Source of the DNA: a bacterium
GTDB lineage: Bacteria > Bacillota_I > Bacilli_A > RFN20 > CAG-826
Reading direction: 5' to 3'
Length of the DNA stretch: 64,000 nucleotides
NCBI GenBank assembly: GCA_963623195.1
Contig: CAVFKA010000010.1
Coordinates: forward strand, 64,398-128,397
In this document: one piece after another, positions 1 to 64,000 of the stretch
How positions within the stretch are numbered: position 1 is the stretch's first letter
How the letters are laid out: each line of letters opens with the position of its first letter
The notes under the pieces: model-generated
Databases searched by the model: none
What the model saw: the letters and a program-made list of their open reading frames with translations, nothing else
Told to the model about the DNA's origin: nothing
Translations under genes and position numbers: made by a program

Positions 1-843
1 AAGATTGAGCTTTGTCAAATCATCGTTGGCTTTATTAAATTTGCTTTCTTGATATTTTTCTGCGTTATAAGCGTGAACGACACGGATTCCACCGATATGT
101 TCCCTTGTAATACCATTAAGTCTATCGATATAACGTTGAGATATTTTGAATTTAGGAAGAACTAAAACCATTGCTACAGCTAGAACGGCAACCAATAAGA
201 AAATAGCGGCCCCAGTAGTTAATGTAAGCTCAGTAGAGGTAGCTTGAATCTTGCAAATTGCCCAAATACAAGTAATTGGTGCGGCAAAAACCATTCTTAG
301 CATAAGAAGGATACACATCTGAACCTGCTCGATATCGTTTGTGGCCCTAGTTATAAGGGAAGCGGTTGAAAATTTATTAATCTCAGCAAGGGAAAACGAT
401 GAGACTTTTGCGTTGACCTCTGATCTGATGGTCGTAGCAAAATTAGCAGTTATTGCTGATGCGATTATCGAAATAACCATCGCGCTTAAGGTATAGCAAA
501 CGACAAATAAGGCAAAATAACATGCACTAATCGTGACAGAATGGATGCTAACATTCGCGATTGCTTCAATTGTTGCAATATATGTAGGATCCAATCCTTC
601 TACGGAGGAAAGTTGTTCTATGAGAGTGTTCCAATCCGAACCGCATGCTTTATATAGTTCATAGATTTGATCACCTAGCAAAGATGGATCCTTTTGATAG
701 GCGATATAGTTAATTTCCCTCATTAGTTCAGCTATGTAGTCCGTTAATTTCATCGTGCACCATACTTGAAATACAGTGAGTCCGACAATTAGCAAGACGA
801 ACAGCCAATCTAGAGGACGGAATTTTTTCAATAATTTAAACAT
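1..843 (-). CDS. ABC exporter, N-terminal transmembrane domain (5' part of the gene; continues past the window start)
   Basis: Reverse-strand ATG at 843-841, 7 nt after a GGAGG (complement of 851-855). My translation reads MFKLLKKFRPLDWLFVLLIVGLTVFQVWCTMKLTDYIAELMREI...ITREHIGGIRVVHAYNAEKYQESKFNKANDDL, the pattern of a type-1 ABC exporter TMD. It is absent from the ORF track because it runs off the edge. Confidence 0.7.
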   Translation of the reverse strand, partial: MFKLLKKFRPLDWLFVLLIVGLTVFQVWCTMKLTDYIAELMREINYIAYQKDPSLLGDQIYELYKACGSDWNTLIEQLSSVEGLDPTYIATIEAIANVSIHSVTISACYFALFVVCYTLSAMVISIIASAITANFATTIRSEVNAKVSSFSLAEINKFSTASLITRATNDIEQVQMCILLMLRMVFAAPITCIWAICKIQATSTELTLTTGAAIFLLVAVLAVAMVLVLPKFKISQRYIDRLNGITREHIGGIRVVHAYNAEKYQESKFNKANDDLTKLNL

Positions 844-857
844 TCAATTACCTCCGA

Positions 858-875
858 TAGTTCGCACTCGAACTA
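858..875. promoter_or_regulatory. Perfect 7-4-7 palindrome TAGTTCG-cact-CGAACTA next to the RBS of the ABC exporter gene (possible operator or 5'-UTR hairpin)
   Basis: Read directly from the sequence; it lies 3 nt from the SD of the minus-strand gene. Confidence 0.3.
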
Positions 876-969
876 ATATAGACATAATTAAATAAATGTC
901 AATGAGAATAATGTAATTTTTTGCTTATTTTTCTTTTAGAAAAGAAGCAGTTGTTTTTTTTGGGGGTAA

Positions 970-2337
970 CTATTTTACGAAATCTTTAACTTCTTGAATG
1001 ACTACTAAATTGGCCTCATGACCAATCTCAATATACGCTTGTTTCCCTTTAACTTCATATATGGAGAAAGATTGGCCTTTATAGGTTATTCTTGTCTTGA
1101 TTTTCTCTTCAGCCTTATCTAATTGAAAACCGTTATTCAAGAAGGCGAATATCGCGTCGTCGTTATTTTTCCAAACGTTTTGAATTTCATTTTCATCTAG
1201 CAAGACGTTAACTGGTCTAATGATCTTTGAGTCCATTCTGAATTTAGGCGCTCCCTTATGTACTAAGGAACCGGGGATATAGGTTTTTCCTTCATCAAAA
1301 GAGATTTCACGATATCTCAAAAGATTTTGATTTTCTTGATTCTCGCCAGGAACGGTGAAATAAAAATCTTTCTGATATGAAACATTTTCAATCACTGAAT
1401 TCTTTTTAAGATAGGAGATACCTGCATTGTTTATTATAGGAAAGGTGTCCCTTGTAACATATAAGTCACCAGATCTTAATTCCATGAAGGAGAAGTTGTT
1501 TTCTAAAACGATATCGGCGCATTCTTTCGTTGGAAGAATGGTTTTGTAATATGAGTCAAGAATGTATTTGAAATATAAGTCGATAGTGAAAGAAGTGCTA
1601 GCGGAAGTATTTTTCTTATCACGGATGATTCTTCTAAGGAAAAGAGTTTTAGGGTTTCCCTCAATGAAATTCTTTATAGGCCTTAAAGAGGACACTCTAG
1701 AAACGAATTCTTCATTTAATGCGTATATGCCCTCGATAATTATGACATCATAGTCTTTTCCGTCAAAACTTTCTTTGCTTGGCAATCTTTCAGAATAAAA
1801 TTTGGAGTAGTTTTTTGCGTCTATTTTTTCATTATTGAAAAGCTTATTGATGTCTTCCGCGGCTTCTTTAAGGTTATATACAGTAGGTTCATCGAAATTT
1901 AGCTTATGCCATTCTTCTTTAAGACCTTTTAAGAATGTTTCTAATTGGTTTTCTGGGAGAAGATCAACTAACGTATCCCTTATTTTTGCTATTGATGCAT
2001 CATCATATTTGGATTCAAAAGGAACATTGATGATGATCTCTTTGATCCTTTTTGAAATTTCTTCGATGTTTTTAAGTGAGGAGTTGAAGTAGTTAAGATT
2101 TACTTTGTTAGGAACAATACCTGATAAGCCATAGTTATATTGATCTATGGAAAAGGTTAGACAACGTTTGTTATGCTCTTTAAAGGCATTAGTCAATGAA
2201 GTTGATAAGAAACTTTTTCCGGATGAGGAGGCGCCAGAGATGATAATCAACGCTTTCGGCTGTCTTTCTAATTCCTCTTCGGCCAAATCCATATTGGCAT
2301 AGGTCCATTTATCGACATGATGGCATGTATACTTCAT
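970..2337 (-). CDS. Uridine-kinase/PRK-family P-loop kinase fused to a C-terminal CYTH-like (CyaB/ThTPase-type) domain
   Basis: Walker A GASSSGKS, plus IIEGIYAL and LRRIIRD motifs typical of udk/PRK. The C-terminal ~150 aa follow the CYTH beta-barrel pattern (QKDFYF..LLRYREI..KGAPKFRMDSKI..KTRITYKGQSFSIYEVKG..YIEIGHE). I prefer the start at M13, where GGAG lies 9 nt upstream. Confidence 0.7.
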   Translation of the reverse strand: MKYTCHHVDKWTYANMDLAEEELERQPKALIIISGASSSGKSFLSTSLTNAFKEHNKRCLTFSIDQYNYGLSGIVPNKVNLNYFNSSLKNIEEISKRIKEIIINVPFESKYDDASIAKIRDTLVDLLPENQLETFLKGLKEEWHKLNFDEPTVYNLKEAAEDINKLFNNEKIDAKNYSKFYSERLPSKESFDGKDYDVIIIEGIYALNEEFVSRVSSLRPIKNFIEGNPKTLFLRRIIRDKKNTSASTSFTIDLYFKYILDSYYKTILPTKECADIVLENNFSFMELRSGDLYVTRDTFPIINNAGISYLKKNSVIENVSYQKDFYFTVPGENQENQNLLRYREISFDEGKTYIPGSLVHKGAPKFRMDSKIIRPVNVLLDENEIQNVWKNNDDAIFAFLNNGFQLDKAEEKIKTRITYKGQSFSIYEVKGKQAYIEIGHEANLVVIQEVKDFVK

Positions 2338-2447
2338 ATTTAAATCTCCAACTATGCTAATTATTGTAATCAATTCATTTTTCTTTTTAAAGAAATAGAC
2401 TACAAATATTCCCTAAAACATTTAGAATGTTAATGTCGGAGAAACTC

Positions 2448-3065
2448 ATGAACGAAGAAGAGAAAATGCTTAAGGGTATGATATACGATTGTAACGACCC
2501 CTCATTGCTTGAAAAAAGAAACCACGCTCATGCTTTATGCGCTAAATTTAACGCTTTAAGTGAAGATGATGCCAAAGAAAGAAACACAATCATCAAAGAG
2601 TTGTTGCCAAATGCCCAAGAGGGAATTTATATAACGGGTCCCGTCTTTTTTGATTATGGTTGCAATTTTCATTCAGGAAAAAACTTTTACTGCAATTTCA
2701 ATTTTTCCGTTTTGGATACATGTCCAGTCTATATTGGTGATAATGTTTTGTGTGGGCCTAATGTTTCAATTAACACGCCTCTCCACCCTCTAATCGCAGA
2801 AGAAAGAGCCTTGTACTTAAGTGAAAAAGGATACATGACCGATAAGGAATACGGCAAAAGTATTTCGATTGGCTCTAATTGCTGGATTGCCGCAAACGTG
2901 ACGATCATCGGTGGCGCTAAAATCGGCAATAACTGCGTGATTGGCGCAGGTTCGGTGGTCACTGGAGAGATACCTGATGGATATCTTGCCTATGGAATTC
3001 CAGCAAAACCTATACGTAAAATAACTAAAGAGGATTCGATATATCTGAAGAAAGGTCTTTTCTAA
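2448..3065 (+). CDS. maa: Maltose/galactoside O-acetyltransferase (hexapeptide-repeat)
   Basis: N-terminus MNEEEKMLKGMIYDCNDPSLL and left-handed beta-helix repeats (IGSNCWIAANVTIIGGAKIGNNCVIGAGSVV). The start is chosen after GGAGAAACTC. Confidence 0.85.
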   Translation: MNEEEKMLKGMIYDCNDPSLLEKRNHAHALCAKFNALSEDDAKERNTIIKELLPNAQEGIYITGPVFFDYGCNFHSGKNFYCNFNFSVLDTCPVYIGDNVLCGPNVSINTPLHPLIAEERALYLSEKGYMTDKEYGKSISIGSNCWIAANVTIIGGAKIGNNCVIGAGSVVTGEIPDGYLAYGIPAKPIRKITKEDSIYLKKGLF

Positions 3066-3066
3066 T

Positions 3067-4452
3067 ATGCCTATTGTTGCTGCTTTTATGCTTCCACACC
3101 CTATATTTGCCATACCAGAAGTTGGCAAAGGAAAAGAAAAAGAGCTCGCCGCTACTGTAGCTTCTTTTAACCTAATCGCTAAGAAAATCGCTCAAATTCA
3201 ACCAGATACAATCATTTGGATTTCCCCACACGCCGAAAGCTATGCGGACTTTTTCCAGATTGCTGATGGAGAGGTAGCCGTTGGCTCATTTAAAGAATAT
3301 GGGGCTCCTGAAGTGTCCTTTAGAATGCTCTATGACAAAATTCTAGCCAGAGAAATTTCCCAAGAATGCAAGATTAATAAGGTGAATGGTGGAATTGAAA
3401 ATAGCACTGAGGAAGAACTCGATCACGGCACTATGGTCCCACTATATTTCATCAATCATGAGTTCAGAGATTTCCTAAATGTGAGGGTTGGCGTTTCTGG
3501 ACAATCTTTAGCGGAGCATTACCGCTTTGGCGAAATGATTAAATCTGCCGTAGATAAGTTAGGAAGGAAAGCCGTCGTCATTGCTTCAGGAGACTTATCG
3601 CATTGCCAATCAAAAGAAGGGACATATGGTTATCGTCCTGAAGGTGCGATATATGATGAACAAATAATGAAGACGATGTCCAAGATGAATTTTGGGGAAC
3701 TTTTATCGTTTAATAGATCTCTTCTTGGAGAAGCCGTCCAATGCGGACATGGGGCTTTTACAATCCTTGCTGGATGTCTTGACCGCCTTGATTTAGATTG
3801 CCTTCGCCTTTCTCATGAAGCGCCATTTGGAACAGGCTACGGATTTTGTTGCTACACCCCAAAAGGAGATAATCAATCCAGGGCTTTCTTAAATTTGTAC
3901 AAAGAACGTGAAAGACTCATTGCAAAAGAAAGAAAAGAGAAAGCGGATAAATATGTTTGCTTAGCCCGTGAAGCAATTGAGACATATCTTAAAAGCAAGA
4001 AAGTGCTTAAGCCTAGCCAACTAACGCTCAATAATATTGGCGATAGAAAAGAAGGGGTCTTTGTAACCATATATCATGAAGGGGAGATTAGAGGCTGCAT
4101 CGGAACCGTAAAACCAAAGAAAAAGAATCTCGCGGAAGAAATAATCGCAAACGCTATTGCGGCCGCTTTTAGCGATGATAGATTTGAACCAATAAGTGAG
4201 GAAGAATTTGAGAATTTAATTATCACGGTTGATGTGGTCGTAGATCTCATCCCTATTCTTTCGAGCGATGATCTTGACTCCGAGATTTATGGAGTTATGG
4301 TTGAAGCGGATGACAAGCATGCCGTTCTTCTCCCTAAGCTTCCGGGAATATTAACTCCTGAGAAACAAATAGAGATTTGCAAAAGAAAAGCCAACATTCC
4401 TTTGCATGAGGATGTTGACTTATATAGATTCAATGTTGAGCATCATCAATAA
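3067..4452 (+). CDS. Fusion protein: class-III extradiol dioxygenase/LigB-Memo-like N-domain plus AMMECR1 C-domain
   Basis: N-half has DHGTMVPLYF and ASGDLSH (LigB-type). C-half has GVFVTIYHEGEIRGCIGT (AMMECR1 RGCIG motif). Confidence 0.8.
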   Translation: MPIVAAFMLPHPIFAIPEVGKGKEKELAATVASFNLIAKKIAQIQPDTIIWISPHAESYADFFQIADGEVAVGSFKEYGAPEVSFRMLYDKILAREISQECKINKVNGGIENSTEEELDHGTMVPLYFINHEFRDFLNVRVGVSGQSLAEHYRFGEMIKSAVDKLGRKAVVIASGDLSHCQSKEGTYGYRPEGAIYDEQIMKTMSKMNFGELLSFNRSLLGEAVQCGHGAFTILAGCLDRLDLDCLRLSHEAPFGTGYGFCCYTPKGDNQSRAFLNLYKERERLIAKERKEKADKYVCLAREAIETYLKSKKVLKPSQLTLNNIGDRKEGVFVTIYHEGEIRGCIGTVKPKKKNLAEEIIANAIAAAFSDDRFEPISEEEFENLIITVDVVVDLIPILSSDDLDSEIYGVMVEADDKHAVLLPKLPGILTPEKQIEICKRKANIPLHEDVDLYRFNVEHHQ

Positions 4453-4899
4453 CTAATACCTAGTACGTGGACGGTAAGATTTCTTGCATAAGAATCTTGC
4501 CGTTTTTAAATACACGTCCCCGTCCTTTTTGATGATTTCGCCATTATTCGATTCATGATATCCGTTTTTGAAAACGAATTCTTTTAAGGCATATGGTATG
4601 AAGATAATTGACCATCGTCCGCCTAAATCTCTAATCTTAGTTTGCATGAATTTGAGCATATAGGAACCGATCTTTTTCTTTCTTACTTGTTCCCTTACAT
4701 ATATTGAAGTTATCTCCCAAGTTTCAGGATCCGATTCCCTAAAAGAGGCGACCCCTATAGGTATATTCTTGAAATAGATGATCAAATACCATGGTTTTCT
4801 TTCGCTTGTTAAGAATGGAGTTCTTTCTATGAAACCTACTTTCTCGATAGCTTCTTTCACCATCTCATTTTCTTCATGAAAAAATTTAAAATCAATCAT
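4453..4899 (-). CDS. GNAT-family N-acetyltransferase
   Basis: VREQVRKKKIGSYMLKF matches acetyl-CoA motif A (R/Q-x-x-G-x-G/A-like). Size is 148 aa. Confidence 0.65.
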   Translation of the reverse strand: MIDFKFFHEENEMVKEAIEKVGFIERTPFLTSERKPWYLIIYFKNIPIGVASFRESDPETWEITSIYVREQVRKKKIGSYMLKFMQTKIRDLGGRWSIIFIPYALKEFVFKNGYHESNNGEIIKKDGDVYLKTARFLCKKSYRPRTRY

Positions 4900-4918
4900 A
4901 TTTCCAAGTATACTAAAA

Positions 4919-5575
4919 ATGTATAAAATAATTCATATGAATAAAGGAATTTTTCTTCAAAAACTTAAATATCATTACAAAAGATATCTCTCGATAATCT
5001 TTGCATCGATAGGCTTAGCGTGTTTAGTTGGGGCCTTCACTTATTTTGGCATCGTTAATAGAACGGATTCCTACACCATGATGGGTTCCGTTTGGAATTA
5101 CGTCATTCTTTTAATATCCTTTATTTTCATTCTCTATGGCACGATTAACGGAACAGCTATTGCATATAACGGAATCATGATGTTCGTTTTCTATCTTATG
5201 TGGGATTTTGGTGCAACAGTGGTTGTTAATTGGATTAACGGAACCTTCCTTAACCTATTTTCAGGCGAGCCGATTATCATTGCTGAAACAATCATAAGCC
5301 TTGCTGGGAACATTGCCGCATTTGTTCTTGGTATCATGCTCTATATCAAATTGAGACAGTTCCTTACTGGAAGGTATTCTTCATATACTGGTTTAAGAAA
5401 TCTTGCACTGGCTTTCACCATTCTTGTCATTCTCTTTAACTTGGCCATTCCTACTCTTCTTTTGATTGCTTCGCCAACTCTTCAAACCTTCTTAACCTTA
5501 TTGATTTACTTTGCCATCATTTTTGAAGCCTTATCTGTTTTCTTTACGATTTGCCGTCTTAAGTCTAACTATTGA
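4919..5575 (+). CDS. Polytopic membrane protein, function unknown
   Basis: Five to six hydrophobic helices and no recognisable motif. The start is uncertain (alternative M at 4937). Confidence 0.55.
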   Translation: MYKIIHMNKGIFLQKLKYHYKRYLSIIFASIGLACLVGAFTYFGIVNRTDSYTMMGSVWNYVILLISFIFILYGTINGTAIAYNGIMMFVFYLMWDFGATVVVNWINGTFLNLFSGEPIIIAETIISLAGNIAAFVLGIMLYIKLRQFLTGRYSSYTGLRNLALAFTILVILFNLAIPTLLLIASPTLQTFLTLLIYFAIIFEALSVFFTICRLKSNY

Positions 5576-5578
5576 TTC

Positions 5579-5607
5579 TTGAAAAAATATCCTAATTGTT
5601 TTATTCT
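5579..5607 (+). promoter_or_regulatory. Sigma-A-like promoter for tRNA-Thr (TTGAAA-17-TATTCT)
   Basis: -35 at 5579-5584, -10 at 5602-5607, 17-nt spacer, about 10 nt before the tRNA 5' end. Confidence 0.45.
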
Positions 5608-5616
5608 TTTCCATGC

Positions 5617-5692
5617 GCCGTCTTAGCTCAGTTGGTAGAGCAACGCACTCGTAACGCGTAGGTCGTAGGTTCGATCCCTATAGACGGCACCA
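5617..5692 (+). tRNA. tRNA-Thr (anticodon CGT)
   Basis: Hand-folded cloverleaf: acceptor GCCGTCT/AGACGGC, D arm GCTC..GAGC, anticodon loop CTCGTAA, T arm GTAGG-TTCGATC-CCTAT, encoded CCA. It has an A31-C39 mismatch. Confidence 0.85.
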
Positions 5693-5704
5693 TAAAAGAA
5701 AAAT

Positions 5705-5730
5705 AACGAACCCAGTGGTTCGTTTTTTTT
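5705..5730. terminator. Bidirectional rho-independent terminator (AACGAACC-cagt-GGTTCGTT plus T-run)
   Basis: Hairpin followed by T8 on the plus strand and a T-rich tract on the minus strand. It abuts the stop of the 5729-6676 gene. Confidence 0.8.
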
Positions 5731-6676
5731 ATTTTTCTTTCTCTTTTATTGGTCGTCCATTTTCATCATAGTTGCCTTTTGCATTCTCTTTTGATGGATC
5801 AATCAATATGATCTTTCTAGCAAAATTGGAGAATTTCTTGGTGGTATTGGCTAATTTCTCTTTGTCCTTCGTGATTTTGAGATTCTCAGGCAAGGCGGCC
5901 TCAAGTTTCAAACGATATTCATTTCTTTGCTTCTTTTGTTCTGCGACGAGCTTTTCATAACGTGCAACAATTCCGCTTTCTTTAGCAATTTTGGAAATCT
6001 TATTGAAAAGACCAATGGATTTGATGAGATCAACAATAAAGATTCCATAGACAATACCTAAGAGAAATATAAAGCCGAAATGGGCTACGCTTCCGGATGT
6101 AGTATTTCCAAACATATAATCGAAACTTACGTTAAATGCCAAATACATAAATGGATTGAATCCGTAATAGAAAATTATTGCAACCGCGAACCAAATAATT
6201 GAGAACAAAGGGCAAATGATTCCTAAGATGTTCCCCTTCATATTGGTATAATCCCACAATCTAACCTTAAAACCTTTAACAAAGATAAGGCCTGCAACGA
6301 ATTCCAATATGACCATGCTCACGCCCATAATAGAAATAGGTATTAGATCATAGACTGTTGGCCCACTATAGTAATTTAGCCCGAATAATCCACCTGTAGG
6401 ATTGTAGAATTTTAAATCTTCAGGCATGAAGGATAAGACGATCCAACTAAAGATAAACATGATGACCACGCCAAATCCATATAAAGGTAGCCAAGGTCCA
6501 CTCATAAAACCTGGATTGACCCATTTCTTAGCGGAGACGAATCTTCTGAAAAGAACCTCTAAAAGATAGCCGAGCATGCAGCCGATGATGAACATGAAAA
6601 GAAGAGTGAGTATCACCTTGCTCGATAAATATTCATTCATTTCAAAGATGCTATTGAAAATCTTAAGTTCTATCAT
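5729..6676 (-). CDS. Membrane protein of the 'putative ABC-transporter type IV / CmpB' family with a Lys-rich C-terminal tail
   Basis: N-terminal GYLLEVLFRRF...NPGFMSGPWLPLYGFG signature and multiple TM helices. The C-terminal ~90 aa are charged. Confidence 0.6.
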   Translation of the reverse strand: MIELKIFNSIFEMNEYLSSKVILTLLFMFIIGCMLGYLLEVLFRRFVSAKKWVNPGFMSGPWLPLYGFGVVIMFIFSWIVLSFMPEDLKFYNPTGGLFGLNYYSGPTVYDLIPISIMGVSMVILEFVAGLIFVKGFKVRLWDYTNMKGNILGIICPLFSIIWFAVAIIFYYGFNPFMYLAFNVSFDYMFGNTTSGSVAHFGFIFLLGIVYGIFIVDLIKSIGLFNKISKIAKESGIVARYEKLVAEQKKQRNEYRLKLEAALPENLKITKDKEKLANTTKKFSNFARKIILIDPSKENAKGNYDENGRPIKEKEK

Positions 6677-6793
6677 ATTTTGTTATCCTATCTATACACA
6701 TATGTTAACACAATTCAATGAAGTTGTTACCTGATGTTGAATATATGAAAAACCCATTATCTTTCGATGATGGGTCAATAGATGCAAATTCTA

Positions 6794-7609
6794 TTAATCG
6801 TTACTGGATGAATAGGAGCTGCCATTTCCTTGGAAGATGGCAACGATTTGTAATACGCGATAGACAAGTTCAAGAAGGGCGATGATCATGTTGTTGACGT
6901 ATTCGATGTTATAAAGATGGAATAGTTTCTTGCACATCTCGATTTCTTCATCGTTTGCAAGGTTATCTTCTTTTAGAAGGGTTAAGGCTTTTTCTTGAGC
7001 ACGTTTCTCTGTTTTTAGAACAAGAATCGACATAACAAAGGAAATGATGTAGAAAAGAAGGCCGATACATGTAAGAACAATTGTGCATGGGAAGGCACTA
7101 TTCTTAAGGATGAAGAGATCAAGAAGAATGCCAATTATTACGAGTGGAATGAATGCCAAAGGTCCAAAATAGATAAAAGGTGTCAGCCTGATTTGTAATT
7201 TAAGCGCAGGATCTTTTTCCTTATCCATGACAGCCAAGGATGATTTTTGAGCGGCCATAGCAAGAGAGGTGACCGAGCTTTTTTGCCAAGTCAATCTTCT
7301 AAGACGAACTTTCTTGAAATAATGACTATAAGAGTTTCCGAAGAGGATCGAACCGTTTTTAGAAACCCTGATATCTTGCAAATCATTGTCATCTAAAATT
7401 TTTCTAGCGACTTCCTCGCCTGTTTTTCCGATGGAATTTGCTCTTCTGTTGTATTTGACATACTTGATTGCAAGACAAATTGAGATGACAAGAGCAACAA
7501 GCGAAGCGACGATAAGGAGACAACCAACCGCAAACATCAATATCAAGACAATATCTGATGCGCCAGTGAATCCTGTTGCTTCACGTAAAGCATTAACGAA
7601 TTCTTCCAT
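6794..7609 (-). CDS. Zn-metallopeptidase-2 (YugP-like) family homolog lacking the HExxH motif
   Basis: KYNRRANSIGKTGEEVARKILDDNDLQDIRV aligns to the family N-terminus. The position of AAHExGHAIQ reads AAQKSSLAVM. Confidence 0.6.
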   Translation of the reverse strand: MEEFVNALREATGFTGASDIVLILMFAVGCLLIVASLVALVISICLAIKYVKYNRRANSIGKTGEEVARKILDDNDLQDIRVSKNGSILFGNSYSHYFKKVRLRRLTWQKSSVTSLAMAAQKSSLAVMDKEKDPALKLQIRLTPFIYFGPLAFIPLVIIGILLDLFILKNSAFPCTIVLTCIGLLFYIISFVMSILVLKTEKRAQEKALTLLKEDNLANDEEIEMCKKLFHLYNIEYVNNMIIALLELVYRVLQIVAIFQGNGSSYSSSND

Positions 7610-7807
7610 AAAATATCCTTTCTAATTTATTTATGGAACTAGTATAGAACACAATAAGCAAAAAAGAAACAAAAATATTATATTTGTAACATAAACATAA
7701 AAATGATGTTTCCAGGAAGCACTTTTTTCTAACATTTAGCAAATTTTAATCAACATTTATTGAAAATAAGTGTATCTTTCTAAAAGGGAAACCCAAAGGA
7801 AATATTT

Positions 7808-9211
7808 ATGAATCGTTATGATGTAATTATTGTTGGCTGCGGTCCAGCAGGGATTTTTACCGCGTTAGAAATGGTCAAAAAAGGATCAAAGAAAAAGATT
7901 CTCATGATCGAAAAAGGGCAAAGCGTTGAAAAACGTGCTTGTCCAAAGGCAAAATTAGGCAAATGCGCTCATTGTGATCCATGCGCTATCACAACAGGTT
8001 TCTCTGGCGCTGGCGCTTTCTCTGATGGAAAACTTTCTCTTTCCTCATCCGTTGGCGGAGCTCTTCCTGAACTTTTAGGCTACGATACAATTGATGAACT
8101 TATTAAATATGCTGACTCCATATACCTATCTTTTGGGGCGGATAAGCATATCGAAGGAGAAAACGAAACCGAGGAAATAAGACAAATTCGTCTTCGCGCT
8201 ATCGAAGCAGGCCTCCATTTAGTCAATTGCCCTATTAGACATTTAGGAACAGAAAAAGCCCATGATATCTATTTAGCAATTGAAAAATACTTAGAGGAAA
8301 ATGGCGTTGAGATTCGTTATGGCTATGAATGTAACGACGTAATTCTCGATGAAAAGAAGTGCATTGGCGTTCGTGCTCATAAATATCGCGCAACAAATGA
8401 AGAAGAAATCTACGCTGATGATATAGTTATTGCGGCTGGAAGAAGAGGAGCGGATTGGTTAGAAAAGATTTGCTCCAAATATGATATTGCCCATGCTCCA
8501 GGACCAGTTGATATTGGCGTTAGAGTCGAAGTCCGTAACGAAGTCATGGAACCACTCAATAAGAATCTCTATGAAGCTAAATTGATTGGCTATTGCGGTC
8601 CTTATGGCGATAAGGTTAGAACATTCTGCCAAAATCCAGGCGGTTTTGTTGCCCAAGAAAACTATGATGGGGATCTCGCTGTCGTTAATGGGCACTCCTA
8701 TAAAGAAAAGAAGTCCCAAAACACCAACGTATCCATTCTTTGCTCCCACAATTTCCGTGAGCCATTCAACCAACCAATTCTTTATGCTCAAAAAATTGGC
8801 GAATTGACCAACATGTTAGGAAATGGTCACATCATGGTTCAAAGATTTGGCGATATACTTGACGGAAAGAGAACTTGGCAATATGAACTCAATAGATCGA
8901 ATATCACACCAACATTGCCTGATGCAATCGCTGGCGATATAACTGCCGCCCTTCCTTATAGAACGATGACCGATATCATTCACTTCATCAAGGCGGTTGA
9001 TCATGTCGTTCCTGGATTTGCCTCAAGCGAAACCTTGCTCTATTCTCCAGAAATCAAGTTCTATTCCAATAGAGTCAAAATGGATAAGAATCTAACGACA
9101 AACATCCAAAACTTATATTGCTTAGGCGATTCATCTGGCTGGACAAGAGGCTTGATGATGGCTTCTGTCATGGGCGTTGTCCTTGGTAGAAGACTTGCCT
9201 CAGAAGAGTAA
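7808..9211 (+). CDS. FAD-dependent oxidoreductase (COG2509-like)
   Basis: The Rossmann motif YDVIIVGCGPAGIFTA at the N-terminus and the C-terminal LYCLGDSSGWTRGLMMA are typical of this family. Confidence 0.75.
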   Translation: MNRYDVIIVGCGPAGIFTALEMVKKGSKKKILMIEKGQSVEKRACPKAKLGKCAHCDPCAITTGFSGAGAFSDGKLSLSSSVGGALPELLGYDTIDELIKYADSIYLSFGADKHIEGENETEEIRQIRLRAIEAGLHLVNCPIRHLGTEKAHDIYLAIEKYLEENGVEIRYGYECNDVILDEKKCIGVRAHKYRATNEEEIYADDIVIAAGRRGADWLEKICSKYDIAHAPGPVDIGVRVEVRNEVMEPLNKNLYEAKLIGYCGPYGDKVRTFCQNPGGFVAQENYDGDLAVVNGHSYKEKKSQNTNVSILCSHNFREPFNQPILYAQKIGELTNMLGNGHIMVQRFGDILDGKRTWQYELNRSNITPTLPDAIAGDITAALPYRTMTDIIHFIKAVDHVVPGFASSETLLYSPEIKFYSNRVKMDKNLTTNIQNLYCLGDSSGWTRGLMMASVMGVVLGRRLASEE

Positions 9212-9224
9212 AAAGAACCCACCA

Positions 9225-9256
9225 AACGCACGTTTCAAGCGTGCGTTTTTCTTTTT
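9225..9256 (+). terminator. Rho-independent terminator
   Basis: AACGCACG-tttcaag-CGTGCGTT followed by a T-run. Confidence 0.8.
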
Positions 9257-9278
9257 TCGAAAAAAATTAAAAATTCTC

Positions 9279-9307
9279 TTGCTTAGATTTTATGATATAT
9301 CTATAAT
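9279..9307 (+). promoter_or_regulatory. Sigma-A-like promoter for tRNA-Val (TTGCTT-17-TATAAT)
   Basis: -35 at 9279-9284, -10 at 9302-9307. Confidence 0.55.
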
Positions 9308-9345
9308 ACTTAAGCGACTTGCAAGAGCCGCTAAATATACGGACT

Positions 9346-9421
9346 GGGTAGTTAGCTCAGCTGGGAGAGCATCTGTTTGACGTACAGAAGGTCAGGAGTT
9401 CGAGCCTCTTACTACCCACCA
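9346..9421 (+). tRNA. tRNA-Val (anticodon GAC)
   Basis: Acceptor GGGTAGT/ACTACCC, anticodon stem TCTGT/ACAGA, loop TTGACGT, T loop TTCGAGC, encoded CCA. Confidence 0.9.
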
Positions 9422-9432
9422 ATCCTAAAATT

Positions 9433-9458
9433 AACTCAAGGAAACTTGAGTTTTTTTC
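9433..9458 (+). terminator. Rho-independent terminator
   Basis: ACTCAAG-gaaa-CTTGAGT plus T7. Confidence 0.8.
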
Positions 9459-9482
9459 TTTCTTTAAGGTAAGATATTCTCC

Positions 9483-10136
9483 ATGGAAAAAATTAAATCA
9501 CAATATCTCGTATTCGACTTCAATGGAACACTTATTGATGACATTGATATATGCTTATTCTTATTAAATAATATGTTAAAGGAGAAAGGGCATGATGGAA
9601 ATATCTCCAAAGAAAGATACCTCTCATTATTTACCTTCCCGATCATCGATTACTATGTTGCGTCAGGATTTGTTTTCCCGGAAGATGATTTCCCTGCTTT
9701 AGCAAAGGAATTTGATAAGGATTATTGCGATTCGTTTAAGGATCTAAAACTCTTCCCCGATGTAAAAGAAGTCCTTTCTTATTTCAAAAAGAAAGGGAAG
9801 AAATTAATCATTCTTTCCGCGACAAAACAATCTACATTAGAAATTGAGCTTAAAGAAAAAGGCATCCATGATTTCTTTGATGCGGTAATAGGCATCAAGG
9901 ATATATATGGAAAATCTAAGGTTAATGAAGCGATTGAATATTTCAGCAAAGAAAAGATAGACATGAATGAAGTGACTTTCATAGGCGATACATTGCACGA
10001 TAATGAAGTAGCGGAAACCCTACACGGGTCCTCTATTCTTATCTCAAGAGGCCACCAAAATAAAGAGAGATTGCTTAGCGCTAAAAACGCTTTAGTGATT
10101 CCTTCCCTAAAAGAACTAGAAAATATAATTGAATAA
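9483..10136 (+). CDS. HAD-superfamily hydrolase (phosphoglycolate-phosphatase-like)
   Basis: Motif I is LVFDFNGTLIDD, motif II ILSATK and motif IV FIGDTLHD. Motif I reads D-x-N rather than D-x-D. Confidence 0.7.
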   Translation: MEKIKSQYLVFDFNGTLIDDIDICLFLLNNMLKEKGHDGNISKERYLSLFTFPIIDYYVASGFVFPEDDFPALAKEFDKDYCDSFKDLKLFPDVKEVLSYFKKKGKKLIILSATKQSTLEIELKEKGIHDFFDAVIGIKDIYGKSKVNEAIEYFSKEKIDMNEVTFIGDTLHDNEVAETLHGSSILISRGHQNKERLLSAKNALVIPSLKELENIIE

Positions 10137-10166
10137 GCCTAAAATAATTGAAACGAGGTAAAAAAT

Positions 10167-10535
10167 ATGGCAACAAAAAAAGTTGAAACCAAGAAAACAA
10201 CAGCCACAAAACCAGCTGTTGCTAAAAAAGAGGCCGTAAAGAAGACCGAAACAAAGAAAGCCGAGCCAAAGAAGGCTACAGCCGCAAAGGAAACGACTGA
10301 AAAGAAAAACACTGGCGTTAAAGTCTATCACGTTTCCAAACGTGCTTCCGACAACAAATGGCAAGTCTTCATCAAAGGCAGCGATAAAGTCATTAAACTC
10401 TTCGACACAAAGGTTCAAGCCGAAGAATATTGCACAAAGATGGCTATCAACCAAGGCGCTACCTTACAAGTCCATAAATCTAAGGGTGCTAATAAGGGCA
10501 AAATCTCTAAAGCCATCGTTAAAGGCAAAAAATAA
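10167..10535 (+). CDS. DUF2188-like small protein with a histone-H1-like K/A/T-rich N-terminal tail
   Basis: The first ~50 aa are KKxxTKK repeats. The C-terminus YHVSKRASDNKWQVFIKGSDKVIKLFDTKVQAEEYCTKMA fits the DUF2188 pattern. Confidence 0.55.
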   Translation: MATKKVETKKTTATKPAVAKKEAVKKTETKKAEPKKATAAKETTEKKNTGVKVYHVSKRASDNKWQVFIKGSDKVIKLFDTKVQAEEYCTKMAINQGATLQVHKSKGANKGKISKAIVKGKK

Positions 10536-10557
10536 GTAAATTACTTATCGACAAATT

Positions 10558-10589
10558 AAAGGCTCTAGCTATAATTATAGAGCCTTTTG
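10558..10589 (+). terminator. Rho-independent terminator
   Basis: GGCTCTA...TAGAGCC hairpin plus TTTT. Confidence 0.7.
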
Positions 10590-10593
10590 GCGT

Positions 10594-10667
10594 GCATCTG
10601 TAGTTCAGTGGTAGAACACCAGCTTCCCAAGCTGGCTATACGGGTTCGATTCCCGCCAGGTGCTCCA
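10594..10667 (+). tRNA. tRNA-Gly (anticodon CCC)
   Basis: Acceptor GCATCTG/CAGGTGC, anticodon stem CCAGC/GCTGG, loop TTCCCAA, encoded CCA. It has an A49-C65 mismatch. Confidence 0.85.
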
Positions 10668-10678
10668 TTTAAAAATTC

Positions 10679-10701
10679 GGTTTGGTTTTCCAAACCTTTT
10701 T
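10679..10701 (+). terminator. Rho-independent terminator
   Basis: GGTTTGG-tttt-CCAAACC plus T5. Confidence 0.8.
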
Positions 10702-10930
10702 CTATAAATTTAGGTGATAAAAAATACTTGTATAAATAAGAATGAAGGGGTTTTGCAGTGGATTTTTGAATTTTTTGAACAAATAAAATAAGGGATACGT
10801 TAGTTGATTAAGATTTTTTAGGTAACAAAAATATTAAAAAATGTCGCTAATTTATGGTTTTTTCTTTGAAAATATTTTTCATATTGGTATATTATTATTG
10901 ACTAGAGATTTTTCTAGAGATGTCGAGGTG

Positions 10931-11794
10931 ATGAAAATGATGAGTTCTTCATACCCAACTGCGGGTTATGGTTTTGAAAGCGCTGCTGGAATTTGTTCCT
11001 TCATTTTCGGCATTATTTTGCTTGCCGTCTTAGATTTCATCCTTTTTAAATTTTTGAAGAAGAAGGTCTGGGCTTGGATAATTTTAGCTATTTTAGAAAT
11101 CTGCATCATCATTCCTATCGCTTTTGGAATGTGGTTCCTTGTTTTGATTGCATCCATTTCCTTGATTCTCTTCATTTCTTGTTATTGCATTATCAATCAA
11201 CTTGATCTCCGCGCTGCCGTTGAAAGCTTATCCTGGAAGAAAGATTTCTCTAAGATTTTCAAGAAGAGGGACAAAGGGGTCAAGCCTGAAACAATCTTTG
11301 ATCGTGAAAAGGTTTACCGTGAAATCTGCAAAGCCGCCATTGATATGTCTAAGGTCAAATGTGGCGCTTTGATTACCGTCATGAAAAACGATGACATCCT
11401 TGACTCATCCCAAATGGGTTCCGTCATTAAACAAACGGGCGTTGATTTAAATGCGCCTATCAAAGCAGAGCTCTTAGAAACTATATTCTATGAAGGAACT
11501 CGTTTGCATGATGGAGCAGTTGTTATCAAAGACGATAAGATTGCACGTGCTGCCGTCTTCTTCCAATCAACAAGCAAAGCGCTAACTGGAAAATATGGGG
11601 CTCGTCACCAAGCTGCTTTAGGCATTTCCGAAAATTCTGATGCCGTTACAATCGTTGTTTCAGAAGAAACAGGAAGAATCGCCCTTGCCATTCAAGGCGA
11701 ATTCACCCCAGTAAACCCTGATACGTTATTAAGAACCTTCACTGAGGCAATGGTTTCAACTTCAAGTATCGAAGTCTCAGAAGAAAACAAATAA
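10931..11794 (+). CDS. cdaA: Diadenylate cyclase (c-di-AMP synthase), membrane-anchored CdaA type
   Basis: Three N-terminal TM helices, then a DisA_N domain: CGALITV, LHDGAVVI (DGA motif), GARHQAALGISE (RHR position reads RHQ), TIVVSEETG. The ORF opens at 10841, but GAGGTG precedes the ATG cluster at 10931-10942. Confidence 0.85.
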   Translation: MKMMSSSYPTAGYGFESAAGICSFIFGIILLAVLDFILFKFLKKKVWAWIILAILEICIIIPIAFGMWFLVLIASISLILFISCYCIINQLDLRAAVESLSWKKDFSKIFKKRDKGVKPETIFDREKVYREICKAAIDMSKVKCGALITVMKNDDILDSSQMGSVIKQTGVDLNAPIKAELLETIFYEGTRLHDGAVVIKDDKIARAAVFFQSTSKALTGKYGARHQAALGISENSDAVTIVVSEETGRIALAIQGEFTPVNPDTLLRTFTEAMVSTSSIEVSEENK

Positions 11795-11871
11795 TTCTTC
11801 TTCTTGCATTCACATTTTCTCCTTTTGCATTTAAAATTACTTTAGTAAAAAATGCAAAGGAGATTTTTATT

Positions 11872-12606
11872 ATGCCAACACCACATATTGAATCGCAAAA
11901 AGGCGATTTCGCCAAAATAGTTTTAATGCCAGGAGACCCAAAAAGAGCCGAATGGATTGCTAAAACATTTTTAACTGATATCAAACTCGTTAACTCAGTA
12001 AGAGGAATCCTTGGCTTCACCGGAAAAGCGCCTGATGGTTCATTAGTTTCTGTCATGGCCTCAGGCATGGGTATGCCTTCAATTGGCATTTACTCCCATG
12101 AACTTTTCACCGAATATGGTGTCGAAGCAATCATTCGTATCGGTACGATTGGCGCATATCAAGAAGGAATTCAATTAAAAGACCTTCTTATTGGCCAAGG
12201 CGCTTGTACAAATAGCAATTGGATGGGCGAATATGGACTAAATGGTGGAACCTTCTCCGCTATTTCTGATTATGACATGCTCTCTTGGGCGGTTGAATCA
12301 GCAAAGAAAAACAATATTCCATCACATGTTGGTAACATTCTCTCATCCGATGTTTTCTATGGTTCTAACCCAGATTCATGGAAGAAGTGGCAATCTCTTG
12401 GCGTATTAGGCGTCGAGATGGAAGCATATTCCTTATATGCAACAGCAGCTAAGCTTGGCAAAAAAGCCTTAGCCATCTGCTCTGTTTCAGATTCATTCTG
12501 CTTCAAACAAATCCTTACTTCTAAAGAACGTCAAGAAGGTCTTGATAACATGATCAAAGTCGCTCTTGATGTCGCAATGAAATTCAACTCATGCCATACG
12601 AAGTAA
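11872..12606 (+). CDS. deoD: Purine nucleoside phosphorylase, DeoD type
   Basis: MPTPHIESQKGDFAKIVLMPGDPKRA..., GVEMEAYSLY. Confidence 0.9.
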   Translation: MPTPHIESQKGDFAKIVLMPGDPKRAEWIAKTFLTDIKLVNSVRGILGFTGKAPDGSLVSVMASGMGMPSIGIYSHELFTEYGVEAIIRIGTIGAYQEGIQLKDLLIGQGACTNSNWMGEYGLNGGTFSAISDYDMLSWAVESAKKNNIPSHVGNILSSDVFYGSNPDSWKKWQSLGVLGVEMEAYSLYATAAKLGKKALAICSVSDSFCFKQILTSKERQEGLDNMIKVALDVAMKFNSCHTK

Positions 12607-13241
12607 AATTAACAATATTCATTATTCTCGTTATTATCGTCTTTGGCTCCCTCTCTTTTTGGTGGCTTTTCCCATTGATTAGGAAATTCTTCTTAAACAA
12701 GAGATACAAAGAAGTCTATTTTAGGCATGTCGATCATTGTGTGAAAATCAATGATTATTATCTTATCAACAATTTCACGATGGATTTAGAGGGTCCTCAA
12801 ATGTTCCTAATCGATCACTTAATTGGTGGGGACAAATTCATCTATGTCATCATTGATTATTATGTTGAAGGAGGACTAGAAATCCATCAAGGTGATCCTC
12901 TTTCTTACATTTATAAGAAAAACAACATCAAACTAAAGTTAGCAAATCCATATGAGTTAGTTGAACATACAATTAAGACTTTAGCGAATTCAACTGGCAT
13001 TCCTAAAGAATTTTTCGAAGGCGTTGCCCTCATAAATGACGATTGCGAAATAGTTGGAATTGAAAATTATCAATCTAGCGTTAACATAGTTAGGCTATCA
13101 AAGTTAGATAAGTTCATTCTCTCTAAGGAAAATAGCCAAGTTAAGCCATTAGCAAAAAAGCAATTATGGCAAACCATCCAAGATTTACACAGAATTAAAG
13201 AAAATGCTCAATCAAGAAAAAACAAAGAAACCAATAATTAA
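12591..13241 (+). CDS. Membrane-anchored NERD-like domain protein
   Basis: An N-terminal TM helix is followed by the pattern YYLINNFTMDL..FLIDHLIGGDKFIYVIIDYY...NPYELVEHTIKTL, which resembles the nuclease-related NERD domain. It overlaps the deoD stop by 16 nt. Confidence 0.45.
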   Translation: MPYEVKLTIFIILVIIVFGSLSFWWLFPLIRKFFLNKRYKEVYFRHVDHCVKINDYYLINNFTMDLEGPQMFLIDHLIGGDKFIYVIIDYYVEGGLEIHQGDPLSYIYKKNNIKLKLANPYELVEHTIKTLANSTGIPKEFFEGVALINDDCEIVGIENYQSSVNIVRLSKLDKFILSKENSQVKPLAKKQLWQTIQDLHRIKENAQSRKNKETNN

Positions 13242-14319
13242 AGAAGCGATAGCTCATTACCCGAAGGCATTCTCAGGAATGTCCCTTTGGCTTTTTAACT
13301 TCCTTTTCATCCTTATTATAATATGCGCGTTAGGATTCCTTAGCACATATACCTTTTTCATAACTATCCCCTTCCTTCTAATCCCTTTCTTTTTTGCTTT
13401 GCAACAAACAGGGAATTATATTCGTTTCAAAAATGATTTCGATAATTCTAAGTTCAAAGGTTTCGTAAAACTTTATTATTCACCGGCATTCTTTGGAAGT
13501 TACCGTCTTTTAAGATCCGCTTTGATATCTTTATTGATAACTGTTGTATCATCATTCTTTTTCGTTGGTGCATATTATGGAATAGGAGCTGCAGCAGGAT
13601 TGGATTTCAATTCGGCATTTGACGCAATATATAAGGCATATATGGCTCAAGATGTTTCGGCACTTACTGAAGCAATGAATGCCGAGCCTTTGCTTTCCTT
13701 TATATCTTGGACTTCAATATTTGAATCATCAGTATTCGCTTTCTCTTTCTGGATGCATATCATGCGTTATTCGACTTTGACCTATTTCCGTTCGATGACA
13801 ATAGGGAAAGGAGATCCAAGAGAAGGGCTTTTCATGTATCGTGTGGTTTTACGATCAAAGAAGACGAAGGGGTATAACAAAGATTACATACTTGCTATGT
13901 TACCAATAATTCTCTTTTCCTTACTTGGCTTAGGACTAGGAATTTTCATTGGCTATAAATTGACTGACATTGAAAAGATTTCTGAATTCTTTTATTACTC
14001 TTCATATTTCTATGCTCAATCTTTCGTTGCACTCTGTGGCATTCTCATGATGGGTATCTTTATTGCCTTTACCATTCCGTATTATTTTGACTGTATTTAT
14101 CTCATAATGGATAAATATTCGCCAATGTTCCAAGAAGCGTCAATGGAATTTGCTAACGAGCAAATGAAGAATATTCAAAAGAATTTAGAGAAATATTCAC
14201 CTGAAGAAAGAGAAGAAATAGAAAAAGCGTTATCCGAGCTAAAAAAGAAACAAGAAGAGCAGGATAAAGTCGTCGATGAAAAACATGACGAAGATAACAA
14301 AGAAGATCCAAAAGAGTAA
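13204..14319 (+). CDS. Polytopic membrane protein with an acidic/Lys-rich C-terminal tail, function unknown
   Basis: About 6 TM helices and a charged tail (EEREEIEKALSELKKKQEEQDKVVDEKHDEDNKEDPKE). Confidence 0.55.
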   Translation: MLNQEKTKKPIIKEAIAHYPKAFSGMSLWLFNFLFILIIICALGFLSTYTFFITIPFLLIPFFFALQQTGNYIRFKNDFDNSKFKGFVKLYYSPAFFGSYRLLRSALISLLITVVSSFFFVGAYYGIGAAAGLDFNSAFDAIYKAYMAQDVSALTEAMNAEPLLSFISWTSIFESSVFAFSFWMHIMRYSTLTYFRSMTIGKGDPREGLFMYRVVLRSKKTKGYNKDYILAMLPIILFSLLGLGLGIFIGYKLTDIEKISEFFYYSSYFYAQSFVALCGILMMGIFIAFTIPYYFDCIYLIMDKYSPMFQEASMEFANEQMKNIQKNLEKYSPEEREEIEKALSELKKKQEEQDKVVDEKHDEDNKEDPKE

Positions 14320-14333
14320 TTGGATCTTTTTTT
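14305..14333 (+). terminator. Rho-independent terminator overlapping the stop codon
   Basis: GATCCAA-aagagtaa-TTGGATC plus T7. Confidence 0.8.
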
Positions 14334-14408
14334 GGCTACGCTCCTAAGCAAAAAGAAAATATTGATACTCTATAATTAATCAAAAATCCTTAAATATACC
14401 TTTTAATA

Positions 14409-14438
14409 TAAAAAAAGTCTGACACCATATATCAGACC
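14409..14438 (-). terminator. Rho-independent terminator of tRNA-Gly(GCC)
   Basis: GTCTGA...TCAGAC hairpin followed by a T6 run when read on the minus strand. Confidence 0.7.
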
Positions 14439-14450
14439 TATAAACTTAAA

Positions 14451-14524
14451 TGGAGCAGGCGACGGGAATCGGACCCGCGTATCCACCTTGGCAAGGTGGT
14501 GTTCTACCATTGAACTACGCCTGC
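14451..14524 (-). tRNA. tRNA-Gly (anticodon GCC) with an atypical T-loop
   Basis: The reverse complement is GCAGGCGTAGTTCAATGGTAGAACACCACCTTGCCAAGGTGGATACGCGGGTCCGATTCCCGTCGCCTGCTCCA. All stems pair well. The T-loop reads TCCGATT (C at position 55). Confidence 0.85.
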
Positions 14525-14556
14525 ATTTAACACGTCTTTCGTTTGACGCGTGGATT

Positions 14557-14585
14557 ATTATATCTATGTTAAAACGAATATGCAA
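14557..14585 (-). promoter_or_regulatory. Sigma-A-like promoter for tRNA-Gly(GCC) (TTGCAT-17-TATAAT on the minus strand)
   Basis: -10 is the complement of 14557-14562 and -35 the complement of 14580-14585. Confidence 0.5.
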
Positions 14586-14645
14586 TAGCAAATTTTAAAT
14601 ATCTGTTTTATAATCTTCTCCGTTACTGATTTAAGGAGAGAATAT

Positions 14646-16298
14646 ATGGCAACATACGAAGATTTAGCAAACCTCTTATTCCCAGATATTAACGAAACTA
14701 TTGATGATTTAGAAAAACGTTATCCAGAACGTAATCTTCCTGAAGGAGCACAAGTAACTCGTTTTGCTCCATCCCCAACAGGATTCTTGCATACTGGATC
14801 ATTATTTACGGCATTTATCGCCTACACTTTGGCAAAACAATCCAACGGCGTTTATTTCTTTAGACTTGAAGATACAGACACAAAACGCACAATCGCTGGT
14901 TCAGCTGATGAATTGATTGAGCAATTGTCTCAATTTGGAATCGTCGCCGATGAAGGATATTTCCCAGGTCAAGATAAAGGTGCTTATGGCCCATACCAAC
15001 AATCCAAGAGAGCGGATATATATAAGGTTGTTATCAAAGAACTTATCCGTCAAGGACAAGCATACCCAGATTTCATGACTTCCGATGAACTTGCAGCCCT
15101 TAGAAAATTCCAAGAAGACAATAAGATTCTTCCAGGTTACTATGGCCCATATGCAAGAGACCGCAAATTAAGCGTTGATGAAGCAATCGAGAAGATCAAA
15201 GCAGGCACCCCATGGGTTATTAGATATAAATCTGAAGGAGATCATAACAAAAAGATCAAATTCACTGATAGAATCCGTGGAACCATCGAACTTGCTGATA
15301 ATGATGTTGATATCGTCATCCTCAAATCTGATGGTCTTCCAACATACCACTTTGCTCACGTCGTTGATGATCATTTCATGAGAACGACGGTTGTCACACG
15401 TGGTGAAGAATGGATTCCATCGACCCCAATCCATATTCAACTTTTCAAGACACTCAATTGGAAAGCCCCAAAATACGCTCACTTGCCAGTTATCATGAAA
15501 CTTGATCATGGTAATAAACGCAAACTCTCCAAACGTAAAGACCCTGAAGCAGCAGTTTCCTTCTTCCTTAAGACAGGTTATCCACCAAAGGCCTTGCTCG
15601 TTTACCTTATGAGCATTGCTAATTCCAACTTTGAAGAATGGACCCTTTCCAATAAATCTTATGACTACAAAGCTTTCAAATTCACTTTCGCTAAGATGTC
15701 ATTAGATGGTGCCTTATTCGATCAAAGCAAGCTTAATTTCTTCGCCAAAGAGACAATCGCCACAATTCCAACAACTGAATTGGTCCATGACGTAACCATT
15801 TGGGCAAAAGATAACGATGAACTTCTCAATGCAAAAATTGAGAAAGACCCAGAATATTTCGCAAAGGTCTTAGGTATCGAAAGAGAAAGAGCAAATCCAA
15901 GAAAGGATTATGCTAAATATTCCGATATCGAACCTGCAACACGTTTCTTCTATGATGAAGACTATAAGAATTTAATTTCTAGCGAACTTCCATTCAATCC
16001 TAAGTTCGATAAGGCCTTCCTTAAAGCATTCATGGCTGACGCAGCCGAAAAGATGGCTTATAACGTTGATGAATCCACCTGGTGGAATTCCGTTAAAGAA
16101 GTGGCCGCGGCAAATAACTTTGCAATCGCCAACAAAGACTACAAAGCAAACCCAGACGCCTATAAAGGATCTGTCTCTGACGCAGCTGAAATCATCCGTA
16201 TCGCTCTTACTTGCTCAAAAGATTCCCCAAATCTCCATGAGGTAATTGAAATCTTAGGTCAAGAAAGAGTCAAAGAACGTTTGACAAAACTTTTCTAA
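14646..16298 (+). CDS. gltX: Glutamate--tRNA ligase (long form, 550 aa)
   Basis: RFAPSPTGFLHTGS (HIGH region) and KLSKRK (KMSKS). Confidence 0.9.
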   Translation: MATYEDLANLLFPDINETIDDLEKRYPERNLPEGAQVTRFAPSPTGFLHTGSLFTAFIAYTLAKQSNGVYFFRLEDTDTKRTIAGSADELIEQLSQFGIVADEGYFPGQDKGAYGPYQQSKRADIYKVVIKELIRQGQAYPDFMTSDELAALRKFQEDNKILPGYYGPYARDRKLSVDEAIEKIKAGTPWVIRYKSEGDHNKKIKFTDRIRGTIELADNDVDIVILKSDGLPTYHFAHVVDDHFMRTTVVTRGEEWIPSTPIHIQLFKTLNWKAPKYAHLPVIMKLDHGNKRKLSKRKDPEAAVSFFLKTGYPPKALLVYLMSIANSNFEEWTLSNKSYDYKAFKFTFAKMSLDGALFDQSKLNFFAKETIATIPTTELVHDVTIWAKDNDELLNAKIEKDPEYFAKVLGIERERANPRKDYAKYSDIEPATRFFYDEDYKNLISSELPFNPKFDKAFLKAFMADAAEKMAYNVDESTWWNSVKEVAAANNFAIANKDYKANPDAYKGSVSDAAEIIRIALTCSKDSPNLHEVIEILGQERVKERLTKLF

Positions 16299-16307
16299 AT
16301 ATGATTG

Positions 16308-16330
16308 AGCCCCTTCGTGGGGCTTTTTTC
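16308..16330 (+). terminator. Rho-independent terminator
   Basis: AGCCCC-ttcgt-GGGGCT plus T6. Confidence 0.85.
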
Positions 16331-16381
16331 TTGCAATAACTTTTTATAAAGTTATCCTAGTATGTTACAATCATTAGGCTT

Positions 16382-17509
16382 ATGAAGAAGATAAAAGACA
16401 CATTGCTCGAAAAAGAGTTAGATTTATACAAAAAATATTATGAGGTCGATGATGAAAACAAGCTTATTTGTTTTACCCTTCGTTTTGATTCTGCCTCAGA
16501 ATTGGTAGAAAAAGAAATCTCCACGAAAGAAAAACCCTTAATTAAATATGAGATTTTGGAAATGATATCCGAAAAGATACGCTCTCTCCCTGAAACATAT
16601 AGAGCAGACGTCAAATTGGATATCAAGGATCTTGAAGGATATACGAATGAATCCCTTATGGAAGCCATCAAGGATTCAATTGAATTCTCCCATTACCGCT
16701 CTGATAAGCAAGTTAAGAAGAACTGGGTTCTTGCTTCGATTTTCATTCTTGTTGGATTGGTGATCCTTTTAACGGCGGCTTTCTTAGCATCTTCGGCAGA
16801 AGAGTGGGTTTCCACCACGAATGGCTCTGTTTTCAAAGAGATTTTAGACATTGCTGCTTGGGTATTTATTTGGGAAGCGGTCTCGATACTCTTTATTTCT
16901 CCAACTGAAGAATCCATCGTTGAGAATTCTTTAAGAATCAGACTTCATTCCTTGACCATTTCTTCTAAAAAAGAAGGTGAGGATGCAATTGAGGAGGATT
17001 CCTCGTATCTTTTAAGCGATCATCATTGGAATAAAAGCAAAATCAAAAGAAGCGGTAAGTATATATTGCTTGTTTCTGGCTTTTTGATGATTGCCACAAG
17101 TATTGCTACGGTATTCTTCTTTGTCAGTGGAATCAGGCCTTCATTAGAGTCGATATTCGCTACTGGAAATAACGGAACAACCACAATCGATGGAAAAGAG
17201 GTCAATAATGCGGTGCTTATTACTACCTTTATTTTTGCCCTTATTGTTTGGCTTGGTTTATTAACTTTGCGCGTTCTTGGCGGGCTTGCTGCAGTTTCAA
17301 GATTCGTTGGCAGAGGAAAACTTCAAAAATTCGTCGGGCCTTATGCAATAACGATGCTTGCCCTCTATACTATATTCTTCGTGGCTATTGCGACAATGGG
17401 ATCGGGCTTAGGAGAGGATTTCATTGGAACTATATTCTCTTCAACATTGAGCATTATTCTCAATGTCGCTTATTTAACTGGTTATTTCTTGGACCGTATG
17501 GGACAATAA
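16382..17509 (+). CDS. Membrane protein (soluble N-domain plus about 6 TM), function unknown
   Basis: Long ORF. Hydrophobic helices begin at about residue 115. No motif recognised. Confidence 0.55.
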   Translation: MKKIKDTLLEKELDLYKKYYEVDDENKLICFTLRFDSASELVEKEISTKEKPLIKYEILEMISEKIRSLPETYRADVKLDIKDLEGYTNESLMEAIKDSIEFSHYRSDKQVKKNWVLASIFILVGLVILLTAAFLASSAEEWVSTTNGSVFKEILDIAAWVFIWEAVSILFISPTEESIVENSLRIRLHSLTISSKKEGEDAIEEDSSYLLSDHHWNKSKIKRSGKYILLVSGFLMIATSIATVFFFVSGIRPSLESIFATGNNGTTTIDGKEVNNAVLITTFIFALIVWLGLLTLRVLGGLAAVSRFVGRGKLQKFVGPYAITMLALYTIFFVAIATMGSGLGEDFIGTIFSSTLSIILNVAYLTGYFLDRMGQ

Positions 17510-17515
17510 AAGAGC

Positions 17516-18928
17516 ATGCAAAAGACTCTCGATTTAGAAAAAGATAGACTTGGCACCTTGCTTTTTAGGTTTTCTTTGCCATGCGTTGTCGCCCAATTGA
17601 TATCTTCTTTATACAACATCGTTGATCAGATATTCATTGGCAATTCGTCTTTGGGGTATTATGGCAATGCTGCAACAGGGGTTGTTTTCCCAATCGTTAT
17701 CGTTGCTAACGCTTTTGCTTGGGCTTTTGGAGATGGCATTGCGGCCTTCTTAAGTATTTGCCAAGGAAAGAAAGATTCTTCTAAAGCGGCTAAAGCAATA
17801 GGGACAGGTACTCTTTTAACTATCCTCGCTGCTCTAGGAATTCTTCTTGTGTCTTTTATTTTTGCCAACCCGATTTTGAGATTTTGCGGTGCTTCAGATA
17901 ATACGCTTGAATATGCAAAGACATATTTATTCATCGTTGGCTCTTTCTTCCCTTGCTATATGCTTATCGCCTATCTTAACTCTGTTATAAGAGCGGATGG
18001 ATCTCCGATATACGCGATGATAACAACAGGTGCTGGTGCGATATTGAATGTCATTCTCGACCCTATATTCATCTACGTCCTAAATTGGGGAATGGAAGGA
18101 GCGGCTTGGGCTACCGTAATAGGGCAATTGCTTTCAATTGTTTTAACGCTAATCTATTTCCTCAGATCAAAAACATTCAAACTTGGAATAAAAGATTTGA
18201 TACCTGATTTCAAAATATTCAAAGAGCCTCTTTTGCTTGGCATATCTTCCTTTATAACCGAGATATCAATCGCTGTTATTAACCTTGTTGCTAATGCCGT
18301 GGTCGTTAAATATGGCAATCTTTCCATTTATGGCCAGGATATTCCTATTTCTGCAACCTCAATCGAAACAAAGGTATTCACGCTTGTTCTTAATGTCGTT
18401 GTTGGAATAGTCCTTGGTGCTCAGCCAATAATTGGCTATAACAAAGGTGCAGGCAATATCGAAAGAATCAGAAAGACATATAAAATCATTCTTCTTTGGA
18501 GCTTAGGAATCGGTATTGTTTCAACTCTCTTATTCGAACTCTATCCTGAAGGAATAATCATGTTATTCGGTGGGTCTGAAGAACCTCTATATATGGAATA
18601 TGCCAAACTTGTATTCCGCCTATTTTTAGCCACGACGATCCTTACTTGTTTCATCAAGATGTCTTCAATCTTCTTCCAATCATGCGGAGAGCCTCTTAAA
18701 GCGACCGTTTCATCTCTTGTAAGGGATTTACTCTTTTTCATCCCTAGCGTGCTTCTATTGCCTTTTATTGCCGAGAATAATGAAGCAGGAAGTGGAATCG
18801 TTGCCGTTCTTTTTGCTCCAATGATAGCGGATGTACTCGCTTTCTTCATTGCCTTGGTTCTAACCATTAGACTATTTAAGAAACTTAAGCATTACGAAAA
18901 GACGAGCTTAGAAGAAATCGTCGATTGA
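17516..18928 (+). CDS. MATE-family efflux transporter
   Basis: 12-TM profile and an N-terminus LLFRFSLPCVVAQLISSLYNIVDQIFIG typical of MATE/NorM. Confidence 0.85.
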   Translation: MQKTLDLEKDRLGTLLFRFSLPCVVAQLISSLYNIVDQIFIGNSSLGYYGNAATGVVFPIVIVANAFAWAFGDGIAAFLSICQGKKDSSKAAKAIGTGTLLTILAALGILLVSFIFANPILRFCGASDNTLEYAKTYLFIVGSFFPCYMLIAYLNSVIRADGSPIYAMITTGAGAILNVILDPIFIYVLNWGMEGAAWATVIGQLLSIVLTLIYFLRSKTFKLGIKDLIPDFKIFKEPLLLGISSFITEISIAVINLVANAVVVKYGNLSIYGQDIPISATSIETKVFTLVLNVVVGIVLGAQPIIGYNKGAGNIERIRKTYKIILLWSLGIGIVSTLLFELYPEGIIMLFGGSEEPLYMEYAKLVFRLFLATTILTCFIKMSSIFFQSCGEPLKATVSSLVRDLLFFIPSVLLLPFIAENNEAGSGIVAVLFAPMIADVLAFFIALVLTIRLFKKLKHYEKTSLEEIVD

Positions 18929-18934
18929 TATCCT

Positions 18935-20200
18935 TTAAAAGATTTTTTGTACAAAATTATATAAGGCAAGATTCCAAGAAGAGAATGAATGTTTTTTGAA
19001 TGGGAATACATCAAAAGACGTATTCTTTCCTAAAATTAATCTATCTTCGATTTTCAAGAGGTTTCGATAATCGATTATTTGTTGGTGAAGGGAGAAATCA
19101 AACGTACCTGAAGTCATATAAAGATAGTTGATCGGAAACGATTTGAATTTCTCGCTTTGAAGGTGCTCTTGAAAATACTCTATACTCGTTCTCATGCCGG
19201 AAAATAACCCGAAGTAGCTAAAATAATCTAATGCCCCGCAAAGAATCGATCTAGATGTGGTAACGGCTCCTCTAGAAAGTCCAGCGAATGCACGATGGTT
19301 TCTAGAAGAAAGGAAACCTTCCCCATCTAATGATGTGGCATATGTGGAATATTTATCCTCAACTACGGGCATGATGTCGTTTAATAATTCGTCTTTGAAA
19401 TGATATGTGTATTGGTCTAAATCATTCGCCGAATCATTCTCGGTGTAGAAGGTAGGGGTCACGATAATTAAAGGCTCAATGATATTGTTACCTATCATAT
19501 AATCGAGCATTTTTTTGTTTTTGCTGTTTTTAATTAACCAGGATTCCGCATCATCTCCTGTGCCATGTAGCAAATACAAAATATTGTATTGCTTGTTTTC
19601 ATCATAATTATATGGAGTGTATACATATAGTTTTTTACTAACGTCGCGATTATCTGTCGTGTAAGCTTTGCTAGAATATTCAATTTCGTCTATTTTTCCT
19701 TCTTTTTCGCAGTCTTGATAAACAAAAGAAGGGACGCTATAAATGGAATTCTCAATTGTGGATTTGTTTGTATCTGTAATGTAAGCGGATAATGGGTAAA
19801 TCACAAGCGAAAGAAGCAATATAGATGTCAACGCCACATCAAGTGGGTACTTTTTTATTATTAGATGTTTCTCAAAGACAATTAAAGTCATGATTCCAAC
19901 GATGAAAGCGATAGTTGAGAGTATTGCGTTAATCAAAAAGTCAAAATTGTAGAGACTAGTTTCCAAATAATTTGTATTGAAGAATAAGATAAAGCAAAGC
20001 GCTGCATTGATTGAAAGTAAAAAATACCAATGATGGCGAAATGAAATAAAAGCCAATCCGCCCATGAATAAGTTAAGCAAGAGGATGACCCCAAAGGAGA
20101 CCCATTCGAATTGAACGAAATATTTACCTATTGAAAAAAGACACATCGCCATGATGGCAAAGCAAAGGATGTTCATCGTGTGTTTTTTAAATAAGTTCAT
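18935..20200 (-). CDS. Polytopic membrane domain fused to an esterase (putative-esterase/feruloyl-esterase-like alpha/beta hydrolase)
   Basis: C-half has YNILYLLHGTGDDAESW and FAGLSRGA (G-x-S-x-G). N-half has about 5 TM helices. The start is at M29 behind GGAGAGAA. Confidence 0.7.
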   Translation of the reverse strand: MNLFKKHTMNILCFAIMAMCLFSIGKYFVQFEWVSFGVILLLNLFMGGLAFISFRHHWYFLLSINAALCFILFFNTNYLETSLYNFDFLINAILSTIAFIVGIMTLIVFEKHLIIKKYPLDVALTSILLLSLVIYPLSAYITDTNKSTIENSIYSVPSFVYQDCEKEGKIDEIEYSSKAYTTDNRDVSKKLYVYTPYNYDENKQYNILYLLHGTGDDAESWLIKNSKNKKMLDYMIGNNIIEPLIIVTPTFYTENDSANDLDQYTYHFKDELLNDIMPVVEDKYSTYATSLDGEGFLSSRNHRAFAGLSRGAVTTSRSILCGALDYFSYFGLFSGMRTSIEYFQEHLQSEKFKSFPINYLYMTSGTFDFSLHQQIIDYRNLLKIEDRLILGKNTSFDVFPFKKHSFSSWNLALYNFVQKIF

Positions 20201-20259
20201 AATTCTCTCCTTTTTAGATAAAGGGCAAAGGCTTTCTTGTGACCTTTGCCCTCTGTGTT

Positions 20260-20640
20260 TTATTCTTTTTCGTGTTTTGCACAAACGCTAATGGCTGTGC
20301 AAATTAGAGCCAAGAAAGATAAGACCATAGCGAAGATGAAGAGGAAGGAAATCCCATCCATATCGTTTTTAGCCATTATATCGGCAAGGTTATTCAACAG
20401 TCTAAAGAAGAAGAACCCGAAGGCTAATGCCGAAGTGATAAATGGAACGTAAGAAGTGAACTTAATGTTCTTGACACAAATCAATAGAGCCAATACAGCT
20501 GTAATGATCGTGAAGATAAGAGGTAAGGAGTAGTTGTTTTCAACGCAAACCCCATAGCAGATCGCGCTTATTGCGGATAAGATTACTGCGAGAGCACTTG
20601 CGTAGAAGCCCAAGCCCTTATTACTTAAGAAGTTTTTCAT
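20260..20640 (-). CDS. Small 4-TM membrane protein coupled to GH3 (cassette 1)
   Basis: It starts 2 nt after the GH3 stop and has four hydrophobic helices. It occupies the same position as 58377-58721 in cassette 2. Confidence 0.6.
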   Translation of the reverse strand: MKNFLSNKGLGFYASALAVILSAISAICYGVCVENNYSLPLIFTIITAVLALLICVKNIKFTSYVPFITSALAFGFFFFRLLNNLADIMAKNDMDGISFLFIFAMVLSFLALICTAISVCAKHEKE

Positions 20641-20642
20641 AC

Positions 20643-23516
20643 TTATTTTTCCTCCTCTTTTTTGCCTTTTAGAATTTCACCGGCGACCGCTCCAGCTAAA
20701 GAGACAACGAACAATCCGCCAACAATCCAATCGATGGCGATGATTGTCGTTAACCACCAAGGGTTAACTGCAACAATCTTTGAAGTTGAAGAAATGTTAT
20801 TGAATGCCATAGAGTTGACAACGTTATAAAGAAGATAATGAGCTGAATCTCTAAGGTAACCAACTAATTTAGCATCAGTTTTGCAATCTTCGATAACTTT
20901 ATCATAGATTCCTGCACCTGAAGTTGCCCACATTGTTGTGCCAGCTTCCAATCCTGCTTTGAATCCCATTGAGGTGTTGTAGGAGAAAACAGCATCAGTG
21001 TCGGAGATGGCGGTAGAATTCCATTCTCTTCTCAAAAGATCGTATTGAAGGGATCTTGAAGCACCAGTCCAGGTGCAGCCAATTCTATTGAAGCCACCCA
21101 TTAATCCTTTGACTTCGCCTTCGACTATGCCAGTGTGGAAACCTTCGAGATAGATTTCTCTGAATGCTTGCTGATTGATGAAGGTTGAAACACCTTGTCT
21201 ATTGGTTTCTTGTTCGTTTCCTGCAAAGTGTTTTAAGAATGGGATAGCTCCTTTTTCTTGCATGCCTTTGATTGATGGGACAGCCATTTCACCACTCAGA
21301 TATCCATCTTCAGAGAAGTATTCGAAATTACGTCCTGAATATGGTGTTCTATGGATGTTGACAGATGGGGCATAGTGACCAGTTGTGCCAGTTCTAAGAT
21401 TGTCTTCACCAAAAGCTTGGCCGATTTCATACATCAAATCACGGTCATAAGAGGAGGCCATAATGACAGCAGAAGGGAAGGTGTAGGCATATGTATCAGT
21501 TTTATCTAGATATGTTCTATCGGATACACGATGTGATCCATCTTTCATAAATGTTGAAGGGTAGGCAATCGATTCGACTGCGACTAAACCTGAACGTCCG
21601 CAAAGAGTCACTAAGTCTTCAACGCTTAATTCATCAAGAATATCCTTCCAATGTGAATCATCAAATTCAGCTTCTCTCATCATTGCGACCGTATAGTCGT
21701 TTTTTGCACCAAGCGTGTATTCGCTTAAGTCAGATGAGCCCTTTTGATATTCACCTTCGATATTGAGGGCTTTCTTCATTGCGGCATTTGCGCTTAAACT
21801 CGTATATTCCTTTGGCCAAGTACCATTCCAATCGTTTCTAGAAAGATATGTAACGGCGTTTTCTTGAAAATAGTTAAGATCAATGTCGTCAAAGATGTTT
21901 GTGATTTGAACGCCTTCAGAAGTCTTTGAGTATGTCTTTGTGTCAGTAGAGGAAACGCTATATTGATACACGTCCTCGCTATTTCCATTAACTGCAGCAC
22001 CTTTCTTGGATAGAATGTTGTTCAATGCATCATGAACGTTTTCACCAATAGAAAGATAGTAGTTGCCTGCTTCCATGATATATGTTTTGTTCACGTATGA
22101 ATCATAATGAGCGAGGTCGTCTTTCTTGACTTTAATGGAAAGGGTTTCGCTTTCGTTAGCCCCAAGAGTTTTGGTTTTTTCAAATCCGGCTAATTGAACG
22201 GACGCAACTTCGATCTTGTTTTGCTTATCGAAATCAGTATATGGGGTTTGGGCATAAACTTGAACGGAATGTCTTCCGGCGGTATTACCGGTATTTTTAA
22301 CCTCTACATTAACAAGGAATGAATCTCCTTTGTCTTCAACGTTTTTTAAAGTCTCGCTGAATGTTGTGTAACTTAAGCCATAGCCAAATGGATAGACGAC
22401 TTCTTTTTCGTAATTCCAAGTCGTGTCCTTGAATGCCCCTTTAGAAGAAGTGGCGTTTCCTTGTTTCAAAATGGAATCTTCATATCTTGTTTCGTAATAT
22501 TTGTATCCGACATAAATTCCTTCGGCTTCGACAACGTATTTTGTTGCATTGGCTCCAGCGCCAAGTTCATTAACGATTTCTTCAGAATTTTGATAGGTGT
22601 AGTCGCCAAAATTGACACTTGCTGGAGAAGAGAGGGAATCAGCAGCAAATGTGTCGACTGTTTTTCCAGATGGATTGACTTTCCCGACCAAGATATCGGA
22701 AACTGCCTTGAATCCAGCATGGCCTACAGCACCGATCATTAAACATGCATCGATGTCGTATTCATCTAAGAAGGAAAGCTCAAAGGCGTAAGAGGTGTTA
22801 AGTAAAACGACAACTTTCTTGAAATGCGATTTCGCTTCCTGAATCATTGCTTTTTCGGAATCTTGAAGACTTAAGAATTTCTTTCCGCCTGCAAAATCGC
22901 CGACTGATAAGTCTCCGCCTTCCCCACCAGAACGGGAGATAACGATGATAGCTGCTTCGCCATATGAGTTATAATCGGCTCTGTCAGCATCTTTCATTAA
23001 TGATACATCAACCTCACTAACGGTATTGAACGCAAGCTTTGCGGTGGAATTGGTTGAATAGAAGTTATATAAGGATGGATTGATTTTTAAATTCCCATCG
23101 TTTTCCATACCATCTTTGAAAGAAATGTATGGCGCTGGTGATCCATAACGGACCATGCCAGTGGAAATGGAATTAATCGTGCCATAACCAAATGCCGAAA
23201 CCTTTGCTCCTACGCTTAAAGGTAAGGCGTTGTTCTTGTTCTTTAAAAGGACTGTGCCTTCAGCTTGAACCTTTCTTTCGATTTCTTCCTCACTCTTGAT
23301 CCATTCATCAATAGATTGGCCATTTGTTTTGTAATACTCCGTTTGAGCATTTTCGTCATTGTTGATGATTTTAGAAGTTTGGCCACCTAAAAATGTCGAG
23401 CAAAGTAATGATTTGTAGGAATTTGACCATACTGTTGCTGAGACCAAGACTGGTAAAATGCCGCCAAGAGCCACTGAAAGAATCTTCGCGGGCTTAGTGA
23501 TTTTTTTAAATCCCAT
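20643..23516 (-). CDS. Glycoside hydrolase family 3 (beta-glucosidase/xylosidase-like), domain-permuted, with an N-terminal signal/anchor and a C-terminal TM anchor
   Basis: The order is GH3 C-type sandwich domain (LLKNKNNALPL, ISRSGGEGGDL, VNPSGKTVDTFA), then Fn3-like (YPFGYGLSYTTF, VEVKNTGNTAGRHSVQVY), then the catalytic barrel (KHFAGNEQETNR, GFNRIG, AISDTDA). The terminal helix is IIAIDWIVGGLFVVSLAGAVAG followed by KGKKEEEK. Confidence 0.85.
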   Translation of the reverse strand: MGFKKITKPAKILSVALGGILPVLVSATVWSNSYKSLLCSTFLGGQTSKIINNDENAQTEYYKTNGQSIDEWIKSEEEIERKVQAEGTVLLKNKNNALPLSVGAKVSAFGYGTINSISTGMVRYGSPAPYISFKDGMENDGNLKINPSLYNFYSTNSTAKLAFNTVSEVDVSLMKDADRADYNSYGEAAIIVISRSGGEGGDLSVGDFAGGKKFLSLQDSEKAMIQEAKSHFKKVVVLLNTSYAFELSFLDEYDIDACLMIGAVGHAGFKAVSDILVGKVNPSGKTVDTFAADSLSSPASVNFGDYTYQNSEEIVNELGAGANATKYVVEAEGIYVGYKYYETRYEDSILKQGNATSSKGAFKDTTWNYEKEVVYPFGYGLSYTTFSETLKNVEDKGDSFLVNVEVKNTGNTAGRHSVQVYAQTPYTDFDKQNKIEVASVQLAGFEKTKTLGANESETLSIKVKKDDLAHYDSYVNKTYIMEAGNYYLSIGENVHDALNNILSKKGAAVNGNSEDVYQYSVSSTDTKTYSKTSEGVQITNIFDDIDLNYFQENAVTYLSRNDWNGTWPKEYTSLSANAAMKKALNIEGEYQKGSSDLSEYTLGAKNDYTVAMMREAEFDDSHWKDILDELSVEDLVTLCGRSGLVAVESIAYPSTFMKDGSHRVSDRTYLDKTDTYAYTFPSAVIMASSYDRDLMYEIGQAFGEDNLRTGTTGHYAPSVNIHRTPYSGRNFEYFSEDGYLSGEMAVPSIKGMQEKGAIPFLKHFAGNEQETNRQGVSTFINQQAFREIYLEGFHTGIVEGEVKGLMGGFNRIGCTWTGASRSLQYDLLRREWNSTAISDTDAVFSYNTSMGFKAGLEAGTTMWATSGAGIYDKVIEDCKTDAKLVGYLRDSAHYLLYNVVNSMAFNNISSTSKIVAVNPWWLTTIIAIDWIVGGLFVVSLAGAVAGEILKGKKEEEK

Positions 23517-23570
23517 AGTTGTCTCCTTTTTGACGTGTAAAATTTAACATTACAAAAGAAAAATATTTCT

Positions 23571-23604
23571 ATTTGGCAAAATTAAAGCCGTTTTTGGCAA
23601 AATT
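23571..23604 (-). promoter_or_regulatory. Two perfect 13-bp direct repeats (TTTGGCAAAATTA) with 21-bp phasing; candidate LytTR operator for the GH3 arm of cassette 1
   Basis: The repeats lie at 23571-23583 and 23592-23604, between the kinase stop (23608) and the GH3 start (23516). A TGtTAAATT extended -10-like element lies downstream on the minus strand. Confidence 0.55.
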
Positions 23605-23607
23605 ACC

Positions 23608-24876
23608 TTATTGAAGAGGGAAAATTATATTTAATTTGAATAGTTTATCTTCGATTGCAATATTCATATTGCCTTCATATTTGTTAACGGTATACCTAAT
23701 AGATTTAAGACCAAAACCATGCATATTTTGATCTGACTTGGTTGTTTTTGGAAGACCGTCAACGAGTGAATATTCTCCATCAAAATAGTTTTCAATGTGC
23801 AAGCAAATGATTCCGCCTTTTTTGAATAATTTCAATGATATATAACGGAGAGAGGGGTCTTCGATTTTCTTTTCGTATTCAATGGCATTGTCTAATGCGT
23901 TTCCAATAATCGAGGTGATGTCACCTGGAGATAAGAAAGAAAGCAATGAGCCATCCGCTATTATCGTGAATTCAATTTTCTCTTTAATGCAAAGGTAACG
24001 TTTTTCGGTAAGGATGATATCCAAGGCGGAGTTGCCGGTGATGACTTGGGTGTCATACTCGTTAACTACGTCAATGACTTCATTTATGAACTTATCGTTT
24101 TGTCCCTGCTTCATCATCAAAACTTGATTTTTAAGATCATGAGCTTTGTAATTGATGACTTCCATGTTCTTTTTGGAACTTTCAAATTGAAGGGCTTGCA
24201 ATCTGCTATATTCCTCGAGTGTTTTGTTTTCTTCTTTTTCTTTCGAATAATAGAGAAAATAATATAAGGACGTTAACCCATATAAAGAACATATGGCCAA
24301 AGGCATATGAACAATCCAATATCCATTTAGATCGAATTGCAAAAGCATGAAATGCATGAAATAGATGAAAACTGCGGTTATTATGGCAAAAAGGAACATA
24401 AAACCCGTTTTGATTGTTGTAACATTTTTCCCTGAGTCGATTTTTCTAGCAAAGAAAAAGTAACAAATTCCGTATATGATGACGTTTGTCGTTACTGATA
24501 AAACAAACCATAACGCATCGGTGAAGAAATCAGGAAACGCCCAATAGAAGATCGATTCGATGTTGTATGAAAGATTTTGAGTGAATTGCGCTGAGACACC
24601 AATAAAAAGCAAAGAGGACAAATCAACCTCAAATAAGAAAAAGAAGTAGCCTAAAGTCAAAAGAAAAATGATGAAGGAGAAAAAACCTGGAGTGAAATAT
24701 GCGATAATATTCGGGATGCAAATGACAGAAAGAGCATACACTAAAGTCCCAGGAATTATACGAATTAGGAAATGATTCCTTCTTTTTGCCTTATATCCAT
24801 ATATAAGAATGGCTAACAACAATTGGATGATGTAGCCATGATTAACGCCTATCGAAAAAACATCTGATACAGTCAT
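23608..24876 (-). CDS. AgrC/HPK10-like sensor histidine kinase (GHKL, polytopic sensor domain)
   Basis: About 6-7 TM helices, H-box YKAHDLKNQ, N-box IGNALDNAIEY and G-box HGFGLKSI. ATGA overlap with the upstream regulator. Confidence 0.8.
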   Translation of the reverse strand: MTVSDVFSIGVNHGYIIQLLLAILIYGYKAKRRNHFLIRIIPGTLVYALSVICIPNIIAYFTPGFFSFIIFLLTLGYFFFLFEVDLSSLLFIGVSAQFTQNLSYNIESIFYWAFPDFFTDALWFVLSVTTNVIIYGICYFFFARKIDSGKNVTTIKTGFMFLFAIITAVFIYFMHFMLLQFDLNGYWIVHMPLAICSLYGLTSLYYFLYYSKEKEENKTLEEYSRLQALQFESSKKNMEVINYKAHDLKNQVLMMKQGQNDKFINEVIDVVNEYDTQVITGNSALDIILTEKRYLCIKEKIEFTIIADGSLLSFLSPGDITSIIGNALDNAIEYEKKIEDPSLRYISLKLFKKGGIICLHIENYFDGEYSLVDGLPKTTKSDQNMHGFGLKSIRYTVNKYEGNMNIAIEDKLFKLNIIFPLQ

Positions 24877-25586
24877 TGTTTTTCCTCAGCTAAAAAGCTT
24901 GTTAGTTTTTGCATGAATTCTTTTTTGTAGATATCACTAAGAGGTAGGCGTTCTCCTTGGACAGATATTTCATTTGCCTTAAAAGATTCGACGAATGATA
25001 GATTGATCAATATGGATCTTGTTGAAAAGGCAAACGATTTGCCATTAAAAGAAGACGATATGTTTTGCATCTTGTTCCTCTCCCTTAATGTTTTGCCATT
25101 CGAGAGATGATAAAGAAGATAATGCTTTTCGGTTTCAATGAAGACAATTTCACTTAAATGAGCCACGTATGATTCATCTTGACCATTGATGACATATGTG
25201 GAATCATCCTCGTTTTCGAAACGCTCAACGATCCTATCTAATTTTATTTTGAAGGTGTTGTAGTTAATTGGCTTAAGAATGAAATCCAAGGCATTGACCT
25301 CATAACCCTTGATTGCGTATTGGGAAAGGTTCGTTAAAAAGACAAGAGTTAATTTCGAATCGATCTTTCTTAGTTCGGAAGCTACTTGCATGCCACTCAT
25401 TTTAGGCATATCGATATCCATAAAAACCAAATTAAATTGATTGGCGTAATTATTTAAAAAAGCGACTCCATCCTTATAATGAGTTACTTCAAAATTGATG
25501 TTTTTTTCTTTTCCGTATTCTTGGATATATTTAACCGTTTCGTCGGCAAAATGTTGATCATCTTCAACTAAAGCAATCTTTAACAT
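24873..25586 (-). CDS. LytTR-family response regulator
   Basis: Receiver domain (LVFMDIDMP, ILKP) plus a C-terminal LytTR domain (IVFIETEKHYLLYHL...SILINLSFV). Confidence 0.85.
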   Translation of the reverse strand: MLKIALVEDDQHFADETVKYIQEYGKEKNINFEVTHYKDGVAFLNNYANQFNLVFMDIDMPKMSGMQVASELRKIDSKLTLVFLTNLSQYAIKGYEVNALDFILKPINYNTFKIKLDRIVERFENEDDSTYVINGQDESYVAHLSEIVFIETEKHYLLYHLSNGKTLRERNKMQNISSSFNGKSFAFSTRSILINLSFVESFKANEISVQGERLPLSDIYKKEFMQKLTSFLAEEKQ

Positions 25587-25774
25587 ATCTAATTTTTAAC
25601 TCAATTGATTTTTTGTGTCAACAAATAAAAACTATCCTTCAGAGAGGAAAGACTTGATGGAATAAGAAGATATGTTGAATCCTTTTGTGGCTACGATGTA
25701 GCTTTTATGAAATCGATTGCCGAAAAAAACAAACTGTTGAAGAAATTGCGCAAATAAATGGAAACTCAAAGAAA

Positions 25775-25803
25775 ATAAAAAACAGCCGACTCATCATCGA
25801 CTG
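25775..25803 (-). terminator. Rho-independent terminator of tRNA-Glu
   Basis: On the minus strand CAGTCGA-tgatgag-TCGGCTG plus T6. Confidence 0.65.
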
Positions 25804-25815
25804 TATGCGGCTAAT

Positions 25816-25891
25816 TGGTGACCCAGCCGGGAATCGAACCCGGGATTCAACCTTGAGAGGGTTGCGTCTTGAACCGCTTGACCACAGGGCC
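25816..25891 (-). tRNA. tRNA-Glu (anticodon CTC)
   Basis: The reverse complement is GGCCCTGTGGTCAAGCGGTTCAAGACGCAACCCTCTCAAGGTTGAATCCCGGGTTCGATTCCCGGCTGGGTCACCA. It has the G2-U71 pair typical of tRNA-Glu and a U6-U67 mismatch. Confidence 0.8.
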
Positions 25892-25937
25892 GCGACAACA
25901 ATTAAACCATTATTTCATCATTCTTTCAAGAAACTTC

Positions 25938-27335
25938 TTAGTTATCTGATCTAGCAAAGCCATTCTTCATCGCACAAGAGACGACATATGTGAGGGTATT
26001 CAAGACTTTTTGAGTTAACTTTTGAGCCATATCAGAAAGTTCTTGGTTTGCTTCCTCAAGCTTACTTCCATCAGCTAATTCATCGTATTTATTGAGAATG
26101 ATATGAGAAGAAGTTGCAACATTGTTTTGATATCTTTCAATATGAATCGAACATATATTGAAATGAGAATCGGCAAGGCAAGAGATGAGGCGAGAATTCC
26201 AATAGAAGTTATTGGTGTCGACATCTAAAGTCGTGTTAGAGAAGTATTCAGGGAATTTCTTGACGTTTGCATATAAAGGAACAAATGCGTTAAATGGGTT
26301 TGAGGCGAAACAAATCCATTCGACGGCACTTAATTCTTCAGGAACGTTGTTTCTGACTTCTAAACAAGCCATGAAAGAAGTCCTTGAGATACCAATTGGA
26401 CGATATTTGTTCTTTTCTGGGGACTCTCCTTTTCCATATGGATCATATGGGGTTCCTTGATAATGGGAAGAAAGGAGATATTTCACGTCTTCAACCGTTA
26501 TCTTTCTATTTGGCTTAAGAGACCATGGTATGTCATCGTCTTCTGGGGAGAAATAATCATATCCTAGACGCTTGGCAAGATACCAGGCTCTTGGGGTATT
26601 GTAGACATGATCGGAATCTGAAGCGGATCCAAAAGCCAATCTTGGGTTGAAATCGATATCATCAATATTGCAATCAAGATTGTATTTTTTCATGAATTGT
26701 TGCAAATCAGGTGAACACATATTCTCTTTTTGAGAGATTAGAGCATCATCGAAATCGAAATTGTCGATGCCGAATTGGTTAGGCATTATGACGACCTCGT
26801 TATCTTTGACTCTTTTTGCAATCCAATGATGGCCACCAATAGTTTCTAACCACCATATCTCATCTTTATCCGAAAAGGCGATTCCGTTAGGCTCAGAGGT
26901 TCCATATTGCTCAAGAAGTTTCCCTAAGCGTATAACGCCTTCCTTGGCTGAGTGGATATATGGTAAAACGATTGAAACCAAATCTTCTTCGCCAAGACCA
27001 TCTCCAACATATGGATCAGCCCCTAAAACGCGTGAATTAGAAGTGATTGTTTCAGTCGCGGACATTCCAACGTTAGCTGAGTTAAAACCTGCAGCAGGCC
27101 AAATACCCTCACTTGGATCAACATTAGGAACCATAGAATAACGTAATGGATTGTCAGGCAACTCTATTTTGAAAGCCGAACCTTTTGCTTCATAATGCCT
27201 TGGTTGACGAGCTGGATCAACGCTGACTAATTTCTTTGCGTGGAATTTTCCAGAAGGAGAATCATCATTTCTTGCAATGAATGTGCTCCCATTATTTGAT
27301 GCCCCTTTTCCTACGAGAATTGTCGTACATGCCAT
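25938..27335 (-). CDS. C69-family dipeptidase
   Basis: N-terminal MACTTILVGKGASNNGSTFIARNDD (N-terminal Cys nucleophile signature). Confidence 0.85.
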   Translation of the reverse strand: MACTTILVGKGASNNGSTFIARNDDSPSGKFHAKKLVSVDPARQPRHYEAKGSAFKIELPDNPLRYSMVPNVDPSEGIWPAAGFNSANVGMSATETITSNSRVLGADPYVGDGLGEEDLVSIVLPYIHSAKEGVIRLGKLLEQYGTSEPNGIAFSDKDEIWWLETIGGHHWIAKRVKDNEVVIMPNQFGIDNFDFDDALISQKENMCSPDLQQFMKKYNLDCNIDDIDFNPRLAFGSASDSDHVYNTPRAWYLAKRLGYDYFSPEDDDIPWSLKPNRKITVEDVKYLLSSHYQGTPYDPYGKGESPEKNKYRPIGISRTSFMACLEVRNNVPEELSAVEWICFASNPFNAFVPLYANVKKFPEYFSNTTLDVDTNNFYWNSRLISCLADSHFNICSIHIERYQNNVATSSHIILNKYDELADGSKLEEANQELSDMAQKLTQKVLNTLTYVVSCAMKNGFARSDN

Positions 27336-27400
27336 AAATAAAAACCTCTTATTTTCTTTTACAAAGAAATCATAAAGGAAAATTGAGAGGTTTTCACTAA

Positions 27401-28720
27401 TTATTGAGCGCTATTTGTGTTTGGAGCGATTTTTCTTTCCAAGGTGATTTCTCCTGCCTTAGCAAGAGCGATTTTCGTGGAGATAGGGCCAACGATTTCA
27501 TAGATAAGCGTCGAGGTGAGGATGATTGCAAGAACCATTGCGCCAACGTTTGTTGAGTTACCAAATGAAACGGAAGCGGTGGAGGCTAAGCCAATAGCAA
27601 CACCAGCTTGAGGGACTAAGCAGAATCCTAAGAATTTTTGAACGGTAGGCTCGGCTCTTGTGATTTTTGCCGCGCCAAATGTTCCAACCCATTTTCCAGC
27701 AAAACGCATGGTGGCATATATAAGAGCCAAAGCAAGAACAATCAAACCGGTTGATGAGGCAAAGACGCTTAAATCAAGGGAAGCGCCAGAAAGAACGAAG
27801 AAGAGCATATAGACCGGAGAGGTGAATCTGTCCATGAAATCGAAGGTGACAGCCGCATCTTTTTGGAAATTGGCGAATATTGCTCCAGCAGCCATACAAA
27901 TAAGCAAGCTAGAAAGCTCAAATGATCCCATGAAGCTTTGTTGGAAGAGATAATAAAGACCTAAAGCGGCAAAAACGGTAACAATGACCCAAATGAGTCT
28001 GTTCGTTCTACTCTTGAAGAAATGAGACATTCCTGCAACGATGAAACCGAGAACTGAACCAAGGCCTAAGGAAATAAGAATTTCGATAATTGGCTTTGCT
28101 AACATCTCATATAAGTCAAAACCATTTCCAAGGGCCAATGCTTTAGCAATCTGGTAGAGAATTGCATACAAAATCAAGGCTGCCGCATCATCTAAGGCGA
28201 CGACAGGCAATAAGGTTTGAGTGACAGGGCCATGGGCCTTATATTGTTTGACGACCATCAAGGTTGCGGCAGGAGCCGTAGCAGCGGCAATCGCGCCAAG
28301 AGTCAAAGCCAAAGGCAAAGAGACGGCATCAGGCCAAATGAAATGAAGAAGAATCAAAGATAAGGCGACAACGAGGGATCCGCCTAATGCTTCAAAGATG
28401 GTGATTACGATGACCTTTTTGCCAACTTGCTTAAGAACGTTGGCTTTGAAAGATGAACCAATTGAGAAAGCGATGAATCCTAAGGCAACATTAGAAACCC
28501 AGGATAATTCTTTGACGAATGAGTATATTGGAGAGGAAGGATCTCCCGCTTTGGCGAAATCAAATCCATTGAAGAACAAACCAAAGACGAATGGACCCAT
28601 GATGATACCGGTGATGATATAGCCAGTAACATTAGGCAATTTGATTTTCTTCATCAAACGCGTTGAAAGAAGGCCCGCGCAAAAAAGAGCGGCGATATAA
28701 AGATATATGTAGATATTCAT
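27401..28720 (-). CDS. Cation:proton antiporter (CPA2-like Na+/K+-H+ exchanger), membrane domain only
   Basis: About 12 TM helices. The N-terminus LPNVTGYIITGIIMGP is typical of the Na_H_Exchanger family. There is no RCK/TrkA domain. Confidence 0.8.
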   Translation of the reverse strand: MNIYIYLYIAALFCAGLLSTRLMKKIKLPNVTGYIITGIIMGPFVFGLFFNGFDFAKAGDPSSPIYSFVKELSWVSNVALGFIAFSIGSSFKANVLKQVGKKVIVITIFEALGGSLVVALSLILLHFIWPDAVSLPLALTLGAIAAATAPAATLMVVKQYKAHGPVTQTLLPVVALDDAAALILYAILYQIAKALALGNGFDLYEMLAKPIIEILISLGLGSVLGFIVAGMSHFFKSRTNRLIWVIVTVFAALGLYYLFQQSFMGSFELSSLLICMAAGAIFANFQKDAAVTFDFMDRFTSPVYMLFFVLSGASLDLSVFASSTGLIVLALALIYATMRFAGKWVGTFGAAKITRAEPTVQKFLGFCLVPQAGVAIGLASTASVSFGNSTNVGAMVLAIILTSTLIYEIVGPISTKIALAKAGEITLERKIAPNTNSAQ

Positions 28721-29049
28721 TAAATGGTACCTTCGAAATCTTCGACTTTCTTTGTAAACATTCCGCCTTTGACTTTCTTGAAATCATTCGTGTGGGAACG
28801 AATTTCATTCTTCAAATCTTCGACTTTTTCTTCGTCGACAAGGAACATTGTGACCGTTGATTCACGGTTATTGAGCATATCCCAGTTCATCAATGAGAAG
28901 AAATGCGTTTCTTCCACTTGAGAATCGATAGCATGTCTGACGGAAATGGTTTCTAACATCGTTCCATTGAAACCCTTTTCCTTTACTGATGAGAGAACTT
29001 CAACTGCGATAGGGGAATTCTCCAAGAAGAGATATAAGATACGTTTCAT
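28720..29049 (-). CDS. Small cytoplasmic protein translationally coupled to the antiporter (PII/DarA-like size and beta-alpha-beta pattern; function unknown)
   Basis: 109 aa. The TAATG stop/start overlap is at 28720. The beta-alpha-beta pattern is KRILYLFLENSPIAVEVLSSVKEKGFNGTMLET...TVTMFLVDEEKVEDLKNEI. Confidence 0.5.
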   Translation of the reverse strand: MKRILYLFLENSPIAVEVLSSVKEKGFNGTMLETISVRHAIDSQVEETHFFSLMNWDMLNNRESTVTMFLVDEEKVEDLKNEIRSHTNDFKKVKGGMFTKKVEDFEGTI

Positions 29050-29100
29050 ATTACGTTACCTCGCTTAACTTCGATATTATAGAACTCTTTTTCCTAAGAT

Positions 29101-29115
29101 GTTACTAGAAGTAAC
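29101..29115. promoter_or_regulatory. Perfect palindrome GTTACT-aga-AGTAAC in a divergent intergenic region
   Basis: Read directly from the sequence. It lies between the antiporter operon and the HMA gene. Confidence 0.3.
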
Positions 29116-29186
29116 TTTCTAATCATTAAATTTGCAATAAAATAAGCAAGGTTTAAACTATATGTATATCTAGTTAGGAGAAAAAC

Positions 29187-29456
29187 ATGGCAGAAAATTT
29201 AATTGAATACATTCTTGGGGTAGAGGGAATGAAATGCGGGATGTGCGAATCCCACGTCAATGACGTCGTTAGAAGAGTAGAAGGAGTTAAGAAAGTAAAT
29301 TCCTCACATACTAAAAACAATTGCGTTGTCATAATGGAAGGAAATGCTTCAAAAGAAGCAATCAAGGAAGCAATAACTTCACAAGGGTACCGCGTCCTTT
29401 CTGAGCAAGAGAGGCCATACGTGAAGAAGTCTTTCTTCTCCATTTTCAAAAAATAA
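29187..29456 (+). CDS. Heavy-metal-associated (HMA) domain metallochaperone, CopZ-like
   Basis: GMKCGMCESHV (MxCxxC) in a ferredoxin-like fold pattern. Confidence 0.8.
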   Translation: MAENLIEYILGVEGMKCGMCESHVNDVVRRVEGVKKVNSSHTKNNCVVIMEGNASKEAIKEAITSQGYRVLSEQERPYVKKSFFSIFKK

Positions 29457-29470
29457 GCGACCCATATAGC

Positions 29471-29505
29471 AAAAAACGCCATCGAGAGATGACGTTTTCT
29501 TTTCA
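29471..29505. terminator. Probable bidirectional terminator
   Basis: AACGCCATC-gaga-GATGACGTT (one mismatch) flanked by A6 and a T-run, between convergent genes. Confidence 0.5.
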
Positions 29506-29742
29506 TTCGTTTTCTACTTTGCAACACCCACTACACTGATGACATTTCTTAGCTTCTTTAGCTTTTCTTTTCTCATCAGCTTTCTTTTGGATCTTGTAAA
29601 GCTTGATTAATTCTTTCTTTGTAAGATGAGGTTCATCAGAAAGAATTGGATGTCCCTTTCTTTTTTCAATGATGAAGTAAATTATTACTCCAATGAAAGC
29701 AAGAATGACCATCGCGAATACGACATATCCAGCCCATTCCAT
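29503..29742 (-). CDS. FeoB-associated Cys-rich membrane protein
   Basis: An N-terminal TM helix, a Lys-rich linker and C-terminal CHQCSGCC. It lies directly downstream of feoB. Confidence 0.7.
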   Translation of the reverse strand: MEWAGYVVFAMVILAFIGVIIYFIIEKRKGHPILSDEPHLTKKELIKLYKIQKKADEKRKAKEAKKCHQCSGCCKVENE

Positions 29743-29777
29743 AATAAACCTCCTTTCTTATAAAGATATTAATGGTA

Positions 29778-32099
29778 TTAAGCGGCAAGAGCTTCTTTAG
29801 CTTTGACGTGTCTGTCCCAAAGGAAGAGACCGACTCCACCAAGGATGATGATACCGACAGGAATTGCCCATCCCCATGCGGCCCAATTGAAGGTGACGTA
29901 TGTGAGACATCCTAATGCATATGAAGTGCCAATCCAGAAGAGAATTGTCCAAAGGATTGAGAATTTTCCAGGCAATTCGCCTTTTGCTGTACCAATTGAG
30001 GCAAAGCATGGGATAGTTGTCATATTGAAGACGGCGAAAGCGACTAATGAAGCGGTAGTGATGTTACCACCTGTTGCGTTAGCGGCATTGATAATTGCTT
30101 GTAAGCCTTCGAGACCTTCTTCAGTTTCGGTGCCAACGGCTGTTGCTAATTGGGTAAGTGTGGCAACGACATTTTCTTTTGCGACGATACCTTGGATGGA
30201 TGCGACCGCGAATGTCCAGCCATATTGACCACCTTGGACATTACCGAATCCCATAGGGACAAAGAGTGGTGATAGGAATCTTCCGATATAGGCGAGTATT
30301 GAATCGGATACGCCTAATTCCTCATGCATGTCGATGAATTGGAAGGTTGGGGAGAAGCTGGATAAGAACCAGATGATGACAGAAGAAGCAAAGATGATGG
30401 TGAATGCTTTCTTGATGTAGTGTTTTCCTCTATCCCAAACATGTAAGGCAAGGGCTTGGAATTGTGGAGCGTGGTAGGCAGGTAATTCCATGATGAATGG
30501 AGGAACCTTCTCACGTTGAGTCGTTTTGTTCATGACGATGACTGCGGCTATGGCGACAATGACGCCAAAGAGGTAGATCAAGAAGGTGAACAAGCCTTGA
30601 TCAAGCGAAGTTGCAGCAGCAACCGCAGCAGCGATCGTAACTAAGAATTCAGCTTTAGCTCCGCAAGTGAAGAAAGGAATTGCACGGATTGTTTTTGTTC
30701 TTTCCTTATCGGAGGCAAGGGTTCTAGTGTTAATCATGGCAGGAACACCACAACCAAATCCCATGACCATAGGTAAGAAGGCTCTTCCAGAGACGCCAAA
30801 GCGGCGGAAGATTCTATCAAGAACGAAGGCGATACGTGCCATATATCCGCTATCTTCAAGAAGAGAGAAGAAGGCGAATAAGAGAAGAATTTGAGGGACA
30901 AATCCCAAAACTGATGAGATACCGTTGAGTACGCCATCATAGATGAATCCAATTAACCATTCAGGTGAATTCCATAAGGTTAAGAGTTGTTTGATACCAA
31001 TACAAATCATACCTTGGATACCGGCATCGTTGCCTGCACCAAGTAAGCCTTGTAAGATCGCACCAGGTGAATTGATGCCATCTGCGGTATAGAAGAGTTC
31101 GGCAAATGGGTAGAATTCCTCTCCATCGACGGTCCAGTGGATCAAACCTTGATATCCTTCGCCAAAGTTAACGCCCATAGCGCCTAGATAGAACAAATCT
31201 CCGGCGAATACAAGGTGGAATATTAAGAATAGAAGGACGATCATAATCGGTATGGCAGCCCATTTATTGGTCAAAACCTTATCGATCTTGTCGGATCTAG
31301 AGAGTTTCTTCTTTTCTTGAGTGACTCCGCCTTTGCGGTGGATTGCTAGTTTAGTGGTAATGAACTTATAACGCTTATCGGCGGTGTCTGCTTCATATTC
31401 CTCTGGATTAGCTAGAGGTTCGACACCTTCATAAGCATGTTGGTTCTTTTCTTTTTCGATTTCATCGCCTTCAAGGGCTTTAATCGCATGGAAACGAGGA
31501 TCGGCAATGCCATCACCCTCATATTCTTTCATGGCTTTTTCGATGATTTCCTCATCCTCTTTTGAGGCCCAAAGAGAAACGCCTTTACGTTCTTTTGAAG
31601 CTGTTTTGACGGCTAAATCCATCAATTCATGAAGATTCTTCTTTCTTAAAGCGGAAATCTCAATAACAGGAACACCAAGTTCCTTAGAAAGAGCATCAAC
31701 ATCGATACATTGATTGCTTTCAGCTAGAGCATCGCTCATATTGAGTGCGACGACGACAGGAACGTTCATCTCAAGGATCTGAGTGGTCATATAAAGATTA
31801 CGTTCAAGGTTTGTTGCATCAAGGACGTTGATTACTAAATCTGGTTTCTCCTCAAGAATGTAGTTTCTAGAGATTACTTCTTCTGGGGTATAAGGGGAAA
31901 GGGAATAAATACCTGGAAGGTCTACGATTTCGATTCCTTCCTTGCTACCTTTCTTCTTGTAGGTTCCAGATCTTTTCTCGACTGTGACACCAGGCCAGTT
32001 ACCAACGTATGCGCTGCTTCCTGTCAAAGAGTTGAAGAGGGTGGTCTTACCACAGTTAGGGTTGCCAGCTAGGCAAAATCTCAATGTTTTCTCAGCCAT
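29778..32099 (-). CDS. feoB: Ferrous iron transporter FeoB
   Basis: G-domain GNPNCGKTTLFN, DLPG, NMSD, then the polytopic permease. The start follows GGAGG by 8 nt. Confidence 0.95.
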   Translation of the reverse strand: MAEKTLRFCLAGNPNCGKTTLFNSLTGSSAYVGNWPGVTVEKRSGTYKKKGSKEGIEIVDLPGIYSLSPYTPEEVISRNYILEEKPDLVINVLDATNLERNLYMTTQILEMNVPVVVALNMSDALAESNQCIDVDALSKELGVPVIEISALRKKNLHELMDLAVKTASKERKGVSLWASKEDEEIIEKAMKEYEGDGIADPRFHAIKALEGDEIEKEKNQHAYEGVEPLANPEEYEADTADKRYKFITTKLAIHRKGGVTQEKKKLSRSDKIDKVLTNKWAAIPIMIVLLFLIFHLVFAGDLFYLGAMGVNFGEGYQGLIHWTVDGEEFYPFAELFYTADGINSPGAILQGLLGAGNDAGIQGMICIGIKQLLTLWNSPEWLIGFIYDGVLNGISSVLGFVPQILLLFAFFSLLEDSGYMARIAFVLDRIFRRFGVSGRAFLPMVMGFGCGVPAMINTRTLASDKERTKTIRAIPFFTCGAKAEFLVTIAAAVAAATSLDQGLFTFLIYLFGVIVAIAAVIVMNKTTQREKVPPFIMELPAYHAPQFQALALHVWDRGKHYIKKAFTIIFASSVIIWFLSSFSPTFQFIDMHEELGVSDSILAYIGRFLSPLFVPMGFGNVQGGQYGWTFAVASIQGIVAKENVVATLTQLATAVGTETEEGLEGLQAIINAANATGGNITTASLVAFAVFNMTTIPCFASIGTAKGELPGKFSILWTILFWIGTSYALGCLTYVTFNWAAWGWAIPVGIIILGGVGLFLWDRHVKAKEALAA

Positions 32100-32100
32100 T

Positions 32101-32403
32101 TTATTTTGCCTCCTTTTCTTCAACGCTTAAATCTGTGACTTTGACAATAACGTGTATTGCTTCGTCTTTTCTTAAGGTTAATTCATAACCTCTTAATGTA
32201 ACTTCTAATGGGTCGCCAAGCGGAGCCTTCTTTCTTAAGAAAACTTCAGCACCAGGAGTCAAACCCATATCGAAGATACGTCTTTTGATTCTTCCTTCTC
32301 CCTCAATTCTAACGATGTCTCCAGACATTCCAATTTTAAGGGATGACAAAGGAAGTTCGTCACCTAAACCGATTTGTTCAGGCTCAAGTTCTTTTTCTTC
32401 CAT
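32101..32403 (-). CDS. feoA: FeoA-domain protein
   Basis: SH3-like FeoA pattern (RIFDMGLTPGAEVFLRKKAPLGDPLEVTLRGYELTLRKDEA). Confidence 0.85.
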   Translation of the reverse strand: MEEKELEPEQIGLGDELPLSSLKIGMSGDIVRIEGEGRIKRRIFDMGLTPGAEVFLRKKAPLGDPLEVTLRGYELTLRKDEAIHVIVKVTDLSVEEKEAK

Positions 32404-32432
32404 AAATAATTTCCTACGCTTCTTATAAAGAT

Positions 32433-32651
32433 TTAGTTAGTTTCAACAATGATGTTTCTTGCGACATTCTTATCAAGAGCAAGTCTAGTCTCTCCAACAC
32501 GAACGATAATTCCACTCTCAGTATGAGAAAGAAGCCTTATTATCGTGTTTGGAACCAATCCTAGTTCTCTAAGATGTTTGCAAGTTTTGTCATTTCCAAC
32601 AATTCTGACGATTGTTAGATCTGTATCTACTGGCGCAATCATTATAGGCAT
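32433..32651 (-). CDS. feoA: FeoA-domain protein
   Basis: HLRELGLVPNTIIRLLSHTESGIIVRVGETRLALDKNVA. Confidence 0.85.
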   Translation of the reverse strand: MPIMIAPVDTDLTIVRIVGNDKTCKHLRELGLVPNTIIRLLSHTESGIIVRVGETRLALDKNVARNIIVETN

Positions 32652-32707
32652 AGTTAGTTACTCCTTATGCAATGATTATATGCGTATAAATTTTCAAATC
32701 AAGAAAA

Positions 32708-32725
32708 AGTTAGTTCCACTTAACT
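32708..32725. promoter_or_regulatory. Weak inverted repeat AGTTA-N8-TAACT in the feoA/dtxR divergent region (candidate metalloregulator operator)
   Basis: Seen in the sequence. The arms are only 5 bp. Confidence 0.2.
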
Positions 32726-32774
32726 AAAAAAATGGTTAGAATATTATTACTCAGTTAAAAAGAGAGGTATTTTT

Positions 32775-33149
32775 ATGGCAATTGATGCGTTAGAATCAGC
32801 AGAAGACTATTTAGAGAGAATCCTTATGTTGCAAGAAAGCGGAATGAAAGAAATTCACGCTGTCGATCTTGCTTCCTCATTTGGATATTCGAAAGCGTCT
32901 ATCTCAATCGCTTTACATAAATTAGAGGAGAAGGGCTATGTCGCTCTTGGCCTTAGAAGCCAACTTTATCTAACACCAGCCGGATACGATATCGCAAAGA
33001 AGGTTTACGATAAGCACCAAACCATCTCCGCTTGGCTTATCTCGATTGGCGTTTCTAAGGAAACTGCCCTTAAAGACGCATGCCGTATGGAACACTTCAT
33101 TTCCGATGAAACCTACGAAGCATTAAAGAAACAAATCGAGAACAAATAA
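32775..33149 (+). CDS. DtxR/MntR-family metal-dependent repressor (short form)
   Basis: SAEDYLERILML..., wHTH LASSFGYSKASISIALHKLEEKGYV, and CRMEHFIS metal-site region. It is divergent from the feo operon. Confidence 0.8.
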   Translation: MAIDALESAEDYLERILMLQESGMKEIHAVDLASSFGYSKASISIALHKLEEKGYVALGLRSQLYLTPAGYDIAKKVYDKHQTISAWLISIGVSKETALKDACRMEHFISDETYEALKKQIENK

Positions 33150-33167
33150 AAATCTTAAATAAGAATT

Positions 33168-33190
33168 AGACCGTTCATCGGTCTTTTTTC
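33168..33190 (+). terminator. Rho-independent terminator
   Basis: AGACCG-ttcat-CGGTCT plus T6. Confidence 0.85.
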
Positions 33191-33295
33191 TTACCTAAAA
33201 TTAATTACCCCTTTAATTTTTCTAAAATAAGACTACACTTTATAAGTAATAAGTGAAGTCCTTATTACATAGTTAATGAAAGAAGGATTTTTAAA

Positions 33296-34576
33296 ATGTC
33301 AACTCTCGCGATTCAAGGTATGCAATGGGGCGATGAAGGAAAAGGAAAGGTAACCGATTATTTTTCTTCACGCGCTGATGTGGTCGTTCGTTCACAAGGC
33401 GGAAATAACGCCGGACACTCTATCGTATATGGTGGAAAAAGATACGCTTTAAGACTTTTGCCATCAGGCGTATTTCATAAAGAGACCACAAATGTTCTTG
33501 CAGATGGAGTCACGATCAATCCTATTGCTTTGATTGAAGAACTTGATTCCTTAAATGAACAAGGCATCAAAGATATCAAACTTCTCATTTCCAATCGTGC
33601 GACGATTCTTATGCCATACCATATTGCTTTAGATAAGGCTAGAGAAGAAGCACTTGGCAACGCCAAAATTGGAACAACTGGCAAAGGAATCGGTCCTTCC
33701 TATGAAGATAAGGCGTCACGTTTAGGCTTAAGAATGGGCGACATTCTTGATAAAGAATACCTTCGAGTTAGATTAGAAGAAGTTCTTCCGTTGAAAAATC
33801 TCGAACTTAAAGCTTTTGGCGCAAAAGAATATACGGTTGATGAACTTCTTGAATACCTTGAAGTGGCAAGAAAACGTTTATCTTCTTTGATAACCGATAC
33901 ATCCTTATATTTAGAAGGAGCCATCAAAGAGGGAAAGAGAGTTCTTTTCGAAGGTGCCCAAGGGGCCATGCTTTGTATCACGCATGGCACATACCCATAT
34001 GTCACCTCCTCTTCCCCATTAGCTACGGCAATCCCACTTAATACAGGACTTCCTTTAGATTCCATTAACACAATATGCGGTATCACTAAAGCATATTGCA
34101 CTCGTGTTGGTGCTGGTCCATTCCCTTCAGAAATTGAAGGAGAAGACGCTATTGCCATAAGAGAAAAAGGCCATGAATATGGCACAGTTACCAAACGTCC
34201 AAGAAGGATTGGCTGGTTGGATCTTATGCAACTCAAATACAGCGCACGCATTACTGGCGTTAAATATTCTTCCCTTATGTTGCTTGATGTTCTTTCTTCT
34301 GTTTCTGAATTGAAACTTTGCGTTGGATACAAACTCCATGGAAAAGAAATAGACACAATGCCATCTACTGTCAAAGAAGTTGGAGAAATCGAACCAATTT
34401 ATATCACTCTCCCATCTTGGAAAGAAGATATCTCCAAATGCAAGAGCTTTGAAGAACTTCCTCTCAACGCTCAAAACTATATTAAGAAAATTGAAGAAAT
34501 CACTGGCATCTTCTTTGCCATCATTTCCGTTGGACCGGATAGAGAAGAAACAATCATTCGTAAGGAGCTCTTCTAA
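33296..34576 (+). CDS. purA: Adenylosuccinate synthase
   Basis: QWGDEGKGK, GGNNAGHS, GTTGKGIGP. Confidence 0.95.
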   Translation: MSTLAIQGMQWGDEGKGKVTDYFSSRADVVVRSQGGNNAGHSIVYGGKRYALRLLPSGVFHKETTNVLADGVTINPIALIEELDSLNEQGIKDIKLLISNRATILMPYHIALDKAREEALGNAKIGTTGKGIGPSYEDKASRLGLRMGDILDKEYLRVRLEEVLPLKNLELKAFGAKEYTVDELLEYLEVARKRLSSLITDTSLYLEGAIKEGKRVLFEGAQGAMLCITHGTYPYVTSSSPLATAIPLNTGLPLDSINTICGITKAYCTRVGAGPFPSEIEGEDAIAIREKGHEYGTVTKRPRRIGWLDLMQLKYSARITGVKYSSLMLLDVLSSVSELKLCVGYKLHGKEIDTMPSTVKEVGEIEPIYITLPSWKEDISKCKSFEELPLNAQNYIKKIEEITGIFFAIISVGPDREETIIRKELF

Positions 34577-35871
34577 TGATTGAGCGTTACGCCCCAAAAA
34601 AGATTGAGGAACTCTTTTCCGATGAATCTCGCTTCCAATCCTATCTTGATATCGAAATAGCAGTTGTTGAGGGATGGAATAAGATAGGTGTCGTTCCTTC
34701 CTCTGATTTAGAAAAAATTCAAAAAAACGCAAAAATAAACGTCACACGTATCAAAGAAATCGAAACAATAACGAAACATGACGTCGTTGCTTTCACTCGC
34801 CAAGTCTCAGAAACTTTAGGAGAAGAAAGAAAATGGATCCATTATGGCTTAACCTCAACCGATGTGGTTGATTCAGCTCTTTCTTTAATATACAAAAAAG
34901 CTAACGATATTATCGAAAACGACTACACGTCCCTCATGGATTCCTTAAAAGAGAAGGCTTTGGAATACAAATACCAACCATGTATTGCCCGTACGCATGG
35001 CATGCATGCAGAGGTTTATTCTTTCGGTTTGAAGTTTGCCTCCTTCTATGATGAAGCGGCTCGTTCCTTAGCCCTTTTTAAAGAAGCAAGGAAGCAAGTT
35101 GAAGCTGTAAAGCTCTCTGGAGCAGTAGGGACATATGCAAATATTGACCCACGTGTTGAAGAATACGTTGCCACAAAACTTCATTTGACTAAGCCAAACG
35201 TCTCCACTCAGGTCTTATCTAGAGACAGACATGAGCAATACGCCTCGGCAATGACCATAGGCTCCTCCTTAATTGAGAAAATCGCCGTGGAAATACGTAA
35301 TCTTTCCCGTACGGAAATTGGAGAATTAGAAGAAGGATTCGCCAAAGGACAAAAAGGAAGCAGTGCCATGCCACAGAAAAGAAATCCTATCTCCTCTGAA
35401 AACCTTACTGGCGCGGCAAGAATGATGAGAGGATATCTTCTTCCTATCTTAGAAGATAATGCCTTATATCACGAAAGAGACATTTCTCATTCTATCGTTG
35501 AGAGGGTTTCCCTCATCGATATGATCGAATTGTTCGATTACATGCTCATTCGAATGAAAAAAGTCGTCGATAATCTCTCTATCTTCCCTTCCAAGATGGA
35601 AGAAAACATCATGAAAACACATGGTGCTATCTATTCTCAAAGAGCGATGAACGCTCTCATTGAGAAAGGGTTAACAAGAGAAGAAGCATATGATCTTGTT
35701 CAACCTTTGGCTATGAATTCAGTTACCAAAGGCGAAGATTTCATAAACCAACTTTTAAATAACAAAGAAGTATTGTCTCATTTAAACGAAAAAGATATAA
35801 CTGGACTAACTTCAAACGAATATTATTTTAAAAATATTGATTACATTTATTCAAAAATTGGCATCAAATAA
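34576..35871 (+). CDS. purB: Adenylosuccinate lyase
   Basis: GSSAMPQKRNP signature; TAATG overlap with purA. Confidence 0.95.
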   Translation: MIERYAPKKIEELFSDESRFQSYLDIEIAVVEGWNKIGVVPSSDLEKIQKNAKINVTRIKEIETITKHDVVAFTRQVSETLGEERKWIHYGLTSTDVVDSALSLIYKKANDIIENDYTSLMDSLKEKALEYKYQPCIARTHGMHAEVYSFGLKFASFYDEAARSLALFKEARKQVEAVKLSGAVGTYANIDPRVEEYVATKLHLTKPNVSTQVLSRDRHEQYASAMTIGSSLIEKIAVEIRNLSRTEIGELEEGFAKGQKGSSAMPQKRNPISSENLTGAARMMRGYLLPILEDNALYHERDISHSIVERVSLIDMIELFDYMLIRMKKVVDNLSIFPSKMEENIMKTHGAIYSQRAMNALIEKGLTREEAYDLVQPLAMNSVTKGEDFINQLLNNKEVLSHLNEKDITGLTSNEYYFKNIDYIYSKIGIK

Positions 35872-36004
35872 CTCTTTTTGAATTTCCCTCATATTGGTTA
35901 GCCTTTACAAACTAGTAAAAAGTAAAAGTTTTTTCGCTATTTTTGTGTTTAACTTTCATATATTTACGAAGTAAAATAACTTTGTCTTGAAAGGATTTTT
36001 ACAT

Positions 36005-36253
36005 ATGGAAACGAGTAAAAAAACAGCTCAGGCTTGTATTCGTTGCGCCCGTTGTGTTCAAAAATGCCCATTAGGCCTTAATCCAGTCATGATCATGACG
36101 ACGATGAAGAGTATGCCTGTGGATAAAGCAAAGGTGAAGTTATTAAATCCAACCGTTTGCGATGAATGCAAGAAATGCAACGATGCTTGTCCAAGCAACA
36201 TTGATTTAGCAACAATAGTCAAAAGAGCGAAAGTTGTTGCAAAACTTCCTTAA
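36005..36253 (+). CDS. rnfC: RnfC-type 2x[4Fe-4S] module only (82 aa; no RnfC_N, NADH/FMN or SLBB domains)
   Basis: CIRCARCVQKCPLGLNP...CDECKKCNDACPSNIDL matches the C-terminal RnfC/RsxC cluster region (CIRC..C...CP / C.EC..C...CPSNIPL). Only 133 nt separate it from the purB stop. Confidence 0.75.
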   Translation: METSKKTAQACIRCARCVQKCPLGLNPVMIMTTMKSMPVDKAKVKLLNPTVCDECKKCNDACPSNIDLATIVKRAKVVAKLP

Positions 36254-36267
36254 TATGAGGTGATTTT

Positions 36268-37431
36268 ATGGCAGAAGAAGTAATACAAAATAAACCTCAA
36301 GCTGAAGTTAGCGCGCCTAAGAAAGTTCATAAGCAATCTGTCGAATGGATGTTATTTGACGTTCTTATTGCCTTAGCTCCAACTTTGATTTTCTCAATTT
36401 TAGCCTATGGTGTTTACGCCATTCGCAACGTTTTGATTCCAGTGGTGACGATGTTCATCTCTGAAATGGTTTTCGTTCTTATCAAAAACCGCAAAGCTCT
36501 CTTTAGCAAAGATGAAAAGACAAAAAAGAGTTTCTTTGAAGTTCTTAACGTCGTTGATATTGTCTCACCAATAATCTCAGGCATTATCTTTGGCTTAATG
36601 ACTCAAAGCAGGGACACAAATCCAACATGGTTGATTTATTTCATCCTCATTGTTTCCTCTTTGTTTGGCATTATCTTCGGAAAACTATGTTTTGGTGGAC
36701 TTGGAAAGAATATTTTCAATCCAGCAGCGGTTTCCTTCATTTTCATGCTTATTTGTTTCAATAGCAAATTCACGGGAGTCTCCCACTATAACCCATTTGG
36801 GCTTTCTTTCTTAGGAAGTGCCTCATCTACATTTGGAATTGAAACTAATGCTACAGTTTTATCTGCAGGATTTAACGCTTCTAATTACACCTTAGAGAAT
36901 ATCTCATCTTTATTCTTTGGCACGTTCAATGGCGGAATTGGTGAATCATGCAAGATTCCTCTCTTAGTTGGCATGGCCTATTTATTAATAAGAAGAGACG
37001 CTGATTGGAAAGTTGTCCTTTCTTTCCTCTTAACATTCTTAGCAATGACTTTAGTCGCAGGACTCTTCATGATGAGAAAGGATATAAATCCAATTTATTA
37101 CACCCTCTATCAACTCTTATCTGGCGGAGTCATATTCGGCATGGCCTATATGATTGTTGAGCCAGTCACTATGCCTTTGACCGCCCCAGCTAGAGTAATG
37201 TATGGAATGATCATCGCAATCATCGCCGTCTTCATCCGTACCTTTGCTTCCGCTCCAGAAGGAATGGCCTATGCCATTGTTATGGGCAATGCAATCGGCT
37301 GTTTTGTCGATTACTATAAGTGGAGCAAAGTCAAGTTCGATTGGAAGAGCTGGGTTGCTATCGCCTCAATTGCCGTTGTTGCCTTAGGCGTATTTGCCTG
37401 GTGCATGAATGGCTATAACTATGGAGCATAA
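36268..37431 (+). CDS. rnfD: Rnf complex subunit D
   Basis: Polytopic NQR2/RnfD family: FNPAAVSFIF, GGIGESCKIPLLVGMAYLLIRR, LLSGGVIFGMAYM. A GAGGTGA RBS precedes it. Confidence 0.85.
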   Translation: MAEEVIQNKPQAEVSAPKKVHKQSVEWMLFDVLIALAPTLIFSILAYGVYAIRNVLIPVVTMFISEMVFVLIKNRKALFSKDEKTKKSFFEVLNVVDIVSPIISGIIFGLMTQSRDTNPTWLIYFILIVSSLFGIIFGKLCFGGLGKNIFNPAAVSFIFMLICFNSKFTGVSHYNPFGLSFLGSASSTFGIETNATVLSAGFNASNYTLENISSLFFGTFNGGIGESCKIPLLVGMAYLLIRRDADWKVVLSFLLTFLAMTLVAGLFMMRKDINPIYYTLYQLLSGGVIFGMAYMIVEPVTMPLTAPARVMYGMIIAIIAVFIRTFASAPEGMAYAIVMGNAIGCFVDYYKWSKVKFDWKSWVAIASIAVVALGVFAWCMNGYNYGA

Positions 37432-37435
37432 AAAT

Positions 37436-38881
37436 ATGTCAAACGAAAATAAGAAAAATAACGACTTACTTAAATGGTTGAAAGTCGGTGGCATATTATG
37501 TGCTATCGCAGGTGGTTCAGCCGTTATTCTAACTTCCCTTAATTTATTAACCGCCCCAATCATTCAAAAGAACAATGCTAGCAAGACTGCTGGTGGATAT
37601 CTCTCTATCTTCTCTAATTATGATCATAGTGGAGATAAGGTTGCCTTAGAGAGCGACACCCTTGCCTCATATGAAATTGCATATGATTCAAGCAATGCCG
37701 AACTTGGATATGTCTATACGACAAAATCCATCGCCGTCAAAGCCTATGGCAACATTACTGCCATGATTGGCGTAAGCGGATCAACTGATTCCCCAACTCT
37801 TGGAAAAGTCTATCTTGTTGAAGATTCCCTTTCTTACAAGACGACATTCGAATCCAATTATGTTGAGAAATATAACGCAAATCCATCTGATACGACGCTT
37901 AATGACGTCAAGTGTGGTGCAACATTCGCAGCTAGCGCTCTTCAAGAATTAGTAAATGCCGCAAGAGACCATTACATCTCAATTGGCGATCCTTTCAAAG
38001 AAGATTTAGCAAGCGATATTACAGCCATTTGGGGAGATAAAGCAGGATATGTGACCGATTATTGCGTAACCAGCAATTTCTCTGATGCTTCAAGCAATCT
38101 TAAGAAATACCATTCGTTCTATGAAGATGATACGATGACTGGTGAAATGGGCCGTCTCTATTCAGGCAAGTTCAAAGATGCCGCAGGAGACGTATATATC
38201 ACCGTTGGTTTTGAATCTGAAGAATATGGCAAACTTGTCATCACAAAGAATACTGTTGAAGATGAAGCTGAAAAGAACACGATCTCAACCTTTGTTGACG
38301 CATATAACGCAAACCCATCCATCGATGTTTTGAATACGGCAAGTGGAAAATACGCCACAGCCATCAAAGATATGGTCGTTGCCGCTCATTCTGATTTAGC
38401 GACAAACACTCTTAAGTCATCAACAAACGCGATTCCAACAATTGTTAACACAAGTGCATATAAGTCCATCTCCAAACCAACTGTATTAGAGGCGTCTTCT
38501 GACAATGAGAGAGTTCTTCGTTATTGGAGTCTCTTCTCCGATGAAGAAGGAACAAAAGAAGTCGCAAAAGTCTATAAGATTAACGTCGATATGGCTGAAG
38601 AGGAGAATCCTGGCAAAGGAATTTATGCCAATATCGAATCCCATACGACTTTCTTGATCACGATTTCTGGCGAAACCGAGCCAATCCTTGGCAAGATTGC
38701 AACCCTTAAATCTGAAGGTGGTGCAGGACAACTTAAAACCATCAACAACTACCTTGATAACTTTGATGGAAGCCAAAATGAAGATTCTGCTAACAAAACA
38801 GGTGCCACATATACCCTTAAAGCGGTATGGAGAGGTATCAACAAGGCCAAAGAATTATATTCTAAGGACTTAGCAAAATAA
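37436..38881 (+). CDS. rnfG: Rnf complex subunit G, expanded: N-terminal TM anchor plus three tandem FMN_bind-like repeats
   Basis: Each repeat ends in ...YNANPSDTTLNDVKCGATFAASALQELV, ...YNANPSIDVLNTASGKYATAIKDMV or ...FDGSQNEDSANKTGATYTLKAVWRGI. Canonical RnfG has a single S/TGAT(S/T) site and about 200 aa. Confidence 0.8.
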   Translation: MSNENKKNNDLLKWLKVGGILCAIAGGSAVILTSLNLLTAPIIQKNNASKTAGGYLSIFSNYDHSGDKVALESDTLASYEIAYDSSNAELGYVYTTKSIAVKAYGNITAMIGVSGSTDSPTLGKVYLVEDSLSYKTTFESNYVEKYNANPSDTTLNDVKCGATFAASALQELVNAARDHYISIGDPFKEDLASDITAIWGDKAGYVTDYCVTSNFSDASSNLKKYHSFYEDDTMTGEMGRLYSGKFKDAAGDVYITVGFESEEYGKLVITKNTVEDEAEKNTISTFVDAYNANPSIDVLNTASGKYATAIKDMVVAAHSDLATNTLKSSTNAIPTIVNTSAYKSISKPTVLEASSDNERVLRYWSLFSDEEGTKEVAKVYKINVDMAEEENPGKGIYANIESHTTFLITISGETEPILGKIATLKSEGGAGQLKTINNYLDNFDGSQNEDSANKTGATYTLKAVWRGINKAKELYSKDLAK

Positions 38882-38894
38882 GGAGGAAAGAGAT

Positions 38895-39653
38895 ATGTCT
38901 ACGAATTCTATTGCACGTTCTGAGCACAAAGCGAATTTCATCAATCCTATTTGGAAAGCAAATCCTCTCTTTGTCTTGCTTCTTGGAACATGTCCAGCTT
39001 TAGCTGTTACAACCACCATCGAGAATGCTATCGGTATGGGTATTCTCTTCACATTTGTTCTTATTGGTTCCTCAGTCTTGGTTTCTCTTCTTAGAAAATT
39101 CATCCCTGAAGAAATCGAAACCCCAGCGTTCATCATTATCATTGCTACATTCGTTACAATCGTTAAGATGCTCGCTGAAGCCTTCCTTCCTGAACTCTAC
39201 ACAGGCTTAGGCGTGTTTATCTCCTTGCTTGTCGTTAACTGTATCGTCTTAGGAAGAGCAGAAGCCTTTGCTAAGAAAAACACGGTCTTTGATTCATTCT
39301 TAGATGCTTTAGGAAACGGCATTGGCTATATCATTGCTATTCTTATTATTGCCGCCATCCGTGAAATCTTAGGAACAGGTGTTATTACAATCGGCGCCGT
39401 CTTTACTTTCATTCCAAAGACTGAAATCCCCGTCTTGAAGTTTGGAGATGTTGATTTATCGATCTCTCTATTTGCAAAGCCAGCTGGCGGTTTCATCGTC
39501 TATGGTGTTATTGAAGCAATCATCGCTTGTGTCAATATCTCTAAGGCAAATAAAGAAGCGGCAGCTAAGAGAGCTGCTCTCTTAAAAGCCCAAGAAGAAA
39601 AGAAAGCGGCTCTTGCAGCCCAACAAGCTCAAACAGCTAAGGAGGCAAAATAA
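38895..39653 (+). CDS. rnfE: Rnf complex subunit E (with a K/A-rich C-terminal tail)
   Basis: NPIWKANPLFVLLLGTCPALAVTT is the classic RnfE/NqrD N-terminus. AAGGAGG RBS. Confidence 0.9.
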   Translation: MSTNSIARSEHKANFINPIWKANPLFVLLLGTCPALAVTTTIENAIGMGILFTFVLIGSSVLVSLLRKFIPEEIETPAFIIIIATFVTIVKMLAEAFLPELYTGLGVFISLLVVNCIVLGRAEAFAKKNTVFDSFLDALGNGIGYIIAILIIAAIREILGTGVITIGAVFTFIPKTEIPVLKFGDVDLSISLFAKPAGGFIVYGVIEAIIACVNISKANKEAAAKRAALLKAQEEKKAALAAQQAQTAKEAK

Positions 39654-40243
39654 TGACAGCCACTAATTTATTTACGGCATTCTTGCTCGCTATAGTATCA
39701 TCGATGCTCATCAACAACGTCGTTCTTTCAAGATTCTATGGCATCTGTTCTTATTTAGGCGTTTCCAACAAAGTCAAATCAAGTGCTGGCATGGGCGTTG
39801 CAGTCGTCTTTGTCATCATGCTTGCATCATTGGTTTGCTATCCTATTTATAATTATATTCTTGTGCCAGCTGGACTTTCTTTCTTAGATACGATTGTCTA
39901 TATCTTAGTCATCGCCTCATTAGTCCAACTTGTCGCTCTCTTCATCAAGAAATATTCGCCATCCCTCTATAAGAGCCTTGGTATCTATCTTCCTTTGATC
40001 ACCACCAACTGCGCTGTTCTTGGTGTTGTTCAAGAAAATAATGCCCTTTCCTTTGCTGATTCAATGGCTAACGCTATTGGCACAAGCTTAGGCTTCCTTA
40101 TCATGATTGTTCTATTCTCCGCAATCCGCGTAAGACTAGAATCAACTGATTCCCCTAAAGCATGGAAAGGTCTCCCTCTTGCCTTGATTACCGCTGCCAT
40201 TATGGCGATGGCCGTCATGGGCTTAAGCGGAATGATTGCCTAA
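39653..40243 (+). CDS. rnfA: Rnf complex subunit A
   Basis: NNVVLSRFYGICSYLGVS and LPLITTNCAVLGV (RnfA/NqrE family). TAATG coupling to rnfE. Confidence 0.9.
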   Translation: MTATNLFTAFLLAIVSSMLINNVVLSRFYGICSYLGVSNKVKSSAGMGVAVVFVIMLASLVCYPIYNYILVPAGLSFLDTIVYILVIASLVQLVALFIKKYSPSLYKSLGIYLPLITTNCAVLGVVQENNALSFADSMANAIGTSLGFLIMIVLFSAIRVRLESTDSPKAWKGLPLALITAAIMAMAVMGLSGMIA

Positions 40244-40244
40244 T

Positions 40245-40454
40245 ATGCCTCAATACGCATATATCATCATTGCAATTGCTCTTATCATCGTCTTAGCGGC
40301 CACATTCTTCGTTAGTTTCATTCTCTATAGAAGAATGCCCGCCCCTAAGGGATGTGAAGATGTCAAAGCAGATCCCGAGATGTGTCCAAATTGTCAAAAG
40401 ACAAATTGCCCATTCTTCGAGGAATTTCACAAAGAAGATAAAGGAGAAAAATAA
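40245..40454 (+). CDS. Small TM plus Cys-rich protein inserted between rnfA and rnfB
   Basis: One TM helix, then C-x10-C-x2-C-x4-C (GCEDVKADPEMCPNCQKTNCP). Tightly packed in the operon. Confidence 0.55.
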   Translation: MPQYAYIIIAIALIIVLAATFFVSFILYRRMPAPKGCEDVKADPEMCPNCQKTNCPFFEEFHKEDKGEK

Positions 40455-40456
40455 AT

Positions 40457-40783
40457 ATGGATCCACTTACGATACTTTGGGGCGTTCTCGTCCTTGCAGG
40501 ACTTGGCTTGCTCTTAGGCTTCTTACTTGCCTTGGCCGCCAAATTCCTTCATGTTGAAGAAGATAAACGTATAAAAGAAGTTGAAAATATGCTTCCAGGT
40601 GCAAACTGTGGTGCTTGCGGATATGCCGGATGCCACGATCTTGCTGAAGCATTAGTCACCGGACAGGCAAAGAAAGTAACCGCTTGTAAGGTTGGCAAAA
40701 AAGAGAAAAACTTCGATCCAATTGTCGCTTATATGAAGGCCACACCAGGCCCAGATGGAAAAATTACTGAAGTTAGTGAATAA
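40457..40783 (+). CDS. rnfB: RnfB N-terminal module only (TM anchor plus CxxCGxxGC Fe-S domain; no ferredoxin domains)
   Basis: LPGANCGACGYAGCHDLAEALVTGQAKKVTAC follows a TM helix. 108 aa. AAGGAG RBS. Confidence 0.75.
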   Translation: MDPLTILWGVLVLAGLGLLLGFLLALAAKFLHVEEDKRIKEVENMLPGANCGACGYAGCHDLAEALVTGQAKKVTACKVGKKEKNFDPIVAYMKATPGPDGKITEVSE

Positions 40784-40788
40784 TTTGC

Positions 40789-40817
40789 TTGCAGTATTTA
40801 TTTCATTTGAATATAAT
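40789..40817 (+). promoter_or_regulatory. Sigma-A-like promoter for the tRNA-Ala/tRNA-CAT pair (TTGCAG-17-TATAAT)
   Basis: -35 at 40789-40794, -10 at 40812-40817. Confidence 0.55.
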
Positions 40818-40845
40818 AAACACCGCTCATTGTGAGCGGATACGT

Positions 40846-40921
40846 GGGACTTTAGCTCAGTTGGGAGAGCACCTGCTTTGCAAGCAGGGGGTCGCCAGTT
40901 CGAGCCTGGTAAGTTCCACCA
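40846..40921 (+). tRNA. tRNA-Ala (anticodon TGC)
   Basis: Acceptor GGGACTT/AAGTTCC with the G3-U70 identity pair, anticodon loop TTTGCAA, encoded CCA. Confidence 0.9.
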
Positions 40922-40928
40922 TTTAAAT

Positions 40929-41005
40929 GGCTAAGTAGCCCAGTTGGTTAGAGCAATCGGCTCATACCCGATATGTCGAGGGTTCGAGTCCCCCCTTAGC
41001 CACCA
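40929..41005 (+). tRNA. tRNA with anticodon CAT (elongator Met or lysidine-dependent Ile2; not distinguishable by eye)
   Basis: Acceptor GGCTAAG/CTTAGCC, anticodon stem ATCGG/CCGAT, loop CTCATAC. It has C12-A23 and A50-C64 mismatches. Confidence 0.75.
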
Positions 41006-41016
41006 ATAATTAATTT

Positions 41017-41044
41017 AGACCTGACAATTGTTGGGTCTTTTTTC
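41017..41044 (+). terminator. Rho-independent terminator
   Basis: AGACCTGAC-aatt-GTTGGGTCT (two G-U pairs) plus T6. Confidence 0.7.
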
Positions 41045-41111
41045 TTGCTTATTTTCAGATCTTAATTGATACCAATTGTGCTTTAAATGTATCGATTCCA
41101 TCTAATCTTTT

Positions 41112-41129
41112 AGTTTGTTATAGCAAACT
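41112..41129. promoter_or_regulatory. 18-bp near-perfect palindrome AGTTTGtTATAgCAAACT upstream of the oxidoreductase-tetR pair (candidate TetR operator)
   Basis: Read directly from the sequence, about 80 nt upstream of the 41206 start. Confidence 0.35.
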
Positions 41130-41205
41130 TTCTCATTGTGTGAAAATAAATGTTGAAAGGGTGTTTTTTGAATGCTAACATAAATTTACTCACATGGAGA
41201 AAAAT

Positions 41206-43998
41206 ATGGAAGATTTAAAAAAGAAAAGAGATGAACTTCTAGACGTAAAACCGGATATTCAATTCGATAATCCGCCAAGAGAAAAGATTTTAGCCTTAGC
41301 ACAAAAGATGACTCCGCGTAGTGGGGTTAGTATTACCTCAAGCGATCCAGAATATTATGGCATTGCTTGCATCACTAGCGATGAAGAAGCGGAAATCATG
41401 CTAAAGATGAAAATAAGAAAGCCATACACTTTTGCTCAATTGCTTAAGCTTTCTGGCCTAGATGAGAAGACCTTGCAAAAGGATTTAGACCATATGGCCT
41501 TATATGGCATGATTGAATATAACTGGGAAAACAAAAAGAGAGAAAAACAATATATTCTTCCTATTTTAGTTCCTGGCAGTGCTGAATTTACCAATATGAG
41601 ATGGGAAGAGATGGAAGAACATCCTGAACTTGCCCGTTATTTTGACCGCATGACATTGGTTCCTCTTGAAAAGGTAGGCTCTCTTGTACCTATGGGCGGA
41701 GCTGGAATTGGAATGCACGTCATTCCAGTGGAAAAGGCAATCCAAGCGGAAAACAAATCCGCTTCAGTTGAACATATCTCTCACTGGTTAGATAAATACG
41801 AAGGCAAATATGCCGCCTCCCCATGCTCTTGCCGTATGGGAAGACATTTCTTAGGCGATGCAACACCAGATGATTATCGCGATTGGTGCATTGGCTTAGG
41901 TGACTATGCAACCTACTTAGTCGAAACTAAAAAAGGTAGATACATCAGCAAAGAAGAATGCTTGAAGATTCTTGAAAAAGCCGAGAAGAATGGCTTTGTC
42001 CACCAAATCACCAACATTGATGGAAAAGATAAAATCTTTGCTATCTGTAACTGTAACAAAGATTCTTGCACAGCCATTAGAAGCTCTCAAATCTATAATT
42101 CTCCAAATTTGATGAGATCTGCATATGTTGCTCATGTTGATAAGAGCAAGTGCGTCGCTTGTGGAAAATGTGTCGAAACATGTCCAGCCGGCGCTTTGAA
42201 GTTAGGCCAAAAATTATGTTCAAAGAATGGCCCTATCACATACCCTACCCAAGAATTGCCAGGAAACGTGCCATGGGGACCAGAAAAATGGAACTTTGAA
42301 TATCGTGATACAAATAGAGTCAATTGCCATAAGAGTGGCACCTCACCATGTAAAACGGCTTGCCCTGCCCATGTTTCTGTTCAAGGCTATATCAATTTAG
42401 TTGCCCAAGGCCGTTATAAAGATGCCTTGGAATTAATCAAGAAAGACAACCCATTCCCTGCAATTTGCGGCCGTGTCTGCAATAGACGTTGCGAGGAAGC
42501 ATGCACAAGAGGAAACATCGATAGAGCTTTAGCAATCGACGCCATCAAGAAATTTGTCGCCGAACAAGACTTAAAGAAAGAAACAAGATTCGTTCCTGAA
42601 ATCGTAATGCCTTCTACAACCTTAGATCATTGGGATGAAAAAATCGCGATTATCGGTGGTGGTCCTAGCGGATTATCATGCGCCTATTTCTTAGCGTTAC
42701 ACGGCTATAAGCCAACAGTCTTTGAAAAGAACAAAGAATTAGGTGGCATGATGACATATGGCATTCCTTCATACAAGCTTGAAAAAGACGTCATCAATGC
42801 TGAAATTGAGATTCTTAAAGATTTAGGCGTCGAATTCAAAACTAATGTCAATGTTGGAAAAGACATCAGTATTGCCTCTTTAAGAAAAGAGGGGTACAAA
42901 GCCTTCTATCTCGCTATCGGTTGCCAAGGTGGCAAGAAACCTAACGTTCCAGGAGATGATGCTAAAAATACATTCATTGCCGTAGATTTCTTACATGATG
43001 CGTATGAAGGCAAGAAAAAGAAACTTGCTGGAAATGTCGTTGTTATCGGCGGAGGCAACGTTGCAATAGATTGTGCACGTGTTGCCGCACGTTTAGGCGC
43101 AAGCTCAGTTTCAATGTTCTCCTTAGAAAAGGAAAACGAAATGCCAGCAGCTAAGGATGAAGTTCTCGAAGCCAAAGAAGAAAAAGTGGACATCAAGAAT
43201 TCTTGGGGTCCAAAAGAGATCAAGAAAGACGAAAATGGCAAAGTGACCTCCATCATCTTTAAGAAATGTGTCAGCGTCTTTGACGAAGAACATCATTTCA
43301 GCCCGAAATATGATGAAAATGAATTGTTGGAAGTCAATGCCGACTATGTCATATATGCCATCGGGCAAGATGTCCTTTGGGGCAACTTGCTTAAAGGCGA
43401 GAATGTTGAGATGGCTAAAGGGAACTACCCTAAAGCAGATCCTATCACCTATCAAACCACGGTTGAAGATATCTTCATTGGCGGAGATTTGTTGACCGGA
43501 CCTAAGTTTGTTATCGATGCTATCGCCACAGGCCATAACGCAGCCGATTCCTTGAACCTATTCGTTAGACCTCAAGCCGATCTCCTTAAAGGTAGAAACA
43601 GAAGAGAATTCATCGCCTTCGATGTTGATAATGTCACTCTTCCAACCTACGATAAGACCCCTCGTCAAGAAGAAGGAGTCGATCCTAATGTTGAAGCATT
43701 ATCATTCAAGGATAAGCGCTTAACATTTAGCGAAGAGCAAGCAAAGAAAGAAGCATCACGTTGCTTAGGATGTGGTCTTACAATCGTCGATCCAAATAAA
43801 TGTTACGGTTGCGGTATTTGCACCCTTAGATGTAAATTCGATGCAATCCATCTTGAGAGGGACAACCCTAAAGCAAGCAGAATGCATTCAAATGAGCAAA
43901 AACTCAAGATACTCTTACCGATCATCATCAAACGTAAGATGAAATTCAAAAAACTTGCCAAAAAGCAGGCAAAAGAAGTTAAAAAAGCCGAAAAATAA
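41206..43998 (+). CDS. Large multidomain Fe-S flavoprotein: Cys-motif N-domain, 4Fe-4S, GltD/DPD-like NAD(P)H:FAD oxidoreductase and C-terminal 2x[4Fe-4S]
   Basis: SPCSCRMGR...ICNCNKDSC; CVACGKCVETCP; CKTACPAHVSVQGYI...ICGRVCNRRCEEAC (GltD-type cluster domain); KIAIIGGGPSGLSCAY; VVVIGGGNVAIDCA; CLGCG...CYGCGICTLRC. The start follows GGAG. Confidence 0.8.
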   Translation: MEDLKKKRDELLDVKPDIQFDNPPREKILALAQKMTPRSGVSITSSDPEYYGIACITSDEEAEIMLKMKIRKPYTFAQLLKLSGLDEKTLQKDLDHMALYGMIEYNWENKKREKQYILPILVPGSAEFTNMRWEEMEEHPELARYFDRMTLVPLEKVGSLVPMGGAGIGMHVIPVEKAIQAENKSASVEHISHWLDKYEGKYAASPCSCRMGRHFLGDATPDDYRDWCIGLGDYATYLVETKKGRYISKEECLKILEKAEKNGFVHQITNIDGKDKIFAICNCNKDSCTAIRSSQIYNSPNLMRSAYVAHVDKSKCVACGKCVETCPAGALKLGQKLCSKNGPITYPTQELPGNVPWGPEKWNFEYRDTNRVNCHKSGTSPCKTACPAHVSVQGYINLVAQGRYKDALELIKKDNPFPAICGRVCNRRCEEACTRGNIDRALAIDAIKKFVAEQDLKKETRFVPEIVMPSTTLDHWDEKIAIIGGGPSGLSCAYFLALHGYKPTVFEKNKELGGMMTYGIPSYKLEKDVINAEIEILKDLGVEFKTNVNVGKDISIASLRKEGYKAFYLAIGCQGGKKPNVPGDDAKNTFIAVDFLHDAYEGKKKKLAGNVVVIGGGNVAIDCARVAARLGASSVSMFSLEKENEMPAAKDEVLEAKEEKVDIKNSWGPKEIKKDENGKVTSIIFKKCVSVFDEEHHFSPKYDENELLEVNADYVIYAIGQDVLWGNLLKGENVEMAKGNYPKADPITYQTTVEDIFIGGDLLTGPKFVIDAIATGHNAADSLNLFVRPQADLLKGRNRREFIAFDVDNVTLPTYDKTPRQEEGVDPNVEALSFKDKRLTFSEEQAKKEASRCLGCGLTIVDPNKCYGCGICTLRCKFDAIHLERDNPKASRMHSNEQKLKILLPIIIKRKMKFKKLAKKQAKEVKKAEK

Positions 43999-44006
43999 AC
44001 ATTAAA

Positions 44007-44035
44007 GGGAGGACTGTTCCTCCCTTTTGTTCTTT
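44007..44035 (+). terminator. Rho-independent terminator
   Basis: GGGAGGA-ctgt-TCCTCCC plus TTTT. Confidence 0.8.
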
Positions 44036-44069
44036 ATCAAGCAAATTTGTGATAACATAACTCTATTAT

Positions 44070-44684
44070 ATGGAAATCAAGGTTAACTACAACGAATCAA
44101 GACTCAAAAGCAAGCAAAGGAACTATATTTTGAGCATTGCTTATGACTTGTTCGTTAAAAAAGGAATCGAAAGCGTGACGATGCAAGAGATCGCCTCAGC
44201 TTGTGATATTGAGAGAAGGTCTTTGTATAATTATTATAACGATAAGGATCAAATTGCTTTCGATATCGCTAAATGTTTCTTGTTATCGATTGAAAAAATC
44301 AGCGCCATAAAAGATAAAACATTCGAAAACAAATTCTTAGAGATCAAAGAACTAGTTCATGCTTTCTATGATTATGCGATAAGTGATCCTGATGCGATAA
44401 AGTTCTCCTTGCATTTTGACCATTATTTCGGGGATAGGGAAGAATACACCTCATATTTAAGAAAGGCAGTAGACAACATTTTGCATGTTGCTTTGATAAA
44501 AGAAGGCATAGAGGATGGCTCAATAAATCCTTCATTCAAAGGCAATGAGAAAAACATTTGTTTTGTTATCCAAGGTGCTATGCTCTCTTTTGCCCAAAGA
44601 GCCATTTTTAAAACGACCTTAGAAGAAGCAAAAGTAAATCTCAAACTCTTGCTTGATGTATTTCTAAGTTCGATCAAAGCCTAA
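44070..44684 (+). CDS. TetR/AcrR-family transcriptional regulator
   Basis: N-terminal HTH ILSIAYDLFVKKGIESVTMQEIASACDIERRSLYNYY. Confidence 0.85.
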   Translation: MEIKVNYNESRLKSKQRNYILSIAYDLFVKKGIESVTMQEIASACDIERRSLYNYYNDKDQIAFDIAKCFLLSIEKISAIKDKTFENKFLEIKELVHAFYDYAISDPDAIKFSLHFDHYFGDREEYTSYLRKAVDNILHVALIKEGIEDGSINPSFKGNEKNICFVIQGAMLSFAQRAIFKTTLEEAKVNLKLLLDVFLSSIKA

Positions 44685-44861
44685 TGAAACTAATGTTTCA
44701 ATAAAAGCCTCTTTTGGGTTTGCTAACGCCTAATCTTAAAGGAAATAACATCCTAACTCACGTTAATGTTGGCGCATATGATGAAAACACAAGTACTGAC
44801 GATACTGGTAGTAGAGTAGCAGGAACATATTCCTACACCGACAATTAATCAAAGAACATTA

Positions 44862-44890
44862 AAAGATGTGCTCTAGGGCACATCTTTTTT
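44862..44890 (+). terminator. Rho-independent terminator
   Basis: AAGATGTGC...GCACATCTT plus T-run. Confidence 0.8.
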
Positions 44891-44891
44891 A

Positions 44892-44922
44892 ATTAAAAAC
44901 GGCTCTCCGTTTGGAAAGCCGT
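44892..44922 (-). terminator. Rho-independent terminator of the GPH transporter gene
   Basis: On the minus strand ACGGCT-ttccaaacggag-AGCCGT plus T5. Confidence 0.7.
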
Positions 44923-44929
44923 CATTTAA

Positions 44930-46441
44930 CTATTTCTTTTGGCTTTTATTTTCTTCTTCAGCAAGAATCTTTTGCTCATATGCTTCTTGCTTTGCCGCAT
45001 GTTCTTCTGACAAACGTTTCTTTGTCTCATCCCATTCTTTTCCACGTAATGGGAAGAAATACATAGCAACAAATGAAAGAAGTAACAATATGCCAGTAAT
45101 CAAGAACCAGCAAATGAATAAACCTTCTTTTGCACTTGCAGCTTGGTTTGCATAGTCGATAACCTCAACCGTTTTGCCAGTTATATCATCAACGGCAGAC
45201 ATTTTGAGATCTTTGTTGAAACCAAAAAGCGCAATCATGACAGGGAATAAAGCGGTCGCAATTGAGCCAGCAGGCTTAGTGATGAGAGAATTGATGCCCG
45301 CATAGACTCCTTCGCGTCTAGTTCCGTTATCAACCTCATCTTTATCGATGACGTCCCCGTTGATCATCGGGATGAGATAGATTCCACCTGCTAGACCAAC
45401 CCCACAACAAAGGAAGGTGAAAATAAGCGCATAGAAATATTTCCCAAGGAAAGCACCTAATATGCAGCCAACCCCCATCACGGCAGTCATGATAAGCATT
45501 TCATTACGAAGACCGAGTTTTGGACGCGTGAAATGGAATATGGCAATGCCAATAATCAACCCTAGAGCCAAAGCACCATAAAGAATGATAATAGAAGTGC
45601 CACCCATCCAACCGTTTCCACTTCCATCTATCGCCCACATGCCAGAGACATATGTTAAGCCAACCATCAATGCGTTTTGGGCAAAGATGATCGTCCAGGA
45701 AATCACTTCGAAAAGAAGGAAGGACTTGTTCTTAAGACAAAGTTTCAACCCTTCAAAGAATTTAGGTTGTTTTTCTTCAACAACATAGCCGTTCTCTTTG
45801 TAAAAGAAGGTCGACACAAATGTGATTGCCCCACATAAAAGGCCCATTCCAGCCATAACTAGAGGGAAGATGTTGGAATGATACTCAATAAGCTTGTCTA
45901 GTTGGGAATTAAGAACCATTGGGGCGCCAAAGTTAACAAGTGAGAAGATGATATTAAATAAGAATATCTTGTTTCTTGCTTTGTTGGTGACAGCCATCTC
46001 ATAAGGCATGACGTATATTGCCGATGCGATTGCGGTATAGAGGATATCAAAGAGGAATAATCCTAATAACTCTTGGACAAATAGCCATCCTTGTGAAACT
46101 CCTCCACCTTGAAGGGAAGGTAACCACATCAAAGCATAAATTACCGCCATAATTGGTGCGCCATACCTAATCCAAGGGATACGTCTTCCAAGTTTTGAGT
46201 GGGTCCTATCAGCAAGGAAGCCATAAATTGGGTCATTAATGGCATTCCATATGCCAAAGATGATCCAGACGATCATATTAAGGGTCTCGTCGAGTCCTAA
46301 TTTGTTGACAAAAAGATATTGGAAAGCCGCTCCCTCAGCAAAAGCGCAAAGTAGCCCCGTTCCAGCATTTGCCGCTCCAAGCCATACGGCCGAGGAAGTC
46401 TTTACTTTCTCTTCTCTTTTTGGCAATGTTTGTTGTTCCAT
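44930..46441 (-). CDS. MFS transporter, glycoside-pentoside-hexuronide (GPH) cation symporter type
   Basis: INDPIYGFLADRTHSKLGRRIPW signature, 12 TM helices and a charged C-terminal tail. The start is taken after the upstream gene's TGA (AAGGAGAAATGAATATG). Confidence 0.8.
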   Translation of the reverse strand: MEQQTLPKREEKVKTSSAVWLGAANAGTGLLCAFAEGAAFQYLFVNKLGLDETLNMIVWIIFGIWNAINDPIYGFLADRTHSKLGRRIPWIRYGAPIMAVIYALMWLPSLQGGGVSQGWLFVQELLGLFLFDILYTAIASAIYVMPYEMAVTNKARNKIFLFNIIFSLVNFGAPMVLNSQLDKLIEYHSNIFPLVMAGMGLLCGAITFVSTFFYKENGYVVEEKQPKFFEGLKLCLKNKSFLLFEVISWTIIFAQNALMVGLTYVSGMWAIDGSGNGWMGGTSIIILYGALALGLIIGIAIFHFTRPKLGLRNEMLIMTAVMGVGCILGAFLGKYFYALIFTFLCCGVGLAGGIYLIPMINGDVIDKDEVDNGTRREGVYAGINSLITKPAGSIATALFPVMIALFGFNKDLKMSAVDDITGKTVEVIDYANQAASAKEGLFICWFLITGILLLLSFVAMYFFPLRGKEWDETKKRLSEEHAAKQEAYEQKILAEEENKSQKK

Positions 46442-46443
46442 AT

Positions 46444-47364
46444 TCATTTCTCCTTTCTTATATGATCAACAAAATCATTTACAATTTTTTGATATCTATC
46501 AGAATCTGTTTGAAAACTTAGGGCATGTTCCGCATTAGGAAAGGTCTCTCTCCTTGAGTGAGAAGAAGTTGCTTCATATATATCTAAAGAATGTTCTAAT
46601 GGGATGTATGTATCAGATTCGCCATGGATTATAAGCAATGGGACGTTGCTATTTGATACGGCTTTAAGAGGGATGACCTCCTTATAAGAATAATGGTAGA
46701 GAAGTTTTAAGAAAATATCCGCCCCAAAAAGGAAGAAAGAGGGAATGTGCATGTTTTTCATTAGATGTTTCAAAAGTTTTTCTAAGGATGAAAAACCGCA
46801 ATCTTCAATCGCGAAATCAACATCGCTTGTCTCCTTTAACGCCATCATTACGCATGAGGCGCCTAAACTTTCACCATGTATGCCAATTAACGCATCTTTC
46901 CCTAGTTTCTTTCGGAAATATTCAACTATTGTAGCAATGTCTTTTCCCTCTTTATACCCCATTGTCGTGTATTTGCTTGCACTTTCCCCATGCCCTCTTA
47001 CATCAAATAGATACACGGAAAAGCCAAGTTTGTAGAACATGAGAGCATATTTGACATTCCCTTCCCTAGTCCAGGTGTAGCCATGTGAGGTAATAATCAA
47101 TCCTCTAGGATTTGGGTGAGGGGAATAATCTCCATGGATTAGAAGACCATCAAATGAAGGAATATTCAATTCTTCCCTCTTTAATTCAGGCGTATTTGGA
47201 GGAATTAGCCCTTTCTCTATGTCCACTTGCTTGCAGAATTCCGCACTATAACGTTTAGGGAGAGAAAGATATCTAGCAAGAAAGAAACCGATGACAAAGT
47301 AAAGAATTGTCAAAAAGGCGAAAAAAGATAATGAAATTATGGTAATTAGCAGAGGTAATGACAT
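46444..47364 (-). CDS. Membrane-anchored alpha/beta hydrolase
   Basis: N-terminal TM helix, HGYTW, nucleophile elbow HGESLGA and IIHGESDTYIP. Confidence 0.8.
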   Translation of the reverse strand: MSLPLLITIISLSFFAFLTILYFVIGFFLARYLSLPKRYSAEFCKQVDIEKGLIPPNTPELKREELNIPSFDGLLIHGDYSPHPNPRGLIITSHGYTWTREGNVKYALMFYKLGFSVYLFDVRGHGESASKYTTMGYKEGKDIATIVEYFRKKLGKDALIGIHGESLGASCVMMALKETSDVDFAIEDCGFSSLEKLLKHLMKNMHIPSFFLFGADIFLKLLYHYSYKEVIPLKAVSNSNVPLLIIHGESDTYIPLEHSLDIYEATSSHSRRETFPNAEHALSFQTDSDRYQKIVNDFVDHIRKEK

Positions 47365-47579
47365 CTGATAGACGTATTATAAACCAACAAAGGCCAAATG
47401 GCGATTATTTTCATACCGATTTATCGAAAGAAAATATTCTCTTTTGTTTCCTTAATACATAATAAAACGTTATTTTTCCAATTCATCCTTAAATAGAAAT
47501 GCAAAATAGTTTATATTTATCTCATGAATGAAAATGGTCTTTGGATCATATGCTCATCTAAATAATAAGATTAATAATT

Positions 47580-48527
47580 ATGGAAAAAGAAGTTAGCGTC
47601 ATCGTTCCAATTCATGGAGTTGGGAAATATTTGGATAAATGTCTTGATTCATTATTGAAACAAGATTTTGATAAGCCATATGAGGTCATCTGCGTTAGCG
47701 ATAACTGCAACGACAATTCAGATGAAATCATCGAGAAATACGTCAAAGAGCATCCTGATATGTTCAAATCCATATCCGTTTGCAACAAGAATCCATCAGG
47801 AAGTAGAAATGACGGATTAAAGATTGCGAGTGGCAAATACATCCTTTTTGTCGATGGAGATGACAGCGTGCTTCCTAAATATATTTCCTCTTTATATAAT
47901 TCCGTCATTAAAGACGACTTAGATATAGGCTGTTCAAATTTCTATAACGTCGTCGAAGGAAACGAAAAGAAACTTCATAAGGAATTCACCTCCCATTTCG
48001 TCTTAAGAAAGCAATCATCCATCAAAAAAGCAAGGAAGGCATATGCTTACGACATAAGGATGAGGGGCTTTGTCTGGAACAAGATATATAAGAAGAAGTT
48101 CTTAGATGATAACAACATCACCTTCCATAAGCTTCTTTTGCCATATGACGATGTCAATTTCAATTTCCGTTGCTTTGCTAAAACAAACAAAGACATTGGT
48201 TTTTCTGGATATAGGGGATACCTATATCTCCAAAGAAAGGTTTCCTATACAAAAGGGACTAAGCAACTTGTTTTGATGGATTCAACCATCGCCTGCATAA
48301 CCTACGTTAAGGCATATCAGCTTATCAACCACAATTCTTTCCCATATAAAAATTTCTTTAGGGCCAAGAAATTCTTGCTTAATTACAATTTCTTCATGAA
48401 TAAGAAACAAATCGAGAATTATTCCAAAGTCAAAAAAGAATATAACAAGAAATTCAAAGACATCGTCAATGCTAAATCTCTTTCTGAATTAAATCCTGAA
48501 ATCGTCGGACTTTTTGACAACAAATAA
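47580..48527 (+). CDS. Family-2 glycosyltransferase
   Basis: VSVIVPIHGVGKYLDKCLDSLLKQ..., FVDGDD. Confidence 0.85.
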   Translation: MEKEVSVIVPIHGVGKYLDKCLDSLLKQDFDKPYEVICVSDNCNDNSDEIIEKYVKEHPDMFKSISVCNKNPSGSRNDGLKIASGKYILFVDGDDSVLPKYISSLYNSVIKDDLDIGCSNFYNVVEGNEKKLHKEFTSHFVLRKQSSIKKARKAYAYDIRMRGFVWNKIYKKKFLDDNNITFHKLLLPYDDVNFNFRCFAKTNKDIGFSGYRGYLYLQRKVSYTKGTKQLVLMDSTIACITYVKAYQLINHNSFPYKNFFRAKKFLLNYNFFMNKKQIENYSKVKKEYNKKFKDIVNAKSLSELNPEIVGLFDNK

Positions 48528-48609
48528 AGGAATTTTCAAACATCTAAAAAAGAATTCAAAAATGGATGAATCTTTGACATCATACCAAAGAAAATGGAGC
48601 AAGCTTAAG

Positions 48610-49002
48610 ATGAAACACCATAATGTCGTATGCGCATTGATAGAAAACGATAAAGGAGAAATCTTCGCCTGCAAAAGAGGCCCAGGAAGAGCCTTAGAAA
48701 ACAAATGGGAATTCCCAGGTGGGAAGGTCGAAGAGAATGAAACGCACGAAGAAACAATCATTCGTGAAATAAAAGAAGAACTAAATTCAATAATTGAACC
48801 AATCGAATATATTGGGGAATCCACATACGAATATACAAATATCGACCCGTATCCGTCATTTTCAATAACCTTATATGCATATAGGTGCAAGCTTATTGAA
48901 GGGAGCCTCGCTCTTTCTGAGCATATCGACTCTTGTTGGAAAAAGAAAGAAGATCTCCGAAACCTAGATTTTGCTCCAGCAGATAAACCATTTCTGAAAT
49001 AA
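48610..49002 (+). CDS. NUDIX hydrolase (MutT-like)
   Basis: Nudix box GKWEFPGGKVEENETHEETIIREIKEEL. The ORF opens at 48514, but a 130-aa product from M33 fits the family size. Confidence 0.8.
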   Translation: MKHHNVVCALIENDKGEIFACKRGPGRALENKWEFPGGKVEENETHEETIIREIKEELNSIIEPIEYIGESTYEYTNIDPYPSFSITLYAYRCKLIEGSLALSEHIDSCWKKKEDLRNLDFAPADKPFLK

Positions 49003-49076
49003 ACTTACTGCCGCTATAAACAAGCGGCTTTCTTTTTGCTATAATATTTTTAGCGAATTCAGTGAGGAATTAACAT

Positions 49077-50933
49077 ATGGAATCAAAAGAAATTCTCTAT
49101 AAGCCAAAAGAGCTTTACGAAAGACAATTGAAAGATCAATATCACAAAGGCGCGGAAGAATATTTCGATAAATTGGCAAAAGAAGCCAACACGGATATTC
49201 AAACAAACGCGACGCACGTGAAAGAATATAAGAGCTTGCTTGCAAAGCAAAAAGAAGCAGAGGACAAACTAGGTTCCTCAAAAGGACTTAGAGGCTTCTT
49301 CATTTTCTTGATTGTCGTCACTTTCTTAGCTGCGCTCATTTGCGGAATCGTTGGAGCTATGAACATCTCAAATATGTGGTGGATGTTACTTATTGCTGCA
49401 GCAATGCTTGGATTAGGGATATATCTCATCGTTCATATCACGACCAAAGTCAATAAAGCTATCGCCCAAAGACAAGAAGCAGTTAACAAGTTAAAAGCCG
49501 AAGTTGACGCAAAACTTCAAGAATGCTATGCCGACATGGCTACACTAAATTCATCATTTGATTGGTCTTTGCCTTCAAAAATCATGGAAGACGTCACCAA
49601 CATCATCGATCTTGACCCATATTTTTCCACCCCAAAACTGTATTATCTTCATGATAAATTCGGCTTTGCCACAGAAGACGAGGAAAACGAATCAGTTTTA
49701 GGGATTCTTTCAGGAAACATTCAAGGGAACCCATTTATCTTAAAGAAAACATTGTCGGAACATTATTGCGACAAGACATATACAGGTTCTTTAGTCATTA
49801 CCTGGACGACATATTCAAGAGATTCTAAAGGCAACACGGTTGCTCATCACCATTCGGAAACTTTACACGCCTCAGTTGATCATAAGGCCCCTTTGTATTC
49901 AAAAGGCACAATGCTCGTTTATGGAAATGAGGCAGCCCCTCACCTTCATTTCAGCCGTTCCTCATCTAGCATCAATACATTAGATGCAAAAGGAAGAGAA
50001 AAAGAAGTGAAGAACAAAATGAAGGATATTAGAAAGAAAGCTGACAACGCCATTATAAACGGTTCGACCTTCACTCAAATGGATAATGATGAGTTCGAAG
50101 TATTTTTCGGAGGAACCGACAGAGACAACGAAGTTGAATTCCGTCTCTTATTCACCCCACTTGCCCAAACAAACATGATGGCCTTGCTTTCAGACCCTAA
50201 CCCATATGGCGATGATTTCTATATGAAAAAGGATGGCATGTGTAACTACGTCGTATCTAGACATTCTCAATCCTTCGATTATTCTTCAGACCCAAGCATA
50301 TATACCTCATATGATTACACTGTTTCAAAGAACACGTTCGTTTCATATTGCGACGAATTTATCAAACATCTCTTCTTTGATTTAGCCCCATTACTCTCCA
50401 TCCCTCTATATCAGATGCATAAGCCTAGAGAATATATCTATGAGAAAGATGTCGAATCCAATTATTCATTCTATGAACATGAGGCGATGGCAAACTCCAT
50501 GGATCAATCCCTCTTTATGCCTGAGGGCGCAGATGACTCCTTACCAGTCATGATTAGAGAGACTTCCTCAAGGAAAAACGGCAAGGTCGATATCATCAAT
50601 GTTCATACCTATTCCTATGAAACAACCCCTATGACAGATTATGTCCCTGTCCATGGTGGAGATGGTTGTTGGCATGATGTCCCAGTCCATTGGATCAAAT
50701 ATGACAGAGTGGATGACGATAAGTCTTTCTCTCTTGCATATACTGGCTCTTCAAGAAAGAATTTCAACGACAAGATGAAAGAAAACAGCAAGCTTTCAGG
50801 ACTCGTTAATTCTTCTAAAGCCGCATTCTTCGGACGTGGAATGTTATCGGCGATGTTTGATGAAGAAACGCGTAACGACATCAATGAAATCCTTGATGAG
50901 GTTTTCGAAGAAAAAAATGATGCAAGCAAATAA
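49077..50933 (+). CDS. 618-aa protein of unknown function (coiled-coil N-terminus, two TM helices, large C-terminal domain)
   Basis: Long uninterrupted ORF with a TM pair (FFIFLIVVTFLAALICGIVGA / WWMLLIAAAMLGLGIYLIVHI). No motif recognised. Confidence 0.6.
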   Translation: MESKEILYKPKELYERQLKDQYHKGAEEYFDKLAKEANTDIQTNATHVKEYKSLLAKQKEAEDKLGSSKGLRGFFIFLIVVTFLAALICGIVGAMNISNMWWMLLIAAAMLGLGIYLIVHITTKVNKAIAQRQEAVNKLKAEVDAKLQECYADMATLNSSFDWSLPSKIMEDVTNIIDLDPYFSTPKLYYLHDKFGFATEDEENESVLGILSGNIQGNPFILKKTLSEHYCDKTYTGSLVITWTTYSRDSKGNTVAHHHSETLHASVDHKAPLYSKGTMLVYGNEAAPHLHFSRSSSSINTLDAKGREKEVKNKMKDIRKKADNAIINGSTFTQMDNDEFEVFFGGTDRDNEVEFRLLFTPLAQTNMMALLSDPNPYGDDFYMKKDGMCNYVVSRHSQSFDYSSDPSIYTSYDYTVSKNTFVSYCDEFIKHLFFDLAPLLSIPLYQMHKPREYIYEKDVESNYSFYEHEAMANSMDQSLFMPEGADDSLPVMIRETSSRKNGKVDIINVHTYSYETTPMTDYVPVHGGDGCWHDVPVHWIKYDRVDDDKSFSLAYTGSSRKNFNDKMKENSKLSGLVNSSKAAFFGRGMLSAMFDEETRNDINEILDEVFEEKNDASK

Positions 50934-50979
50934 TTAATGCATATAATATAGGCAGCTTATTTAGAAAGGAAAAATAAAT

Positions 50980-51648
50980 ATGGCACAATTAGATGAAACA
51001 GATGTTAGCTTAGAAAACACCGCTGGCAGAGATGTCCACGTCATTGACAAGAAAGTTCCTGTCGAACTCAATGGCACAGATAAATTTGTTAACGTTGGCG
51101 TTTGGTTCTTATTCATTATCGGAGGTGTTGTTTACACCGTTAAGAAGAATCATGCAAGAAGCTATTTCAAACAACTCGAGCAAAAGATTCAACACGATGC
51201 ATCCACAATCGATAACTACATGGCACAACGTGTTTCCATCCTTCAAAACACAGCAAAACTCCTTGATAAGGCAATCGCTTTAGACAAAGAGACGTTTGTC
51301 GAAGTTGCAAAAGCCCGCTCAGGCGCTTCTAGTGATGCCGATGTCGCTCGTAATGAACTCCAAGGCAAACTTGATATGGCTCAAAATTCCATCAATGTCG
51401 CTTTAGAGAAATACCCAGACCTCAAAGCTCACCAAGAAATCCAAGACGCATTGCAACAAAACTCCTATCTCCAACAAGAAATCACAGCTGCTAGAGAAGT
51501 CTATAACAATGCTGTCGCAAAATGGAATACTGAGATCTTCTCCCTTTGGGCAAAGAAATATGTCGCAGCTCAAGAAGGCTACACAACCCGTATCCCATTC
51601 ATTGCTTCAAAAGAAATCAAAGAAAAAGCAGAAGGCGTATTCTTCTGA
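50980..51648 (+). CDS. lemA: LemA-family protein (with an N-terminal extension)
   Basis: EKYPDLKAHQEIQDALQQ...AAREVYNNAVAKWNTEIFSLWAKKY matches the LemA C-terminal signature. One TM helix. Confidence 0.8.
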   Translation: MAQLDETDVSLENTAGRDVHVIDKKVPVELNGTDKFVNVGVWFLFIIGGVVYTVKKNHARSYFKQLEQKIQHDASTIDNYMAQRVSILQNTAKLLDKAIALDKETFVEVAKARSGASSDADVARNELQGKLDMAQNSINVALEKYPDLKAHQEIQDALQQNSYLQQEITAAREVYNNAVAKWNTEIFSLWAKKYVAAQEGYTTRIPFIASKEIKEKAEGVFF

Positions 51649-51663
51649 TTCTAAGATTATCTC

Positions 51664-51690
51664 AAGGCCACCATTGGTGGTCTTTTTCTT
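51664..51690 (+). terminator. Rho-independent terminator
   Basis: AGGCCACC-att-GGTGGTCT plus T5. Confidence 0.65.
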
Positions 51691-51785
51691 ATGAAAAAAC
51701 TCCTAAAAGAAACCAAAATAGAGGATTTTTTTCATGACTAAAGATAAAAATGATATACTACTACGGAATTTTTAGAGGAAAGAAT

Positions 51786-52232
51786 ATGAAAAAGAACAAA
51801 ATATTAGTTACGTTATTAGCCATATCTGGGTTATTCGCGGGCGGATTAACATCTTGTGGCCAAACGAATGCGGATAATGTTTCAACTTCGTCAATCACCG
51901 AAGATTTGAAAACAAAATACACCCTATATATAGGTACAAACGACAAAGATACTTATAAACCTGTAATGGAATTTGATAAGTGCATCGAGAAAGTCACTGA
52001 AATCTGCGTCAAATACACGGATGGTTGCACAATCTATGAAGCAAACGGCTATTGGAAAGATGAAAAAGGTGAGATAACAAAAGAGCAAACAATCGTTGCT
52101 ATCTTAGAAGATATAACCTTAGAAACCGTTCATAAGGTTTGTGATGATGTAATCGTTGCCTTAAATCAGAATTCAATCCTTATTGAGACTTCATATGTAG
52201 GAACAACTTTTTATTCAACACCTTCGAAATGA
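51786..52232 (+). CDS. Lipoprotein, DUF3574-like
   Basis: Signal peptide with lipobox LTSC (MKKNKILVTLLAISGLFAGGLTSCGQ). The body pattern YTLYIGTND...GCTIYEANGYWKDEKGEITKEQTIV resembles DUF3574. Confidence 0.6.
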   Translation: MKKNKILVTLLAISGLFAGGLTSCGQTNADNVSTSSITEDLKTKYTLYIGTNDKDTYKPVMEFDKCIEKVTEICVKYTDGCTIYEANGYWKDEKGEITKEQTIVAILEDITLETVHKVCDDVIVALNQNSILIETSYVGTTFYSTPSK

Positions 52233-52243
52233 CATAGCATTAA

Positions 52244-52278
52244 AAAGATCCTTAGAGCGAAATCTAAGGATTTTTCTT
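52244..52278 (+). terminator. Rho-independent terminator
   Basis: GATCCTTAG-agcgaaat-CTAAGGATT plus T-run. Confidence 0.75.
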
Positions 52279-52399
52279 TGAATTTATTGATTTGCAATAT
52301 ATTAAGGACGTAAGTTTTAAAAAACCGAAAACTTAAATGCATACCCACGCAATGAAAACTATTGCGATAAAAAAATAGAAACATATAAAATATTAGCAA

Positions 52400-53125
52400 A
52401 TGATAAAAGTTGCGATTGTTGAAGATTCAAAACAAGATTTAAACGATTTATTATCCTGTCTTACCCAATATGAGAAAGAACATTCAGAGGAATTTCAAAT
52501 CGATTCATTTTCCAATGGTTTAGATTTCATTGAGAAATACAATGAAGGATACGACCTGGTTTTCATGGATGTTAATATGCCTTATGAAAACGGTATTAGC
52601 ATTTCTAAACGCTTACGCCTTATTGATAAAGATGTTCCTATTGTTTTCGTAACTCAAATGGCTCAATATGCCATCTCAGCCTTCGATGTAAGTGCTAAGG
52701 ATTACCTTCTTAAACCAATCATATATTCATCTTTTGCTTTTCGCTTTTCCAAAATTCTCGATGGAATAAAAATCAATTCAGGGAATGATGGCGTTTCTTT
52801 TCTAGTTAAAACATCGGATGCACACATTAAAATAAACTCAAACGATATAACTTACGTTGAAGTCGTAAGGCATACTCTTATTTTCCATACGTTGGATGGA
52901 GAATTTGAAACAGGCGGTTCATTGAAAAATATAGAAGCTAAGCTATCTGGTCAAGGAAAGACGTTTGCTAAATGCAACAATTGTTACCTCATTAATCTTA
53001 GATATATTGAAAAAATAGAGAGCGAAACGCTTTATCTTAAAGGGGCGGCATTAAAAATTAGTCGTTCACGCAAAAAAGAATTCATGGATCGCGTTTGTCT
53101 CTATTATGCAGAAGGTGGACATTAA
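52400..53125 (+). CDS. LytTR-family response regulator (cassette 2)
   Basis: Receiver (LVFMDVNMP, LLKP) plus LytTR domain (ITYVEVVRHTLIFHT...CYLINLRYI). Confidence 0.85.
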   Translation: MIKVAIVEDSKQDLNDLLSCLTQYEKEHSEEFQIDSFSNGLDFIEKYNEGYDLVFMDVNMPYENGISISKRLRLIDKDVPIVFVTQMAQYAISAFDVSAKDYLLKPIIYSSFAFRFSKILDGIKINSGNDGVSFLVKTSDAHIKINSNDITYVEVVRHTLIFHTLDGEFETGGSLKNIEAKLSGQGKTFAKCNNCYLINLRYIEKIESETLYLKGAALKISRSRKKEFMDRVCLYYAEGGH

Positions 53126-54435
53126 TGGAATTCCTTAACGCCATTTTTGTTACGCTTCAACAATATCAATTTCGCTTGTTTTGGCCTGAACTTTTATTCA
53201 TGATTCATTTGCCAAAACGCTCATTTTACTGGCTAAGATCGCTGGTTTGGATTCCTTTTTTAATCGTTCCATTTTTCTTTAGTACCTTTTTTACTAGTCC
53301 CTTTTTCAAATTGGGTTTTTATAATTGGAGCTTTTTGCTTTGGTTCGTCTATTCCATTTTTGCTGTCTGCTTTTGCCATAAGACAAATGTTTCAAATTTT
53401 ATTTTTGCTTTGGCCTCTGCCTATACCATTCAGAATTTATTTGTCGACTTCAAATTCTTTATTTACTATATGCTTAGCCCCGATGAAACTCTTTTGTATA
53501 ACATCTTGACGTTCTTGCTAATGGTTGGCATATATGCAATTACATATTTCCTTTTTACGAAACCATGGTCGAAAAAAATCAATGAAGGTTTGAAAATCAA
53601 CCATATATCCTTGGTTGTCATCTCTATTTTTATCCTTCTTTTCCTCAATGTTCTAAGTTCCGTTCTCGTTAATATTACCGATAACACAAAAACACTCGCG
53701 ATAATTTGCCTTCTTTTCTCTATTTGTTCTCTTTTTGTCTTGATGCTTCTTTCTACCGCTTATGACAAATCATATTTTCAATACGAAACCGAAAGCGTTA
53801 AAAAAATGCTGGATGAGTTCGAAAGACAAAGAAAAATATCCGAGCAAACAATCGATATCATTAACATGAAATGCCATGACATGAAACATCAACTTATGGC
53901 TTTAAGAAGTTCAAAAGAAAACATCGATGACGATTTTTATAAAAAAGCAGTAGACTCCATCGCCATATATGATTCTTTCTTTAAGACGGGAAATGAATCC
54001 CTTGATTTGGTTCTTACGGAGAAAAGCCTTCTTTGCAACAAAGAAAACATAAGACTTACGTGTGTTGCGGACGGTGAGGCGATTTCTTTCATGAAGCCAA
54101 GTGATGTTTACTCTTTCTTTGGAAATGCAATAGATAACGCTATGGAATGCCTCGTCAAATATGATAAAAGCAAAAGAGATCTAAGCATAATTGTTAGAAA
54201 AACAAATACAGGTTTTGTTAGCATTACGATTGAAAACTATTGCCAAGAGGATGCCAAGTTTGTAAATGGATTGCCAAAAACCACAAAAAACAATGTCTCA
54301 TTTCATGGCTTTGGAACTAAGAGCATGAAATACATAATCGAAGATATATATCACGGAACTATCTTGATGGAGCGTAAGAAAGATGCATTTTGTGTCTCCG
54401 TGTTGATCCAAATCGATCAAGAAAAGACCAAATGA
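53125..54435 (+). CDS. AgrC/HPK10-like sensor histidine kinase (cassette 2)
   Basis: About 6 TM helices, H-box MKCHDMKHQ, N-box FGNAIDNAMEC and G-box HGFGTKSM. TAATG coupling to the regulator. Confidence 0.8.
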   Translation: MEFLNAIFVTLQQYQFRLFWPELLFMIHLPKRSFYWLRSLVWIPFLIVPFFFSTFFTSPFFKLGFYNWSFLLWFVYSIFAVCFCHKTNVSNFIFALASAYTIQNLFVDFKFFIYYMLSPDETLLYNILTFLLMVGIYAITYFLFTKPWSKKINEGLKINHISLVVISIFILLFLNVLSSVLVNITDNTKTLAIICLLFSICSLFVLMLLSTAYDKSYFQYETESVKKMLDEFERQRKISEQTIDIINMKCHDMKHQLMALRSSKENIDDDFYKKAVDSIAIYDSFFKTGNESLDLVLTEKSLLCNKENIRLTCVADGEAISFMKPSDVYSFFGNAIDNAMECLVKYDKSKRDLSIIVRKTNTGFVSITIENYCQEDAKFVNGLPKTTKNNVSFHGFGTKSMKYIIEDIYHGTILMERKKDAFCVSVLIQIDQEKTK

Positions 54436-54479
54436 ATTCTTTTGAAACGTTAAATTGAAAGCGCTTTATACGCAAACCG

Positions 54480-54528
54480 TGCAAGAAAAACGACAACTTA
54501 TGCAAGAGCAAGAGCAAGTTATGCAGGA
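54480..54528 (+). promoter_or_regulatory. Three TGCA(A/G)GA-centred direct repeats at exact 21-bp phasing; candidate LytTR operator for the cassette-2 glycosidase arm
   Basis: TGCAAGA at 54480, TGCAAGA at 54501 (within ACTTATGCAAGA) and TGCAGGA at 54522 (within AGTTATGCAGGA), about 80 nt upstream of the 54608 start. Confidence 0.5.
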
Positions 54529-54607
54529 ATGAATACTGAGTGTTTTGGGTTTGTTGCACCTTCATTTTTCCCTTTTTAAAATTCAATCAAATCTAAAAGG
54601 AGAAATT

Positions 54608-55585
54608 ATGACAAAACCAAAAAAGATTATTGTCGCTTTGATTCCTCTTGCGCTTTACGCCGTCGCTGGCGCAAGCTATGGCATTGTTACTGCTATCCAG
54701 AACAATGCTAGCAAGTCGAACACAGCAAAAAAGCAAAATGATACTGGCGATTATCAGTTTGCTTTCTCTGGGACGGTTGAAACTGTCACAGGAAGAACCT
54801 TCACCCTTGATCTTAACGGAAACAAAGATGAAGAGAAAACTCTTACTTTAGCAGTAGAGGAAATGCCAGCCCTTTCAATTGGCGGAAATTGGGAATACGT
54901 CGAAAACAAAGGCTACAAAATTTTCCTCAACGACGCTAATGGCACATTCGCTTACACAAGGTATCACACAGATAGCAAAACATTTACTGTCATGTTTGAT
55001 TACGACATGGGCAATTTTGGCCAACCAAAAGTCAATCTCACATATAAAGATGAGGATTTTGCAACTAAATACGATGGAATCGGTTTAGGGAAAAAACCTC
55101 CGTCATTTAGTCTTACAGGCTATACAACCTTTAACCATTATGGTTATGGCTCCCTTCTTTTTAAGGAAGATGGAAGCGTTGTTGCAAACCTTACTAACAC
55201 CGGCGCTGGTTGGTATTTCAATAGAAGTGGTAAATGGGAATTTAATGAAGAAACCCAAGAATACGATTATTGGTTCACCGATCAAACGATATCCCTCACT
55301 GACGGAAATTTAAACATCCGTGGTGAAGATGGAGCTCATTACGTATGGTGGACAAAATTCACGAAAGATAGCGAAACTCCTGAGTTCCGTATTCAACTTG
55401 ATTATGATGAATTCGTAAATAAGTATCATCTTTTCACAGGTGAAGAATACAAATATCATACGGAATTCATTGAAGCGGAAAGCAAATATTATGCAACCGT
55501 GGACGCACAATATAACTGGGGTCTTAACACTGGAGATATCGTCGAATTCTCCGGATATGCATCCTTAGCTGATATGGAGGGTTAA
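54608..55585 (+). CDS. Signal-anchored, aromatic-rich extracytoplasmic protein of unknown function (possible glycan-binding partner of GH3)
   Basis: Strong AAAGGAG RBS and an N-terminal TM/signal (IIVALIPLALYAVAGASYG). The Y/W/F/N/G/T-rich body suggests a beta-rich fold. It ends 5 nt before GH3. Confidence 0.6.
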   Translation: MTKPKKIIVALIPLALYAVAGASYGIVTAIQNNASKSNTAKKQNDTGDYQFAFSGTVETVTGRTFTLDLNGNKDEEKTLTLAVEEMPALSIGGNWEYVENKGYKIFLNDANGTFAYTRYHTDSKTFTVMFDYDMGNFGQPKVNLTYKDEDFATKYDGIGLGKKPPSFSLTGYTTFNHYGYGSLLFKEDGSVVANLTNTGAGWYFNRSGKWEFNEETQEYDYWFTDQTISLTDGNLNIRGEDGAHYVWWTKFTKDSETPEFRIQLDYDEFVNKYHLFTGEEYKYHTEFIEAESKYYATVDAQYNWGLNTGDIVEFSGYASLADMEG

Positions 55586-55590
55586 TCAAA

Positions 55591-58380
55591 ATGAGTAAAA
55601 AACCAAGAATAGAACTGTTTATTCTTAAATGCTTAGGTGCCACCTATATATTGTCTGCTCTTATCGCAGGTAATGTGGCCGCCAATCAATATTCTTCATT
55701 GGTAACTAAGTTTTTCCATCAACAAGAAACAAAGATCATCAATAATGACGATGGTGGAAAAAAGAACACAGAAGATTACAAACTTGACTACAATTCAGTA
55801 GAAGAATTAGAAAAAGATGAGAGAGCTTACGCGGAAGAAGTCCAATCTGAAGGCGTTATTCTTCTTCAAAATAAGAATCTTCCTCTTCAAGGTTGCAAGA
55901 CGACCCTTCTAGGCTTATATAGCCGTGATGACAAACTCTCTGGTGGCGTTTCCGTTTCTAGCAACGCACCAAAGATGGCAGACAAATTCAAAGAAGCAGG
56001 TTTCGACATCAATCAAACAATGGTCGATTATTATAAGACTCTTGATGCTGAAACGGATCCAGCCGAATTCTCTAGCAAGGCGATTTCATCAATACAAAAT
56101 TACAATGATCTTGCCGTTGTCGTCCTCTTTAGCGGCGGTGCAGAAGGCGTAGATATCACAGCAAACGACCTTCGTTTCTCTGATACAGAAAAAACTTTAA
56201 TCTCATACGCTTCAAAGAATTTCAAGAATGTTGTCGTTCTTCTAAACACATCAAATACCGTTGAACTTGGATACTTGGAACAATTCAACAATCTTTCAAC
56301 CTTGTATATCAACTTTGCTGGCGATGCCGGAATTGGTTCTGTTCCAAAAATCATCAACGGAACAATCAATCCTTCTGGAAAAACGGCAGACACCTTTGCC
56401 TACAACGTCGAATCGCCGATCTCAATGCTTAACTATGAAAATAGTTCTTCCGATCAAGCCATAATTGGAGGAGATGGTAAAAAGGCAGGTAACTACGTCA
56501 ATTATATCGAGGGCATCTATGTTGGCTATAGATATTTCGAAACAAGATACGAAGATGTGGTCTTAGGAAATGCCAATACTGGTTCGTTTGACTATAAGAG
56601 CCTTGTTCAATATCCGTTTGGCTATGGGCTCTCCTATACGACATTCGACTATTCTAATTTCGACTGCCAAGAGAGCGGATCTTCATTTAAACTCTCTGTC
56701 AAAGTAACGAATACTGGCAAAGTTGACGGAAAAGAAGCAGTTGGCTTCTATATGCAATCTCCATATACCGATTATGACAAAGAAAACGGCATCGAAAAAG
56801 CATCCGTCCAACTTGTGGAATTCGGAAAAACAAGCACTTTAAAAGCAGGCGAGAGCGAAACAATATCCGTTGAAGTCAGCAAAAAAGAAATGCGCGCTTA
56901 CGATGAAACAAAAGCGAAGACATATATCGTTGATGATGGAAAATATTACTTTACTGCCGCTAGCGATTCCCATAAGGCCATCAATAATATCCTTATGGCA
57001 AAAAACAATGAAGGCGATGTTAAGGTAAACGCAAGCTTGATGAGTGGGAATGGTGATGCCACACTTGTTGGAAGCTATAACCAAAAGACATTCGATAATA
57101 CAACCTACGCTATTGGAAAAGACGGCAAGACAATCACAAATCAGTTTGCCGATGTCAACATGAATTACTATTACGAAGGTTCAACAACCTACGTTTCTAG
57201 AAAAAATTGGGTTGGCACAATACCAGCCGAAAAAGCAGGAGACATCCAAGCAACCGATAAACTTCTTGCTGATTTCAACCCAACATATGACACCGATGGT
57301 CAAGAGGCCCCAACTTTAAACGAGAGCAACGGATTGTCCCTTGCTTCGATGATTGGCATTGACTATGACAATGAATATTGGGATAAACTTCTAAATCAAA
57401 TGTCCGCTGAAGAGCTTATGTCTTTGGTTGCCCATGGCGGTTTCCAAACCGAAGCGGTCTCCTCGATTAACAAGCCAGCATCAACAGATAAAGATGGTCC
57501 AGCGGGACTTGACGCCTCTCAACTTGGCGGCGATACTTGCTATACCTTCCCATCTGATAGCATGTTTGCTTGCACTTGGAACAAAGAACTCATCGGCAAA
57601 TATGGCTACTATATCTCACAAGATTGCCTTATCACAGGTACAACAGGCTGGTATGCACCAGCATGTAATATCCACAGAGTCGCAATTTGTGGCAGAACAA
57701 GAGAATATTTCTCTGAAGATCCATATCTTTCTGGTGCTATGTCTTATGTTATTTCCTCATCGGCTCAGAAAAATGGCGTTGTAACATACGTTAAGCACTT
57801 TGCCTTGAATGAGCAAGAGAACAATCGTTCAAACGTCTGCACTTTCTCTAACGAACAAGCAATCCGCGAAATTTACTTAAAGCCATTTGAAATGGCCGTC
57901 GCTGAAGGCGGATCGATGGGCGTCATGACCTCCATGAACAGAGTTGGAACGGTCTATTCTTCCTCCAAACGTTCTCTTTGCACTGATGTCTTGAAGAATG
58001 AATGGGGCTTTAAAGGCGTCGTCATTACAGATTTCGTCAGCGGTGCTTCAAGCAAAGTTGTCGCTCTTGAGATGATTATGGCTGGCACAGATCTCTTCCT
58101 TTGCACAGCAAGCGGAACAGGCCTTTATGTTGCTGATTACGCAACAAATAACGCTGTTCTCAATCAATTAAGAGATTCAGCACATAGAATTTGCTATGCA
58201 TATGCCAACTCTAACTTGATGAATGGTCTCTCTTCGAGTTCGATCATCGTTAAAGTCACACCGGCTTGGAAATATTTCATGATTGCCGCCGATGCCATCA
58301 TTGTCTATGCCCTTTATCTCTGGGTTTTATCCCCAATACTTTTCAAGAAAGATAAAAAAGAAGGAGAAAATGACAAATGA
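55591..58380 (+). CDS. Glycoside hydrolase family 3, domain-permuted, N-terminal signal/anchor plus C-terminal TM anchor (paralog of 20643-23516)
   Basis: Same domain order as cassette 1: LLQNKNLPLQ, FSGGAEGVD, INPSGKTADTFA; YPFGYGLSYTTF, VKVTNTGKVDGKEAVGFY; KHFALNEQENNR, SMNRVG, VVITDF. The terminal helix is followed by KKDKKEGENDK. Confidence 0.85.
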   Translation: MSKKPRIELFILKCLGATYILSALIAGNVAANQYSSLVTKFFHQQETKIINNDDGGKKNTEDYKLDYNSVEELEKDERAYAEEVQSEGVILLQNKNLPLQGCKTTLLGLYSRDDKLSGGVSVSSNAPKMADKFKEAGFDINQTMVDYYKTLDAETDPAEFSSKAISSIQNYNDLAVVVLFSGGAEGVDITANDLRFSDTEKTLISYASKNFKNVVVLLNTSNTVELGYLEQFNNLSTLYINFAGDAGIGSVPKIINGTINPSGKTADTFAYNVESPISMLNYENSSSDQAIIGGDGKKAGNYVNYIEGIYVGYRYFETRYEDVVLGNANTGSFDYKSLVQYPFGYGLSYTTFDYSNFDCQESGSSFKLSVKVTNTGKVDGKEAVGFYMQSPYTDYDKENGIEKASVQLVEFGKTSTLKAGESETISVEVSKKEMRAYDETKAKTYIVDDGKYYFTAASDSHKAINNILMAKNNEGDVKVNASLMSGNGDATLVGSYNQKTFDNTTYAIGKDGKTITNQFADVNMNYYYEGSTTYVSRKNWVGTIPAEKAGDIQATDKLLADFNPTYDTDGQEAPTLNESNGLSLASMIGIDYDNEYWDKLLNQMSAEELMSLVAHGGFQTEAVSSINKPASTDKDGPAGLDASQLGGDTCYTFPSDSMFACTWNKELIGKYGYYISQDCLITGTTGWYAPACNIHRVAICGRTREYFSEDPYLSGAMSYVISSSAQKNGVVTYVKHFALNEQENNRSNVCTFSNEQAIREIYLKPFEMAVAEGGSMGVMTSMNRVGTVYSSSKRSLCTDVLKNEWGFKGVVITDFVSGASSKVVALEMIMAGTDLFLCTASGTGLYVADYATNNAVLNQLRDSAHRICYAYANSNLMNGLSSSSIIVKVTPAWKYFMIAADAIIVYALYLWVLSPILFKKDKKEGENDK

Positions 58381-58721
58381 ACCTCAAAATTAATAACAAA
58401 TTAGACTATCTCAATCTTGGCTCAGTAATTGGCTCGTTGATTGGATTCGTTCTTGCTCTTGTTGGCTGCTTAGCCTTATCAAACAAGGTTGGCATTGGTG
58501 TAAACACATCTCTCTCCCCTGTTGTCTATGTTGGCATAGCTGTCCTCGTTGTTGGTCTCGCTTTATCGATTGCTGGCAACATCTACTATGAGAAGAAAGA
58601 TGACATGAATAGAATCTTCGCTAGCACAGCTCTATATGTTGCCGTGATAGCCTTGATGATTGTTGCAGTTGTTATCATTCTTACAATCCTCATGCCTGTT
58701 CTTCATCCAACAAACGGTTAA
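58377..58721 (+). CDS. Small polytopic membrane protein coupled to GH3 (cassette 2)
   Basis: ATGA overlap with the GH3 stop. Three to four TM helices. Confidence 0.6.
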   Translation: MNLKINNKLDYLNLGSVIGSLIGFVLALVGCLALSNKVGIGVNTSLSPVVYVGIAVLVVGLALSIAGNIYYEKKDDMNRIFASTALYVAVIALMIVAVVIILTILMPVLHPTNG

Positions 58722-58738
58722 AGAATTATCAAAAAAGA

Positions 58739-58770
58739 AGTCGGAATTGAAAAAAGTTCCGGCTTTTTTT
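58739..58770 (+). terminator. Rho-independent terminator
   Basis: AGTCGGAA-ttgaaaaaag-TTCCGGCT plus T7. Confidence 0.75.
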
Positions 58771-58883
58771 GATAAATGAATATCAAAAAAAACAACAACA
58801 TGGTTTAAATGAAGATGATTGCTCATTCTTAGAAAAACATTCAATTATCCTAACTATTGCAGGTTCTAAGAATGATGAAGAAA

Positions 58884-58892
58884 TGGTATAAT
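58884..58892 (+). promoter_or_regulatory. Extended -10 element TGgTATAAT, 8 nt upstream of the recQ ATG
   Basis: Read directly from the sequence. No SD lies between it and the ATG at 58901. Confidence 0.4.
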
Positions 58893-58900
58893 CTTTAGGT

Positions 58901-61192
58901 ATGTCATTATTCGGAAACAAAGAGAAAGCAATTGAAATAGTGCTCCTAGAATCTTTTAGGGATACCATTCAATCTCTTTTGAATAACAAAGAAAGATATA
59001 TCGAAGAGAGCCTTTTTCTTTCTTCATACGAAAAGGCAAGGGATGCCCACGCAAAACTTCAAGGAATGGAGGATGAGAGTTTCCTTAAGAAATGGTGCAA
59101 GAAGAAAAATGTCTTGTATGCATACGTTATAGAACTTCTCGTTTTCTTTAGAAACTCTAAGTCGAAAGTTGAGTTTCATAACAAAGAATATCTAAAATCC
59201 CACCCATTTCCAAATGAGCCTGAAACCATAGAAAAAGAAGAACCATCAATAATTGAAGAGGTTCAAGAAAAGCCCGTGACTTTAGAGGAAGAGGTTGAAG
59301 AGACACCAATTTCTATAGAACCAGAACCTTCTGAAGAAAAGCCCTCTAAGACTCTAGCAAAAGAAATCCTAAAAGATCATTTTGGCTACGATTCATTTAG
59401 GAAAGGCCAAGAAGAAATCATTAACAGCATTCTTAGTGGCAAAGATACCTTAGCAATCATGCCAACAGGCGCTGGAAAATCAATTTGTTACCAGATACCT
59501 TCCTTGATTTTAGAGGGAGTCACGCTAGTTATCTCCCCTCTTTTGTCTTTGATGCAAGATCAAGTCAAAGCCCTTAAAGAAGCAGGTATCGCGGCCGCAT
59601 ACATAAATAGTTCATTGAATATGAATCAATATAACAAAGCCTTGGAAAATCTTTCAAAAGGCCTATATAAGATTGTATATGTCGCACCAGAAAGACTTAG
59701 CAATGAGAGATTTATCGAGGCCATCAAAGAACTAGATATTTCTATGCTAACCATCGATGAAGCACATTGCATCTCCCAATGGGGACAAGACTTCAGGCCT
59801 GATTATATGAAAATCGTCGATTTCATCAAGAAATTAAAGAAAAGACCGATACTGAGTGCTTTCACCGCAACCGCAACCAATAACGTAAGAGAAGACATCA
59901 TTTGCATTCTAGGGCTAAATGATCCTTTTGTCTTGATCAATGGTTTCAATCGAGAAAATCTTTATTTCGAAGTCCAAAGAATTCCTGAAAACGTCAAGAT
60001 TGATTACGTGCTCAAATATATTTCATCTCATGAAGATGAATCAGGAATCATCTATTGCTCAACTAGAAATAACGTGGATGAAGTCTATAACGTTTTGTTA
60101 TCTAATGGCATTTCAGTTAGCAAATATCATGCCGGAATGAATGAAAACGCACGTAAGATGATGCAAGATGGTTTCATCTACGATAAAACGAACATCATGG
60201 TTGCCACTAACGCTTTCGGAATGGGCATCGATAAATCGAACGTTAGATTTGTAATTCATTACAATATGCCACAAAGCATCGAGAATTATTATCAAGAAGC
60301 AGGTAGAGCTGGGAGAGATGGCCTAGATTCTAAGTGCATCCTCTTATATTCCCCAAGAGATGTAAGGATTAACGAATTGCTAATTGGTCATTCAGACAAT
60401 GAAGATCTATCTTTTGAAGAAATCGAAAGCATCAAAGAAAGAAATCTTAAAAAGCTAAGAATAATGCAAGGATATTGCTATACGGCAGATTGCTTAAGAA
60501 ACTACATTCTTAAATATTTTGGCGAGAACCCTCTTGAACCTTGTGGCGATTGTTTTAATTGCAACCACAACTTTGAAACGCTGGATGTCACCGAAGAATC
60601 AAAAACGATAATCAATTGCGTATCCGAACTTAAAGGCAGATATGGCAGAGGCGTGATAGTTGACGTCTTATCCTCTTCAAAAAGTGCGAAGATGGAACAA
60701 ATCGGGGCTACAAACCTCAAAACATATGGAAAATTGTCTTCAACGAAGAAGACTTTGATTAACAAAATCATCGATCAATTACTCTTAGAGGAGTATCTCG
60801 TTTCAAGAACGATTCATGATTTCCCAGTAATAGGTATTGGAAATATCGAAGAACTAAAAAATCCAGAAACGAAAGTAATCATCAAAATAATCGAAGAAGA
60901 CAAACTTCCAGAACGCATAGTTAAGAAGAAAAACGTCTCCAAAGGAGATCTCGACTCATCTCAACATAGATTGTTTGAAGTATTAAGGAAACTAAGATTA
61001 GAAATAGCAAGAGAGATAAACATGCCCCCATACATCGTATTTGACGATAAATGCTTGATTGATATGGCCCTAAAGGCTCCAACAAACAAAGAAGAAATGC
61101 TTAATGTTTCTGGTGTAGGAGAAGTTAAGTTTGAAAAATACGGGGAAAGATTCCTAGAGGCTATTGAGGCATTCGCTCTTTCGAATAAGTAA
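58901..61192 (+). CDS. recQ: ATP-dependent DNA helicase RecQ with a ~150-aa N-terminal extension
   Basis: FGYDSFRKGQEEII, MPTGAGKS, DEAH box TIDEAHCISQWGQDFR, Zn-finger CGDCFNC and a C-terminal HRDC (LFEVLRKLRLEIAREINMPPYIVFDD). Confidence 0.9.
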   Translation: MSLFGNKEKAIEIVLLESFRDTIQSLLNNKERYIEESLFLSSYEKARDAHAKLQGMEDESFLKKWCKKKNVLYAYVIELLVFFRNSKSKVEFHNKEYLKSHPFPNEPETIEKEEPSIIEEVQEKPVTLEEEVEETPISIEPEPSEEKPSKTLAKEILKDHFGYDSFRKGQEEIINSILSGKDTLAIMPTGAGKSICYQIPSLILEGVTLVISPLLSLMQDQVKALKEAGIAAAYINSSLNMNQYNKALENLSKGLYKIVYVAPERLSNERFIEAIKELDISMLTIDEAHCISQWGQDFRPDYMKIVDFIKKLKKRPILSAFTATATNNVREDIICILGLNDPFVLINGFNRENLYFEVQRIPENVKIDYVLKYISSHEDESGIIYCSTRNNVDEVYNVLLSNGISVSKYHAGMNENARKMMQDGFIYDKTNIMVATNAFGMGIDKSNVRFVIHYNMPQSIENYYQEAGRAGRDGLDSKCILLYSPRDVRINELLIGHSDNEDLSFEEIESIKERNLKKLRIMQGYCYTADCLRNYILKYFGENPLEPCGDCFNCNHNFETLDVTEESKTIINCVSELKGRYGRGVIVDVLSSSKSAKMEQIGATNLKTYGKLSSTKKTLINKIIDQLLLEEYLVSRTIHDFPVIGIGNIEELKNPETKVIIKIIEEDKLPERIVKKKNVSKGDLDSSQHRLFEVLRKLRLEIAREINMPPYIVFDDKCLIDMALKAPTNKEEMLNVSGVGEVKFEKYGERFLEAIEAFALSNK

Positions 61193-61490
61193 ACTAAAAC
61201 TTATTTTTTCGACTGATCTTTTCGTTGTTTACGGGATCATCATCAGGGGTTTTTGAAGTTTTTCTTTCTATTCATTAATATGAGGATTGTGAAAACAATA
61301 ACTTCTCTTATCAAACGGATCCCTAAACATCAATTTTTAATTCCATTTATCACATTGCATCGAGTTTTTTCTGATAACTTGATTAATCGACTGTCAATTT
61401 ATGGATTGATATATTTATATATAGTGCTAAAATATTGTACAAGCGATAACGTTAAGTTGTTACTAAGAAAGTTTCTGTAGAGAAAGAATT

Positions 61491-61949
61491 ATGACGAAGA
61501 AATTAACTTATTTATTGATGAGTTTCGTTCTTTTAGGCTCTTTAAGTGCGACCGTAATTCTCTATAATACTTTCAAAAACAACAATAACGATATCCTTAG
61601 CAATGGCGAATCGCTTAAAGAAATGGTGACAAACATCACCGATATCGCCCCAGGAAAGGGAGAAGAGGTTACCTATACTTTGAATAACAAAGGTAGCTAT
61701 TCTCTTTCAGTTGCTTTCAGAGAAAAAGACAAAGACGCTCTTTTAAATGATTATCTTGTTGTGACTATCAAAGCAAGTGATTACACGTTTACAGCCAATC
61801 TCAAAGACGTTTTAAACAAAGAAAGAATGAGCGTTGGAGATAACGTTAAAGAAGTCACCTTAACCTACACTTTGCCTGAATCAGCTGATAACTCCACCCA
61901 AAATCAATCGACGTCCTTTTACGTTGATTTGATCACCAAAAGAAAATAA
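61491..61949 (+). CDS. Small secreted beta-sandwich-like protein (TasA/camelysin-neighbourhood family)
   Basis: N-terminal signal/anchor (LLMSFVLLGSLSATVILY), then IAPGKGEEVTYTLNNKGSYSLSV. It is the first gene of the sipW cluster. Confidence 0.55.
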   Translation: MTKKLTYLLMSFVLLGSLSATVILYNTFKNNNNDILSNGESLKEMVTNITDIAPGKGEEVTYTLNNKGSYSLSVAFREKDKDALLNDYLVVTIKASDYTFTANLKDVLNKERMSVGDNVKEVTLTYTLPESADNSTQNQSTSFYVDLITKRK

Positions 61950-61954
61950 AAACA

Positions 61955-62722
61955 ATGGAAGACATTAAACCTAAGAAAAACATATTTAAAATCATCCTTA
62001 AAACGGTTGAATATATCTTTGTCGGAATTATTGCCGCATTAGCGATCTTCTCCATTTCGATAACGATTGCTTCAAAGAAAGATAGCGATGGCACAGCGAC
62101 TGTATTTGGCCATCAATTGAGATTCGTCCAATCCGCTTCGATGGAAAAATGCGATTTAGTCGATGTATCGCAATACCAAATCAAAGACATTCCAGTGAAA
62201 TCGTGCGTATTCATTGAAACTGTTCCTACCTTAGAAAATGAAGCGAAAGAATGGTATGCTTCTCTCAAAGTAGGTGATGTCCTTACCTTCAAATACGTTT
62301 ACACCAAACAAGAAACAATCACCCATAGAATCACAAGCATCACTCAAAATACCAACAATGACGGATATACCATCCAATTAAGAGGTGATAACAGAAATTC
62401 CGAAGATGGAGTTTCAACCCAAATCATCGATACTTCCCTAACAGCATCAAGTAACTATGTCATTGGGAAGGTTGTCGGACAATCATACGCCTTAGGACTT
62501 CTCGTATACGCGATAAAAACACCTGTTGGAATAATCTGCATCTTCATCGTTCCATGCACCCTCATCATCATCTGGGAAATAATTAGGATCGTAAGAGCCT
62601 TCTCTTCCGAAAGAAAAGAGAAACAACTTGCTCTCCAACAAGGAAAAGACGCTGAAATCGAACAATTGAAGAAACAACTTGAAGAACTTAACGCTAAAAA
62701 CGATAAGAAGGAGGATGAATAA
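61955..62722 (+). CDS. sipW: Signal peptidase I, SipW (archaeal/ER) type, with a C-terminal TM helix and coiled-coil tail
   Basis: VFGHQLRFVQSASMEK (Ser box), ITHRI (His box) and LRGDNRNSEDG align with B. subtilis SipW boxes. Confidence 0.8.
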   Translation: MEDIKPKKNIFKIILKTVEYIFVGIIAALAIFSISITIASKKDSDGTATVFGHQLRFVQSASMEKCDLVDVSQYQIKDIPVKSCVFIETVPTLENEAKEWYASLKVGDVLTFKYVYTKQETITHRITSITQNTNNDGYTIQLRGDNRNSEDGVSTQIIDTSLTASSNYVIGKVVGQSYALGLLVYAIKTPVGIICIFIVPCTLIIIWEIIRIVRAFSSERKEKQLALQQGKDAEIEQLKKQLEELNAKNDKKEDE

Positions 62723-63432
62723 TGGAAATTCTTATCTATATATTAATAGGTTTAGTCGCATTAGTGACCATCTTCATCGGATTTACTGTCGTTAAAGACG
62801 CTGTGAAAGAAAGAAAAGAAGAAAAAGCCAAAGCTGAGGAAGCAAAAGAAGAAACTCCAGTTGAGGAAAAGCCAATCGTTCCTGAAACTCCTGCTGTTAT
62901 AGAAGAGGAAGCAAAAGAAGAGGAAGAAACCCCAAAAGAAATCCTTGTTCCTCAAAGCGATGTCAGTTTTGATGTAAAATCTAAGACCCTTGAAGAGAAA
63001 TACCTCGCATTGTCTCCTGAATACAAAGGATATTACGATGAAATCGTTAAAGTCGCCATGTCCGTTGAAAACTCCAAGCGAATCAAGAATGCTTCATATG
63101 AAGACTACAAACTTGGCAAGAACAGACTCGTAAGACTCAAAATCAAGAGAGAACAAGTCGTTGCCGAACTCATCATCCCAAATCTCTCCTTCAAAACATA
63201 CACATCTGAAGGAAATAACGCACTAAAAGCTGCCCCATCAATCGTAAAAGTCGTTGATGAAGCGTCGCTTAATGCCGTTAAAGAAGGCATTGCCTACACC
63301 TTAAAGGCAATAGATGACGAAAAGGCATATAAGAAAGAACTTGCCAAAGAAAAAAGACGTAAAGCAAAAGAAGAAAAGGAAACACTCGCCAATGATGGCG
63401 AAGATAAAACAAAGGAAGGAGGAAAACAATAA
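62722..63432 (+). CDS. TM-anchored protein with an E/K/P-rich linker, function unknown
   Basis: ATGA/TAATG coupling on both sides. N-terminal TM helix. No motif recognised. Confidence 0.5.
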   Translation: MEILIYILIGLVALVTIFIGFTVVKDAVKERKEEKAKAEEAKEETPVEEKPIVPETPAVIEEEAKEEEETPKEILVPQSDVSFDVKSKTLEEKYLALSPEYKGYYDEIVKVAMSVENSKRIKNASYEDYKLGKNRLVRLKIKREQVVAELIIPNLSFKTYTSEGNNALKAAPSIVKVVDEASLNAVKEGIAYTLKAIDDEKAYKKELAKEKRRKAKEEKETLANDGEDKTKEGGKQ

Positions 63433-64000
63433 TGAAGAAGAAAGCATTAGGAATCGTAATGGTCGCTAGCTTAGGAATTTTGTTAGCTGGAAGTATCGCC
63501 ATTGGCGCTACCTATTCCTTATGGTCTAGTAAATCTAGCGTTGAAAACCATTTAACATCCGGCAATCTCACACTTAAGTTAGAAAGAACGAAGCTCACCA
63601 AGTGCACGCTTAATAACGACACAGGTTACTTAGTTACCAAAACTGATGAGACGGTCAAAGATTTCAGCAACACTACAACCGCCAATTCAAATATGTTTGA
63701 TATTGAAACGGGCGAATTAGTTGTTCCTGGAAGCTATTATGAAGCAACGCTTAAATTATCCAACGTTGGATCTGTTGCTTTTGACTACACCGTCAAATTA
63801 ACTCTTAGTGATGAGACACCAAGCGCTTTAGCTTCCCAAATCAAGGTCTATATCGATGATACGGCTTCCGATTATCTCTACACAGAGACAAATAGTGGCA
63901 AATTCGATATAACGACTGGTCAAATGGGCAAAGCCGATGCTGCCAAGGAATTCAAAGTCAAAGTCGCATTTGAAGATTTAGACACAAACAATTCTGCAAT
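63432..64000 (+). CDS. TasA/CalY (camelysin)-like protein with a SipW-dependent-type signal peptide (3' end beyond the window)
   Basis: My translation reads MKKKALGIVMVASLGILLAGSIAIGATYSLWSSKSSVENHLTSGNLTLKL...VVPGSYYEATLKLSNVGSVAFDYTVKL. The G-x-TY-x-W/F-S..N.(F/L)xxGxL pattern is the SipW-cognate signal. It is not in the ORF track because no stop lies in the window. Confidence 0.7.
   Translation, partial: MKKKALGIVMVASLGILLAGSIAIGATYSLWSSKSSVENHLTSGNLTLKLERTKLTKCTLNNDTGYLVTKTDETVKDFSNTTTANSNMFDIETGELVVPGSYYEATLKLSNVGSVAFDYTVKLTLSDETPSALASQIKVYIDDTASDYLYTETNSGKFDITTGQMGKADAAKEFKVKVAFEDLDTNNSA

Follow-up and report, generated by a model that had tools for sequence, protein, structure and literature searches.

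A widespread AgrC/LytTR two-component system linked to a membrane-tethered, circularly permuted GH3 glycosidase

AgrC/LytTR two-component systems are customarily described as devices for peptide quorum sensing. In a 64,000-nucleotide stretch of bacterial DNA, referred to here as the window, a pair of this kind lies directly upstream of a gene for a glycosidase of family GH3. The locus therefore raises two questions: whether the pair controls the glycosidase, and to what kind of signal it responds. The parts of the locus, cassette 1, are listed below in the direction of transcription, together with the terminator that precedes it.

25782-25804: intrinsic terminator of the upstream tRNA-Glu, from a consensus scan
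25592-25621, minus strand: putative sigma-70-like promoter TTGACA-18-AAAAAT preceding the regulator-kinase pair, from its consensus match
24873-25586, minus strand: response regulator, 237 aa, with receiver (REC) and LytTR DNA-binding domains (Pfam)
23608-24876, minus strand: histidine kinase, 422 aa, with a seven-transmembrane (7-TM) sensor, DHp domain and AgrC-type GHKL ATPase (Pfam, hydropathy, AF2)
23593-23605, minus strand: predicted distal operator box, exact 13-mer TAATTTTGCCAAA
23572-23584, minus strand: predicted proximal operator box, exact 13-mer TAATTTTGCCAAA
23541-23549, minus strand: possible extended -10 TGTTAAATT of the regulated promoter, by eye, with low confidence
23522-23529, minus strand: putative ribosome binding site AAAGGAGA for GH3, by eye
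20643-23516, minus strand: circularly permuted GH3 exo-glycosidase (activity predicted), 957 aa (Pfam, hydropathy)
20260-20640, minus strand: small 4-TM protein, 126 aa, of an unannotated family (ORF call)
18935-20200, minus strand: CE1-like esterase (PF00756) fused to about five N-terminal TM helices, the final gene of the cassette

The minus-strand order and all five open reading frames lie at the coordinates given in the earlier note, and the direct repeat and the ATGA overlap, which joins the stop of the regulator with the start of the kinase, are present where that note placed them. The start of the 126-aa protein is 2 nt past the GH3 stop. The esterase reading frame as a whole spans 18935-20284, its likely ATG at 20200 being internal. 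Cassette 1 is surrounded by MatE, Na/H exchanger, HMA, FeoB, C69 dipeptidase and tRNA-Glu genes, the adjoining MatE gene being convergent with it. An Rfam scan of 18000-27000 gave a tRNA as its sole match, with no riboswitch or leader. No terminator was seen between the kinase and GH3 genes by the consensus scan, so part of the GH3 expression may come from read-through and not from regulation. A 45-aa reading frame upstream of the regulator (25632-25769) was considered as a pheromone gene and discarded: it begins with TTG, its product lacks Cys, it shares sequence with the predicted promoter, and it is accompanied by no AgrB.

Within the 64-kb window there are exactly two copies of the 13-mer TAATTTTGCCAAA, 21 nt apart between the kinase stop and the GH3 start. 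The TTTGCC core of the proximal box begins 64 nt upstream of the GH3 ATG. One exact copy could have arisen by chance, but a pair spaced at the LytTR period and retained in orthologous loci is not a chance occurrence. The established LytTR site consists of 9-bp repeats with a 12-bp spacer (PMC6193735), and the predicted operator has the same character, with two direct repeats beside a putative promoter. That promoter was missed by the consensus scan, as would be expected of an activator-dependent promoter with a poor -35, and TGTTAAATT is assigned as its extended -10 with low confidence only. Direct repeats upstream of GH3, scored as matches at at least 9 of 10 positions, were found with a period of 21 in 17 of 71 loci, compared with 0-4 loci for any other period from 11 to 40 and a mean of 0.8 loci after shuffling. 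Against a background of 1.7 loci per period, the Poisson probability of the excess at exactly 21 nt is about 1e-12. Many of the loci below this strict threshold have weaker 21-nt repeats, or the first gene of the operon is not GH3. Throughout the cassette-1 subclade (11/11 loci, Bifidobacterium included) two (A/T)TTTGCC boxes recur at a spacing of exactly 21 nt, the proximal one 64-122 nt from the GH3 ATG, in surrounding DNA which is otherwise unalignable. Each paralogue has its own box sequence.

Linkage was determined in GTDB species representatives encoding kinase relatives of 28-40% identity, the closest match being 40% identical. Of the 80 loci, all from other species, 73 had a permuted, full-length GH3 and a LytTR regulator within 8 kb of the kinase relative. 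In four of the remaining seven the contig is too short to judge, giving 73/76 where there was room, and the linkage is also present in all five independently retrieved contigs. The carriers span Bacillota and Actinomycetota (Christensenellaceae, Roseburia, Blautia, Hungatella, Oscillospiraceae, Amphibacillus, Bifidobacterium, Olsenella and Atopobium) from gut, rumen and insect gut. When all reading frames of 84 loci were clustered, the regulator/kinase and GH3 families were the only near-universal ones; the next commonest, esterase and GH2, occur in 10 loci each. The reverse test took in GH3 relatives from metagenomes whose flanks were 2.5 kb or longer, and there a two-component system was near 23 of 31 relatives with a C-terminal TM segment, compared with two of eight without an anchor. 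Eight tail-anchored relatives with adequate flanks had no two-component system.

The cassette is a real and widespread AgrC/LytTR variant. The proposal in the earlier note, that the two-component system is wired to the GH3, is supported by this linkage and by the predicted LytTR-type operators of 21-nt period, and a functional tie between the two, as judged from sequence comparison, appears strongly supported. It is very improbable that the two are neighbours merely by chance or through joint horizontal transfer, beside a fortuitous repeat. The linkage persists down to 28% kinase identity, in two phyla and through rearrangements of gene order (L007, L017, L032 and L053), and both the excess of period-21 repeats and the retention of the TTTGCC pair in every subclade locus argue against it.

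The same note had described the system as an orphan, implying novelty, and this was overstated. LytTR regulators beside secreted, C-terminally anchored GH3s were recorded, in one sentence, for Butyrivibrio proteoclasticus B316 by Kelly et al. in 2010 (PMC2914790). The B316 module is the same module as the one described here, the present cassette being a distant relative which lacks the extra GH2 and transporter and has the membrane-fused esterase. The record is confined to one genome and contains no operator, phylogenetic breadth, permuted topology, 4-TM family or experiment (PMC2914790). Other traces in the literature are a table entry for a Roseburia gpPUL and a xylan-induced LytTR gene by cellulase genes in Cellulosilyticum ruminicola; Sheridan et al. 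give an RR[LytTR]+HK pair in the Roseburia gpPUL Ros-7 (PMC5320581). A full-text literature search found no experimental study, ligand, expression or binding data for any member of the module.

A second, paralogous cassette spans 52400-58721 of the window, with the following parts.

52400-53125, plus strand: LytTR response regulator (Pfam)
53095-54435, plus strand: AgrC-type kinase (Pfam)
54496-54528, plus strand: predicted operator ACTTATGCAAGA / AGTTATGCAGGA, with a 21-nt period
54608-55585, plus strand: secreted 325-aa protein of no known family
55591-58380, plus strand: permuted, tail-anchored GH3
58377-58721, plus strand: small 3-4-TM protein

Its operator is about 80 nt upstream of the ATG of the following gene (54608). 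The kinases of the two cassettes are 34% identical and the regulators 30%, and the GH3s are 38% identical over their full length. The window contains, in effect, two insulated modules whose operators differ, and other genomes have up to three (L011/L060; L030/L058/L064; L033/L045). Such a pattern is expected of substrate-specific regulators.

The proteins of the pair are those expected of an AgrC/LytTR system. The regulator combines a receiver domain (PF00072 Response_reg, 63 bits) with a LytTR domain (PF04397, 36.9 bits) and is a LytTR response regulator by its domains; against the BtsR/LytR NCBIfam models only the receiver domain was covered, with a score far below cut-off. The kinase gave 92.9 bits against HATPase_c_5 (PF14501; cut-off 22). 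Hydropathy and the AF2 model agree on seven TM helices connected by loops of just 4-9 aa, the helices in the model being 13-27, 36-61, 63-81, 86-113, 120-141, 157-180 and 187-255 (pLDDT 85 and pTM 0.70 for the full length, 86 and 0.84 for the sensor domain). The DHp domain has an H-D phosphorylation motif, H246-D247, and the N box is conserved; 38 homologues all share H246, D247, N326 and N330, and the first two are invariant also in a wider set (48/48 sequences). The best structural match of the model found with Foldseek was the AgrC cytoplasmic module, the PDB sequence matches of the family profile were to the AgrC CA domain only, and the fold search with the full-length model returned kinase cores only. 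With a GHKL ATPase, a polytopic sensor without a large extracytoplasmic domain and an H-D motif, the kinase is of the AgrC type (HPK10-like).

The sensor itself resembles nothing detectable outside its own kinase clade. A fold search with the sensor alone returned nothing beyond generic 7-TM noise, the E values being 0.25 at best, and no SWEET-, PnuC- or transporter-like fold was among the matches. A phmmer search of 1.84 billion representatives gave 54 matches with no link to another family, just two of them (540 and 823 aa) exceeding kinase length. Within the clade an intramembrane polar core is conserved (Q/E18, E23, Q100, N/H101, Y104 and Y135), and the outer halves of the helices have polar residues specific to subclades. 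Judged from these alignments, the arrangement would fit a ligand pocket whose specificity varies among subclades. Since the kinase has no extracytoplasmic domain, a hydrophilic glycan would have to bind inside the helix bundle or via a partner protein.

The AgrC-like core makes it necessary to consider classical peptide quorum sensing, with pheromone and processing genes elsewhere in the genome and the GH3 as a density-regulated public good. AgrC-type kinases of known ligand mostly bind peptides, and 64 kb of the genome were covered, so that pheromone genes could be outside. Within about 10 kb of cassette 1 there was no AgrB, ABC or bacteriocin gene, and among linked genes no pheromone, processing or export gene of the Agr type. 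Precomputed annotations of five loci contained no AgrB Pfam match. The absence of AgrB/AgrD-like and ABC/bacteriocin genes, previously noticed in the window, was thus borne out in its flanks and in 84 related loci, where no AgrB/AgrD-type, other pheromone, or recurrent small or processing family was found; a cognate autoinducing-peptide locus in relatives, suggested beforehand as one way to overturn the glycan proposal, does not recur there. The 13-mer search of the window found no TTTGCC box upstream of the regulator gene, the operator being present only between the kinase and GH3, whereas the autoinduced Agr, Com and Blp circuits have an autoregulatory operator. The presence of two or three paralogues of the module in a genome, each with its own GH3, and the isolated sensor also speak against a peptide, and we regard this explanation as decidedly improbable.

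Compared with Agr-type systems (AgrC/AgrA, ComDE, BlpRH, FsrCA, PlnBCD), the cassette shares the polytopic kinase, AgrC-type GHKL domain, H-D motif and adjacent LytTR regulator, and, as predicted here, two direct repeats of 21-nt period by an activator-dependent promoter. It differs in having no AgrB/AgrD, double-glycine peptide, ABC exporter or autoregulatory operator before the two-component genes, in an unrelated sensor sequence, and in an output which is a glycosidase operon. The most economical reading is that the cue would be glycan-derived and non-peptide. LytSR, BtsSR/YpdAB (pyruvate) and AlgZR are precedents for LytTR regulators beyond peptide pheromones, with similar direct-repeat binding. 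Their kinases are of the LytS/5TM-Lyt family, with different sensor and ATPase features.

The presumed target was characterised in the same way. The Pfam domains of the GH3 are in the order GH3_C (88-383), Fn3-like (417-493) and GH3_N (679-843), i.e. circularly permuted, and the protein aligns with GlyA1 (PDB 5K6L) in matching domain order; it is a circularly permuted enzyme of the GlyA1 type, with modest similarity to GlyA1 itself (232 bits). It shares with GlyA1 (5K6L; PMC5104943) and BrGH3A (PMC11233000) an (alpha/beta)6 sandwich, an FnIII domain, an (alpha/beta)8 barrel and catalytic Glu and Asp, and GlyA1-type enzymes likewise come from gut or rumen habitats. E199 aligns with the acid/base residue of TnBgl3B and of GlyA1 (E143 in GlyA1), and D841 with D709 of GlyA1 and the nucleophile of TnBgl3B; both are invariant in 23 partner GH3s and the enzyme looks active, its catalytic residues being intact. 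The best NCBIfam matches were arabinopyranosidase, beta-glucosidase and xylosidase, all far below the equivalog cut-offs, and the closest GH3 among the GTDB loci (63% identity) is on a Christensenellaceae MAG contig, L011. Hydropathy gives a C-terminal hydrophobic anchor at about 920-951, consistent with the tethering proposed earlier, and adds an N-terminal one at about 9-31, the catalytic domains being predicted to be outside the cell. The GlyA1 paper mentions no signal peptide or TM segment (PMC5104943), whereas the present enzyme has anchors at both ends and a dedicated two-component system.

The esterase scored 38.2 bits against PF00756 (cut-off 22) and has GLSRG as its GxSxG serine motif, so a CE1-like enzyme with esterase activity is predicted; its NCBIfam match, to a xylanase/feruloyl esterase, was partial. 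The membrane-fused esterase described earlier after the 4-TM gene is indeed there, esterase homologues hold the equivalent slot in 10 loci, and the closest subclade retains both the esterase and the 4-TM protein in its cassettes. Searches of Pfam and NCBIfam with the 4-TM protein, five relatives and the secreted protein of cassette 2 gave nothing significant.

A different use of these enzymes would be on the cell's own envelope, the GH3 trimming wall polysaccharide, glycosylated teichoic acid or exopolysaccharide while the kinase senses a disturbance of the membrane or envelope, a role that has been proposed for systems of the LytSR type. Every product is embedded in the membrane or tethered to the surface, there is no transporter, and GtrA-like membrane proteins recur in 8 of the 84 loci. 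Intramembrane-sensing kinases, moreover, often report envelope stress. Against this, the GH3 falls among beta-glucosidases and xylosidases (TnBgl3B, GlyA1) and apart from NagZ-type enzymes, its partner esterase resembles CE1 feruloyl/acetyl-xylan esterases, and neighbouring genes in related loci (GH2, GH43, GH78, GH127, GH31 and MFS) give a carbohydrate context that includes plant-glycan enzymes. Several divergent modules per genome also suit many substrates better than one envelope, and an envelope-directed role is in our opinion unlikely.

We consider it probable that the cassette is a self-contained unit which couples the sensing of a cue to the production of one cell-surface glycosidase. 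The regulator and kinase would probably be expressed from their own promoter. An extracellular, non-peptide cue, most likely a plant-derived glycoside or oligosaccharide on which the GH3 acts, or the product of that reaction, would cause the kinase to phosphorylate the regulator. The regulator would then bind as a tandem dimer at the two TTTGCC boxes, 21 nt apart and just upstream of a weak promoter, and activate transcription of the GH3, 4-TM protein and membrane-fused esterase genes, whose products would all be located in the membrane or on its surface, any catalytic domains facing outwards. Activation as the direction of control, the nature of the signal and its place of binding are the parts of this scheme that we infer.

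A variant that we hold only tentatively is that the kinase, without binding the cue itself, reads the state of the anchored GH3, of the 4-TM protein or of both by helix-helix contacts within the membrane. By analogy with BceS-BceAB flux sensing and DcuS-DctA co-sensing, turnover of the GH3 substrate might then become kinase activity. The partner is always of one GH3 subfamily and almost always membrane-anchored (about 85% of partners have a C-terminal TM segment), its juxtamembrane (P/T)WW motif is conserved, with W921 at least 90% conserved, and anchorless relatives rarely have a two-component system nearby; the kinase, for its part, has no extracellular domain. A small 3-5-TM reading frame lies directly 3' of the GH3 in 29 of 65 loci, translationally coupled to it, and an iterative HMM search placed 26 of the 29 in one family. 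The 4-TM protein is, however, missing from over half of the loci, and eight partner GH3s in which extra C-terminal domains replace the TM anchor retain the two-component system. In a mirror-tree comparison the kinase and GH3 distances were barely correlated (r = 0.19, Spearman -0.08, compared with 0.55 for kinase and regulator), a result that weighs neither way on physical coupling. That kinase, doubly anchored GH3 and 4-TM protein might form one membrane complex, with catalysis by the ecto-enzyme as the signal, is conceivable but doubtful. If true, it would be an enzyme-coupled receptor in which an AgrC-type kinase gauges glycoside turnover without binding a ligand, which would be a mode of sensing new to this family of kinases and the Gram-positive equivalent of BceS-BceAB flux sensing.

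Regulation by a glycan invites comparison with polysaccharide utilisation loci (PULs). The definition of a Gram-positive PUL by Sheridan et al. in 2016 reportedly calls for an enzyme, a transporter and a regulator. Neither cassette 1 nor cassette 2 contains a carbohydrate transporter, and no transporter or AgrB-like family recurred when the reading frames of the 84 loci were clustered. The lack of a conserved sugar transporter is unusual for a catabolic locus and sets the present unit apart from PULs. Common to the module and to PUL sensors (Bacteroides hybrid two-component systems and SusR; Gram-positive PUL regulators, PMC5320581) is one dedicated sensor or regulator per glycan-degrading unit, with insulated paralogues. 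PUL sensors bind sugars through periplasmic or extracellular domains, or else are LacI/AraC proteins of the cytoplasm, whereas the sensor here is a bare 7-TM bundle.

Glycan-use regulation in Firmicutes and Bifidobacteria is, to our knowledge, far less understood than in Bacteroides. Here a whole AgrC/LytTR clade is dedicated to one surface-glycosidase subfamily in two phyla, often in several copies and with no peptide genes. If the wiring holds, the modules would be compact, insulated sensor-promoter pairs for plant glycosides in these organisms, and could serve as diet-responsive switches for engineered gut commensals. The conserved operator allows each kinase to be paired with a promoter, which makes the cue of the 7-TM kinase a practical question.

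Departures from the usual arrangement were seen among the related loci. One roomy exception to the linkage, L026, has a Big_3 surface protein in place of the GH3. In L007 and L017 the order is GH3, small protein, regulator, kinase, so that co-transcription of the two-component system with the glycosidase is possible.

Cassette 1 consists of five co-oriented genes on the minus strand (window 18935-25621). The coordinates proposed for it in the earlier note were correct throughout; all five genes, the ATGA overlap joining the regulator stop to the kinase start, and the direct repeat were found where it had placed them.

Features of cassette 1, and the operator of its paralogue, cassette 2
24873-25586, minus: response regulator, REC + LytTR (domain matches)
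23608-24876, minus: histidine kinase, 422 aa; sole Pfam match HATPase_c_5, AgrC-type GHKL
20643-23516, minus: GH3, 957 aa (Pfam)
20260-20640, minus: hydrophobic small protein, 126 aa, four TM helices (hydropathy)
18935-20284 (ORF; likely ATG at 20200), minus: esterase (Pfam/NCBIfam, hydropathy)
54496-54528, plus: cassette 2 operator, direct repeat at a 21-nt period

Upstream of the regulator are a tRNA-Glu with its own terminator and then a sigma-70-like promoter. The esterase has about five TM helices at its N-terminus and contains the serine motif GLSRG. A 45-aa ORF with a TTG start at 25632-25769, just 5' of the regulator on the same strand, was considered as an AgrD-like peptide and judged spurious, because it lacks Cys and overlaps the predicted promoter. 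Elsewhere in the window, a plus-strand gene at 16382-17509, flanked by gltX and a gene for a MatE exporter, encodes a 375-aa protein that has several hydrophobic segments and matches no Pfam family.

No relative of the kinase above 43% identity was found in 5.8 billion proteins. Five relatives of 33-40% identity were traced to their contigs, one being that of Bifidobacterium sp. ESL0745; every one has a LytTR regulator on one side and a permuted GH3 on the other, and the small protein and esterase are also present in four. A kinase-profile scan of one genome per GTDB species gave 80 loci, in which partner genes were sought by tblastn within 8 kb. The regulator and a permuted GH3 were present in 73, the GH3 match being near full-length in nearly all. 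In the other seven loci none was seen: four contigs end beside the kinase, two have less than 2.2 kb downstream of it, and only L026 (L-numbers denote contigs or loci encoding kinase relatives) has full flanks, with a Big_3 surface protein instead. The pairing persists through altered gene order or orientation, for example in L007, L017, L032 and L053, and mere chance adjacency of the two-component system and GH3 is effectively excluded. The hosts include Christensenellaceae, Roseburia, Blautia, Hungatella effluvii, Oscillospiraceae, Gemmiger and Amphibacillus, together with Bifidobacterium asteroides, Olsenella and Atopobium. The module is a real, conserved variant of a well-known signalling system.

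When every ORF in 84 loci was clustered, the only near-universal families were the two-component system and GH3, followed by the esterase (10), GH2 (10), a GtrA-like protein (8) and the Big_3 protein (7), and no recurrent transporter or AgrB-like protein was seen. The earlier note had reported no AgrB/AgrD-like gene at cassette 1. Peptide quorum sensing, with pheromone genes unlinked to the module, finds no support in these 84 loci and is a poor fit to multiple, non-autoregulated paralogues; we regard it as highly improbable. In the reverse search, among metagenomic GH3 relatives with adequate flanks, the two-component system was nearby in 23 of 31 with a C-terminal TM anchor and in 2 of 8 without one.

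The Big_3-domain surface proteins, of 745-989 aa, occur in seven loci (for example L026 4150-7119 and L025 3522-5759), and in L026, since GH3 is absent there, this protein is the only candidate output. In loci without the 4-TM protein, GH3 is often followed directly by a lipoprotein-like ORF with a signal peptide and then Cys (220-300 aa in L024, L030, L058, L059 and L062), which may be a substrate-binding accessory. The module also appears on MAG contigs labelled Bacteroidota (L015, L016, L032 and L076; Prevotellaceae, Paludibacteraceae, Bacteroidaceae and B. thetaiotaomicron). Two of them, L015 and L016, have almost the same sequence and were assigned to different families; the four contigs most likely reflect binning contamination rather than a Bacteroidota origin.

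The sequence TAATTTTGCCAAA occurs twice in the 91-nt gap between kinase and GH3, 21 nt apart, and these are its only exact copies in the 64 kb. For 71 partner GH3 genes, the upstream 430 nt were searched for 10-nt direct repeats with at least 9 positions matching, at periods of 11-40 nt. A period of 21 was found in 17 of the 71 loci, compared with 0-4 (mean 1.7) for all other periods and 0.8 in shuffled sequences. Within the subclade nearest to cassette 1, which includes the Bifidobacterium loci, all 11 loci carry a pair of (A/T)TTTGCC boxes at a spacing of exactly 21 nt. The proximal one lies 64-122 nt upstream of the GH3 start codon, and the DNA around the pair has no other obvious conservation. 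By phylogenetic footprinting, this box pair is the predicted site of the regulator. In documented LytTR sites, 9-bp direct repeats separated by 12 bp immediately precede a weak -35 (PMC6193735). A candidate extended -10, TGTTAAATT (23541-23549), was picked by eye 25 nt past the proximal box, which would therefore lie over the -35 region. The boxes of other subclades differ (TACGAAC, AGTCAC, CAGTTAGAC and others), a difference to be expected if the paralogues are insulated. An exact 13-mer and promoter scan of the window found no operator copy upstream of the regulator gene, so the circuit does not obviously appear to be autoinduced.

The kinase has seven TM helices (hydropathy, models), and as the connecting loops are of only 4-9 residues it has no extracellular domain. 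A profile search of the PDB returned a sole match, the AgrC ATPase domain (E = 0.003), and the AgrC cytoplasmic module was the best structural match to the full-length model (pLDDT 85). A separate model of the 7-TM domain was confident (pLDDT 86, pTM 0.84) but had no structural relative, the best E being 0.25. With the sequence of this domain as query, no more than 54 representatives were found among 1.84 billion proteins; those of near-full length are kinase-sized. An intramembrane polar core is conserved (Q/E18, E23, Q100 in 41 of 48 sequences, N/H101, Y104 and Y135). Further polar residues, in the outer halves of the helices by predicted topology, are invariant only within the subclade. The pattern would suit a pocket in which the signalling core is shared and the ligand contacts are specific to each subclade.

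The cassette 1 GH3 is circularly permuted, with the C-terminal sandwich domain first, an FnIII-like domain second and the barrel last (Pfam order), as in the rumen enzyme GlyA1 (PMC5104943). Its acid/base E199 and nucleophile D841 align with their equivalents in GlyA1 and Thermotoga Bgl3B, and are invariant among 23 partner enzymes. By hydropathy, each end carries a hydrophobic segment bordered by basic residues, so the catalytic body is expected outside the membrane, anchored to it through one end or both. The partner GH3s of L023, L031, L034, L041, L046, L056, L060 and L080 are longer (1.1-2.1 thousand residues), with extra C-terminal domains in place of the TM anchor, and the two-component system still adjoins them.

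A kinase without any extracellular domain, paired exclusively with one anchored GH3 subfamily in which a juxtamembrane PWW motif is conserved, could be fed by that GH3 acting as a co-receptor, perhaps with the 4-TM protein. However, the loss of the C-terminal anchor in eight partners and a weak HK-GH3 distance correlation argue against an obligatory contact, and we consider a co-receptor rather unlikely. The reading we favour, and hold to be fairly probable, is that the kinase would respond to an extracellular, carbohydrate-related cue, whose nature and binding site we infer, and phosphorylate the regulator, which would then bind the two boxes and turn on the operon of GH3, 4-TM protein and esterase. 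Of the elements of this reading, the linkage and the operator were observed directly. The enzyme pair of cassette 1, an exo-glycosidase and a CE1-like esterase, both predicted to be surface-displayed, and the neighbours in other genomes (GH2, GH43, GH78, GH127, GH31 and MFS) suggest that the substrates are decorated plant glycosides or fragments of hemicellulose. An envelope-remodelling role would accord with the all-membrane output, but the beta-glucosidase/xylosidase affinities of GH3 and the plant-glycan enzyme neighbours make it improbable.

When compared with known systems, the kinase classed with the AgrC-type family and its partner with the LytTR regulators. The pheromone and processing genes and the autoregulatory operator, defining features of Agr-type quorum sensing, are absent. 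The Gram-positive PUL as defined by Sheridan et al. reportedly requires a transporter, and as none is present this is not a full one. The LytTR-GH3 association is itself not new, having been noted in passing in Butyrivibrio proteoclasticus B316 by Kelly et al. 2010 (PMC2914790); a full-text literature search found no experimental follow-up. Added here are the spread of the pairing over two phyla and dozens of species, its near-exclusiveness for GH3 seen from the kinase side, the permuted GH3 with anchors at both ends, the 4-TM protein family, the conserved 21-nt operator, and the lack of pheromone genes throughout the family.

Several genomes in the GTDB species scan contributed two or three loci each. 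In the window, cassette 2 (52400-58721, plus strand) opens with a LytTR regulator and a kinase, 30% and 34% identical to their cassette 1 counterparts. These are followed by a secreted protein of 325 aa, a permuted GH3 that is tail-anchored and 38% identical to that of cassette 1, and a small TM protein. Its direct repeat, TTATGCA(A/G)GA, differs from that of cassette 1 and likewise has a period of 21 nt, in the kinase-distal intergenic region. The 325-aa protein (54608-55585), between this operator and GH3, matched no Pfam family; L119 has one weak homologue at the corresponding position. In Bifidobacterium sp. ESL0745 (L003 1-11300), one of the ESL strains isolated from the bee gut, two LytTR two-component systems are arranged back to back. 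Beside the second are an MFS transporter, a GH78 rhamnosidase and another permuted GH3, a combination that hints at flavonoid or rhamnoglycoside substrates in this organism.

Follow-up and report, generated by a model that had tools for sequence, protein, structure and literature searches.

A conserved Rnf-type operon of gut Bacilli encodes RnfC without its NAD(H)-binding module and may no longer act alone as a ferredoxin:NAD+ oxidoreductase

To our knowledge, essentially all metabolic reconstructions of anaerobes treat Rnf as a ferredoxin:NAD+ oxidoreductase. In Acetobacterium woodii, the electron step onto the [2Fe-2S] cluster of RnfA/RnfE drives Na+/H+ export. RnfC of Thermotoga maritima is full-length, and we know of no equivalent in that complex of the additional subunit, orfX, described below; RsxC of Escherichia coli is also full-length and binds NAD(P)H. 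Ion pumping has been assigned to RnfA/E in A. woodii, RnfD and RnfC being an electron wire only (PMC11889175). The complex purified from T. maritima is an active Na+-translocating ferredoxin:NAD+ oxidoreductase whose RnfB, of 10.56 kDa, has one predicted 4Fe-4S centre (PMC7414866; PMC9588780). Its reduction of NAD+ and its 24.3-kDa RnfG (PMC7414866) mean that the NAD-binding module works and that RnfG is of single size. E. coli RsxABCDGE is an Rnf-type complex thought to pass electrons to the Fe-S protein SoxR and not to serve energy conservation, and NqrA of Na+-NQR is homologous to RnfC and no longer fulfils its original catalytic role, the membrane core being kept (PMC12174285). Clusters with multi-flavinylated RnfG (Meheust et al., 2021; PMC8238504) and NQR/RNF-like systems have been proposed to deliver electrons to extracytosolic acceptors; in the two-subunit NQR/RNF-like systems, RnfD is fused to NqrF, an NAD-binding domain is present, and RnfA/E/B/C are missing (PMC8238504, PMC10979944). 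In the available text of PMC8238504 and PMC10979944, a term search returned no mention of RnfC or of truncated RnfC.

The DNA analyzed here, referred to as the window, is a 64-kb stretch of its source genome; from each relative, about 20 kb surrounding the operon were compared with it. All genomes of the clade sharing the short RnfC (stub clade) are metagenome-assembled genomes (MAGs) of uncultured gut Bacilli. Between positions 36005 and 40783, the window includes seven genes in the order rnfC' (82 aa)-rnfD-rnfG (481 aa)-rnfE-rnfA-orfX (69 aa)-rnfB' (108 aa). The features of the locus are the following:

35949..35977, + strand: promoter-like element TTAACT-17-TAAAAT in the purB-rnfC' spacer, of putative function (consensus scan)
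36005..36253, + strand: rnfC', 82 aa, C-terminal 2x[4Fe-4S] ferredoxin domain of RnfC (Pfam/NCBIfam, structure alignments)
36268..37431, + strand: rnfD, 387 aa, with T196, a divergent arm at the N-terminus and an additional hydrophobic segment at the C-terminus (PF03116)
37436..38881, + strand: rnfG-like, 481 aa, TM anchor and three tandem FMN_bind-like domains (AF2, hhalign, profile matches)
38895..39653, + strand: rnfE, 252 aa, [2Fe-2S] ligands C33 and C116 (PF02508, NF009070)
39653..40243, + strand: rnfA, 196 aa, [2Fe-2S] ligands C32 and C120 (PF02508, TIGR01943)
40245..40454, + strand: orfX, 69 aa, TM helix, basic stretch and four cysteines; extra subunit without family
40457..40783, + strand: rnfB', 108 aa, TM anchor, single-cluster FdI domain and conserved tail of about 30 aa (PF04060)
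40846..41038, + strand: tRNA-Ala(TGC) and tRNA-Met(CAT) (40846-41005) and a terminator-like hairpin (41017-41038) (ARAGORN, Rfam, terminator scan)

The locus shares with canonical Rnf (7ZC6, 9ERI, 8AHX) the gene order C-D-G-E-A-B and homologous RnfD, RnfE, RnfA and RnfG. An earlier note on this DNA had read the order C'-D-G-E-A-(x)-B' with canonical D, E and A, and Pfam and NCBIfam matches agree with it, the membrane core RnfD, RnfE and RnfA being entirely present in a single operon. The TTG at 35987, from which that note began the operon, is a mechanical ORF start only; the 82-aa product that it described starts at the ATG at 36005, 133 nt from the purB stop (about 130 nt had been estimated). 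The TAAAAT box and a GAAAGGA Shine-Dalgarno sequence, 8-10 nt 5' of this ATG, are conserved in 13 of the 13 species compared. As the tRNAs and the terminator-like hairpin close the rnf unit, the large Fe-S flavoprotein encoded at 41194 is a separate gene.

RnfC' matches 4Fe-4S dicluster families only. It covers positions 355-429 of the 435 of TIGR01945 (53 bits, the cut-off being 246) and aligns to RnfC residues 364-430 (8AHX), 365-432 (9ERI) and 362-422 (7ZC6). These structure alignments, together with eight cysteines (C11/14/17/21/52/55/58/62) that are all invariant among relatives, show that the 2x[4Fe-4S] domain bridging RnfD to the cytoplasm is present. Compared with canonical RnfC, about 355 aa are missing: no RnfC_N, Complex1_51K (NuoF-like FMN/NADH) or SLBB domain was found in RnfC' with Pfam or NCBIfam. 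When three full-length RnfC proteins were used as tblastn queries, only their C-terminal ~75 residues matched in the 64-kb window and in 17 related loci, and the in-frame region 5' of the rnfC' ATG is full of stops in other species. The protein thus consists of the clusters only, with neither a frameshifted N-terminal remnant nor an NAD(H)/FMN site as encoded, just as had been noted before. No similarity to the RnfC N-domain, ApbE, EetA, EetB or NqrF was detected in the window or in 17 stub-clade loci; unlike Na+-NQR, the window therefore encodes no NqrF-like input module. Whereas NqrA keeps its whole fold and carries no cofactors, RnfC' has the fold deleted and the cofactor-bearing Fe-S domain kept.

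The length of RnfC' is 82 aa in every stub-clade relative, down to 63-65% identity, and among 1.84 billion representative proteins the stubs fall into a single cluster at 50% identity. The residues around the second cluster motif, CIECGLCSYSCTSKI in full-length relatives, have become CDECKKCNDACPSNI in the stub clade; such a change from hydrophobic to charged would be expected of a surface newly exposed to solvent or used for docking. The AF2 model of RnfC' alone (pLDDT 41) is uninformative.

The remainder of the complex keeps the canonical cofactor positions, i.e., the flavinylation threonines and [2Fe-2S] cysteines. RnfD matches PF03116 (E ~1e-58; 5.7e-58) and no other Pfam domain, the NqrF-type PF00175 fusion of the two-subunit systems being absent. 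Its predicted flavinylation threonine, T196 (codon 36853-36855), lies in a TNAT sequence which aligns with the TGAT motif of 8AHX_D, and T or S occupies this position in all relatives. The SPHxRR-like motif of the RnfD N-terminal arm, which in 7ZC6 is buried in RnfC (PMC9588780), is gone in the stub clade, where the arm is variable. RnfE (PF02508, 9e-60; above the NF009070 and TIGR01948 cut-offs) and RnfA (PF02508, 5e-54; TIGR01943) conserve the ligand cysteines C33/C116 and C32/C120, respectively.

RnfG gives a faint FMN_bind match only with Pfam/NCBIfam. Its AF2 model (pLDDT 85, pTM 0.76) comprises three beta-sheet/helix repeats, D1, D2 and D3, with mutual hhalign probabilities of 98.7-99.6%; profile searches match RnfG of 7ZC6_G and 9ERI_G, and Foldseek gives a local match to the CbFMN4 FMN domain (8p2b). 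Predicted flavinylation sites of the CGAT and TGAT type occur in two of the three domains, at T163 (37922-37924) and T458 (38807-38809), the middle domain having none; C160-G-A-T163 and T458 are invariant in 23 sequences. These data indicate that RnfG consists of an FMN-binding domain in three copies, with two invariant predicted flavinylation sites. As in the multi-flavinylated RnfG clusters (PMC8238504), an RnfG with more than one ApbE-type site lies in an rnf cluster, and at least two predicted FMN-binding domains have [S/T]GA[S/T]-like sites. An alternative ATG start for rnfG is located at 37409.

RnfB' matches PF04060 (1e-12) as its sole Pfam family and aligns to RnfB residues 4-77 of 7ZC6_B. 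Its cluster ligands C51, C54, C59 and C77 are conserved, so that both the TM anchor and the CxxCx4-5Cx16-17C FdI feature of Rnf are present; no Fer4 family matched in Pfam, and the C-terminal ferredoxin-type domains of canonical RnfB are absent. Up to this point the description agrees with the earlier note, which had also treated the short RnfC and RnfB as products of one event. The data do not bear out that second claim: RnfB proteins of 96-127 aa with PF04060 only make up 335 protein clusters and, outside the stub clade, accompany a full-length RnfC of 436-439 aa in every lineage sampled. These distributions indicate that short RnfB is an ordinary, already known variant and not a cut-down remnant. 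Ferredoxin-type domains are not universal in RnfB, since T. maritima RnfB, of similar size (~10-12 kDa) and with a single predicted 4Fe-4S centre, is also devoid of them, its complex oxidizing ferredoxin and pumping Na+ (PMC7414866). By analogy, the T. maritima complex shows that a short RnfB can be a working entry module and, as a one-cluster RnfB works in that active complex, the ferredoxin entry site at RnfB' is plausibly intact.

The single-TM orfX between rnfA and rnfB' is a further difference from canonical Rnf, as is the tripled RnfG. It has no Pfam or NCBIfam match, occupies the same place in every relative, including lineages with full-length RnfC, and conserves C37, C47, C50 and C55 in 17 sequences. 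A metal- or cluster-binding role and a cytoplasmic orientation of these cysteines may be predicted.

At least 13 other assemblies or species have the same seven-gene operon with its purB junction. The purA-purB-rnfC' arrangement, identical or homologous, recurs in independent assemblies, namely a Logan contig (SRR13434654), two NCBI MAGs, 11 GTDB species representatives and more Logan contigs, which shows that the junction is not an artefact. In 12 further species-level loci, none of the seven genes is disrupted, and dN/dS values range from 0.05 to 0.17. Median values for rnfC' (0.068) and rnfB' (0.048) are close to that of purB (0.056); those of rnfE, rnfA, rnfD and orfX are 0.074, 0.053, 0.108 and 0.132, respectively, and RnfG is the fastest-evolving subunit (0.174). 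The view that this is a functional streamlined complex rather than a decaying one is hence upheld.

In relatives within the Bacilli (L025-L034, L037), the operon is rnfC-D-G (three domains)-E-A-orfX-rnfB (short)-apbE, usually with eetA-eetB also. It resembles the window in its short RnfB (62-72% identity), orfX, triple RnfG, and RnfA and RnfE (61-72% identity). However, these loci encode a 436-439-aa RnfC and include flavinylation genes in the operon, whereas the stub clade has the 82-aa protein, lacks apbE/eetAB nearby and, unlike them, adjoins purB. The deepest stub-clade member (RnfG 42% identical) still has the 82-aa RnfC' and the purAB synteny; in the next lineage out (RnfG 33% identical), RnfC is of 436 aa. 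On these comparisons, the Bacilli variant is the direct evolutionary parent type of the stub operon; short RnfB, orfX and enlarged RnfG predate the RnfC truncation, which is the only feature peculiar to the stub clade and is clean and old. They also show that a large Bacilli lineage has, as its standard form, an Rnf with orfX, short RnfB and triple RnfG, of which we found no description in the literature searched. No partner gene is syntenic with the stub operon, downstream genes varying between species. We assume that the N-terminal RnfC module was lost and not moved elsewhere.

Taking into account what the analysis establishes on gene content, conservation, purifying selection, cofactor-ligand retention and the order of evolutionary events, we favor, with a probability of roughly 0.55, the view that the operon encodes a working, derived complex of the Rnf type which, after loss of the NAD(H)-binding module of RnfC, is no longer a ferredoxin:NAD+ oxidoreductase alone. 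As that module is lost, no stand-alone ferredoxin:NAD+ activity would be expected, and the stub-clade pump probably no longer uses NAD+ as partner. The direction of electron flow, ion coupling and acceptor are proposed on a path drawn from solved Rnf structures. Reduced ferredoxin would dock directly on the mobile single-cluster domain of RnfB', as in T. maritima, the four-cysteine orfX possibly assisting its entry. Electrons would then pass to the intramembrane [2Fe-2S] cluster held by RnfA/RnfE, to the covalent FMN on outer-face RnfG, and via the covalent FMN and the riboflavin of RnfD to the pair of [4Fe-4S] clusters in RnfC'. These, exposed to the cytoplasm without a flavin domain, would pass the electrons to an acceptor that is soluble or peripheral and is not NAD+, a candidate being another Fe-S protein or a flavoprotein. 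RsxABCDGE provides a precedent for a cytoplasmic protein acceptor or donor, no SoxR-type partner being evident in the window. A side exit might lead from the second flavinylated RnfG domain to an extracytoplasmic acceptor, a feature older than the truncation. Cofactor sites are kept in both half-paths (RnfB' Cys4, RnfA C32/C120, RnfE C33/C116, RnfG T163/T458, RnfD T196, RnfC' Cys8). As RnfA/E pump and RnfD-RnfC are a wire (PMC11889175), an acceptor swap need not abolish pumping. That the core couples ferredoxin oxidation, probably with ion pumping, to a non-NAD+ acceptor, either a cytoplasmic protein at RnfC' or an extracellular one via RnfG, we rate at about even odds.

Rnf would then be a redox pump of modular build with an exchangeable output module, and not only a ferredoxin:NAD+ enzyme. 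From a conserved, selected Rnf devoid of an NAD(H) site it would follow that the pumping core (RnfB-FdI/RnfAE/RnfG) can be coupled to other acceptors; NQR evolution from Rnf already hinted at exchangeable coupling. It would change how redox balance and energy conservation are modeled in these abundant, uncultured former-Mollicutes gut Bacilli, and KEGG-style 'Rnf present' calls would be functionally wrong for the stub clade. The 82-aa protein would also be a natural minimal construct for studies of the electron hand-off from RnfD to RnfC.

An unlikely alternative is gene fission: the segment from the rnfC 3' end through rnfB' would have moved beside purB, leaving the NADH/FMN 5' two-thirds as an independent gene at the old apbE-eetA-eetB locus. 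The separate module would still dock on RnfC'/RnfD, yielding a classical ferredoxin:NAD+ oxidoreductase of eight polypeptides. Both ends of the ancestral operon (5' rnfC; apbE/eetA/eetB) are gone together, which fits a translocated segment, and the clusters needed for a connection with such a module are kept in RnfC'. ApbE, encoded directly after rnfB in full-length-RnfC relatives, is absent from the window and from 17 stub-clade flanks; as RnfG T163/T458 and RnfD T196 are invariant, it must be encoded elsewhere in the genome. The old apbE locus may thus survive, possibly with the rnfC 5' part as a free-standing NADH/FMN module. However, fission usually results in adjacent genes, and neither the window nor the flanks of 17 loci include a gene for the module. 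Moreover, neither the charged surface now found around the RnfC' clusters nor the degenerated RnfD arm, which anchors RnfC in 7ZC6 (PMC9588780), would be expected if the N-domain still packed there.

It is quite doubtful that the complex is mainly a ferredoxin-driven outward conduit, with electrons leaving from the second flavinylated RnfG domain to an acceptor outside the cytoplasm, such as Fe(III), some other extracellular substrate or a flavinylated reductase, and RnfD/RnfC' retained chiefly for assembly or to provide another point of entry. The 'transmembrane electron conduit' of the earlier note is allowed by the two invariant predicted sites in the three FMN_bind-like domains of RnfG; clusters of this type have been proposed to feed alternative extracytosolic acceptors (PMC8238504). 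Genes for iron uptake (feoAB) neighbor the rnf operon both in the stub clade and in the L031 lineage, and the fast evolution of RnfG is what would be expected of an exposed protein that faces the environment. However, triple RnfG is common to full-RnfC lineages and so is not what changed with the RnfC cut, and no extracellular reductase or cytochrome is encoded beside the operon. In addition, RnfD T196 and all eight RnfC' cysteines are strictly conserved, an argument for continued use of the return branch to the cytoplasm, even if cysteine retention could reflect a purely structural need for a folded domain on RnfD.

It is highly improbable that the NADH module is supplied from another place in the same genomes, by a full-length rnfC or by a further complete rnf operon, the stub operon being a partly redundant paralogue. 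Some bacteria, such as A. vinelandii, do have two rnf clusters (PMC12174285), and one MAG from the same series of studies encodes a full-length RnfC (P0011). Nevertheless, the P0011 contig (GC 44.8%) belongs to another lineage, its RnfD N-terminus being 45% identical to that of L028 and 33% to that of the window; the stub-clade hosts are small-genome gut Bacilli, and their operon is under strong selection as a complete seven-gene unit. Finally, although every source is a metagenome assembly, an artefact or a decaying pseudo-operon is rejected with near certainty by the comparative data, as the junction recurs across different samples, in assemblies made independently, and in 13 or more species-level lineages, with intact, constrained ORFs and a conserved promoter and Shine-Dalgarno sequence.

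Positions 36005-40783 of the window hold seven closely packed genes on the + strand, in the order rnfC'-D-G-E-A-orfX-B', RnfC' being the 82-aa RnfC stub, RnfB' the short RnfB and orfX the reading frame between rnfA and rnfB'.

Genes of the operon, with Pfam/NCBIfam matches
rnfC', ATG at 36005, + strand, 82 aa
rnfD, + strand, 387 aa, strong match to PF03116
rnfG-like, from 37436, + strand, 481 aa, faint FMN_bind signal only
rnfE, + strand, 252 aa, strong match to PF02508
rnfA, + strand, 196 aa, strong match to PF02508
orfX, 40245-40454, + strand, 69 aa, no Pfam/NCBIfam match
rnfB', + strand, 108 aa, PF04060 only

The sequence description in the earlier note is correct. RnfC' matches 4Fe-4S dicluster families only, and covers positions 355-429 of the 435-position rnfC model. 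When compared with solved structures, it aligns with residues 364-430 of A. vinelandii RnfC and with the equivalent regions of A. woodii and C. tetanomorphum RnfC; RnfB' aligns with residues 4-77 of C. tetanomorphum RnfB (TM helix and FdI domain). The 133 nt between the purB stop and the rnfC' ATG include many in-frame stops, a promoter-like element and a good SD; the GAAAGGA SD and a TAAAAT -10 box 5' of rnfC' are kept in all species compared. Two tRNA genes and then a terminator-like hairpin are located 3' of rnfB', and no riboswitch or other RNA besides tRNAs was detected in the operon region with Rfam. The operon qualifies as an Rnf membrane core but is without the NAD(H)-binding part by which RnfC is defined; annotation as a ferredoxin:NAD+ oxidoreductase would be inappropriate.

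The possibility that the purB/rnfC' junction is an assembly artefact is ruled out by its occurrence in independent assemblies and in many species. One Logan contig of independent assembly has the identical RnfD protein and junction, as do two NCBI MAGs. When GTDB species were scanned, one genome for each, the arrangement purA-purB-rnfC'DGEA-X-B' was found in 10 species representatives; an eleventh (locus L020) has the operon, but without purAB matches. RnfD is 71-85% identical to that of the window among these representatives, and additional Logan contigs also hold the operon. The relatives sharing the purA-purB-rnfC' operon (hereafter the stub clade) were seen only in NCBI, ENA and Logan sources, no members being found in JGI metagenomes. 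Organism labels in this MAG series are not to be relied on: titles such as 'Escherichia coli', 'Bacteroides uniformis', 'Alistipes communis' and 'Prevotella sp.' (loci L011-L019) stand on contigs that are syntenic with the window and whose RnfD is 71-85% identical to that of the window.

In the 12 loci from which all seven genes were extracted, every ORF is intact and the stub always has 82 aa. The medians of pairwise dN/dS values are 0.048 for rnfB', 0.053 for rnfA, 0.068 for rnfC', 0.074 for rnfE, 0.108 for rnfD, 0.132 for orfX and 0.174 for rnfG, the neighbouring housekeeping gene purB giving 0.056. The intact ORFs, the dN/dS range of 0.048-0.174 and the conserved SD and -10 box bear out the view that the operon is functional and not decaying.

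The cofactor sites were then compared among relatives. The eight cysteines of RnfC' are invariant, and the CxxCx4Cx17C motif of RnfB' and the intramembrane [2Fe-2S] cysteine pairs (RnfA C32/C120, RnfE C33/C116) are conserved. In RnfD, T196 (TNAT) falls on the TGAT flavinylation motif when aligned to the A. vinelandii structure, and this position is T or S in every relative. Every cofactor site along the electron path is thus retained. RnfG consists of three tandem copies of one domain: an AlphaFold model (23 homologues, pLDDT 85) places three sheet-plus-helix repeats after a TM anchor, and profile-profile comparison gives 98.7-99.6% probability that the three segments are homologous. Its N- and C-terminal parts match RnfG of 7ZC6 and 9ERI. 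Domain 1 (CGAT, T163) and domain 3 (TGAT, T458) have invariant predicted flavinylation sites; in domain 2 the site has been lost. A Foldseek search with the whole model gave no significant global match; the only structurally sensible, local match was to the FMN-binding domain of the multi-flavinylated protein 8p2b. The AF2 model of RnfC' alone was uninformative, at a pLDDT of 41.

The earlier note had regarded RnfC and RnfB alike as cut down to stubs. This holds for RnfC, the truncation of which is a feature peculiar to the stub clade; RnfB has a different history. When a stub profile was searched against 1.84 billion representative proteins, true stub RnfC formed one 50%-identity cluster only, the next best match (94.9 bits) being a 437-aa RnfC of a related lineage. 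Most other short matches, of about 100 aa, are pieces of full-length RnfC truncated by contig ends; they begin with 'MMG...', at the internal GGPMMG motif. Two further candidates were discarded: P0041, taken for a stub RnfC, is an archaeal ferredoxin adjoining sdhAB, and P0011, considered as a co-resident copy, comes closest to the stub among full-length RnfC proteins but derives from a different lineage. Protein P0020 (locus L039, 140-636; 109 aa) combines an N-terminal TM helix with an RnfC-type 2x[4Fe-4S] domain and might represent another type of RnfC stub; its 637-bp contig, of about 1x coverage, includes the start of an RnfG-like gene 3' of it.

In the deepest stub-bearing lineage found, RnfG is 42% identical to that of the window, and both the 82-aa gene and the purAB neighbourhood are present; in the next lineage outward (RnfG 33% identical) RnfC is full-length. 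The truncation therefore took place a single time, and the genomic context changed with it. The second cluster motif is CIECGLCSYSCTSKI in full-length relatives and CDECKKCNDACPSNI in the stub clade, a shift from hydrophobic to charged. RnfC encloses the RnfD N-terminal arm in the structure from C. tetanomorphum (PMC9588780); among stub-clade members this arm has lost its SPHxRR-like motif and varies in length and sequence. Both changes fit a surface no longer lying under the flavin domain.

The short RnfB, in turn, is the ordinary form of a lineage with complete RnfC. Searching with RnfB' retrieved 335 protein clusters; among the 120 matches listed, lengths are 76-127 aa (at least 96 aa in all but one) and PF04060 is the only domain. 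The few named clusters are RnfB or Fe-S-binding proteins of 'Bacilli bacterium' or 'Candidatus Enteromonas'. In each context examined (several short-RnfB clusters and distant RnfG homologues), the operon reads rnfC-rnfD-rnfG-rnfE-rnfA-orfX-rnfB-apbE, with rnfC of 436-439 aa including RnfC_N, Complex1_51K and SLBB, rnfG of 459-502 aa, orfX of 80-96 aa and rnfB of 105-115 aa. For a large Bacilli lineage whose RnfC is complete, a short RnfB together with orfX and a triple RnfG is therefore the norm. OrfX has a single TM and four invariant cysteines (C-x8-10-C-x2-C-x4-5-C); it is found between rnfA and rnfB throughout the short-RnfB Bacilli lineage, has no family assignment, and is probably an undescribed Rnf subunit. 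Downstream of apbE, these operons usually continue with eetA- and eetB-type genes (PF07009, PF07456). We rejected apbE-eetA-eetB as a sign of electron transfer out of the cell: EetB exports FAD for use by ApbE and is a frequent companion of ordinary Rnf operons (PMC9973259), so these are maturation genes and not evidence of extracellular respiration.

Two other loci of full-length-RnfC lineages deserve mention. In L033/L034, from another short-RnfB lineage, a 391-aa NqrF-like protein (Fer2 and NAD_binding_1; 3173-4348) is encoded directly 5' of rnfC. In L025 (JGI contig, 900-2420), several frameshifts and a stop affect rnfC and the first ~75 rnfD codons, rnfG through eetB being intact downstream; a single contig covers the damaged region, and either independent decay or a local assembly problem accounts for it.

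Published work on T. maritima shows that one RnfB cluster is enough: its RnfB (10.56 kDa) has one predicted 4Fe-4S centre, and the complex, once purified, is able to oxidise clostridial ferredoxin, to reduce NAD+ and to pump Na+ (PMC7414866); according to Vitt et al., that RnfB is the FdI domain only (PMC9588780). In A. woodii, ions are pumped as the RnfA/E [2Fe-2S] cluster is reduced by the flexible cluster of RnfB and re-oxidised by the RnfG FMN, RnfD and RnfC being only the wire that takes the electron back to NAD+ (PMC11889175). Since the pumping half is complete and a T. maritima-type entry site is available, the complex should still oxidise ferredoxin, at RnfB', and translocate ions. RnfD would then take the electrons back to the pair of RnfC' clusters, from which they would pass to an acceptor other than NAD+, presumably a soluble or peripheral Fe-S protein or flavoprotein docked on the newly exposed, charged RnfC' surface. 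Electron direction, ion coupling and acceptor are inferred here.

An outward electron route through the second RnfG flavin is possible, such a role having been proposed for multi-flavinylated RnfG proteins (PMC8238504); the triple RnfG, however, predates the RnfC truncation, and the strong constraint on RnfD T196 and all RnfC' cysteines leads us to prefer the cytoplasmic return over a purely outward route. We consider it unlikely that the old locus survives elsewhere and that its 5' portion of rnfC, as a gene of its own, restores in trans a classical Fd:NAD+ enzyme. Neither the first two-thirds of rnfC nor apbE-eetAB is present at the stub-clade locus; invariant flavinylation sites mean that there must be a gene for ApbE at another place in the genome, and in relatives apbE lies directly 3' of rnfB, which makes such survival conceivable. 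No similarity to the rnfC 5' part, apbE or eetAB was detected in the 64-kb window or in the flanks of 17 stub-clade loci (about 20 kb surrounding each operon). A 934-aa GltD-like Fe-S flavoprotein (41194-43998; GltD-like NAD(P)H/FAD module, Fer4_20, extra 4Fe-4S motifs; best NCBIfam match PRK12771, below cut-off) was not accepted as a stand-in NAD(P)H module: between it and the operon lie two tRNAs and a terminator, and its gene adjoins the operon in the window's own species (L002/L003) but in none of the other stub-clade loci.

Among known systems, the nearest are the parent Bacilli variant, with full RnfC instead of an 82-aa stub, T. maritima Rnf, with which the short RnfB is shared, and Na+-NQR, whose own RnfC homologue is stripped of function. 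Term searches found no truncated or shortened subunits in an Rnf/NQR review and no occurrence of RnfC in two flavinylation surveys (PMC8238504, PMC10979944); no truncated Rnf came up in a literature search on RF39 and Rnf or in an RFN20 genomics paper.

Regarding the neighbouring genes, feoB-feoA-feoA (minus strand) and a DtxR-like iron repressor occupy 29778-33149 and precede purA-purB-rnfC' in the whole stub clade; in L031/L032 (full RnfC; 12886-15661), feoA-feoA-feoB directly follows rnf-apbE-eetA-eetB. This proximity may reflect shared neighbourhood ancestry, or the flavinylated RnfG may be functionally tied to iron uptake. Inspection of translations by eye also revealed two paralogous modules (20643-25586, - strand; 52400-58380, + strand), each comprising a LytTR-type response regulator, a histidine kinase and a GH3-like protein of ~930-960 aa with a C-terminal membrane anchor.

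Follow-up and report, generated by a model that had tools for sequence, protein, structure and literature searches.

An RnfG with three homologous domains and two predicted covalent flavins in a reduced rnf operon

Introduction

The solved RnfG subunits of Clostridium tetanomorphum (7ZC6_G), Acetobacterium woodii (9ERI_G) and Azotobacter vinelandii (8AHX_G) have 189, 207 and 237 amino acids, respectively. In the 64-kb stretch of bacterial DNA analysed here (hereafter the window), the gene at the rnfG position, between rnfD and rnfE, encodes 481. What makes up the additional length, how many covalent flavins would such a protein carry, and where could they pass electrons? A first-pass annotation of the window believed that an expanded RnfG had not been described as part of an Rnf core. 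This does not hold: RNF clusters that encode multi-flavinylated RnfGs had already been described by Méheust et al. (2021; eLife 10:e66878, Fig. 6C and 6H), who suggested for them a second electron path that branches to extracytosolic acceptors. Multi-flavinylated RnfGs have been catalogued bioinformatically and none has been studied experimentally.

Results

A 481-residue RnfG within a reduced rnf operon

The window carries an rnf operon with the following features, and the identical gene order from mini-rnfC to mini-rnfB is found in 13 related loci:

35987..36253, + strand: mini-rnfC, 88 aa; the C-terminal 2x[4Fe-4S] domain of RnfC only, with two CxxCxxCxxxCP motifs
36268..37431, + strand: rnfD, 387 aa; PF03116 E=6e-58
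37436..38881, + strand: rnfG, 481 aa plus stop; a membrane anchor and then three tandem RnfG/FMN_bind-type domains
38895..39653, + strand: rnfE, 252 aa; PF02508 E=9e-60, rnfE TIGR01948 above cut-off
39653..40243, + strand: rnfA, 196 aa; PF02508 E=5e-54, rnfA TIGR01943 E=6e-67
40245..40454, + strand: small Cys-rich ORF, 69 aa from ATG (72 aa from a TTG at 40236)
40457..40783, + strand: mini-rnfB, 108 aa; a transmembrane helix and the membrane-proximal Fe-S domain only, PF04060 E=1e-12
40846..41038, + strand: operon end, with tRNA-Ala (40846-40921), tRNA-Met (40929-41005) and a terminator-like hairpin (41017-41038)

The rnfG ATG is preceded by GGAG 9 nt upstream, and a public collection contains a 481-aa protein (P0001) identical to the window RnfG. 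By its operon position and by profile matches to solved RnfG structures, the ORF is the RnfG subunit of an Rnf complex, as the first-pass annotation had assigned it. PDB searches with each single-domain profile returned nothing significant before 86 single-domain relatives were added. Together with residues 1–192 of the window RnfG, these relatives form an alignment of 87 proteins (A5), and its profile matched 7ZC6_G over the full length (E=5e-19, positions 8–174 against residues 6–185) with the GAT motif aligned. The same profile matched 9ERI_G (E=2.5e-14) and 8AHX_G (E=2e-6). Homology to RnfG is established by profile searches only. The curated family scores are not reached: PF04205 requires 22 bits and gives 14.2, TIGR01947 (rnfG) requires 102 bits and gives 13.6, and NCBIfam returns a weak RnfG match at residues 109–188 (E=6e-4). 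Pfam FMN_bind matches 29 of the 87 proteins in A5. The window RnfG shares with canonical RnfG the N-terminal transmembrane anchor, an FMN_bind domain, a threonine in x-G-A-T and the operon position, and differs in having two extra C-terminal domain copies and a pre-GAT segment shorter than that of 7ZC6_G.

The membrane core of the complex (RnfD, RnfE and RnfA) is present and retains its cofactor ligands. The translations of RnfA and RnfE show the cysteine motifs GxCP and NCxVLG, and RnfD keeps its flavinylation threonine in T-N-A-T196 (codon 36853-36855), aligned with the T-G-A-T of 8AHX_D. This RnfD threonine occurs in every window-clade locus and in nearly all related loci for which the alignment of the region is unambiguous. 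In contrast to the membrane core, the RnfC NADH module and the RnfB ferredoxin domains of a canonical Rnf are lacking from the sequence of the locus. Mini-RnfC is without the NADH/FMN-binding part (RnfC_N, Complex1_51K, SLBB) and matches positions 355–429 of 435 in the rnfC model TIGR01945, corresponding to residues 361–431 of 8AHX_C, 364–432 of 9ERI_C and 363–428 of 7ZC6_C. No other RnfC part was found within the 64-kb window by tblastn with the full-length RnfC of a relative. The gene is kept at ∼82–88 aa in the 13 related loci, while outgroup RnfC proteins have 430–436 aa. Similarly, mini-RnfB is without ferredoxin-type domains and matches only residues 4–77 of the 274-aa 7ZC6_B; the rnfB product measures 96–108 aa in all relatives and outgroups.

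The product of the small ORF has one transmembrane helix followed by four conserved cysteines (PxPKGC..C..C.....C). It matches no Pfam or NCBIfam family and occurs at the matching position in the related loci examined, outgroups included, and is a candidate for an extra subunit or assembly factor. No candidate gene for an extracytosolic acceptor is linked to the rnf operon. We considered whether a 934-aa GltD-like Fe-S flavoprotein (41194-43998) might stand in for the NAD(P)H module. Two tRNA genes and the terminator-like hairpin lie between it and the operon, and relatives do not have it in their flanks, so we do not count it as part of the Rnf system.

Tandem triplication of the extracytoplasmic domain

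The gene product divides into an anchor and three domains:

37436..37570, + strand: N-terminus, aa 1–45, Lys-rich with a single transmembrane helix (hydrophobic core about aa 17–38)
37571..38011, + strand: domain 1, aa 46–192, a canonical RnfG FMN-binding domain with the motif D157-V-K-C-G-A-T163
38012..38440, + strand: domain 2, aa 193–335, a degenerate copy that keeps the fold and has no conserved flavinylation site
38441..38878, + strand: domain 3, aa 336–481, the distal copy with the motif K-T-G-A-T458-Y

RnfG lacks a lipobox; its anchor is the transmembrane helix, which lies within a helix at residues 10–58 of the AlphaFold2 model and aligns with the transmembrane helix of 7ZC6_G from residue 6. 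Three colinear repeats, each with a motif block, had been read by eye; the blocks are indeed present at residues 142–167, 286–312 and 437–462, and the repeat unit extends beyond them to a whole domain of ∼145 aa. We compared the domains with hhalign, using sub-alignments of 23 homologues. Domain 1 aligned with domain 2 at 99.3% (E=2.4e-20, 120 columns) and with domain 3 at 99.6% (E=7.7e-24, 123 columns), and domain 2 aligned with domain 3 at 98.7% (E=2.3e-16, 113 columns). BLASTP with the window sequence alone recovered the same pairs, at E=1e-5 for domains 1 and 2, E=2e-6 for domains 1 and 3 and E=0.046 for domains 2 and 3. Identity between the domains where aligned is about 27–31%, and about 18% for domains 2 and 3. 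Additionally, hhalign matches domain 2 (E=6e-19) and domain 3 (E=7.8e-19) to the single-domain RnfG family. By these comparisons RnfG has expanded through tandem triplication of its extracytoplasmic domain, in agreement with the first-pass annotation, and we are nearly certain of an RnfG with three homologous domains.

A plain Pfam scan of RnfG finds one sub-threshold FMN_bind match (E=0.069, aa 406–471). Counting FMN_bind HMM hits, the simplest check suggested for the triplication, would thus wrongly seem to speak against it: the count itself gives a single match below threshold, and the three homologous domains emerge from profile-profile comparison.

The AlphaFold2 model of the whole protein (pLDDT 85, pTM 0.76) repeats one topology three times (4–5 strands, a helix, a short helix and a long helix), with T163 and T458 each located where the last long helix of its own domain begins. 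Modelled separately, domain 2 reaches a pLDDT of 93. In Foldseek searches of the PDB, the whole model returned noise except for 8P2B, and domain 2 gave an FMN domain of 8P2B as its sole high-probability match (probability 0.90, TM 0.62, E=0.18), with NqrC 4XHF at a probability of just 0.15. No fold match was statistically significant for the RnfG model or for the domain 2 model (none with E<=1e-3 for the latter). The modelled fold therefore offers supportive but weak evidence for FMN-type domains. A profile of domain 3 likewise picked up 8P2B (E=0.08), the two motifs falling in register, and 8P2B is the sole high-probability fold or sequence match for domains 2 and 3.

At the DNA level, all that is left of the repeat is 27 nt (37861-37887 and 38293-38319, 85% identity), spaced 432 nt, or one domain, apart. 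Thus, the triplication is old.

Two predicted flavinylation sites

The ApbE acceptor motif is D-x-x-[S/T]-G-A-[S/T] (PMC12052999). The domain 1 site, D-V-K-C-G-A-T163 (T163 codon 37922-37924), has a cysteine where this motif has serine or threonine. C160, G161, A162 and T163 are invariant in the 23 homologues, and CGAT is also found in 83 of about 100 single-domain relatives. Across the family the site reads D/N-x-x-C-G-A-T. By sequence, the single domain of ordinary RnfG has its orthologue in domain 1, which is the best conserved of the three.

Domain 2 keeps the Y-N-x-x-P motif, with Y290, N291 and P294 invariant. Its flavinylation-motif columns are empty or variable among homologues, and no window-clade member has a motif there, suggesting that domain 2 is probably unflavinylated. 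The first-pass annotation had also suspected this; the "SGKYAT" that it read as the motif is not kept even by the closest relatives, which have glutamate in place of the threonine.

In domain 3, the site lacks the aspartate at −6 and its glycine position varies (G/N/Q/D/T). T458 (codon 38807-38809), in the context [S/T]-x-A-T, is one of just three invariant residues of a domain with a mean identity of 41%, and stays invariant in homologues down to 18–25% domain 3 identity. We regard T458 as a probable second flavinylation site. The earlier statement that repeats 1 and 3 keep the threonine is therefore borne out across the homologues. In contrast, the suggested maximum of three covalent flavins is not, because domain 2 has no conserved site: two, at T163 (CGAT) and T458 (TGAT), is our best estimate and a fairly likely one. 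The window RnfG would still have more than one predicted site, as multi-flavinylated proteins do.

No ApbE found near the operon in the window clade

Neither a motif regular expression, run on the ORFs of the 64-kb window, nor tblastn of the window with two ApbEs found an ApbE, and the flanks of the 13 related loci (L001–L013) yielded none either. Database searches for ApbE led only to the operons of outgroups and to another Bacilli MAG in which the ApbE module is unlinked, with no match assignable to assemblies of the window clade. In the outgroup lineages, apbE lies directly 3′ of the rnf operon; two three-domain RnfGs (P0022 and P0023) come from rnfCDGEA-X-B operons that are followed immediately by a lipoprotein ApbE.

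Conservation and domain number among relatives

The survey of RnfG lengths called for by the first-pass annotation yielded 23 homologues including P0001, drawn from NCBI, ENA, JGI and Logan assemblies, all of 453–500 aa and all in rnf operons where the genomic context was examined. In 13 independent genome loci, rnfD and rnfE flank the same uninterrupted gene. Unusual length is the only feature that would point to a frameshift, a misassembly or a fusion of rnfG with a neighbouring gene. Such an artefact, named beforehand as an outcome that would undo the triplication, is ruled out by the homologue lengths, by the 13 loci and by the homology of the three parts to each other and not to the neighbouring gene; we give it practically no chance.

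All-pairs identity is highest in the anchor (63%) and falls to 55% in domain 1, 43% in domain 2 and 41% in domain 3, a gradient that fits a domain 1 docked on the core and peripheral domains 2 and 3. rnfG is the fastest-evolving gene of the neighbourhood, at 74% identity against locus L001 compared with 85–94% for the other Rnf subunits and purA/purB.

The RnfG-like proteins surveyed have one to six domains, with a single domain in 105 of 170, and no member of the multi-domain family carries a precomputed Pfam domain. Some relatives keep 3/3 or 5/5 GAT sites, with P0022 having sites in all three domains. Close relatives would carry 1, 2, 3 or 5 predicted flavins, and some include a flavin-free pseudo-domain. 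A three-domain RnfG also co-occurs with full-length RnfC in outgroup loci. In several distant members, domain 3 scores best against domain 1 of the window protein. Domain-by-domain orthology between clades is ambiguous in this way, and the triplication may have arisen in one event or in several.

Discussion

We propose a lineage-specific RnfG with a triplicated domain, two covalent flavins and an outward branch, a combination that we rate slightly above an even chance. Domain 1 would sit in the normal RnfG position and place its covalent FMN between the iron-sulfur centre of RnfA/E and the flavin of RnfD. Domain 2 would be a flavin-free spacer or scaffold. The second covalent FMN, on domain 3, would lie farther from the membrane core and form a side branch along which electrons move between the Rnf core and a partner or acceptor outside the cytosol. 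Taken by itself, the outward-branch function of domain 3 is inferred tentatively and rated at somewhat under even; it is the role that Méheust et al. proposed for multi-flavinylated RnfGs. Because, in the window clade, RnfC is without the NADH-binding module and RnfB without the ferredoxin domains, the outward branch could be the main and not the side route. The proposal is supported by the triplication and the RnfG identity, by the conservation of all three threonines (T163, T458 and that of RnfD), by the ApbE genes that follow the operons of P0022 and P0023, by the conservation gradient and by the precedent of other tandem FMN_bind proteins. Against it, the flavin-free domain 2 between the flavins could leave T163 and T458 too distant for electron transfer, the domain 1 and domain 3 motifs depart from consensus, the fold searches gave nothing of statistical significance, and neither ApbE near window-clade operons nor a linked acceptor gene was found.

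In Rnf and Nqr, the gap from RnfA/E to RnfD is otherwise crossed by movement of the single RnfG/NqrC domain. The flavin of domain 3 might instead lie on this normal path, with two fixed flavins spanning the distance as a static relay. Such a relay would account for the strong constraint on both T163 and T458 and for the missing acceptor gene, the pTM of 0.76 suggests that the three domains pack compactly and in a defined way, and the occurrence of the three-domain form alongside full-length RnfC fits ordinary Fd:NAD+ function. However, the 105 of 170 surveyed relatives with one domain indicate that the core needs no second flavin, and domains 2 and 3 evolve faster than domain 1, which is unexpected if domain 3 contacts RnfD. 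We consider the relay unlikely.

It is also conceivable that domains 2 and 3 have no redox role and that only domain 1, or none, is flavinylated. In a host-associated bacterium of Mollicutes / Erysipelotrichaceae type, the additional domains could be structural or surface decoration: a scaffold, a shield, an adhesion or an antigenically variable surface. The rapid evolution of rnfG, the site already lost from domain 2, the failure to find ApbE near the operon in the window clade and the non-consensus motif of domain 3 would all agree with decoration. Nevertheless, it would explain neither a T458 that persists at the lowest domain 3 identities nor the relatives with complete sets of GAT sites, some of them in operons with ApbE, and we judge it quite improbable. 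Our preferred reading remains the outward branch with two flavins.

Among known systems, the RnfGs of Méheust et al. are similar to the window RnfG in having more than one extracytosolic FMN-binding domain and in being encoded inside an rnf cluster. They were detected by Pfam FMN_bind, whereas the domains of the window RnfG all fall below the Pfam threshold. Additionally, the window RnfG differs from them in its middle domain without a site and in C-G-A-T instead of [S/T]-G-A-T, and its operon differs in the truncated RnfC, the mini RnfB and the extra small Cys-rich gene. SaFMN3 and CbFMN4 (Tong et al. 2023, BBA Adv 4:100097; PDB 8P2B) also have tandem FMN_bind domains outside the cell, every one of which is flavinylated by ApbE. 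Those proteins are soluble, unconnected to Rnf and built of near-identical domains, whereas the window RnfG is membrane-anchored and divergent, with one domain degenerate. Listeria PplA shares with the window RnfG its place on a monoderm surface, more than one FMN_bind domain and the concept of a chain of flavins on the outer side of the membrane. PplA is a lipoprotein that receives its electrons from Ndh2, demethylmenaquinone and EetAB, unlike the window RnfG, which is transmembrane-anchored and would be fed by the Rnf core. Genes for Ndh2, EetAB or Dmk were not found near rnfG, whose operon consists of rnf genes only. We therefore treat the resemblance to PplA as an analogy only.

For NQR/RNF-like two-gene systems (Méheust 2021; Huang et al. 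2024 preprint, PMC10979944), one-way electron flow to an extracytosolic FMN domain has been proposed. Similar to the window operon, these are reduced Nqr/Rnf derivatives, composed of a fusion between an RnfD-like protein and an NqrF-type NAD-binding domain, together with one RnfG-like protein. The window operon, in contrast, has RnfD, G, E and A together with the C and B stubs, and no linked NAD-binding domain. A literature search found nothing specific on truncated RnfC/RnfB or on Rnf in RF39/Mollicutes, and the text supplements of Méheust 2021 have no entries for RF39/Mollicutes lineages. What appears to be new here are domains undetected by Pfam, a middle domain that is a degenerate pseudo-domain, and a clade with an 88-aa RnfC stub, a 108-aa RnfB stub and no nearby ApbE.

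Surveys based on Pfam FMN_bind miss these multi-domain RnfGs and so undercount them. The relatives with 1, 2, 3 or 5 predicted flavins provide a natural series in which tandem flavin domains could be tested as an electron wire. In the window clade, a group of abundant and poorly understood gut bacteria, the expansion of RnfG coincides with loss of the RnfC NADH module and offers a probe of an Rnf core without its usual substrates. If the distal flavin is the outlet, cytoplasmic low-potential electrons would be linked directly to extracellular chemistry.

A bolder possibility, which we think unlikely, is that an Rnf stripped of both cytoplasmic substrate modules and given an extended RnfG is no longer a ferredoxin:NAD+ oxidoreductase but a transmembrane electron conduit ending at the domain 3 flavin. 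With RnfC cut to two [4Fe-4S] clusters and RnfB to the membrane-proximal cluster, it would represent a new architecture for flavin-based extracellular electron transfer, or for an extracytosolic reductase, in uncultured gut bacteria of Mollicutes / Erysipelotrichaceae type. The four-Cys mini-protein would then serve such a conduit as an additional subunit or assembly factor.

Three homologous domains in RnfG

The 481-aa RnfG is encoded in a tightly packed row of rnf genes, all on the plus strand:

35987-36253, +, 88-aa ferredoxin-like protein (miniC), the C-terminal 2x[4Fe-4S] domain of RnfC
36268-37431, +, RnfD (PF03116, E=6e-58)
37436-38881, +, 481-aa RnfG
38895-39653, +, RnfE
39653-40243, +, RnfA
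40245-40454 (alternative TTG start at 40236), +, small Cys-rich protein (69-72 aa)
40457-40783, +, 108-aa RnfB-like protein (miniB) with the PF04060 Fe-S domain

GGAG lies 9 nt 5' of the rnfG ATG at 37436, and the row is followed 3' by tRNA-Ala, tRNA-Met and a terminator-like hairpin. P0001, a protein in the public collection, is identical to the window RnfG over all 481 aa.

An alignment of 23 homologues (A1) was split at aa 46-192 (d1), 193-335 (d2) and 336-481 (d3), and the pieces were compared by hhalign. Every pair aligned across the entire domain: d1 with d2 at 99.3% probability (E=2.4e-20, 120 columns), d1 with d3 at 99.6% (E=7.7e-24, 123 columns) and d2 with d3 at 98.7% (E=2.3e-16, 113 columns). 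The same landmarks recur in the same order in all three (G-Y/R-x-Y, V/I-G-x-S-G, L-G-K, Y-V-x-x-Y-N-A-N-P-S, G-A-T and the last helix), and BLASTP between domains of the window sequence by itself gave E-values of 1e-5, 2e-6 and 0.046. Additionally, the AlphaFold2 model (pLDDT 85, pTM 0.76) consists of a long N-terminal helix and then one topology repeated three times. Thus, the domain triplication read by eye in the first-pass annotation is real. The repeat remaining at the DNA level is only 27 nt, at a spacing of 432 nt (one domain), indicating that the triplication is old.

Standard domain models hardly detect this divergent RnfG family, which is a new feature of the variant. A Pfam FMN_bind scan of RnfG matched d3 only (E=0.069), the NCBIfam RnfG models gave E=6e-4 and 0.05, and none of the 23 homologues carries a precomputed Pfam domain. 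An exhaustive profile search returned 497 relatives, many of them 170-200 aa long and matching the anchor plus d1. We aligned window residues 1-192 with 86 single-domain relatives (A5, 87 proteins), of which 29 match Pfam FMN_bind. Among solved RnfG structures, the A5 profile matched that of C. tetanomorphum (7ZC6_G) over its full length at E=5.2e-19, placing the flavinylated x-G-A-T in register, and those of A. woodii (2.5e-14) and A. vinelandii (2e-6). It also matched the FMN domain structure 8P2B at 1.4e-5; A5 was itself matched by the d2 profile at 6e-19 and the d3 profile at 8e-19. This sequence-profile chain is strong evidence for RnfG/FMN_bind homology, with which the fold evidence is simply consistent: searches with the whole RnfG model and the d2 model (pLDDT 93) gave no match with E<=1e-3, and the sole high-probability match for both was 8P2B (probability 0.84-0.90, TM 0.62-0.65).

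Predicted flavinylation sites

ApbE attaches FMN to the last residue of D-x-x-[S/T]-G-A-[S/T] (PMC12052999). The d1 site reads D157-V-K-C-G-A-T163, and its C-G-A-T (37913-37924, aa 160-163) is invariant in 23 of 23 homologues, with Cys where the ApbE consensus has Ser or Thr. This form, a new feature of the variant RnfG, is also the usual one in single-domain relatives (83 of about 100). The d3 site is K-T-G-A-T458-Y. T458 is one of just three invariant d3 residues, although the motif departs from the ApbE consensus in having G/N/Q/D/T at the Gly position and no Asp at -6. In the model, both T163 and T458 lie where the final long helix of the respective domain begins.

The central domain has no conserved flavinylation site among the homologues, its SGKYAT being S-G-T-Y-C-E or S-G-K-Y-C-E in the closest relatives. 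This degenerate d2 is another new feature of the variant. Because the d1 and d3 threonines are invariant and d2 lacks a conserved site, we predict, with somewhat better than even confidence, that RnfG carries two covalent flavins. The earlier suspicion that d2 is unflavinylated is therefore probably right, while the upper figure of three flavins is not supported. A site is present in three of three domains in P0022, P0027, P0034, P0048, P0050 and P0062, and in five of five in P0033; loss of the d2 site is thus derived. RnfD retains its own acceptor Thr.

Across the 13 loci of this clade (L001-L013), RnfG evolves faster than any other gene of the block. It is 74% identical to its counterpart in L001, where neighbouring genes are at 85-94%, and 54% identical in L006, where other Rnf subunits are at 75-96% and purA/purB at 83-87%. 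Identity declines along the protein (anchor 63%, d1 55%, d2 43%, d3 41%), so that divergence lies mostly in d2 and d3, as expected for the surface-exposed part.

Reduced RnfC and RnfB and a small Cys protein

The 88-aa miniC matches residues 361-431 of A. vinelandii RnfC (8AHX_C) and positions 355-429 of the 435-position rnfC model. It is kept in 13 related loci, whereas RnfC in outgroup operons is 430-436 aa. The 108-aa miniB corresponds to residues 4-77 of the 274-aa 7ZC6_B and comprises a TM helix and the PF04060 Fe-S domain without the ferredoxin-type domains. Mini RnfB (96-108 aa) occurs lineage-wide, also in operons with full-length RnfC. The membrane-proximal cofactor ligands are all present in the window's Rnf, and neither an NADH-binding module nor ferredoxin-type domains were found in the operon or the 64-kb window. 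Among L001-L011, identity is 92-99% for miniB and 77-91% for miniC (58-64% in the more distant L012-L013); this conservation indicates functional genes, not debris.

In the small protein encoded between rnfA and mini-rnfB, one TM helix precedes four conserved Cys (PxPKGC...CxxCx5C). Neither Pfam nor NCBIfam gave a match to it, and in the related and outgroup loci that were examined its gene sits at the same place; the protein is a candidate for an additional subunit or an assembly factor of Rnf. We found no literature on truncated RnfC or RnfB subunits. In the window's clade, the truncated RnfC, mini RnfB and four-Cys mini-protein are further new features of the variant, and the RnfC stub is perhaps even more unusual than the expanded RnfG.

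Relatives and operon contexts

The block feoB ... purA-purB-miniC-D-G(three domains)-E-A-small ORF-miniB is common to 13 genome loci, all from uncultured gut MAGs. CAV* records for L001-L011, in which the block is present at 75-95% protein identity, bear the titles Escherichia coli, Bacteroides uniformis, Alistipes communis, Prevotella sp., Hallerella sp., Sodaliphilus sp. and Lachnospiraceae. Not all of these can be correct; titles naming Mollicutes, Bacillales or Erysipelotrichaceae are more plausible.

More distant three-domain RnfGs (P0019, P0022 and P0023, ~30% identity) lie in another operon type: full-length RnfC (436 aa), D, G, E, A, small Cys protein, miniB, ApbE (lipoprotein), NusG_II and Hpre_diP_synt_I. 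In L014, L024 and L027 this operon type encodes a single-domain RnfG of 181-193 aa instead. Domain counts in 170 surveyed proteins were one in 105, two in 22, three in 39 and four to six in three; in the long P0153 the profiles used detected none. Together, these contexts and counts indicate that miniB and the small Cys-rich protein are standard throughout the lineage, that RnfG expanded in some branches, and that the 88-aa RnfC stub and the missing operon-linked ApbE are confined to the window's clade.

The ApbE-NusG_II-Hpre_diP_synt_I module lies 3' of mini-rnfB in outgroups L014, L015-L017, L020-L021 and L024-L027, and on its own in L028, another Bacilli MAG. The window's clade lacks it next to rnf, and database searches for ApbE matched nothing beyond outgroup operons and the one unlinked module of L028. 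In L015 (943-2495, a JGI contig), rnfC and the start of rnfD carry frameshifts; both genes are intact in the related L016, L020 and L022, and the frameshifts are probably an assembly or sequencing error, not a pseudogene.

Possible roles of the RnfG domains

Beyond the observed anatomy, homology, site conservation and operon contexts, we propose that d1 would act as RnfG normally does, between the RnfA/E centre and the RnfD flavin, that d2 would be a flavin-free spacer, and that d3 would hold a second, peripheral FMN forming a side branch towards an extracytosolic partner. A multi-flavin RnfG had been thought undescribed in an Rnf core, but RNF gene clusters encoding multi-flavinylated RnfGs, with such a side branch proposed for them, were already reported (Méheust et al. 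2021, eLife 10:e66878), and multiple flavinylation of tandem FMN_bind proteins has been demonstrated (PMC10339131).

The two predicted flavins could instead form a static relay within the Rnf core, which we consider unlikely. Slightly less likely still, the extra domains would have no redox role; d2 lacks a conserved site, and d3 keeps its T458 invariant. If the stripped-down Rnf is an outward electron conduit, it would be of greater interest than the RnfG expansion.

Just upstream of purA-purB-rnf lie feoB/feoA, on the minus strand, and the gene of an iron-dependent repressor of the DtxR type (29778-33149), a synteny maintained across the clade (L001-L011, L018). It is conceivable that the extracytosolic flavins are tied to iron reduction or uptake, although the synteny may merely reflect relatedness. 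On the other side, a 934-aa multidomain Fe-S flavoprotein (41194-43998) carries Fer4, Fer4_20 and a GltD-like Pyr_redox_2, its first ~280 aa having no domain match. Its gene was not found in the flanks of related loci and follows the two tRNA genes and the terminator-like hairpin; the protein probably has no connection with the rnf operon.
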